Assembly (NCBI GenBank): GCA_032718475.1
Contig: JAUCBJ010001657.1
Coordinates: forward strand, 1-42,267
DNA length: 42,267 nt
Origin: Nemertoderma westbladi
Taxonomy: Eukaryota; Animalia; Xenacoelomorpha
Direction: 5' to 3'
Shown: positions 1-42,267 of the stretch, in pieces
Layout of the letters: each line of letters begins with the position of its first letter
Position numbering within the stretch: the first letter of the stretch is position 1
Program-made: the position numbers and the translations under genes
The notes under the pieces: model-generated
The model's database searches: none
Told to the model about the DNA's origin: nothing
The model's input: the letters and a program-made list of their open reading frames with translations, nothing else

Positions 1-1
1 A

Positions 2-601
2 ATGGACTGTTCCACCGGGTACAGGCAGTGTAGTGCTATGTAAAGGGAATTTAGAGTTAAGCTCTGGAAGTGCAGGGGTCTCTAGCACATAAGTGACTTT
101 GGGAACCACAGGCCTAATTATTTCAGGTTCATCGACTATAGTAGGGAGTCTTTTGACCTGGATAAATTGTTCTATGGGTTCTGCACTACCTAAGTCTGTG
201 CTAGTTAGCTGTCTTTTAACAGCTGGGGGCAAATCAGGCAATTTACGACGGTAATATGTTTTTCTACGCCTACTTAGATGAGATCTATTTCCTCCGCCTT
301 CAGGATCTGTAGTATCGCCTTCCTCCGAGGATGTGTATCCTTGGCGCTTGGGAGTAGATTTTCTCATCATCTGCATTTGATTAGCAGTAAACTGTTTATT
401 TATACTGTCTTGCGTCTCTTGCAGCTTTTCCAACTCCAGTTGGGTAGTCGCCTCAGACGCTCTCCGTTCTGCTTCTGCCACTGTTGCCTTTCTTTCGGCT
501 TCTGCTTTCGCCGCCGCTGCTGCTGCTACCTTTCTTTCGGCTTCTGCTTCTGCCGCCGCTGCTGCTGATACCTTTCTTCTCTCTATCAGTTCTTTCTTTA
601 C
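2..601 (-). pseudogene. In-frame continuation of the 602-1744 ORF past a single TAA, running off the window
   Basis: Manual translation: ...RVQEE*VKKELIERRKVSAAAAAEAEAERKVAAAAAAKAEAERK...LPVPGGTVH. The same frame stays open for 200 codons to the window edge. Confidence 0.7.
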
Positions 602-1744
602 TTATTCTTCTTGAACTCTAATGAGGCGGAGTTTTTCATCACATTCAGCTTGGTTTGCAGCTAACATTTCGGCATCGATTGAGTCCAATATAAGCTTGGT
701 TCCTTCACTATTAGGGGAAAGTCCATGCAGCCGTCTCCTCAACTCTTCGTCTCCTAGGAATCGCTGATAGTCGGACAAATAAATGTCGATAGCGTCTCTA
801 GTTCGCGGTTTCTCGGTGGCCTCTTCGCTTTCCGCTTGAGAAAGGGTGACATCAATTTGTTCTTCACAAGTTGATCTCTCAGCCAGCTGGGATTTCCACG
901 TGGCCGTTTCCTCTACTTTGAGATCTACCCGATGTAACCAAGTTTTGACAGCAACCTGCAGCGACGTGTCCTGTCTTCTTTTGGAAGTTTCCTCAAAGGC
1001 TGAGAGGATTAGTCGAATGCGTAGGGTTCTTTCACGTACTTGGTATAGCAGCTCTTCCTGCTCTTGAGGTCCTTGAAGTTGTCGAAACAGTTGTTCTTCC
1101 AAGCGCTCCAAGGAGCCGAAGAATCCCTGCATATATCCTGCTGCCGACCTCTTCCAAACAGCTGGATCCATTGTATCTTTTGCCACTCCCATCCTGTGTA
1201 TTTCTTCCCAAGTTGCCTCGGACAGGTCCAACGGGAGTCCGAGTCCGGGAAAGTTCCATTGTGATTCAACAATAGATCTCAATTCTTCTCTGGCGTATCC
1301 CGCGTAATTATCTTGGGTCGCTCGCTTATTCTTCGCCCAGTCGGCTTGATGTTCCTCCACCGCATTGAATATAGTAGTTAGCACTGTAGCAGGAAGAGTA
1401 AGAAGGGGGTCCGAGTAGACTGTATCAGCCGTCTGCACTTCATGTTCGGGAGTCAGCTCTACAGTATCCGAACTGCTGGAGCTATCGGGTCGCTGGGGAG
1501 TAGGTTCTTGCCCAAGATGTTGCTGCGATAGGACAACTGCCTCTTGGTCCCGTTTTACCTGTGCCCGAGTGCCTATGATGGACCTATGGTGGACTAGCCT
1601 AGGGTCTGATACTACTGGAGGGATGACCTTTTTTACAGTAGGAGGTGAGCTGAACTTCTCTCTTATTCGCTCCACACTCCTATCTGAATCACAGATAGTG
1701 GTCTCGATCAGACTGTCCGACAGGTTTTGCTGAGTGTCCGACAT
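602..1744 (-). CDS. Gag-like / ORF1-like protein of a putative retroelement (N-terminal 380 aa before a premature stop)
   Basis: 380-aa intronless ORF with ATG in AAACATG context. It has a disordered S/P/T-rich N-terminus followed by charged helical/coiled-coil sequence. No diagnostic motif was recognised; the Gag assignment is inferred from composition and context. Confidence 0.5.
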   Translation of the reverse strand: MSDTQQNLSDSLIETTICDSDRSVERIREKFSSPPTVKKVIPPVVSDPRLVHHRSIIGTRAQVKRDQEAVVLSQQHLGQEPTPQRPDSSSSSDTVELTPEHEVQTADTVYSDPLLTLPATVLTTIFNAVEEHQADWAKNKRATQDNYAGYAREELRSIVESQWNFPGLGLPLDLSEATWEEIHRMGVAKDTMDPAVWKRSAAGYMQGFFGSLERLEEQLFRQLQGPQEQEELLYQVRERTLRIRLILSAFEETSKRRQDTSLQVAVKTWLHRVDLKVEETATWKSQLAERSTCEEQIDVTLSQAESEEATEKPRTRDAIDIYLSDYQRFLGDEELRRRLHGLSPNSEGTKLILDSIDAEMLAANQAECDEKLRLIRVQEE

Positions 1745-1879
1745 GTTTAGTTATACAGTTGAATGCCTACTACTATAGTTTCAGTTAAAGCAAGTCTGGT
1801 AATTCAGTATGTCCGCAAGCCTAGCGATTTATTACCGGTACCGTTACTCAGTGGAACGTGATATATATACAATATATTA

Positions 1880-2118
1880 GAGTACCGGTATGCTTATAAT
1901 ATATAAGTGTTATTACAGACTCGATTTGTCACAGATTACCGGTATAATTTTAGCACAAATATATATGTATATAGTAGGCCTATAATGAATACTGGTATAC
2001 AGCTTACACTTATAGTATATAAGTATAATTCTGGACTAGAATTAATTACAGAGTACCGGTATGATTTCAGCTCCAATTTATAGAAATAAATATAATAAGC
2101 CTATTGTAAGTACCGGTA
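1880..2118. repeat. Diverged ~117-bp tandem duplication with TACCGGTA motifs
   Basis: acagattaccggtataattttagc...gcctat (from ~1931) recurs as acagagtaccggtatgatttcagc...gcctat (from ~2048). Confidence 0.55.
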
Positions 2119-3060
2119 TGTCAATTATTTTTAAAATAATTGAATTTCTGAATATTTTAGGGTTACTTAGTTACTTTAACTTACTTTATTACCGTTATTT
2201 AAGCAGTAGTCCAACTGACAGTGAGACCTAGTTGTTGTATGGCAGGCCTACTATTTATAAATCGTTTGAGTTGATTTATAATAGATATATACCCGTTTAA
2301 AAAGGGGTTTTGACAATATTTGAAATAAATGTTATTATTTCTGGGGGTCACTACACAGAAGCTGAACGCTCTCAGTGAAGTGCTATTTATTTGACACTAA
2401 AACTGATAATTCTAATTTACTTAAGTTACTTAATACTACGTATTACTTACGATACGGGTGAGATCAATTCTCTAATTAAACACAACAAAATATTACGTAC
2501 GAAATTTTTAGGGTAATTTTACAGGAAGTCTACAAACCAGTCCAACAAAGGGTTAGATTTCTGGCTATTACAAAGGACAGGGTACTACGGTATTTAAATA
2601 ATAAGTAGTAGTAAATATATTGTACTGTCCAGATAGGAAAATACCACCGCCTGACGACCTATAACCGTATCGCTATAGGTACAACGTTATGTATCACGGA
2701 TTGTTCCTACCCAGAAGTTAATAGAGCTAACGAATGTGCCTATCAACCACTTTACAACACAAATATACTGCCTACACTAATTACTTCGGAAGGCACTGTA
2801 CTCTAAACCCTAAATTAGGTACAAGTACCGGTATAACAAATAATCAGTAGTTAAATATACTTGAACAGTTAAAAGAACCACGGCATCTGCTGGAGTGACC
2901 GAAGCACAAAGTCGTCAGTCTTTACCTACGCCAAGCAGCCCTGATGTAGTACCAGGGTTAGTTTAACTATAACGGTATGTATAACAAGCACAATTACTGT
3001 AGGAATAAACTTGGGGACATGAATGTTGCGAATAATCGCATAAACTCTGAATAATAAATA

Positions 3061-3630
3061 TTACGCTACCCGTACAGAATACTCAAACAAATACAAACCA
3101 AAACGCTGGCAGACTACTATTAAGCCTAAACAAACTACTGTATGTGCAGATTCTGAAACTGTTAGTTAGTATGCGTGCTAACACGGTAGTACGACTTACT
3201 CTTTAAGAGGGGATTGACCTTACAGTGTTGACTGCCCCAACTTACTAACGGCACTTGATCAGACCAACTCTACACACGCAGCAATCCCTTCAGACCCAAA
3301 AATAGCTAGACAACAATCCAGCCTACAAATATTTGAGTAATAACTATTACGGTACCTGAACAGACCACACAAACAAACACAGGCTAAAACACTGGCAGAC
3401 TACGATCAAGCCTAAATAAACTACGGTATATGCAGACTCTGAAACTGTTAGTTAGTATGCGTGCTAACACGGTAGTACGACTTATTCTTTAAGAGGGGAT
3501 TGACCTTACCGCTTATGGCTGCCCCAACTTACTAACGGCACTTTATCAGACAAACTCTACACACGCCGCAATCTCTCCAAACCCAACCACAGTCAGACAG
3601 CAGCTCAGCCTACAATTATCTGAACAATCT
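3061..3630. repeat. ~286-bp tandem duplication (2 copies)
   Basis: tctgaaactgttagttagtatgcgtgctaacacggtagtacgactta occurs at ~3152 and ~3438, with similarity extending on both sides. Confidence 0.9.
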
Positions 3631-3876
3631 GAGCAGGGTCACACGCCTTCTGCTCAATATTAGCCTACTAGTAAATAAAACTGACAGAAATAGACCTAAG
3701 TAAAATCCCAATAAAAACCAGGCGTCCCCGATTTAATATCGAGACCTACCGGTATACAATAATCAAAATCGAATAATACTAATGTACTTGTACAGCAGTA
3801 CCGGTACCGGTGATGACAGTTAGGCCTACTGACCTACAGAAGCACCGGTTCAGTTTTACCAGTCACTACGGTATTT

Positions 3877-4075
3877 TGCAACCTTATTGCCTACTGCAAT
3901 AAGATTGTAAACCGTTACTGTTCTCCAGAACAGTATTAAACTGTATTTAATGCCTACACTTGCAACCTTATTGCCTACTGCAATAAGATTAATTATAAAC
4001 TGTTACTGTTCGACAGAACAGTATTAAACTGTATTTAATGCTTACACTGCAATAGAAATAAACTGTTACTGTTCG
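3877..4075. repeat. ~85-bp tandem duplication (2 copies plus a partial third)
   Basis: ttgcaaccttattgcctactgcaataagatt...cagaacagtattaaactgtatttaatgc at 3877 and 3960. Confidence 0.9.
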
Positions 4076-6684
4076 CGCTTTCGAAGACCTTTAGCAGTTT
4101 AACCTGCCAAAATTTATATGTCTTTTAGTTAATTAAAACCACTTTAGCATACGACAATAATTTATGCTAATACGCAAAACATTAGCCGAAGTCAGCCCAT
4201 GCGCGATCATTCACCCGATGGATCTACACCCGGGAGACTGAATTCGGATGCTTGAATTGTATTATTACAGTGTAAGGTTGCAGTGTATACCTAATGTATT
4301 ATTCGATAGATCGTTAATAATTAATCTCTGACAGATATTATTGGCTTTCGGGAAATATTAACAGTTCCTTTAGGACGTGGCGCTTTATCTATTTAAACAG
4401 AACTAAGACTTATACTAAAACGCAACGATACTGCTTATGATTAAAGTATAAAGCGTATTCTTTAGGAAATACTTTGTTACCAATCACAATCATACACACT
4501 ATTCTGCCGACAGTCAGTATATTTGATCACACATAAAGAGAGCAGTAATTGACTCACGTAGGGTCTGCTAAATAACATTGGATTCAATACACACCACATT
4601 AATATAAATCGCAATTGTTATGTATAGCCGGTCTCTCTAACCTGTAGTGTTATCAAGAAAATTGGGAATTGGGTGATTTATCCGTATTATCCAAATAGCA
4701 ATATTTCCATCAACAAATATTTACAATTAATAACTGACGGTAAAATAACAGTACAAACAATATGATTAATGAGTTAGGTAACAGTTTATACTTTCGATAA
4801 TTCAAGCAGTTTACGGTACAGCAGTATCTATCCAAAAATGCCGGTGTTTCTGGCTTAGACAGCAATAACAACAAAGTATCAAGAAAAAACAGTAAGACTG
4901 AACACTCTCCTTATGATCGGCAGGAAAGCTACACGTCGACAGGAAAAACCGCCCTGATTGGCCCAAGCCAAACAAAGAACCACGCGTCCAATGGCTGTTT
5001 CCATGTCAGCAACCAGCTGCTAGATGTCGTAATATGAATCATCACGGCTAAGCTGTGAAAGGTGGTTGGTGCATTACAAGTTTTTTGTCTTACCATGTCC
5101 GCTAAAACACGTATATAGCAGAATGATTTTTATGTCCGTTAAAACACCTGTAAAGGTACCTTGCGGGCGAGGGGAATATATATACAGTTAGGAAACCCTT
5201 TTTAGAGTATTCCAGCGCCTGGGGGGGAACTGGCCAGCAAAGGCAAACGTATCAGTTATCCCACAAAAGCTTTTACAAGGCCATATTTTATATTTTGATA
5301 TTATAAAGGGGCCACTGTTAATAAATTTAAAGTAATTAACTGTAGATTATGAACTCAATCTAACATGGGTGTATTTTCCTGGGAAGGCCATTTAATATAT
5401 TTGTTTTAGGTTTTAGGGCCATTTCATATCTCTGTATTTCCAATTCAGGGCATATTCTAAGGAAATCTTGATATCGCACTTCACTTGGGATTTCACTTCA
5501 CGATGGGCACTTCAGTGGATGTAGACCTATAGTTTTTATTATATGATACAATAACTGTTGTTAACAATGGTGGGACTGGGAAGTATTGGGGGGAGGGGGG
5601 GGGGGGGGGGGGGGAGTAACATCGTGCCCGTGTGTGTCTGAGTCTGTATTCACAGAAATACTCAATATTCAAATCCCTTAACTTTTCCTAGAATTAACAT
5701 ACGTTTTTAATGACTAAATCTGAAACATTTTGAAATCTTAAACTATATTTGAAAGTTATTTTTTGTGGTACTAATTATCGTCTGGTGTGTTTAAAAATGG
5801 CCAAACCAAATAATTAAAAAATAGGCCACAAAATGGCACTCTGCTGTGGCCAAAAGTGCCTTTTTGTGCAAAAGGTATTCTGAACAAGTGTCAACATTTC
5901 TGAACAAATTTCAAATCATTCCAGCAAAAATCGGCGGAGAAATAGCCGATTTCATGACAAAATATAATTCTTAGTTAAAGGTGTTTAATATGTCGCTTCA
6001 TTTCTAAATTTAATATGTAGTCTGCGAAAATAACAATATTACGATCCATCGGTATTGTCTTATTTGCTTACATTTCATAATATCGATCTTACGATTTATA
6101 TTTTCATTAACTTTTTTTATTTTCTGAATTTATTTACTATTTCTCACTGAAAGTGGACATGTTTATTGAATTTTAATAGCAGCAAAATGTCCTACTTTAG
6201 ACCATGTACTTAAAAGGCCATTAAAAAGGATATGGCCCCTACAAAACAATGCCCCCTGTCCTAAAGACCTGTTTACACGTGGCAACTTTTAGAGCACCTT
6301 TCTCGGCAACAAGCAATGTGTTTGGAGCAATTTAATTTAATCGCTGTTTAATGTTTACACGTGGCAACTTTACCAGCAACTTCACCAGCAACGTGGCCGG
6401 AAACTTTTATAGCAACTTGGCTATTTTGACTGTAAAATAGTGGGTACTGTTTCAGTATGCATACACCACTCACCAAATTATATATACTAGCTAGTTTTTG
6501 ATAATTTCTTTTTTTTGAAATTTAACCATTTTATTTTGAAAAATTAATATTCTAGAACAAATATTTTTTTAGACAAAGGCCTGGTTAGTATTTAAAAAGA
6601 ACGGGATGGATATAATACGTATATAAAATGAATAAAATAACTTTTTAGGCCGCGTTCACACTACCGTGTCAAAGTCAAAGTTAA

Positions 6685-8356
6685 CCCTATTAAACCTGGG
6701 GTGGAGGGGGCTAATATGACCCCCCCCCCGTGGTTTTTTTATTATAATTCTGAAACAAACGCAGTTGGGAATCTGAAATTTTATGACTTTTCCTAAAAAT
6801 CTATTGTATTCCTAGTAGTGAAAACCGTTTTCAGAAATATTGGGTAGTTTTCGAGTTATAGCACCATTTTTTAACCCTACTTTTGGCACTTTTTTTGAAA
6901 CGTTTTTTGAAAATTACATTTCATTAAATATGAATTGTAACATCTCTATTTTTTATTTACACCGGTTATTTGGTCTTAGCAATTGCATGGAATTCATATA
7001 AATTGATTTAGAAATTTCAAACTTGTTTTTTTCTGCGGGTGCCAAATTTTGGTACCAGCACCAAATTTTGAAATATGTCAATTTTGTAAATTGATTGTTT
7101 GAAACTTGTTTTTTACGCAATTGGGGTTTTTTGCGGTTCTGGTTTCGATTAAATATATACGAGTTGCACCAAGCGTATCAAACTTGTATTTTTCGGTGCT
7201 GTGTGTAAATTTTGGTGCTAGCACGAAATTTTGAAAATCCATTCAATAGATAAAATTGCTTGTGACAATTTATTTCTTGCATTTTAGAGGTTTATGGCTG
7301 TTCTGAATTCAATGGAATATATATTTATCGAACTAGACATCTCAAACTTGTATTTTTCGGAAGTGGGTGCAAAATGTGGTGCTAGCACCAAATTTTGAAA
7401 ACCATCAAATATATCAATTGATTGTGCCATCTTGTTTCTTGCGTTATACGGGTTTGTTAGGGTTCTGAATTCACTGGAAACAGTAAAAATTTCATAAGAG
7501 TTTTCAAACTTGTATTTTTCGCCGGTGGGTGAAAATTGTTGTGCCAGCACCAAATTTTGGAAAATGAGTAAATTGATCAGTAGATAGTATCATCTTGTTT
7601 CTTGCGTTATACGGGTTTGTTAGGGTTCTGAATTCACTGGAAACAGTAAAAATTTCATAAGAGTTTTCAAACTTGTATTTTTCGCCGGTGGGTGAAAATT
7701 GTTGTGCCAGCACCAAATTTTGGAAAATGAGTAAATTGATCAGTAGATAGTATCATCTTGTTTCTTGCGTTATACGGGTTTATGAGGGTCCTGAATCCGA
7801 TGAATCAATAAAAACAGCACTGGACATCGCAAACTTGTACTTTTTGGTGATGGGTACGAAATTTGGTGCTAGCACCAAAATTTGTCAAATTACGCCGAAA
7901 AATACAAGTAGCAATGATCTGGCATATTTGAAATGTATTCCATTAGAATCAGCGCCCTAGAAAACCTGAAAATGTGAATTTATAGCATCATATAAGTGAA
8001 TTAAAAATTTTGTGTTCTAACTGAAAAGTGCTGGTTACTTGTTTTTTCATTTTTTTCCTACGCAGAGAGGACTAAACAGCCATTTATGGTAATCATATCA
8101 TTTTTAAATATTTTCCAATGTATTATTGCGCCCCAGAAAACCTATTTTGAAAAACAATTAGCCGAAAAATGTAACTTTCAAATTTTGTGAAAATTGTGCA
8201 CTACTTGTAATTTTGGTGCTGCAATATTACCACCCCAGTAAATTCAGACGTTTTCGTTAATATTTGTAGATTTTAGAGGGAGGGGTCAATATGACCCCCC
8301 CCCCCCCCCCCCCCCCCGGTATTTGTACAGCATTTTATAGCCCGGTACTAATAGGG
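6685..8356. mobile_element. Non-autonomous piggyBac-like element
   Basis: Left end TTAA|CCCTATTA and right end TAATAGGG|TTTT (right TSD imperfect). A subterminal AATATGACCCCCCCC motif occurs near both ends (~6714, ~8288). No transposase ORF. Confidence 0.65.
7015..7990. repeat. ~163-bp internal tandem repeat (~5.5 copies plus an inverted partial copy)
   Basis: The aaacttgtatttttc anchor recurs at ~7019, 7179, 7344, 7506, 7669 and 7831. 7429-7591 is almost exactly repeated at 7592-7754. The monomer contains the palindrome TTTGGTGCTAGCACCAAA. Confidence 0.9.
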
Positions 8357-8869
8357 TTTTAAAAGACAAAATGTAAAACATATCACATGAAATTAATTTT
8401 TTCTAGAATGCACTTATGTATTATATTAGGCCTATATAATGTATTATTATTTATTATTGCTAGCTAGCTATATTTATTTTCTTTTGAATTTGACCTTGAC
8501 TTTGACTCGGTAGTGTAAACGCGGTCTTAAAATTTTTGAAATTTTTCAATTAAATTATCATGATATCTAGTAAAATTTATGGTAGCTAATAAATAATAAA
8601 AGCAATGATTAAAGTAATTTCAACAAGAAATTTTTTTTTTAATTTTAAATTTTTATTGTTGTTGTTTATTATTTGTTGTTTTATTGTTGTTTTTCAAAAT
8701 TTCTAGCTACAATCTTACTGTCAAAATGTTAAATGTTCTAGAATAAAAACCTCATGATAAAAGCTATTTTTCAAAAGAAAAAATTGGACTTCTGGATGTC
8801 TCTCACAAAAAAACCGCTTTATCTAATACTGTTTAATTTAATTTGAATATATTTATAAAAACCTTTAAA

Positions 8870-9285
8870 AAGGATTGTCCCATGCAATACAATATTCCAT
8901 TGGAGCCACTAAAATTCAAAATGACCTCTATTGGACACTGTTCATAAAGGGCCACCAAAAAATGAAATGGCTCTTACAAGACATTGTCCATTAGAGCCAC
9001 TTAAATATGAAATATATTTCATATATATTAGGCAATTTTCCCTTAAAGCCATTCAAATCTGAAATGGCCCATATTGGATAGTGTCGCTTGGAGCCACTCA
9101 ACTATAATGTGGCCCGATATTAGCCAATTTGTATCAAACGCCTTTGAAAAGGCAATGGCCCATGCAAGACCATGTTCCATTTGAGCCAAAAGTTCGAAAT
9201 GGCCTTAATTAGTCACTGTTCATAAAGGGCCACTAAAAAATATAATGGTTCTTACAAGACAATGTCCCCTTGGAGCCACCCAAAT
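8870..9285. repeat. Degenerate ~45-bp minisatellite
   Basis: The gccac/gccat anchor recurs at ~8906, 8951, 8996, 9048, 9093, 9185, 9230 and 9275. Related GGCCAT-rich remnants lie at ~5280-5450, 6210-6260 and 12400-12555. Confidence 0.7.
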
Positions 9286-9343
9286 GACAAATATTATTTA
9301 GATTATCTAAAAATAAAAAAAATAAAATGTTTGTTACAATATG

Positions 9344-10085
9344 TTTTGTTACATTATGTCAACTTAACAGCGTTCTGGTGAATTACTCATAACGCTGCAA
9401 AGTACTACTTTGCAGCGTTGCGGCCTATAGGACGGAACGTTGCAAAGTAATCAATGACATGGAAACAACTTCAATTACCGTATTCCAGAATGTATTATTT
9501 CCATTTATGTTAATGATTGCAGCTTTATTATCCAATTTGCAGTGACGGGACTAGCTACTGGATGTAAATAATTGTTTAACATGTACTGTAATCCATTATG
9601 GCGAAACGTCCAATAGAAGACACTAAATTAACCAAAGAAAGTGACGACAGTGTTCAGTAAAACTGAACGGACACAGACGGTGAATAAGTTTGCTTCAGTC
9701 GACTATAGTCAAGATGGATTAATGATTTATCACATCCAAGCAGGAGATAACTTCCAATAAACTTTAATTAGATTTAAATGTATAATTAATACTGTGTACC
9801 AGTGTACCTGTTAATAAATTTCACTTATATTCGATATAGTACATGATTAAAATGTATAAATGAGCAACCATAAAATCCTTTCTTCACAAACCGAACGCTG
9901 ATAAGTTGACATAATGTAACAAAATTACATACATCATTGCTTGCAAAGGTCACTTTTCAGCGTTAAAGACCCTTGTTTATTGATGTAAACCTCCCTCGCT
10001 GCGCTCGCTCGGTACATAAATAAACTCGGGTCATAACGCTGCAAAGTGCTACTTTGCACACAATGATGTAAATAGTTATTAGATT
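9344..10085. mobile_element. Unclassified non-autonomous element with inverted repeats and hairpins
   Basis: 32-bp inverted repeat at 9344-9375 / 9893-9924 with one mismatch. The direct repeat tcataacgctgcaaagt-ctactttgca (itself a hairpin) occurs at ~9388 and 10031. Confidence 0.5.
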
Positions 10086-10555
10086 TAATTAATACGGGAT
10101 AAAATTCACATTATATTTAATAGGCCTATAGATAATTGTTACATTAGGGTAAGAGGCAAAACGTCTACATTTATGTCTCCAATATATGAATTACTGGTGG
10201 GGGATGGAATTCGTAGGGGTCGTAAGATGTATTTAGGCTAGTCTATAAACTAATCCCCCACCAATGACAAAATGTTAATAATGAAGTGTATAGTACGCGA
10301 AATAGTGATAAGTTATCCTTCCTAGAGGTACCGAACGGTCATACATTATTTCTTAAAAAAGCACAAATTTTAATCGCTTGTCAGTGAGAATTTATTAAAA
10401 CCTGTTGTTATTTACAGTATTGTTATTTACAATTTAACATATTTTGTTTGCACAAGTTTCGATCTTCAAACGGCTGAGACATCCAAATAGTGGCGCAAAT
10501 TGACCATTAGTGAAAAGGTATTGTTTATTGTTTTGGGTAGAAAACACCGCCACTA

Positions 10556-12032
10556 CAGTCCCAATCCCAATAAACATTAACTTGGTCGTTTTGGCGGCCA
10601 AAATGACCAAAATCGCCAAAAAAATTTAGTGTATTCCTATGGGCTACTTGGTCGTTTTGGCGAAGCGATTTAACTCGACTCAGTCAAGTCCAGACAGCCC
10701 GTCTCCTTGGACATCCATTTGGTTGCTCTGACTAAATGTCGGCTCGCTTTCATTTTTATTATTGACAGATTGTTAACTTACCTGGAGCTGAGTCGGGCCT
10801 TTCAGTTGTAGTAAAGACCACCCACTGAGGCATTGATACAGCACAGGCTAATACGTAATAAGGGAGTTAGTAGGATGCGGCTTTGTTAAAAGGAGGACTG
10901 GAGGAGTATGTATAATAATCAGATTTTGTGTGTTATTATTAGATAATCACTTCTCACCTTTTCCTTTGTGTAGCTTCAGTTTAGAGTCATTATGAAATGG
11001 CAACGTGTTCTGTATGAAGGCGTCCTAATTATAGTTTTATAGCTAGAAGCTGGGACTGTGACAGGGCGGGAGGTAGCTATTAAATAGCGACACTCAGTCT
11101 CGAACGAGTTCGGTATACTGATGAAATTCAGATTAGACGGCGCGGCCTATTTCTAGTAGCTAGGTCTGAATTCGAGGGCGATATTAACTGAAAACATTAT
11201 AATATCTGGCTCTGTGCTAACAGTCAACAGAGTCGGCATATTTGGTGAATTTATGATGATGTAATTATTATTTATAGAGACAGGGGGGGGGGGGGGACTG
11301 GACGCAAAACTCGCCTTGGCGAATTAATATCCCGCCTCAATGTTAAATTGTTAGGTTATAGGGAGCAGGTTATAGTGGCACGTTATTTTAACCAAAACAA
11401 TAAATTAAACATAAATGAACATTACAGTTTTATTTTTGAGAGTAATCATCTGTTATTTGCGTCAAGTCCCCCCCCCTAACTGTATTTATGAGAGCATTTA
11501 TATTATAGCGTACTAAACAGCTAAATAAAGAAAAATCTATGTAAAGTTATTTTCTCATATTTTAAAGAATTTTTACAAATTAAATATATGAACTTGTTAT
11601 TTTTATTACCAATTGAATAGAATTAAAGTAAATAATTAATTATTACGCTGCAAGTGCTAGCACACTGCTTATAACCTAAGTGACAGGTAAAGGTGTGTTA
11701 ATTATTAGATTAGTAAAAAATATGTAGAAAATAATAAGTTAGGGCGCCTCACACTGCACTCTTACAGGCATGTTTACTACAGTGGCGAGCCCAGCCATTA
11801 CTACACTGGAGCCTTTCTCTCTACCTAAAGGTATAGAGAACTCTACCTCAGAACTCTACCTCAGCGCCAACATGCTGTGCTTTACTTACACTCAGCCTGT
11901 GTTCACTGGCTGTGATTGACAAGCCAATGTGCCTCAGCAGTTCCTTTCATGAATACCGCAGTTTTTACTTGGCCATTTTGGTAATTTTGGCCGCCAAAAT
12001 GACCAAGTTAATGTTTATTGGGATTGGGACTG
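10556..12032. mobile_element. Non-autonomous Tc1/mariner-superfamily element
   Basis: ~64-bp TIRs beginning CAGTCCCAATCCCAATAAACATTAACTTGGTC, flanked by TA at 10554-10555 and 12033-12034. No transposase ORF. Confidence 0.9.
11281..11482. mobile_element. Small MITE nested in the Tc1/mariner-like element
   Basis: Imperfect TIRs CAG(G)nACTGGACGCAAA / TTTGCGTCAAGT(C)nTAACTG; TA flank is present on the right only. Confidence 0.55.
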
Positions 12033-12585
12033 TAATGTTTGAAATTTAAATAAATTAATTTTTTAAATCATCTAAAAAACACATATTTTGTGTTTCCGGT
12101 CACTTTGCGCCATTAACTCGAGAAATCACATCCGCGTTTTTGACTGTCGGTCATAAGTGATAAATTATCTATAACGAAAGACTTAAAATCGTCTAAAAAC
12201 TACTTATTGTACAACTCATAATCAGAAATTACACAAAAGTGAATTGTATGCGTTATTGTAGATATATATATTTTTTAAAATATCTGCAAAGACATTTTTG
12301 GCTGTAGAATTAAATTGATAATAAATACTATTGTTTACCGCTAGGGGTGCAAGTTAAATTCATAAGAATTAAAGGCAATTTCCTTGTAATTGTTTATTCT
12401 GGGCCATTATGCCTAGATTGGGCCATTTTGTTCTAGGTGGGCCATATTTGCCCTAAGAGGACGTGTACCTTTTGGGCCATCGTAGTAGGATTAGGGCCAT
12501 TGCTCCCAGCCCAAGGCCATTTAAGGGCCATTGGACCTTTAAAAGGTGGCCCTAATAGTGGGAAAGCTTATATATATATATATAT

Positions 12586-12625
12586 ACTAGAAAGCCTGTG
12601 GCCCTTCGGGCCACAGCTTTCTAGT
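12586..12625 (-). other. 3'-terminal hairpin of the Helitron-like unit (present at all nine unit ends)
   Basis: ACTAGAAAGC(C)TGTGGCCC-TTC-GGGCCACAGCTTTCTAGT forms an 18-bp stem with one bulged base. Confidence 0.9.
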
Positions 12626-14655
12626 GCACGTGCAGATGATATATGAATATGTGTGGAAGATTTGAGAACTGCATACGGAACAGACACCATCATTAAATAA
12701 AACACCACCCCCATAAGAGATAACTGTCAAGTTTCAACTTTAGGCAGATTGTAAATAACAAAATTTCCAGAAAATGATCACTTTCAGATCCACCCTCTAC
12801 CTGCGGACTGGTGAAATGCAGACGGCGCTGCAGTTTGGTAAAGATGGGGTTTATGGTGAAGTAAAATGCCTGCCTTTCAAGTTTCAGCTTAAACAGATTG
12901 TAAATAACAAAATTGGTGTAGATGTTCACATTCAGACATTTCACCCTCTAGCGGTAGACTGAAGAACTGTAGACGACTCTGGGACTCCGTAAAGATACAG
13001 AATATGCTGTAGTAGATTCCTGCCAAGTTCCAGCTCAATAGGATTAAAAAGAACCAAATGGGATGAGGTGTTCACTATCAGATATTTCGCCCTCTAGCGG
13101 CAGATGGGGGGACTGTATACAACTCTGCGACTCCGTAAAGGTACAGCCTACGCTGTAGTAGATGCCTACCAAGTTTCAGTCTAAACCGTTAGTAAATAAC
13201 AACGTTGGAGAAGATGTTAACTTACAGACATTTCACCCTCTAGCGGTAGACTGGGGAAGTGAATAGGATTCTGCAACTCCGTAAAGATACAGCCTATGAT
13301 GTAGTAGATACCAACCAAGTTTCAGCTCAAAATGATTAAAAAGAACCAAATGGGATGAGGTTTTCACTATCAGACAATTCGCCCGCTAGCGGCTGACTGT
13401 GGAACTGTAGACGACTCTACTATTCCGCAAAGATATAGCCTATGCTATAGTAGAAGCCTACCAAGTTTCAGTCTAAAAGGATTGTAAATAACAAAGTTGG
13501 AGGAGATGTTAACTTTCATACATTTCGCCCTCTAGCGGCAGACGCGGGTAATATAGACAACTCTGCGCGACTCAGTAAAGATATAGCCTATGCTGTAGTA
13601 GATGCCTACCAAGTTTCATTCTAAACGGATTGTCAATAACAAAGTTGGAGAAGATGTTAACTCTCAGACATTTAGCCCTCTAACGGTAGACTGGGGAACT
13701 GTGGACAACTCAGTGACTCCAGAAATATACAGCCTATGCTGCTGCTGCAGTATATAGCTACCAAGTTTCAGCTCAAACGCATTAAAAACAACCCAATGAG
13801 ATCAGGATTTCACTATTGGACAATTCGCCCTCTAGCGGCAGACGGGGGAACTTCAGACGGCTCTGAGAATTACCTTGCAACGAGTTAGGGCGAGACCTAT
13901 CTAACGAGCTATAGTAAGCGAGATTTCATCGAGATTAGATGTATAATATTAGATAAAATAATAATACAGTAAGTACAGGCCTACAGAAATAATTATTTTA
14001 CTTTTAATATTCATAACAGTAAAACAAAAATGTTATAAACCTCTCCTTCCATGCAGCCAATGATTGAGAAAGCAGAATTACTCTTGAGCAATTCGCAATA
14101 GACAACCCAAACCCACCCCAATCAACACTCCAGCCTGCTTGATCCTTATCTGTGCCCAGCCAGCTAGCTGCGAGTTCAATAATTACCTTAACGTTGCTAT
14201 GATACAGAAAAAAACCCTTCCCTATTCAATAAGAATAGGCCAATTCGATCGTGCTTGGCGAATATGACATATTTATACACTATTTGCTTTTTAATCAATA
14301 AATAATCATACATATTTATATTAAACACTCGAATAAAATAAAAACTTTGTGAGAATGGGACACGGCGAATCTACCCATGTTAATTTTATACCAGGTGGGA
14401 TAAATGTTAGCCCTCTAAATCATTAATTACCGATAGAAGAAACGAAATAATTCGATAAATTTCGCCCGAAAATCACGAAAATCGCCCAGCGGCAGACGGG
14501 CGAACTTCCGACGGCTCTGAGTATTACGTTGCAACGAGTTAGTGCGAGACCTTTCTAACGAGCTATAGCAAGCGAGATTTCATCGAGATGGGTTCGATTG
14601 TATAGCCGATGACAAACACACAGACAGACAATCGATATTTATATATATAGATAGA
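12587..14655 (-). mobile_element. Helitron-like unit 1 (2069 bp)
   Basis: TC...CTAG termini; ~8 internal 146-bp monomers. Confidence 0.85.
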
Positions 14656-17447
14656 CTAGAAAGCCTGTGGCCCTTCGGGCCACAGCTTTCTAGTGAACGT
14701 GCAGATGATATATGAATATGTGTGGGAGATTTGAGAACTGCATACGGAACAGACACCATCATTAAATAAAACACCACCCCCATAAGAGATAACTGTCAAG
14801 TTTCAACTTTAGGCAGATTGTAAATAACAAAATTTCTAGAAAATGATCACTTTCAGATCCACCCTCTACCTGCGGACTGGTGAAATGCAGACGGCGCTGC
14901 AGTTTGGTAAAGATGGGGTTTATGGTGAAGTAAAATGCCTGCCTTTCAAGTTTCAGCTTAAACAGGTTGTAAATAACAAAATTGGTGTAGATGTTCACAT
15001 TCAGACATTTCACCCTCTAGCGGTAGACTGAAGAACTGTAGACGACTCTGGGACTCCGTAAAGATACAGAATATGCTGTAGTAGATTCCTGCCAAGTTCC
15101 AGCTCAATAGGATTAAAAAGAACCAAATGGGATGAGGTGTTCACTATCAGATATGTCGCCCTCTAGCGGTAGACTGGGGAATTGTAGACGACTCTGTGAC
15201 TCAGTAAAGATACAGCCTTTGCTGTAGTAGATGCCTACCAAGTTTCAGTCTAAACGGATTGTAAATAACAAAGTTGGAGAAGATGTTAACTCTCAGACAT
15301 TTAGCCCTCTAACGGTAGACTGGGGAATTGTAGACGACTCTGCGACTCAGTAAAGATACAGCCTTTGCTGTAGTAGATGCCTACCAAGTTTCAGTCTAAA
15401 CGGATTGTAAATAACAAAGTTGGAGAAGATGTTAACTTTCAGACATTTCGCCCTCTAGCGGTAGACTGGGGAATTGTAGACGACTCTGCGACTCAGTAAA
15501 GATACAGCCTTTGCTGTAGTAGATGCCTACCAAGTTTCAGTCTAAACGGATTGTAAATAACAAAGTTGGAGAAGATGTTATCTCTCAGACATTTAGCCCT
15601 CTAACGGTAGACTGGGGAATTGTAGACGACTCTGCGACTCAGTAAAGATACAGCCTTTGCTGTAGTAGATGCCTACCAAGTTTCAGTCTAAACGGATTGT
15701 AAATAACAAAGTTGGAGAAGATGTTAACTCTCAGACATTTAGCCCTCTAACGGTAGACTGGGGAATTGTAGACGACTCTGCGACTCAGTAAAGATACAGC
15801 CTTTGCTGTAGTAGATGCCTACCAAGTTTCAGTCTAAACGGATTGTAAATAACAAAGTTGGAGAAGATGTTAACTTTCAGACATTTCGCCCTCTAGCGGT
15901 AGACTGGGGAATTGTAGACGACTCTGCGACTCAGTAAAGATACAGCCTTTGCTGTAGTAGATGCCTACCAAGTTTCAGTCTAAACGGATTGTAAATAACA
16001 AAGTTGGAGAAGATGTTAACTTTCAGACAATTCGCCCTCTTGCGGCTGGCTGTGGAACTGTAGACGACTCTACTACTCCGCAAAGATATAGCCTATGCTA
16101 TAGTAGATGCCTACCAAGTTTCAGTCGAAAAGGTTTGTAAATAACAAAGTTGGAGAAGATGTTAACTTTCATACATTTCGCCCTCTAGCGGCAGACGCGG
16201 GTACTGTAGACAACTCTGCGCGACTCAGTAAAGATATAGCCTATACTGTAGTAGATGCCTACCAAGTTCAGTCTAAATGGATTATAAATAACAAAGTTGG
16301 AGAAGATGTTAACTTGCAGACATTTCGCCCTCTAGCGGTAGACTGGGAAATTGTAGACGACTCTGCGACTCAGTAAAGATTCAGCCTATGCTGTAGTAGA
16401 TGCCTACCAAGTTTCAGTCAAAACGGATTGTAAATAATAAAGTTGGAGAAGATGTTAACTCTCAGACATTTAGCCCTCTAACGGTAGACTGGGGAACTGT
16501 AGACAACCCAGTGACTCCGGAAATATACAGCCTATGCTGCAGTATATAGCAACCAAGTTTCAGCTCAAAAGCATTAAAAACAACCCAATGAGATCAGGTT
16601 TTCAGTATCGAACAATTCGCCCTCTAGCGGCAGACGGTGGAACTTCAGACGGCTCTGAGTATTACGTTGCAACAAGTTAGGGCAAGACCTATCTAACGAG
16701 CTATAGTAAGCGAGATTTCATCGAGATTAGATGTATAATATTAGATAAAATAATAATACAGTAAGTATAGGCCTACAGAAATAATTATTTTACTTTTAAT
16801 ATTCATAACAGTAAAACAAAAATGTTATAAACCTCTCCTTCCATGCAGCCAATGATTGAGAAAGCAGAATTACTCTGAGCAATTCGCAACAGACAACCCA
16901 AACCCACCCCAATCAACACTCCAGCCTGCTTGCTCCTTATCTGTGCCCAGCCAGCTAGCTGCGAGTTCAATAATTACCTTAACGTTGCTATGATACAGAA
17001 AACAATCCTTCCCTATTCAATAACTATAGGCCCATTCGATCGTGCTTGGCGAATATGACATATTTATACACTATTTGATTTTTAATCAATAAATAATCAT
17101 ACATATTTATATTAAACACTCGAATAAAATAAAAACTTTGTGAGAATGGGACACGGCGAATCTACCCATGTTAATTTTATACCAGGTGGGATAAATGTTA
17201 GCCCTCTAAATCATTAATTACCGATAGAAGAACCGAAATAATTCGATAAATTTCGCCCGAAAATCACGAAAATCGCCCTCTAGCGGCAGACGGGGAACTT
17301 CAGACGGGTCTGAGTATTACGTTGCAACGAGTTAGGGCGAGACCTTTCTAACGAGCTATAGTAAGCGAGATTTCATCGAGATGGGTTCGATTGTATAGCT
17401 GATGACAAACAGACAGACAGACAGACAATGCATATTTATATATATTA
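14656..17447 (-). mobile_element. Helitron-like unit 2 (2792 bp)
   Basis: ~13 monomers including a homogeneous run. The 5' TC is missing at the junction with unit 3 (CTAG|TAATAT). Confidence 0.85.
15158..16033. repeat. 146-bp satellite-like monomer, homogeneous run (representative of roughly 80 monomers in the array)
   Basis: The gccctct anchor occurs at 15158, 15304, 15450, 15596, 15742, 15888 and 16034, an exact 146-bp period. Confidence 0.95.
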
Positions 17448-19645
17448 CTAGAAAGCCTGTGGCCCTTCGGGCCACAGCTTTCTAGTGCACGTGCAGATGA
17501 TATATGAATATGTGTGGGAGATTTGAGAACTGCATACGGAATAGACACCATCATTAAATAAAACACCACCCCCATAAGAGATAACTGTCAAGTTTCAACT
17601 TTAGTCAGATTGTAAATAACAAAATTTCCAGAAAATGATCACTTTCAGATCCACCCTCTACCTGCGGACTGGTGAAATGCAGACGGCGCTGCAGTTTGGT
17701 AAAGGTGGGGTTTATGGTGAAGTAAAATGCCTGCCTTTCAAGTTTCAGCTTAAACAGATTGTAAATAACAAAATTGGTGTAGATGTTCACATTCAGACTT
17801 CTAGCGGTAGACTGAAGAACTGTAGACGACTCTGGGACTCCGTAAAGATACAGAATATGCTGCAGTAGATTCCTGCCAAGTTTCAGCTCAAAGGGATTAA
17901 AGAGAACCAATTGGGATGAGGTGTTCACTATCAGACAATTCGCCCTCTAGCGGCAGATAGGGGAACTGTATACAACTCTGCGACTCCGTAAAGGTAGAGC
18001 CTATGCTGTAGTAGATGCCTACCAAGTTTCAGTCTAAACCGTTTGTAAATAACAAAGTTGGAGAAGATGTTAATTTTCAGACATTTCACCCTCTAGCGGT
18101 AGACTGGGGAAGTGTATAGGACTCTGCAACTCCGTAAAGATAGAGCCTAGGATGTAGTAGATACCTGCCAAGTTTCAGCTCAAAAGGATTAAAAAGAACC
18201 AAATGGGATGAGGTTTTCACTATCAGACAATTCGCCCTCTTGCGTCTGACTGTGGAACTGTAGACGACTCTACTACTCCGCAAAGATATAGCCTATGCTA
18301 TAGTAGATGCCTACCAAGTTTCAGTCTAAAAGGATTGTAAATAACAAAGTTGGAGAAGATGTTAACTTTCATACATTTCGCCCTCTAGCGGCAGACGCGG
18401 GTACTGTAGACAACTCTGCGCGACTCAGTAAAGATATAGCCTATGCTGTAGTAGATGCCTACCAAGTTCAGTCTAAATGGATTATAAATAACAAAGTTGG
18501 AGAAGATGTTAACTTGCAGACATTTCGCCCTCTAGCGGTAGACTGGGAAATTGTAGACGACTCTGCGACTCAGTAAAGATTCAGCCTATGCTGTAGTAGA
18601 TGCCTACCAAGTTTCAGTCAAAACGGATTGTAAATAATAAAGTTGGAGAAGATGTTATCTCTCAGACATTTAGCACTCTAACGGTAGACTGGGGAACTGT
18701 AGACCACCCAGTGACTCCGGAAATATACAGCCTATGCTGCAGTATATAGCTACCAAGTTTCAGCTCAAAAGCATTAAAAACAACCCAATAAGATCAGGTT
18801 TTCACTATCGGATAATTCGCCCTCTAGCGGCAGACGGGGGAACTTCAGACGGCTCTGAGTATTACGTTGCAACGAGTTAGGGCGAGACCTATCTAACGAG
18901 CTATAGTAAGCGAGATTTCATCGAGATTAGATGTATAATATTAGATAACATAATAATACAGTAAGTATAGGCCTATAGAAATAATTATTTTTACTTTTAA
19001 TATTCATAACAGTAAAACAAAAATGTTATAAACCTCTCCTTCCATGCAGCCAATGATTGAGAAAGCAGAATTACTACAACCCAAACCCACCCCAATCAAC
19101 ACTCCAGCCTGCTTGCTCCTTATCTGTGCCCAGCCAGCTAGCTGCGAGTTCAATAATTACCTTAAGGTTGCTACAGAAAACAATCCTTCCCTATTCAATA
19201 ACAATAGGCCAATTCGATCGTGCTTGGCGAATATGACATATTTATACACTATTTGTTTTTTAATCAATAAATAATCATACATATTTATATTAAACACTCG
19301 AATAAAATAAATACTTTGTGAGAATGGGACACGGCGAATCTACCCATGTTAATTTTATACCAGGTGGGATAAATGTTAGCCCTCTAAATCATTAATTACC
19401 GATAGAAGAACCGAAATAATTTGATAAATTTCGCCCGAAAATCACGAAAATCGCCCTCTAGCGGCAGACGGGCGAACTTCAGACGACTCTGAGTATTACG
19501 TTGCAACGAGTTAGGGCGAGACCTTTCTAACGAGCTATAGCAAGCGAGATTTCATCGAGATGGGTTCGATTGTATAGCCGATGACAAACACACAGACAGA
19601 CTGACTGACTGACAGACAATCGATATTTATATATATTAGATTAGA
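17448..19645 (-). mobile_element. Helitron-like unit 3 (2198 bp)
   Basis: TC...CTAG termini; ~9 monomers. Confidence 0.85.
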
Positions 19646-21585
19646 CTAGAAAGCCTGTGGCCCTTCGGGCCACAGCTTTCTAGTGCACGTGCAGATGATA
19701 TATGAATATGTGTGGGAGATTTGAGAACTGCATACGGAACAGACACCATCATTAAATAAAACACCACCCCCATAAGAGATAACTGTCAAGTTTCAACTTT
19801 AGTCAGATTGTAAATAACAAAATTTCCAGAAAATGATCACTTTCAGATCCACCCTCTACCTGCGGACTGGTGAAATGCAGACGGCGCTGCAGTTTGGTAA
19901 AGATGGGGTTTATGGTGAAGTAAAATGCATGCCTTTCAAGTTTCAGCTTAAACAGATTGTAAATAACAAAATTGGTGTAGATGTTCACATTCAGACTTCT
20001 AGCGGTAGACTGAAGAACTGTAGACGACTCTGGGACTCCGTAAAGATACAGAATATGCTGTAGTAGATTCCTGCCAAGTTTCAGCTCAAAGGGATTAATA
20101 AGAACCAATTGGGATGAGGTATTCACTATCTGACAATTCGCCCTCTTGCGGCTGACTGTGGAACTGTAGACGACTCTACTACTCCGCAAAGATATAGCCT
20201 ATGCTATAGTAGATGCCTACCAAGTTTCAGTCTAAAAGGTTTGTAAATAACAAAGTTGGAGAAGATGTTAACTTTCATACATTTCGCCCTCTAGCGGCAG
20301 ACGCGGGTACTGTAGACAACTCGGCGCGACTCAGTAAAGATATAGCCTATGCTGTAGTAGATGCCTACCAAGTTCAGTCTAAATGGATTATAAATAACAA
20401 AGTTGGAGAAGATGTTAACTTGCAGACATTTCGCCCTCTAGCGGTAGACTGGGAAATTGTAGACGACTCTGCGACTCAGTAAAGATTCAGCCAATGCGGT
20501 AGTAGATGCCTACCAAGTTTCAGTCAAAACGGATTGTAAATAATAAAGTTGGAGAAGATGTTAACTCTCAGACATTTAGCCCTCTAACGGTAGACTGGGG
20601 AACTATAGACAACCCAGTGACTCCGGAAATATACAGCCTATGCTGCAGTAATACCTACCACGTTATATAGCTACCACGTTTCAGCTCAAAAGCATTAAAA
20701 ACAACCCTATAAGATCAGGCTTTCACTATCGGATAATTCGCCCTCTAGCGGCAGACGGTGGAACTTCTGACGGCTCTGAGTATTACGTTGCAACGAGTTA
20801 GGGCGAGACCTATCTAACGAGTTATAGTAAGCGAGATTTCATCGAGATTAGATGTATAATAATAATAATAATAATAATACAGTATGAATAGGCCTACAGA
20901 AATAATTATTTTACTTTTAATATTCATAACAGTAAAACAAAAATGTTATAAACCTCTCCTTCCATCCAGCCAATGATTGAGAAAGCAGAATTACTCTGAG
21001 CAATTCGCAACAGACAACCCAAACCCACTCCAATCAACACTCCAGCCTGCTTGATCCTTATCTGTTGTGCCCAGCCAGCTAGCTGCGAGTTCAATAATTA
21101 CCTTAACGTTGCTATGATACAGAAAACAATCCTTCCCTATTCAATAACTATAGGCCAATTCGATCCTGCTTGGCGAATATGACATATTTATACACTATTT
21201 GATTTTTAATCAATAAATAATCATACATATTTATATAAAACACTCTAATAAAATAAAAACTTTGTGAGAATGGGACACGGCGAATCTACCCATGTTAATT
21301 TTATACCAGGTGGGATAAATGTTACCCCTCTAAATCATTAATTACCGATAGAAGAACCGAAATAATTCGATAAATTTCGCCCAAAAATCACGAAAATCGC
21401 CCTCTAGCGGCAGACGGGCGAACTTCAGACGGCTCTGAGTATTACGTTGCAACGAGTTAGGGCGAGACCTTTCTAACGAGATATAGCAAGCGAGATTTCA
21501 TCGAGATGGGTTCGATTGTATAGCCGATGACAAACACACAGACAGACAGACAGACAGACAGACAATCGATATTTATATATATAGA
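19646..21585 (-). mobile_element. Helitron-like unit 4 (1940 bp)
   Basis: TC...CTAG termini; ~7 monomers. Confidence 0.85.
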
Positions 21586-23940
21586 CTAGAAAGCCTGTGG
21601 CCCTTCGGGCCACAGCTTTCTAGTGCACGTGCAGATGATATATGAATATGTGTGGGAGATTTGAGAACTGCATACGGAACAGACACCATCATTAAATAAA
21701 ACACCACCCCCATAAGAGATAACTGTCAAGTTTCAACTTTAGGCAGATTGTAAATAACAAAATTTCTAGAAAATAATCACTTTCAGATCCACCCTCTACC
21801 TGCGGACTGGTGAAATGCAGACGGCGCTGCAGTTTGGTAAAGATGGGGTTTATGGTGAAGTAAAATGCCTGCCTTTCAAGTTTCAGCTTAAACAGGTTGT
21901 AAATAACAAAATTGGTGTAGATGTTCACATTCAGACATTTCACCCTCTAGCGGTAGACTGAAGAACTGTAGACGACTCTGGGACTCCGTAAAGATACAGA
22001 ATATGCTGTAGTAGATTCCTGCCAAGTTCCAGCTCAATAGGATTAAAAAGAACCAAATGGGATGAGGTGTTCACTATCAGATATGTCGCCCTCTAGCGGT
22101 AGACTGGGGAATTGTAGACGACTCTGTGACTCAGTAAAGATACAGCCTTTGCTGTAGTAGATGCCTACCAAGTTTCAGTCTAAACGGATTGTAAATAACA
22201 AAGTTGGAGAAGATGTTAACTCTCAGACATTTCGCCCTCTAGCGGTAGACTGGGGAATTGTAGACGACTCTGCGACTCAGTAAAGATACAGCCTTTGCTG
22301 TAGTAGATGCCTACCAAGTTTCAGTCTAAACGGATTGTAAATAACAAAGTTGGAGAAGATGTTAACTCTCAGACATTTAGCCCTCTAACGGTAGACTGGG
22401 GAATTGTAGACGACTCTGCGACTCAGTAAAGATACAGCCTTTGCTGTAGTAGATGCCTACCAAGTTTCAGTCTAAACGGATTGTAAATAACAAAGTTGGA
22501 GAAGATGTTAACTTTCAGACATTTCGCCCTCTAGCGGTAGACTGGGGAATTGTAGACGACTCTGCGAATCAGTAAAGATACAGCCTTTGCTGTAGTAGAT
22601 GCCTACCAAGTTTCAGTCTAAACGGATTGTAAATAACAAAGTTGGAGAAGATGTTATCTCTCAGACATTTAGCCCTCTAACGGTAGACTGGGGAATTGTA
22701 GACGACTCTGCGACTCAGTAAAGATACAGCCTTTGCTGTAGTAGATGCCTACCAAGTTTCAGTCTAAACGGATTGTAAATAACAAAGTTGGAGAAGATGT
22801 TAACTTTCAGACATTTCGCCCTCTAGCGGTAGACTGGGGAATTGTAGACGACTCTGCGACTCAGTAAAGATACAGCCTTTGCTGTAGTAGATGCCTACCA
22901 AGTTTCAGTCTAAACGGATTGTAAATAATAAAGTTGGAGAAGATGTTAACTCTCAGACATTTAGCCCTCTAACGGTAGACTGGGGAACTGTAGACAACCC
23001 AGTGACTCCGGAAATATACAGCCTATGCTGCAGTATATAGCAACCAAGTTTCAGCTCAAAAGCATTAAAAACAACCCAATGAGATCAGGTTTTCAGTATC
23101 GAACAATTCGCCCTCTAGCGGCAGACGGTGGAACTTCAGACGGCTCTGAGTATTACGTTGCAACAAGTTAGGGCAAGACCTATCTAACGAGCTATAGTAA
23201 GCGAGATTTCATCGAGATTAGATGTATAATATTAGATAAAATAATAATACAGTAAGTATAGGCCTACAGAAATAATTATTTTACTTTTAATATTCATAAC
23301 AGTAAAACAAAAATGTTATAAACCTCTCCTTCCATGCAGCCAATGATTGAGAAAGCAGAATTACTCTGAGCAATTCGCAATAGACAACCCAAACCCACCC
23401 CAATCAACACTCCAGCCTGCTTGCTCCTTATCTGTGCCCAGCCAGCTAGCTGCGAGTTCAATAATTACCTTAACGTTGCTATGATACAGAAAACAATCCT
23501 TCCCTATTCAATAACTATAGGCCCATTCGATCGTGCTTGGCGAATATGACATATTTATACACTATTTGATTTTTAATCAATAAATAATCATACATATTTA
23601 TATTAAACACTCGAATAAAATAAAAACTTTGTGAGAATGGGACACGGCGAATCTACCCATGTTAATTTTATACCAGGTGGGATAAATGTTAGCCCTCTAA
23701 ATCATTAATTACCGATAGAAGAACCGAAATAATTCGATAAATTTCGCCCGAAAATCACGAAAATCGCCCTCTAGCGGCAGACGGGGAACTTCAGACGGGT
23801 CTGAGTATTACGTTGCAACGAGTTAGGGCGAGACCTTTCTAACGAGCTATAGTAAGCGAGATTTCATCGAGATGGGTTCGATTGTATAGCTGATGACAAA
23901 CAGACAGACAGACAGACAATGCATATTTATATATATTAGA
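21586..23940 (-). mobile_element. Helitron-like unit 5 (2355 bp)
   Basis: TC...CTAG termini; ~10 monomers; shares diagnostic variants with unit 2. Confidence 0.85.
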
Positions 23941-26145
23941 CTAGAAAGCCTGTGGCCCTTCGGGCCACAGCTTTCTAGTGCACGTGCAGATGATATATGA
24001 ATATGTGTGGGAGATTGGAGAACTGCATACGGAACAGACACCATCATTAAATAAAACACCACCCCCATAAGAGATAACTGTCAAGTTTCAACTTTAGTCA
24101 GATTGTAAATAACAAAATTGGTGTAAATGTTCACATTCAGACTTCTACAGTAGCGGTAGACTGAAGAACTGTAGACGACTCTGGGACTCAGTAAAGATAC
24201 AGAATATGCTGTAGTAGATTCCTGCCAAGTTTCAGCTCAAAGGGATTAAAAAGAACCAATTGGGATGAGGTGTTCACTATCAGACAATTCGCCCTCTAGC
24301 GGCAGATAGGGGAACTGTATACAACTCTGCGACTCCGTAAAGGTAGAGCCTATGCTGTAGTAGATGCCTACCAAGTTTCAGTCTAAACCGTTTGTAAATA
24401 ACAAAGTTGGAGAAGATGTTAACTTTCAGACATTTCACCCTCTAGCGGTAGACTGGGGAAGTGTATAGGACTCTGCAACTCCGTAAAGATAGAGCCTAGG
24501 ACGTAGTAGATACCTTCCAAGTTTCAGCTCAAAAGGATTAAAAAGAACCAAATGGGATGAGGTATTCACTATCAGACAATTCGCCCTCTTGCGGCTGACT
24601 GTGGAACTGTAGACGACTCTACTACTCCGCAAAGATATAGCCTATGCTATAGTAGATGCCTACCAAGTTTCAGTCTAAAAGGATTGTAAATAACAAAGTT
24701 GGAGAAGATGTTAACTTGCAGACATTTCGCCCTCTAGCGGTAGACTGGGAAATTGTAGACGACTCTGCGACTCAGTAAAGATACAGCCTATGCTGTAGTA
24801 GATGCCTACCAAGTTTCAGTCAAAACGGATTGTAAATAATAAAGTTGGAGAAGATGTTAACTCTCAGACATTTAGCCCTCTAACGGTAGACTGGGGAACT
24901 GTAGACAAATCAGTGACTCCGGAAATATACAGCCTATGCTGCAGTATATAGCTACCAAGTTTCAGCTCAAAAGCATTAAAAATAACAAAGTTGGAGAAGA
25001 TTTTAACTTTCAGACATTTCGCCCTCTAGCGGTAGACCAGGGAATTGTAGACGACTCTGCTACTCAGTAAAGATACAGTCTATGCTGTAGTAGATGCCTA
25101 CCAAGTTTCAGTCTAAACGGATTGTAAATAACAAAGTTGGAGAAGATGTTAACTCTCAGACATTTAGCCCTCTAACGGTAGACTGGGGAACTGTAGACAA
25201 GCCAGTGACTCCGGAAATAATACAGCCTATGCTGCAGTATATAGCTACCAAGTTTCAGCTCAAAAGCATTAAAAACAACCCAATCAGATCAGGTTTTCAC
25301 TATCAGACAATTCGCCCTCTAGCGGCAGACGGGGGAACTTCAGACGGCTCTGAGTATTACGTTGCAACGACTTAGGGCGAGACCTATCTAACGAGCTATA
25401 GTAAGCGAGATTTCATTGAGATTAGATGTATACTATTAGATAAAATAATAATACAGTAAGTATAGGCCTACATAAATAATTATTTTCCTTTTAATATTCA
25501 TAACAGTAAAACAAAAATGTTATAAACCTCTCCTTCCATGCAGCCAATGATTGAGAAAGCAGAATTACTCTTGAGCAATTCGCAACAGACAACCCAAACC
25601 CACCCCAATCAACACTCCAGCCTGCTTGCTCCTTATCTGTGCCCAGCCAGCTAGCTGCGAGTTCAATAATTACCTTAACGTTGCTATGATACAGAAAACA
25701 ATCCTTCCCTATTCAATAACAATAGGCCAATTCGATCCTGCTTGGCAAATATGACATATTTATACACTATTTGATTTTTAATCAATAAATAATCATACAT
25801 ATTTATATTAAACACTCGAATAAAATAAAAACTTTGTGAGAATGGGACACGGCGAATCTACTCATGTTAATTTTATACCAGATGGGATAAATGTTACCCC
25901 TCTAAATCATTAATTACCGATAGAAGAACCGAAATAATTCGATAAATTTCGCCCGAAAATCACGAAAATCGCCCAGCGGCAGACGGGCGAACTTTCGACG
26001 GCTCTGAGTATTACGTTGCAACGAGTTAGGGCGAGACCTTTCTAACGAGATATAGCAAGCGAGATTTCATCGAGATGGGTTCGATTGTATAGCCGATGAC
26101 AAACACACAGACAGACAATCGATATTTATATATATAGATACTAGA
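23941..26145 (-). mobile_element. Helitron-like unit 6 (2205 bp)
   Basis: TC...CTAG termini; lacks the monomer containing aaatgatcactttcagatcc; ~9 monomers. Confidence 0.85.
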
Positions 26146-27719
26146 CTAGAAAGCCTGTGGCCCTTCGGGCCACAGCTTTCTAGTGCATGTGCAGATTATA
26201 TATGAATATGTGTGGGAGATTGGAGAACTGCATACGGAACAGACACCATCATTAAATAAAACACCACCCCCATAAGAGATAACTGTCAAGTTTCAACTTT
26301 AGGCAGATTGTAAATAACAAAATTTCCAGAAAATGATCACTTTCAGATCCACCCTCTACCTGCGGACTGGTGAAATGCAGACGACGCTGCAGTTTGGTAA
26401 AGATGGGGTTTATGGTGAAGTAAAATGCCTGCCTTTCAAGTTTCAGCTTAAACAGATTGTAAATAACAAAATTGGTGTAGATGTTCACATTCAGACATTT
26501 CACCCTCTAGCGGTAGACTGAAGAACTGTAGACGACTCTGGGACTCCGTAAAGATACAGAATATGCTGTAGTAGATTCCTGCCAAGTTCCAGCTCAAAGG
26601 GATTAAAAAGAACCAATTGGGATGAGGTGTTCACTAACAGACAATTCGCCCTCTAGCGGCAGATAGGGGAACTGTATACAACTCTGCGACTCAGTAAATG
26701 TAGAGCCTATGCTGTAGTAGATGCCTACCAAGTTTCAGTCTAAACCGTTTGTAAATAACAAAGTTGGAGAAGATGTTAACTTTCAGACATTTCACCCTCT
26801 AGCGGTAGACCGGGGAAGTGTATAGGACTCTGCATTCCGTAAAGATAGAGCCTATGATGTAGTAGATACCAACCAAGTTTCAGCTCACTAATGATTAAAA
26901 AGAACCAAATGGGATGAGGTTTTCACTATCAGACAATTCGCCCTCTTGCGGCTGACTGTGGAACTGTAGACAACTCTACTACTCCGCAAAGATATAGCCT
27001 ATGCTATAGTAGATGCCTACCAAGTTTCAGTCTAAAAGGATTGTAAATAACAAAGTTGGAGAAGATGTTAACTTTCATACATTTCGCCCTCTAGCGGCAG
27101 ACGCGGGTACTGTAGACAACTCTGCGCGACTCAGTAAAGATATAGCCTATGCTGTAGTAGATGCCTACCAAGTTCAGTCTAAATGGATTATAAATAACAA
27201 AGTTGGAGAAGATGTTAACTTTCAGACATTTCGCCCTCTAGCGGTAGACCGGGGAATTGTAGACGACTCTGCTACTCAGTAAAGATACAGTATATGCTGT
27301 AGTAGATGCCTACCAAGTTTCAGTCTAAACGGATTGTAAATAACAAAGTTGGAGAAGATGTTAACTCTCAGACATTTAGCCCTCTAACGGTAGACTGCGG
27401 GGAACTGTAGACAACCCAGTGACTCCGGAAATAATACAGCCTATGCTGCAGTATATAGCTACCAAGTTTCAGCTCAAAAGCATTAAAAACAACCCAATAA
27501 GATCGGGTTTTCACTATCGGACAATTCGCCCTCTAGCGGCAGACGGGGGAACTTCAGACGGCTCTGAGTATTACGTTGCAACGACTTAGGGCGAGACCTA
27601 TCTAACGAGCTATAGTAAGCGAGATTTCATGGAGATTAGATGTATAATATTAGATAAAATAATAATACAGTAAGTATAGGCCTACAGAAATAATTATTTT
27701 ACTTTTACAGTAATATTCA
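26146..27719 (-). mobile_element. Helitron-like unit 7, 5'-truncated or interrupted (1574 bp)
   Basis: Stops at taatattca|, where full units continue with taacagtaaaac. Confidence 0.8.
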
Positions 27720-29871
27720 CTAGAAAGCCTGTGGCCCTTTGGGCCACAGCTTTCTAGTGCACGTGCAGATGATATATGAATATGTGTGGGAGATATGAGA
27801 ACTGCATACGGAACAGACACCATCATTAAATAAAACACCACCCCCATAAGATATAACTGTCAAGTTTCAACTTTAGGCAGATTGTAAATAACAAAATTTC
27901 CAGAAAATGATCACTTTCAGATCCACCCTCTACCTGCGGACTGGTGAAATGCAGACGGCACTGCAGTTTGGTAAAGATGGGGTTTATGTTGAAGTAAAAT
28001 GCCTGCCTTTCAAGTTTCAGCTTAAACAGATTGTAAATAACAAAATTGGTGTAGATGTTCACATTCAGACATTTCACCCTCTAGCGGTAGACTGAAGAAC
28101 TGTAGACGACTCTGGGACTCCGTAAAGATACAGAATATGCTGTAGTAGATTCCTGCCAAGTTCCAGCTCAATAGGATTAAAAAGAACCAAATGGGATGAG
28201 GTGTTCACTATCAGATATGTCGCCCTCTAGCGGCAGATGGGGGGACTGTATACAACTCTGTGACTCCGTAAAGGTACAGCCTATGCTGTAGTAGATGCCT
28301 ACCAAGTTTCAGTCTAAACCGTTAGTAAATAACAAAGTTGTAGAAGATGTTAACTTTCATACATTTCACCCTCTAGCGGTAGACTGGGGAAGTGAATAGG
28401 ATTCTGCAACCCCATAAAGATACAGCCTATGATGTAGTAGATACCAACCAAGTTTCAGCTCAAAATGATTAAAAAGAACCAAATGGGATGAGGTTTTCAC
28501 TATCAGACAATTCGCCCTCTAGCGGCCGACTGTGGAACTGTAGACGACTCTACTACTCCGCAAAGATATAGCCTATGCTATAGTAGATGCCTACCAAGTT
28601 TCAGTCTAAAAGGATTGTAAATAACAAAGTTGGAGGAGATGTTAACTTTCATACATTTCGCCCTCTAGCGGTAGACTGGGGAAGTGAATAGGATTCTGCA
28701 ACCCCATAAAGATACAGCCTATGATGTAGTAGATACCAACCAAGTTTCAGCTCAAAATGATTAAAAAGAACCAAATGGGATGAGGTTTTCACTATCAGAC
28801 AATTCGCCCTCTAGCGGCCGACTGTGGAACTGTATACAACTCTGCGACTCAGTAAATGTAGAGCCTATGCTGTAGTAGATGCCTACCAAGTTTCAGTCTA
28901 AACCGTTTGTAAATAACAAAGTTGGAGAAGATGTTAACTTTCAGACATTTCACCCTCTAACGGTAGACCGGGGAAGTGTATAGGACTCTGCAACTCCGTA
29001 AAGATAGAGCCTATGATGTAGTAGATACCAACCAAGTTTCAGCTCACTAATGATTAAAAAGAACCAAATGGGATGAGGTTTTCACTATCAGACAATTCGC
29101 CCTCTTGCGGCTGACTGTGGAACTGTAGACAACTCTACTACTCCGCAAAGATATAGCCTATGCTATAGTAGATGCCTACCAAGTTTCAGTCTAAAAGGAT
29201 TGTAAATAACAAAGTTGGAGAAGATGGAAACTTTCATACATTTCGCCCTCTAGCGGCAGACGCGGGTACTGTAGACAACTCTGCGCGACTCAGTAAAGAT
29301 ATAGCCTATGCTGTAGTAGATGCCTACCAAGTTCAGTCTAAATGGATTATAAATAACAAAGTTGGAGAAGATGTTAACTTTCAGACATTTCGCCCTCTAG
29401 CGGTAGACCGGGGAATTGTAGACGACTCTGCTACTCAGTAAAGATACAGTCTATGCTGTAGTAGATGCCTACCAAGTTTCAGTCTAAACGGATTGTAAAT
29501 AACAAAGTTGGAGAAGATGTTAACTCTCAGACATTTAGCCCTCTAACGGTAGACTGGGGAACTGTAGACAACCCAGTGACTCCGGAAATAATACAGCCTA
29601 TGGTGCAGTATATAGCTACCAAGTTTCAGCTCAAAAGCATTAAAAACAACCCAATAAGATCGGGTTTTCACTATCGGACAATTCGCCCTCTAGCGGCAGA
29701 CGGGGGAACTTCAGACGGCTCTGAGTATTACGTTGCAACGACTTAGGGCGAGACCTATCTAACGAGCTATAGTAAGCGAGATTTCATGGAGATTAGATGT
29801 ATAATATTAGATAAAATAATAATACAGTAAGTATAGGCCTACAGAAATAATTATTTTACTTTTAATATTCA
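27720..29871 (-). mobile_element. Helitron-like unit 8, 5'-truncated or interrupted (2152 bp)
   Basis: Same taatattca|ctag breakpoint as unit 7; ~13 monomers. Confidence 0.8.
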
Positions 29872-30303
29872 CTAGAAAGCGTGTGGCCCTTCGGGCCACA
29901 GCTTTCTAGTGCACGTGCAGATGATATATGAATATGTGTGGGAGATATGAGAACTGCATACGGAACAGACACCATCATTAAATAAAACACCACCCCCATA
30001 AGATATAACTGTCAAGTTTCAACTTTAGGCAGATTGGAAATAACAAAATTTCCAGAAAATGATCACTTTCAGATCCACCCTCTACCTGCGGACTGGTGAA
30101 ATGCAGACGGCGCTGCAGTTTGGTAAAGATGGGGTTTATGGTGAAGTAAAATGCCTGCCTTTCAAGTTTCAGCTTAAACAGATTGTAAATAACAAAATTG
30201 GTGTAGATGTTCACATTCAGACATTTCACCCTCTAGCGGTAGACTGGGGAACTGTAGACAACCCAGTGACTCCGGAAATATACAGCCTATGCTGCAGTAT
30301 ATA
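29872..30303 (-). mobile_element. Helitron-like unit 9, interrupted by the LTR retrotransposon
   Basis: The unit sequence gctgcagtatata|gctacc is replaced by gctgcagtatata|TGTGACGGG at 30304. Confidence 0.85.
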
Positions 30304-30845
30304 TGTGACGGGATCCAGGAGGGATCCCGATTTATCCGATGTGGTAATTTAGTCCACGCGTCCCCGCCGTGTATAAGGGTGAGATAAAGTGTCTGAGTTC
30401 TGAAGTTCGGTGTATAATAATGATAGGGCATAAGATATAGATATAGATATAATGTGTACAAGGCGGGATACGGTAACTAAAGTCCCGTGATCCCCTAACT
30501 AAACTAATTGATTACCAACCTACGCTAGCACTGCTGCACTGAGATAACTGAATCACTGATTAATAGGTTACTGGTTATATTGCACGGTGGCCTTACTGCT
30601 ACTCAATCGATGCCATTCCCCCCCTCTGATTGGTTAATACCCTTGTTGGCGCCCCGTGGAGTATTCCCGTTCACTCCACCTGTTCTCCCTGGGTTAGGGG
30701 TTTGGCCCCTGACCCTCTATTGTGTGCTTCCTTCCCACTCTTATTGGGATGGCACGAGTTGGTTAATTGCCCAATCTCGTGGCTCCCAATATTGCTTATC
30801 GGCTTACAACTTTATGGGGTTTTGGCGGGATTGAATAAGCTAACA
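30304..30845 (-). repeat. 3' LTR (~542 bp, TGTTAGC...CGTCACA)
   Basis: TG...CA termini, immediately preceded by GGGGGGGAG. The inner boundary cannot be confirmed without the 5' LTR; alternative starts are 30904 (TGTAGCG) and 31326 (TGAGGGCG). Confidence 0.7.
30546..30633 (-). promoter_or_regulatory. Putative LTR Pol II promoter (CCAAT, TATA-like, Inr)
   Basis: Minus strand shows CCAATC at 30633-30628, ATATAA at 30580-30575 and TCAGTT at 30551-30546, about 30 nt downstream of the TATA-like box. The same arrangement is in the second LTR copy. Confidence 0.55.
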
Positions 30846-30854
30846 CTCCCCCCC
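30846..30854 (-). promoter_or_regulatory. Polypurine tract (PPT)
   Basis: GGGGGGGAG|TGTT junction; a second copy GGGGGGAG|TGTT lies at 31863-31870. Confidence 0.7.
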
Positions 30855-31360
30855 ATGCTATCTTCCCGGTAAGAAGATAGCATCAACCAAAAAAGTGCGC
30901 TACAATCCCGCTGGATCCCGATCTAGTATCGGGTGTGGGGTGGAATTCTTTTCTCTTGGAGCCGGCTTTCCAGGCCGCCCCCTATGGGTATGATAACGCT
31001 ACCCTGTGTGCCTGGCGTCTCATGTCGGGCCGATCGCGCTCACCTCTTCACACGACTTTTGTTTCCCCAACACTTTCGCCCTATCCCACCTTCACTTTCA
31101 CCCTAACTCTCTCACATTCGGACCTCCTCGTCCCTTACTCAGCCTCTTATTCTCCCCCCCCACACTCTAGAATCGCGTCCGCACTCTCTCTGCACTCCAC
31201 TCTATCCTAACTAACTAACTAACTCTTACTACCTAACTTCTACCTACTCTATTATTTAATTATTTTCTTATTTTTAATTAAATAATTATTTTATATTTTG
31301 TGCGTGGGAAGGGCGTCTCGCCCTCATTCCCACCCCCCTCAGTCCAAAACTTTGGACTGA

Positions 31361-32229
31361 GGTAATTTAGTCCACGCGTCCCCGCCGTGTATAAGGGTGA
31401 GATAAAGTGTCTGAGTTCTGAAGTTCGGTGTATAATAATGATAGGGCATAAGATATAGATATAGATATAATGTGTACAAGGCGGGATACGGTAACTAAAG
31501 TCCCGTGATCCCCTAACTAAACTAATTGATTACCAACCTACGCTAGCACTGCTGCACTGAGATAACTGAATCACTGATTAATAGGTTACTGGTTATATTG
31601 CACGGTGGCCTTACTGCTACTCAATCGATGCCTTTCCCCCCTCTGATTGGTTAATACCCTTGTTGGCGCCCCGTGGAGTATTCCCGTTCACTCCACCTAT
31701 TTCCTCTGGGTTAGGGGTTTGGCCCCTGACCCTCTATTGTGTGCTTCCTTCCCACTCTTATTGGGATGGCACGAGTTGGTTAATTGCCCAATCTCGCGGC
31801 TCCCAATATTGCTTATCGGCTTACAACTTTATGGGGTGTTGGCGGGATTGAATAAGCTAACACTCCCCCCATGCTATCTTCCCGGTAAGAAGATAGCATC
31901 AACCTAAAAGTGCGTTACAATCCCGCTGGATCCCGATCTAATATCAGGTGTGGGGTGGAATTCTTTTCTCTAGGAGCCGGCTTTCCAGGCCGCCCCCTAT
32001 GGGTATGATAACGCTACCCTGTGTGCCTGGCGTCTCATGTCGGGCCGATCGCGCTCACCTCTTCACACGACTTTTGTTTCCCCAACACTTTCGCCCTATC
32101 CCACCTTCACTTTCACCCTAACTCTCTCTCACATTCGGACCTCCTCGTCCCTTACTCAGCCTCTTATTCTCCCCCCCCCCCCCCACACTCTAGAATCGCG
32201 TCCGCACTCTCTCTGCACTCCACTCTATC
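31361..32229 (-). repeat. Second copy of 3' UTR + PPT + LTR (LTR lacks its terminal ~39 bp)
   Basis: Near-identical direct repeat of 30343-31206 with scattered substitutions and small indels. Confidence 0.92.
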
Positions 32230-32583
32230 ACTTCGTCCCTCAACCTCACTTCGACTCTTTTATCTCTCCTGACGAACCTCCCCCCCCCCCTCTCGTGCCG
32301 TCGCACTCGAGAAGTGTGAAATTGTCAGTTGTCTCGTCCATAGTGCCATAGTCAGTTATCCCCCAGTCCCAGTAGCTAATTGAGAAAGGTTGTATGACTA
32401 TAGTACTTACTCCAAACGTATGTATATTTCTAGATTACTAATTACTACGTACGTACATACAAATTGCACTTATATGATTATTTGCATTAATTAAATTTGT
32501 ACTTAATAGTTTGTACGTTACATGCGGCGCCTTCTAGGCGCACCACGTCCCAGTCTCAGTCTCATTCCCTCGTCTCCGGGAAC

Positions 32584-33498
32584 TTATCTGTATCTCCTCA
32601 CGTCCTCTTCCCTGGCCCGTTTCTTGGTTATCACCGCTCCTCTGGCATCATCCGCTTTCTGTTTCCGGACCTTCGCTGCCACTTCCTTGCTGATCCCGGT
32701 CGTCGGCTCCTTGGGCGCTGGTGTTATTAAAGCCCGATACCGCTTCGCCGGTGGCCCCTCAGAATGGCCTGGTTGTTTCCCTCGAGTGGCGTCCCATAGG
32801 ATCATTTTCATTGCCTTTGGTACGTGTTCCGCCAAGAAATCCCTAAACTCCCTCCGGTTCTCTGGTGTCCACCTGTCCAGGTACCGTTGCGTGTTCATAA
32901 CTCCGGCGAACGATGCCGCCGTTGCTACCTCTTGATAGGTAAACGGTAACCTTCGCTTTATGATTTCCATGTGGGTCTCCTGGTTTATGAGGAAGAAACC
33001 CCACTTGAACTCTTGGGCCTTCATGCGCTGGCGCGTCATGGCCCCGACGTCGGCCCACTCCTCGAACCTCGTGAACTTCTCCTCGTCGCTCATCCAGTCG
33101 CACTCGCGTCCGTAGTGCCCCCGAAAGTGGCACTTTGGACATCGGTTATGCAACCGTGGACACGCCCCCATCCTGTGACTTGGTTCTCTACAGTAGAGAC
33201 AAAAGGTTCCCCGTTGGAACCGGTATAGGCAGCTGCTTTCCTGATGGGTCTGTCTCCCACAGTAGTCGCAGCCGAGTACCAATGTCTCCCGTCCCACCTC
33301 GTCTTTCGTCCCAAGCGATCTCCGCGGTCTATGGAGTCGCTGGTAGGCGAACTTCTCCACGTTGCTCTCCCTGTTTACGTCGATCTCTCCGCCCCTCTCG
33401 TGCATCGTCTCCCCGAATACTATCCGTGGTGCCGTCCCCGGTTGCTCGCCCAACCTGATGGTGCTCCCCGCGAAATCCATCGCCGGCTCCTCGTGCAC
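32584..33498 (-). CDS. Accessory ORF3: protein with three CCHC zinc knuckles (first ATG at 33480)
   Basis: CDYCGRQTHQESSC, CLYCREPSHRMGAC and CPKCHFRGHYGREC are all exact CX2CX4HX4C. They are followed by a helical region and a basic tail (PPAKRYR, TKKRAR). Confidence 0.8.
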   Translation of the reverse strand: MHEEPAMDFAGSTIRLGEQPGTAPRIVFGETMHERGGEIDVNRESNVEKFAYQRLHRPRRSLGTKDEVGRETLVLGCDYCGRQTHQESSCLYRFQRGTFCLYCREPSHRMGACPRLHNRCPKCHFRGHYGRECDWMSDEEKFTRFEEWADVGAMTRQRMKAQEFKWGFFLINQETHMEIIKRRLPFTYQEVATAASFAGVMNTQRYLDRWTPENRREFRDFLAEHVPKAMKMILWDATRGKQPGHSEGPPAKRYRALITPAPKEPTTGISKEVAAKVRKQKADDARGAVITKKRAREEDVRRYR

Positions 33499-35102
33499 CC
33501 AGGTCCGCTTGCCGGATCTGTTCCAGTTACTGGGAATGAGGGCGTCTCGCCCTCATTCCCACCCCCCTCAGTCCAAAACTTTGGACGACTAAAAACTCTC
33601 ACGTGCCCCTTCTTCCAGTAGGCACTCTCCTGCTGCCCTCCTATACGTCCTCTAACTCTTCGCCACACTCTCTTCGGTGCCACCTTTGCTGGCCTCCCCC
33701 TTCGTATGTGCGCTGGCATTAGAGCCCTCGACGACCCCCGCTCGTCCCTCGGTATACGCGGTGTCTGCCCATGTAATGCCCCCTCGCACTGTGTCAGCCC
33801 TGCGTGTGTATGCAACACGCCTCCTTCTACTTTCCCGACTCCTTTGCTCATGGACTTCTCTACCCCTGGTTTAGTCCTTTCACATCCTCTCCCTTTCCAA
33901 CACTCTCCGGATCTGTGTCCTTTTACCACACATCGATGACATAGTCCGTTTGCGTCTGTGTAGGCTACACGATCTCGTTTGGGCAACGCTTGCCAGTACT
34001 TACAACTCCTGGTCTTATGGGTTCCGTCCCGATGTAATTGACATTGGAATCCTGGATTATAGCGTTTCCTGTATAGTCCTTCACGTATCGCGCTTAGGTT
34101 TATATGTACCGATTTAATGTTTTGGTTGTCTAGACTCGGCCTACTGGGTATATTGGGATTGTGTTTATTTTTGGTGTTATTTTCTTTCTGTCCCTGCCAC
34201 GGTGTGGCCCTGCTACCACCTAACTGTGGACTAGCAGTCCCCTGTACGGCCGCGTGTGGTATCGACTGTCCGCACGACCTGTTCTCGTCCAAGGGGTTCG
34301 ATGTTCTCGCTCCTATTGGGGTATATTGTCGATATTGTGATGGGGGAATGTCACCCTGTCCCCCCCCGGCCGGTATGTTTGGTACTGGGGTTGATGTTAA
34401 TACATTGGGGCCCATACGTCTATCTCCAATAACTCTCCCCTCCCCTGGATATATGTTATGTCCCTGTGTATTATAGTCATGCTGCTGTACCGATATAGGC
34501 CTACCCACTTCTTGCCTACCTACCGGTATGTACTCCGCGGCTCCCGGGTTTAACCCCGTCGCTCGCGCTACCCTATCGCCTACTCTATCTCTCCTAGCAT
34601 GGCCTATAATAGTATGTGCAGTAAGGCCTACAGTATGTCCTGCAGTCTGCATGTGCCCTTCCGAACCGAAGTTTAATCTTCGCGAATCTCGAATCTCCCC
34701 GCGACTACCGCACTCTCGATCGGCAGCTATATCCCGTCGGGAAGCTTCTCTTCTATCCCCTCTCCTGCTCTCGACTTTGCATCGGTACGTCCTGTACCCC
34801 TCTCTTCGCGTGTTGTGTGTTTCTCCGGGGCGACGGCAATCTCCCGAAGTTCGACCCCACTCACTCCCCAACTCCATCTCTACTATCGACGGCCCGCTAT
34901 CCGTCCTCACACTCCTATCGTTCGTGGCGACACTTCTTCTACTATCTTCTCTTCTTCTCTTTTCTGTGTGGTATTCCGGTTCGTGAGGTCTCTCGTCGAC
35001 CCCCCGGTTAAACTCCACTATTCTCCCTCTCTCTTCTGATCGGGCTCGACGCTTCGTCTGCCCTCTCGCGACGTCAACCTGCCTCTCTCTACTCGATCGC
35101 AC
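33420..35102 (-). CDS. Accessory ORF2: Arg/Gly-rich protein containing a diverged duplicate of the element's Gag nucleocapsid region
   Basis: 560 open codons. QGTASPQ...NKHNP...SRP...AIR..LY...CQLH...HKT..C.YWQALP...C.RCV..GH...EC aligns without obvious gaps to the same segment of the main polyprotein. The start codon is uncertain (the track uses GTG). Confidence 0.75.
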   Translation of the reverse strand: MRSSRERQVDVARGQTKRRARSEERGRIVEFNRGVDERPHEPEYHTEKRRREDSRRSVATNDRSVRTDSGPSIVEMELGSEWGRTSGDCRRPGETHNTRREGYRTYRCKVESRRGDRREASRRDIAADRECGSRGEIRDSRRLNFGSEGHMQTAGHTVGLTAHTIIGHARRDRVGDRVARATGLNPGAAEYIPVGRQEVGRPISVQQHDYNTQGHNIYPGEGRVIGDRRMGPNVLTSTPVPNIPAGGGQGDIPPSQYRQYTPIGARTSNPLDENRSCGQSIPHAAVQGTASPQLGGSRATPWQGQKENNTKNKHNPNIPSRPSLDNQNIKSVHINLSAIREGLYRKRYNPGFQCQLHRDGTHKTRSCKYWQALPKRDRVAYTDANGLCHRCVVKGHRSGECWKGRGCERTKPGVEKSMSKGVGKVEGGVLHTHAGLTQCEGALHGQTPRIPRDERGSSRALMPAHIRRGRPAKVAPKRVWRRVRGRIGGQQESAYWKKGHVRVFSRPKFWTEGGGNEGETPSFPVTGTDPASGPGCTRSRRWISRGAPSGWASNRGRHHG

Positions 35103-35942
35103 GCCGCTGGGGATACTCGCAATCCCCCTATTACTCTCCGTCGCCGGGTGTTGCGGTTTACCTGATTCGGCCCGCGCATTATCCGCTGACGGCTGTGGGA
35201 CACTCTCTGCCCCCCCTCTCTCTCTACTAACTTCTCGCGGTGGGGTGTCCGTAGCCCCCCCCCACCCGCCACTTCTAACTTCACTATCTCTAACTCTCTA
35301 ACTCTACTACCTGGCACCCTATGTGCCTTCTCTACTACTCTACTCTATCTCTAACTCTCTAACTATACTACCTGGCACCCTATGTGCCCGTCTACTACTC
35401 TACTCTTTTTGTGCCCGGCACCTCTTGTGCCCGGCACCCACCCTAATTAACATACCTTGCTTTTACATCAAACACATCATCACGCCCGTGCCCCACTAAG
35501 TTCAGCGCATTCCCTACTAACTCTAACTACGTGGCGCTTACGGTGCCCACAACCCTCTACTGCTACTACTAACACCCCTAACTAGCGGTACTACGTACCC
35601 TCTTACTGCTCCTAACTCTCTCTACTAGCTAGCGGTACAACGTACCCTCTTACTACTCTAGCTCTCTCTACTAGCTAGCGGTACTACGTACCCTCTTACT
35701 CTTACTACTCTCTAGCCGGTACTTACGTACCCTCTAACTCTTACTCTCTAACCGGTACTTACGTACCCTCTAACTCTAACTAACTAGCGGTACTTACGTA
35801 CCCTCTAACTCTAACTCTAACTAACGGTACTACGTACCTACTAACTCTAACTCTAACTAGGTACCACGTACCTACTGACTCTCTAACTAACCCTAGGTAC
35901 TACGTACCTACTAACTCTAACTCTAACTAGCGGTACTACGTA

Positions 35943-36689
35943 TATATATATATATATTGTTTATTCACAATCGGTATAAGATATGTAAATAGATACAAAC
36001 ACCGCTCATCCCTTGGAGAACCAAAAGTCCAAATTGCACAGGCACAAGTGAAACTGAAACTATAGAGAGCACCTACAGAGTAGGCCTATTCGTGAAACAA
36101 TAAGTAAATGTCATTTATGAAATGCACAACTACAAGAGTACATATGAAAACAATAACTAAATGTCATTAATGAAATAGACAAGAAACTATAAATAAATAA
36201 GTCTGGGCAAACACTCTGAGTACGTATGAAAAAATAAACTATAAATAAATAAGTCTGGACAAAAACTCAGAGTACGTATGAAAACAATAAACTATAAATA
36301 AATAAGTCTGGACAAAAACTCAGAGTACGTATGAAAACAATAAACTATAAATAAATAAGTCTGGACAAAAACTCAGAGTACGTATGAAAAAATAACCTAT
36401 AAATAAATAAGTCTGGACAAAAACTCAGAGTACGTATGAAAACAATAAACTATAAATAAATAAGTCTGGACAAAAACTCAGAGTACGTATGAGAAAATAA
36501 ACTATAAATAAATAAGTCTGGACAAAAACTCAGAGTACGTATGAAAAAATAAACTATAGATAAATAAGTCAGGACAAAAACTCAGAGTACGTATGAAAAA
36601 ATAAACTATAAATAAATAAGTCTGGACAAAAACTCAGAGTACGTATGAAAACAATAAACTATAAATAAATAAGTCTGGACAAAAGTAGG
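35943..36689 (-). mobile_element. Probable 5'-truncated non-LTR retroposon (LINE/SINE 3' end) inserted in the BEL element
   Basis: The minus strand ends ...GAATAAACAA(TA)n. The insert is flanked by ACTACGTA at 35935-35942 and 36690-36697 (candidate TSD, though in a repetitive context). Confidence 0.5.
36184..36684. repeat. 52-53-bp minisatellite, ~9.5 copies
   Basis: Unit aaactataaataaataagtctggacaaaaactcagagtacgtatgaaaa(c)aat; the taagtc anchor recurs ten times from ~36198 to ~36670. Confidence 0.95.
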
Positions 36690-37082
36690 ACTACGTACCT
36701 ACTAACTCTCTAACTATCGGTACTACGTACCCTCTAACTCTAACTAACTATTGGTACTACGTACCCTCTAACTCTAACTCTAACTAGGTACTACGTACCT
36801 ACTAACTCTAACTCTAGGTACTACGTACCTACTAACTAACTAACTCTAGGTACTACGTACCTACTAACTAACTAACTCTAGGTACTACGTACCTACTAAC
36901 TAACTAACTCTAGGTACTACGTACCTACTAACTAACTAACTCTAGGTACTACGTACCTACTAACTAACTAACTATTATTTTTATTTTATTTTATTTTTAT
37001 TTGTATGGGAAGGGCGTTTCGCCCTCAATCCCACCCCCCTCAGTCCAAAACTTGGACGACTAAACTCCACACTAACTCCGCT

Positions 37083-38107
37083 CTAAGGTGCTCCTTCTAA
37101 GAGACAGCATTTACCTACCGCTCTCCTGTAGGTTTTTCTGTCCTTCGCACCTATCCTTCCACCTATCCGCACTTCTACCGATCGGACTCTTCCGTCCTCG
37201 TCGGAGTAGGTGCCTACAACTCTCGCCAACCGCCATTGGTTGTTGATGATAGTATCATCCGTGACGATTACGAGATCTCCCTCTCTCAACTCCCTGTTTG
37301 GCTTCCTCCACTTGCTTCGCTTATGGAGCGTGGGTAGGTATTCTTCTACCCACCTCCTCCAATACTCTGCGCTTATTGCTTTAGCGACTTTCCAACTTTG
37401 GCGGGAGTGTATGTCATCTGGGTCTACACCCCGCATATCGATGGTCGCTGGCCTTTCCATCAGAAAATGGCTAGGCGTCAACACGTCTAATGACTCAGGG
37501 TCATCATTCTCTGGATATAGCGGTCTGCTATTAATTATCCCCTCGCACTTCGCAAGTACTGTCCGTAAGACGTCCTCAGTGACCATGTGGGGTGGGTGTT
37601 CATTAACTTCGTCATTAGACGCTTTGAACTGCCCACCAATCTTTCGACGCATCCTAGTGTATGTGGTGCATACGGCGTCCGTCTCTCCCACTTTACTTGT
37701 CGTCTCCTCATGGCCGCCCTGACTTCTTCTCCCTCCAAAACGTCCAAGGCCTCTGCCATCTCATTCTCTGCGCCCACAAAGTTGGTGCCGTTATCGCTAT
37801 ATATCACTGCGATCGTCCCACCTTTGCGGTCCCTGAACCTTTCTAAGGCGTTAATGAACGCTGATGCGGTTGCATCTTGGGCGAGTTCTATCCCCACCGC
37901 CCGCGTATTGTTGCATACGAAGATAATGCCTTAACGTTTCTCCGTGTGTCGCATCACTTTGATCTTTATCGGCCCGAACATGTCCACACCGCAATGCGTA
38001 AATGGCGGGTCGTGCTGTCTTACCCTACTCGCCGGTAGTGGCGCCATCTCCTGTACGGCTCGTTCCTTCTTCGCTCGTCGGCAGGTCTGGCACTGCCCCA
38101 CTACCAC
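37083..38107 (-). pseudogene. pol: Disabled integrase (HHCC remainder, DDE core, BEL-type C-terminal domain)
   Basis: After the TAA at 38108-38110 the frame continues VVVGQCQTCRR...MAPLP...CGVDMFGP...EKR*GIIFVC (second TAA at 37931-37933), then SDNGTNF...VERLV. A frameshift near 37590-37610 leads into ...INSRPL...LTPSHFL...WRRWVEEYL...GDLVIV...WRLARV. Confidence 0.9.
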
Positions 38108-41100
38108 TTAAACCTTCTTCCTTAGTTGTTTGACCCAATAGGTCCTTCTTATCTCTGTGAGGGTTCGGTTGGTGCCCCCATGCAATATCGATTTATGGGA
38201 GTCCCATATAATCTGGTGGACTATAGGCGATCCTGTGGGAATGATGATGGGTTTCGGTGGCACGGCTATACTGTTGTTATATCCCACCCTAGAATTCATT
38301 ACTAGAATCCCATCCTCGTTGAGTTGTGGCGACAGCGTAATCAACTCGCTGTCCCGTCGGAGGTGCTGTTGGTTGCCGACACGTTCCACCTCGTCGCCGT
38401 AGTTCTTCCGTTGTTCATAGCGGATTACTGCCTTGGCCGCTCCTTCCAGATCTATGGTTGTCCTGGTCTTCTTGTCCTTGCCGACTCCCGCAAGGAAATT
38501 CCCAAAGGCTCTCCAGTACGCCACTAGTTTCTTGGTCTTATACCAACTAGAACTGTAGCTGAGGAGTTTATCCGTCGGGTTATCGCACAGTTCCCTTCCT
38601 GGTTGCACGTCCCTAATCTCCCTCACCATCTGGGAGTATATCTCTTCTCCCTCCGAATCTCCCTCTTCTCCTTCTGATACTACTTCCGAGCCCGGGTCCA
38701 CCTTTCTCATCGGCGGCCAGGCCTCCCTATCGCTCAGAAATTGTGGCCCATGTTGCCACAACACTTCCTTCTTCAGGAAAGTGTGGCGTTCCACGCCCCT
38801 CGACAGCAAGTCCGCTGGGTTCTCGTCTGTTGGGCAGTAGTGCCACCTTTCTAGTTCTGTGGTTGCTCTTATTTCGTCCACTCTATTTGCGACGAATATT
38901 GGGTATCTCGTCCTCTCGTTGTGTAGCCAACCAAGCACTACCATGGAGTCCGTCCAGTAGTGTGTCTCCACTATGTTGGGAATTGTATCCACTAGGTAGG
39001 CTGTGGCTCTAACTCCTAGTCTCGCAGCTGTCAATTCTAACTTGGGAACAGATGCTGAATCTGGCGGCGTTGACTTAGCTTTGCTAAAGGCTAGTCTGGG
39101 CTTGTGAGGCCCCTCTCGTTGTACTAAATAGAGTGCCGCTCCGTATGCCTCTAACGACGCGTCGGAGAACATATGTAAGCCCAGATTCGTCATGTTCCCG
39201 TCCGGGAAATACACTCGCGGCATGTTGTATGTTCCCATCCTCTCCAAGTCTCCTGTCCATTTGCTCCACTGTTTCTTGATGTCCTCTGGTACCTCTACAT
39301 CCCACTCATCCTTCAGTTTATATACTCTCTTGAGTATCTGTTTCCCCGTGACTAGTAGTGGGGATGCTAGGCCTAGGGGATCGTATATCCTTGCTATATA
39401 CGATACATAACCCCTCTTCGTATGGGTGTCTGCGCCCTCCTGGCTCAGCTGATACTTCAGTTCGTCTGTTTTCCTATCCCACACGATTCCCAAAGCCTTC
39501 TGCTGGGATTCCGTTCTCTTAATCGCCATGTCCTGTCCTTTGGCTGTTGTAGGGTTGTCCATGGTCGATTCTGGTTTCTTGTCTTCTATTTCCTTGATAA
39601 ATTCTTCTGAACTGGATTGGAATTTGGTCAGGTTGAAGCCGGATCCTTTCAGGATGTCGCGAACCTCGCGCCCTGTTTCCAGTATCTCCTCAACCGTATT
39701 TCCAGACTCCATACCGTCGTCTACGTAGAAGCCGACTGCTAGAAGTCTACTGCTATATCTATCTTCCTTCCCCTTTACCGTGTCTCTCACTGCCATAGTC
39801 GTCGTAAATGAGGACGACTTGGCCCCCATGTTTTGTACTACCATCTTATATGCCGGTATTATAGGCGGTTCTTCTTCGCCGTTATACCATAAGAAGCGTT
39901 GACTATCGCTATCTTCCTCTGTTACTCGGACTTGGTTGAACATGCCTTCTATGTCACACGTGAAGGCGTGTTTCCCATTCCTAAATCTAAGTAGTACTTC
40001 TATGCCCGAATTGTAAATATTTGGGCCTTCCAACAGGTAATCGTTTAAGCATTTTCCGTCGGTCTTTGCCGATGCATCGACTACCATCCTCAGTTTACCT
40101 TTCTTTGGGTCTAATGCTACGTGGAGTGGCAGGTAGTATGTCCTGTCAGTGTTCGGTTCGTCGACCGGTAACTCCACGGCCAATCCCTTCTCGACGTACT
40201 TCTTGATCGTTTTGTGAATGTACTCGTTCTTCTCGGGGCTCCGTTGTAGTGTTTGTTTCAGCTTGCGGAGTCTCGTGAGTACCATCCCTCTATTATCGGG
40301 TAGCGGTATCTTCGGTAGTTTCCATACCATTCCTATTGTATACCGCCCCTCATCACACGTCATCGATTCCTCCACACTTTGTAGAGCCTGCTTGTCTTCT
40401 ACCGAGGTCCCGACCCCTGTCTCTTTCAGTCCCTCGAAGTCTTGTCTGAGCAGTCTTTTAAGCTGCTCCTCTGCTCCCTCGTCACCTATTTCCTGCATTG
40501 TTCCCGCGAACATGCATCCTGATGTCTCCGACATCCTGAATGGTATCTTGCTCTTAATTGGACCACTCAACGTCCACCCGAATGGCGTTAATATGGCCAC
40601 CGGGTCGCTCTGCTTGTCTTCGCCGAAGACCGTTTGCATTCTCTCGTGGGCCGTTGGGCAGTCCATGCCTACTATGATGGATACCTTCCTAACGTCCACG
40701 TCTGGGATTGAGAAGTCAATGTTGTCCAGGAATTTGTATTGCTCGACCTCGATGTTGGTTGGCCGCCTGGCATTGATGTTAATTGACTCTATTACTTGGA
40801 TGGGGTCGATGGTTGCCCCATAATCGCATCCTGGTGCCACTGCTGCAATTGCGCACCGTCCTGTCCTCATCTCTAGGATCTCGTCTTTGCTAGAGATGGT
40901 TGTCACCACCATCCTGCTTGGCCTCGTTCTCAATCCTATTTCTTCGGCTACCCATTCCTCGACTAATGTGAAGGCAGCTCCACTATCAACCAGCATTAGT
41001 GTTGTTACTGATCGATTGCCTTCCCCGATCACTCGTACTGGTACTACTCCAAGTAGCACTGTTCCTCTCTTCTTCGCCCCTACTGTGCTCGTTGCCATCG

Positions 41101-42187
41101 TTTGGCCTTTCCTTTGGCCAAACTTGACCGGCTTCTCTTGGCATTCCCTGGCCTTGTGTCCACTCTTCACACATCGCGAGCAGATTTTATTGCTCGACGC
41201 GTAATCTATCTGGTCTTGCCTCGGTAGCGCCTGCCAGTACCTGCAGTTCATGGTTTTATGAAGCGCATTTGCGTGTAACTGGCATTTGCTCTTTGGGTCG
41301 TAGCCCTCTTTATACAATGCGTTGCGTATCGCAGTTATATTTGTACCAAAGTCCCTACTATTCTTATTGACTGGGTTTGGCCTACTGGACGTACTGGGGT
41401 TATGTTTATTCATGTTGTTATTGTTCCCCTGTCCGTCCCTTGATGTTGTCTTATCTTCGTTTGTCTGTGGACTTGCAGTCCCCTGCGTCGCTGCGTATGG
41501 CAATGATTGTCTGAGCCTCGGCAATGCGTTTGATGTATTGTGCTCTGGTTTGGGCCTGTAGTGATCTGTCTTTGGTCCCTTTCCCAGGCTATCTTCACTA
41601 TAGACTGGGTCCGTTATTAGTTCAGCCTCGTAATTTAAGAAGTTTGACATTTCTTCTAAACCTGGTTCCACACCCTTCTTGTCTCGGGTGGAGAAAGCGA
41701 TCTTCCTCCATTTGTTGCGCAGCCAGCTCGGTAGTGCCTGCGCTATCGTGGTGATGTTATTGGACGCGTTGAGCTCGTATGGCGCGTCTAGCGTCTTCAG
41801 CACGATCAGCGCGTTCTCGACTTTGTTAGCAAACGTCTTAATGCTAACGGGATTATCCTGTAGGCCACCCGATGTTATGCCTCTCAGCGTCTGCCTGATG
41901 ATCTTGGCCGGGTGCCCGTATTCCCTATCCAGTGCCCGCCATGCTGTCGCGAAGCCGTTCTCTATTCCTTGATATTGCCTCACGATGTCGTATGCTGGGC
42001 CTCCCGTGTACACTTGTAGATACTTTAGGCACTCCGCCTGCGTCAAGTTTTTTGTTAGTATCTCGTTACTATACATTCGCCGAAACTGTAAATATTCTTC
42101 CGGCCTGCTCCCATCGAATTTGAATGGTTCCACGGGTGGTAATTCGATCCTCGTTTTCAACGCATCGATCAACGTGGCCATCCCCAT
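38108..42187 (-). CDS. gag-pol: BEL/Pao Gag-Pol polyprotein: Gag (DUF1759-like), zinc knuckles, aspartic protease, RT, RNase H and integrase N-terminus; the frame stays open to the window end
   Basis: Gag FDG motif; CSRCVKSGHKAREC; protease LVDSGA; RT YLPLH, RMVVDAS, CDIEGMFNQV, YVDD; YDPLG; RNase H FSDAS, LELTAA, WTDS, NPAD; integrase HKSILHGG. There is no stop between 42187 and 42265. Confidence 0.95.
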   Translation of the reverse strand: MGMATLIDALKTRIELPPVEPFKFDGSRPEEYLQFRRMYSNEILTKNLTQAECLKYLQVYTGGPAYDIVRQYQGIENGFATAWRALDREYGHPAKIIRQTLRGITSGGLQDNPVSIKTFANKVENALIVLKTLDAPYELNASNNITTIAQALPSWLRNKWRKIAFSTRDKKGVEPGLEEMSNFLNYEAELITDPVYSEDSLGKGPKTDHYRPKPEHNTSNALPRLRQSLPYAATQGTASPQTNEDKTTSRDGQGNNNNMNKHNPSTSSRPNPVNKNSRDFGTNITAIRNALYKEGYDPKSKCQLHANALHKTMNCRYWQALPRQDQIDYASSNKICSRCVKSGHKARECQEKPVKFGQRKGQTMATSTVGAKKRGTVLLGVVPVRVIGEGNRSVTTLMLVDSGAAFTLVEEWVAEEIGLRTRPSRMVVTTISSKDEILEMRTGRCAIAAVAPGCDYGATIDPIQVIESININARRPTNIEVEQYKFLDNIDFSIPDVDVRKVSIIVGMDCPTAHERMQTVFGEDKQSDPVAILTPFGWTLSGPIKSKIPFRMSETSGCMFAGTMQEIGDEGAEEQLKRLLRQDFEGLKETGVGTSVEDKQALQSVEESMTCDEGRYTIGMVWKLPKIPLPDNRGMVLTRLRKLKQTLQRSPEKNEYIHKTIKKYVEKGLAVELPVDEPNTDRTYYLPLHVALDPKKGKLRMVVDASAKTDGKCLNDYLLEGPNIYNSGIEVLLRFRNGKHAFTCDIEGMFNQVRVTEEDSDSQRFLWYNGEEEPPIIPAYKMVVQNMGAKSSSFTTTMAVRDTVKGKEDRYSSRLLAVGFYVDDGMESGNTVEEILETGREVRDILKGSGFNLTKFQSSSEEFIKEIEDKKPESTMDNPTTAKGQDMAIKRTESQQKALGIVWDRKTDELKYQLSQEGADTHTKRGYVSYIARIYDPLGLASPLLVTGKQILKRVYKLKDEWDVEVPEDIKKQWSKWTGDLERMGTYNMPRVYFPDGNMTNLGLHMFSDASLEAYGAALYLVQREGPHKPRLAFSKAKSTPPDSASVPKLELTAARLGVRATAYLVDTIPNIVETHYWTDSMVVLGWLHNERTRYPIFVANRVDEIRATTELERWHYCPTDENPADLLSRGVERHTFLKKEVLWQHGPQFLSDREAWPPMRKVDPGSEVVSEGEEGDSEGEEIYSQMVREIRDVQPGRELCDNPTDKLLSYSSSWYKTKKLVAYWRAFGNFLAGVGKDKKTRTTIDLEGAAKAVIRYEQRKNYGDEVERVGNQQHLRRDSELITLSPQLNEDGILVMNSRVGYNNSIAVPPKPIIIPTGSPIVHQIIWDSHKSILHGGTNRTLTEIRRTYWVKQLRKKV

Positions 42188-42267
42188 TGCCTGCGCTTCT
42201 AATGGATTCGACGGGTGCTGTATAGTTTCCCCTGTCTGGTGCGGTTCGTCCGTCCTATTTCTTGATC

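Follow-up and report, generated by a model that had tools for sequence, protein, structure and literature searches.

The window analysed here, a 42,267-nt stretch of contig JAUCBJ010001657.1 from Nemertoderma westbladi, carries at its right end a minus-strand BEL/Pao element whose 5' end lies beyond the window edge (42267). In the interval from pol to the 3' LTR of this element lies a cassette of two open reading frames, ORF2 and ORF3, and sequence comparison suggests that this cassette is probably an internally deleted sister genome, made up of a duplicate of the Gag knuckles, a pol relic and an accessory gene for a triple-knuckle protein that is likely RNA-binding. We hold the anatomy and origin part of this explanation with good confidence, and the adaptor role that we propose for ORF3, which is drawn from analogy, tentatively. 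Apart from the window element, four or more deep BEL clades carry the accessory gene.

The assignment to BEL/Pao, already made in a preliminary description of the window, was borne out by the Pfam domain set. The long frame contained DUF1759, protease, RT, Peptidase_A17 and the integrase zinc domain, and rve and DUF5641 were found by the Pfam scan on two further pol pieces, which gives the protease-RT-RNase H-integrase order of BEL/Pao together with Peptidase_A17, DUF1759 and DUF5641. The RT/RNase H region also grouped with BEL/Pao, since PF05380 occurred in all of the best 120 matches listed. The 542-bp LTR and the 9-nt purine tract before it fall within the BEL/Pao range (LTRs of 0.2-1.2 kb and a tract of about 10 nt). 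In domain set, domain order, LTR and purine tract the element is therefore like known BEL/Pao elements (Belpaoviridae; PMC8742986; the accessible part of PMC3118150). Unlike them, it has two non-env ORFs after pol and is already longer than 11.9 kb within the window; the only extra BEL/Pao gene known to the ICTV profile (PMC8742986), and in the accessible part of PMC3118150, is env. As shown in Table 1, the pol of the window copy, which ends at 37083, is disrupted (by a stop near 38110 besides the stop and frameshift listed further downstream), and at these sites the contigs of the family were mostly unlike the window copy.

TABLE 1. Features of the BEL/Pao element and its cassette, in the direction of transcription (-, minus strand;., no strand).
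Feature	Position	Strand	Remark
Gag-pol long frame: capsid DUF1759, two knuckles, protease, RT, RNase H, integrase zinc domain	38108..42265	-	5' end outside window; premature stop at end
Integrase core and C-terminus (rve, DUF5641)	37083..38107	-	Stop near 37931 and frameshift near 37590 in window copy
Hairpin/G-run/hairpin motif, copy 1	37011..37064	-	Directly after pol stop; A-rich tract next
Non-coding spacer, short tandem repeats	35284..36973	.	Includes 52-bp array 36184-36684, covered by few contigs
ORF2, 625 codons stop to stop; ATG 34877 (485 aa)	33420..35297	-	Low-complexity N-terminal half, Gag knuckle duplicate, pol relic
Gag nucleocapsid paralog inside ORF2	33900..34304	-	65/135 aa identical; 8/8 zinc ligands kept
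Decayed integrase C-terminal relic inside ORF2	33604..33797	-	17/68 aa in frame; last 20 codons 13/20 in another frame
Hairpin motif, copy 2	33539..33593	-	After relic pol end; perfect 14-bp stem; then candidate splice acceptor 33530, predicted from sequence
ORF3, 322 codons open; ATG 33480 (298 aa)	32584..33552	-	Exonuclease-less BEL accessory family member, basic C-terminal helix
ORF3 family domain: three CCHC knuckles and FExxADxGxxTxxR..WGF tail	33000..33270	-	
3' untranslated block, copy 1, polypurine tract at end	31863..32229	-	
First LTR copy, without about the last 36 bp	31358..31862	-	
Hairpin motif, copy 3; A-rich and AGTT spacer	31207..31357	-	78% like post-pol sequence
3' untranslated block, copy 2, polypurine tract 30846-30854 at end	30846..31206	-	
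Complete 3' LTR, 542 bp, TGT...ACA, within 146-bp satellite	30304..30845	-	

The end of pol at 37083, the start of the 3' LTR at about 30845 and the distance of about 6.2 kb between them, as given in the preliminary description, were confirmed. This region comprises tandem repeats, ORF2, ORF3 and two 3' blocks, and the ORFs are set apart from pol by 1.7 kb of repeats; minisatellites are also present in the 6.2 kb. The 3' LTR begins with TGT at 30845 after the 9-nt purine tract and ends with ACA at 30304, and in one contig satellite sequence continues at 30303, adjoining the LTR end. The stretch 31358-32229 duplicates 30340-31206 (872 bp, 97%), and the resulting second, 3'-truncated LTR has a purine tract of its own. 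A two-hairpin motif of 48-55 nt occurs in three copies, after pol, after the pol relic of ORF2 and where the duplicated end begins; an Rfam scan of 30200-37200 gave no match at all, and none therefore for this motif. The second LTR with its purine tract, the three motif copies and the minisatellites had not figured in the preliminary description. The piece at 31207-31357 looks like the 3' terminus of a sibling that lacks ORF2 and ORF3. We also considered the G-run of the thrice-repeated motif as the purine tract, which would place ORF3 inside a long LTR. This was rejected because in relatives (18/40 long loci) the accessory ORF is followed by GGGG(G)A(G)+TGT, matching 30854-30843, and because the three motif copies are followed by different sequences.

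It is highly improbable that ORF2 and ORF3 make up a nested element of unrelated origin, bounded by ends of its own, a possibility raised in the preliminary description. The long repeat spacer in front of the ORFs could be taken to suggest such an insertion, but no separate termini were seen around them, and none of the terminal repeats listed flanks them. Moreover, ORF2 is paralogous to the element's Gag and shares its post-pol motif, and the family of ORF3 is BEL-linked, so that this alternative is already largely refuted.

The two ORFs had been described as intact, overlapping and on the same strand, and both were indeed open on the minus strand, which is that of pol, with an overlap of 133 nt. 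Their reported lengths of 560 and 304 codons hold when counted from GTG codons (35102 and 33498), but not from the first ATGs, which give 485 and 298 aa. In second-order Markov simulations of the region, 0/2000 reached 322 codons and the maximum was 276; the frame lengths of ORF2 and ORF3 lie beyond all 2000 simulations and are hence not due to chance. CCHC knuckles had been assigned to both ORFs. Three (each CX2CX4HX4C) were found in ORF3, while ORF2 has one, its second knuckle being a CX2HX4HX4C variant. As noted before, neither ORF has an obvious membrane helix (best 19-residue hydropathy 0.38 and 0.57), and neither the membrane helix nor the fusogen domain of env-bearing BEL/Pao elements was found in these 3' ORFs. 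There was no Pfam family for ORF2 or for ORF3, its knuckle domain included. The ORF3 ATG is flanked by a purine (-3) and G (+4), with a candidate acceptor 50 nt upstream, which makes expression from a spliced RNA likely. We also considered whether ORF2 and ORF3 are linked by a -1 frameshift, and inspection by eye revealed no canonical slippery heptamer in the overlap. The earlier observation is thus confirmed. The interpretation then given, an accessory module of nucleic-acid-binding proteins in the env position, is partly supported: the ORFs are non-env, knuckle-bearing and basic, but they differ in origin, one being a Gag duplicate with a pol relic and the other a shortened member of an accessory family.

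ORF2 residues 332-466 matched the element's own Gag knuckle region with 48% identity over 135 aa (E = 2e-32) and no frameshift, and the pair of knuckles in ORF2 is identical in type to that of Gag. Over 121 codons, pS was 0.79 and pN 0.30, with synonymous sites saturated, and identity was 45% at third codon positions versus 66-67% at the first two. Judged from these comparisons, the core of ORF2 is a paralog of the nucleocapsid region of the element's Gag and not a new protein. The saturation could date to the time when its ancestor was a working gag. For the pol part, 45 pairs of intact BEL polyproteins with a knuckle-region identity of 40-58% were used as a control. Their integrase tails had a median identity of 66% and a minimum of 44%, compared to 17/68 for the tail of ORF2. 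Because the tail is far more conserved in the control pairs, the pol part of ORF2 appears to have decayed while the knuckles were kept. The match to the relic is weak; the general BEL integrase profile missed the in-frame relic, and the DNA alignment of the relic minus the motif equalled the best shuffle and was no better. The post-pol hairpin motif recurs directly behind the relic pol end. For the N-terminal half of ORF2 no homolog was found, and the word-index homolog search with ORF2 gave no match; this half may be derived from the Gag N-terminus that lies beyond the window.

The order within the cassette (gag-like part, pol relic, motif and accessory gene) is also the order in the relatives. 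A recombined, deleted sister genome is the simplest reading. Through a template switch between co-packaged sibling RNAs, the cassette would have come to lie behind a full-length gag-pol, and ORF3 would have kept its ancestral place behind the relic pol. The pol part of ORF2 would afterwards have decayed, with ORF2 itself retained as a free protein like nucleocapsid, and ORF3 would be made from its own ATG, probably via a spliced or subgenomic RNA. The window would then illustrate how accessory genes can be gained through a recycled sister genome.

The 3' end of the element, a tandem of a cassette-bearing and a cassette-less end, could also be explained by two families sharing one LTR, namely an autonomous gag-pol without the cassette and a non-autonomous ORF2-ORF3 partner, the locus being a rare recombinant or an assembly join. 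This explanation seems unlikely to us. Two joints, from 36731 to 31207 and from 36841 to 31228, suggest that the post-pol repeats are directly linked to the 3' block, and contig cover was very low in the spacer part 36040-36455. But neither an LTR nor a primer site was seen from pol to ORF2, and the joints 35749 to 36717 and 35618 to 36710 bridge the low-cover part, with a short side of 20-25 letters inside repeats. None of the contigs examined spans pol to ORF2 or ORF3. Some read joints, together with the 31207-31357 piece, point to siblings without the cassette. In deep runs (contigs from three studies), ORF2 and ORF3 were covered throughout, like gag-pol, with depth not to be equated with copy number.

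A full HMMER scan with ORF3 returned 90 relatives, unlike the word-index homolog search, in which ORF3 had no match. The motif H-x4-C-x2-LH-x2-C-x2-C-x3-GH was present in 70/90 relatives and the tail F-x-x-x-A-x-x-G-x-x-T in 54/90. ORF3 itself carries H-x4-C-x2-LH-x2-C-x2-C-x2-RGH and the FExxADxGxxT tail, and it matched the family profile with an E value of 1e-38. It also has the position of the family, downstream of the pol end and upstream of a purine tract and LTR. The knuckle domain is the conserved part of the family, and it was also the search key. The usual layout of the family is a DEDDy exonuclease domain, a long linker and the knuckle domain, behind a BEL/Pao integrase. A profile built from 35 long relatives matched EXD2 (E = 1.3e-12), WRN and Egalitarian, and the predicted structure of one relative matched Egalitarian and EXD2 (E of about 1e-6), RNase D and Exd1, with Trypanosoma brucei RNase D matching by fold and by its CCHC part. 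Pfam gave no family in 51/57 relatives scanned, its 3'-5' exonuclease model touched just one of them, and the cluster names of 20 relatives were only 'hypothetical protein'. The four acidic positions were kept in 18/43 exonuclease domains by a rough column check (five were unaligned there), and DxE was lost throughout one clade of the family. In the window, the DEDDy exonuclease domain was absent from all six frames. The exonuclease looks intact in some clades and dead in others. ORF3, a shortened family member, has lost this domain.

The structure predicted for ORF3 was confident at about residues 70-190 and disordered at residues 1-59. In fold searches with this model, the best VIA match had a Z of 4.3 and lay on the C-terminal helix, and the Foldseek check suggested in the preliminary description yielded none at E 0.001 for ORF3 (the model of one relative led to Egalitarian and EXD2), which is not proof of a new fold. 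Every match of the Atlas search was below 0.9 and is a lead only.

The genomic context of the family was searched with a back-translated degenerate motif, which occurred once in the window and in 0 of 100 shuffles. It retrieved at least 120 metagenome stretches, of which 80 had flanks, and 73 of these 80 matched the family profile; 67/80 contigs had the prefixes JAAUX/JAAUY and are not independent hosts. The motif had no match in viral contigs, and ORF3 alone as the locus query had none in metagenome or viral contigs. Among the family loci that extend 5 kb or more upstream, 30/31 had the end of a BEL/Pao integrase upstream on the same strand. Of the 53 loci with at least 1.8 kb upstream, 48 had a DEDDy exonuclease domain of the EXD2/Egalitarian-like type, and the other five had none. 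The upstream pol ORFs scanned had DUF5641 in 13/13 and Peptidase_A17 in 11/13 cases, and a Pfam family was found in 0/7 accessory ORFs of the relatives. A purine tract with TGT followed the accessory ORF in 18/40 long loci, a count given without a chance control.

In the RT/RNase H tree (49 rows, with 5 partial rows left out and no named reference elements), the accessory-bearing elements fell into four deep clades. Each of these four RT clades formed one side of a branch in the knuckle-domain tree, with support values of 99, 88, 100, and 95. The recovery of the same four clades indicates that the accessory gene was inherited with pol, and exchange of the accessory gene between clades is possible. 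The suggestion that the module marks one undescribed BEL/Pao lineage was not upheld, the accessory gene occurring in these four or more further deep clades. The window pol had a very long branch (3.06) among BEL proteins of aquatic animals, with 33-38% identity, and no supported set held it when its placement among the BEL/Pao clades Pao, BEL, Tas, Suzu, Sinbad and Sailor was examined; both pol and ORF3 of the window are on long branches and their position is uncertain. Descriptions of BEL/Pao elements list gag, pol and in some cases env. A conserved non-env accessory gene across several deep clades, without a Pfam family, alters this picture.

Known counterparts include extra ORFs of the bdelloid rotifer elements Juno and Vesta, which are Gypsy-like. 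A DEDDy-exonuclease ORF3 is known in these LTR elements and in Athena elements, according to the accessible parts of PMC5408684 and, for Juno/Vesta, of PMC5718144. There, as in the window family, a DEDDy-type exonuclease ORF occupies the env position and is common to distant lineages. The window family is set apart by its description: it is BEL-linked, has a C-terminal triple-knuckle domain and is often nuclease-dead, and its member in the window has no DEDDy exonuclease at all, unlike most of its relatives. In the accessible main text of PMC5408684, the words 'CCHC' and 'zinc' are absent, and a Cys-His-Cys motif is noted in two rotifer ORFs. DEDDy extra ORFs in rotifer LTR elements are thus known, and what appears to be new is a DEDDy and triple-knuckle accessory family in BEL/Pao. 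Our literature search, with Repbase, GyDB, subscription journals and supplements outside its range, found no report of an exonuclease or knuckle extra ORF in BEL/Pao, and 'exonuclease' was absent from the main texts of PMC8556966 and PMC6238403. A Repbase entry could already show this architecture. Other acquired domains are found in plant Gypsy elements (accessible part of PMC9289625). The family provides a testable handle on an open question, the role of enzymatic 'ORF3s' in LTR elements.

Since the nuclease is apparently dead or lost in parts of the family while the knuckle domain persists, RNA binding may be its core function, which favours an adaptor or chaperone. The triple-knuckle protein encoded by ORF3 likely binds the element's own RNA. 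ORF3 would act as an RNA adaptor or chaperone for the genomic RNA of the element, in export, transport or packaging, and would be neither a nuclease nor a fusogen. Within the family, nucleases that are active, dead or missing form a natural series, by which an RNA-binding role would be separable from catalysis. The cellular DEDDy proteins EXD2, WRN exonuclease, Egalitarian, Exd1 and T. brucei RNase D have the fold of the N-terminal domain of the long relatives of ORF3, but they are host genes, and the window ORF3 is without such a domain. Egalitarian, a nuclease-dead RNA adaptor, offers one analogy for this role; the titles of its structure entries describe complexes with localisation signals, of which one comes from the I factor.

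A non-env accessory protein in the env position is also known from Cer1 of C. elegans, whose CERV has a cysteine-rich RNA-contact region and an NLS candidate, is made from a spliced RNA and is required for export of the genomic RNA (accessible part of PMC10309623). Unlike ORF3, CERV belongs to a Gypsy/Ty3 element; its domains are H, M and G, with a C4 finger as a candidate, and the accessible part of PMC10309623 gives it neither CCHC knuckles nor an exonuclease fold. By analogy, CERV may serve as a model for the action of ORF3, the likeness being one of position and composition only.

The main rival to the adaptor or chaperone role keeps the same anatomy and casts the accessory protein in a counter-defence part. 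In its full form it would trim or destroy piRNAs, siRNAs or the precursors of these, and forms whose exonuclease is dead or missing, ORF3 among them, would act by sequestering small RNAs or silencing proteins. We regard this as rather less than likely, although the N-terminal domain of the family matches EXD2, Exd1 and Nibbler-type folds, the 18 exonuclease domains with all acidic positions are apparently catalytically complete, and the basic, NLS-like stretches of ORF3 (PPAKRYR and KKRAR) would suit such a factor. EXD1 and Maelstrom are, moreover, inactive DEDD proteins of piRNA biogenesis (accessible part of PMC5408684). However, the nuclease seems to be dispensable, as it is dead in one clade and absent from ORF3 and from 5/53 loci. 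In a more speculative view, the family may represent a fourth BEL/Pao gene class, in which an ancient DEDDy (pseudo-)nuclease is joined to a new triple-knuckle RNA-binding domain and co-inherited with pol in several deep clades, with readthrough of the pol stop in one clade. Its product would be a Rev-like adaptor or an anti-piRNA factor, and in the window the gene would have been rebuilt from the captured sister genome as a free nucleocapsid and a bare knuckle domain.

Finally, the cassette could be a recently captured relic that has no present function and is carried along by a successful family, which we consider quite improbable. The N-terminal half of ORF2 gave no selection signal (5/20 variants synonymous), the exonuclease domain of the family is missing from ORF3, and internal deletions of ORF3 occur in some contigs, as such a relic would lead one to expect. 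On the other hand, ORF2 is open through a mosaic of decayed parts with all zinc ligands kept. Variants were counted among the best 40 of 365 and the best 40 of 1195 rows, chosen by support. Among these best-supported rows, the synonymous variants in gag-pol were 6/9 versus 0.28 expected (p = 0.02), and those in the knuckle and 3' part of ORF2 were 3/4 versus 0.28 (p = 0.07). There were no stop-creating variants among the best-supported rows, and frameshifting indels made up at most 2.5% of depth in three deep runs (among 12 of 17 indel rows). In ORF3, the variants were mostly synonymous in a small set of best-supported rows (5/7 versus 0.28 expected, p = 0.02), which suggests that selection acts on ORF3.

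The stop codons of pol were compared across elements carrying relatives of ORF3, the accessory gene behind BEL/Pao pol. In 14 of 41 related pol ORFs the stop was TGA followed by C, this C often being the first letter of CGG or CAATTA (loci listed for this observation: L007, L029, L031, L034, L065, L066, L068, L069, L076, and L080). The pol frame stayed open for at least 300 codons past the stop in 10 of the 14 TGA-C cases compared with 1 of the 27 others, counts drawn from elements that are related and hence non-independent. Leaky stop contexts given in PMC2754532 include CAA UYA after UAG and CGG after UGA. Taken together, the TGA-C contexts, the open downstream frame and these leaky contexts suggest that ribosomes read through the pol stop into the accessory gene in some related elements. 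The pol stop of the window's own element was without the TGA-C leaky context.

Each pol end was followed by a motif of two hairpins and a G-run, in most cases trailed by an A-rich stretch, and further pol ends in the reads likewise carried it. The motif was unmatched in Rfam when 30200-37200 of the window was scanned.

Features of the window and of two accessory family loci
Feature	Location	Strand	Remarks
Two-hairpin and G-run motif	37011-37064; 33539-33593; 31310-31357		conserved; three window copies
Single frame, >580 codons	2-1750	-	split by one stop at 602-604; runs off the window
146-bp satellite	12790-30303		blocks with ~1.3-1.5 kb spacers between them, a higher-order repeat
AT-rich stretch with 52-bp minisatellite	35960-36684		covered by few contigs
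Accessory ORF, 1063 codons	L047:3341-6529		knuckle domain present
Accessory ORF, 923 codons	L059:6880-9648		knuckle domain present

Neither an exonuclease domain nor a Pfam family was detectable in the long accessory ORFs of L047 and L059, which may carry a different N-terminal domain. In P0001, a protein relative of ORF3, the knuckle domain occurred twice.

The left-edge frame had no match in the Pfam search and no similarity to the window's BEL element; it may represent the start of gag in a different element. One satellite unit was the insertion site of the BEL element, and the AT-rich minisatellite stretch is likely particular to this element copy. Moreover, a MITE-like pair of 74-nt inverted repeats, 1.3 kb apart, was observed at 10551-12037, and a tandem array of a 163-bp unit containing inverted pieces at 7178-7884.
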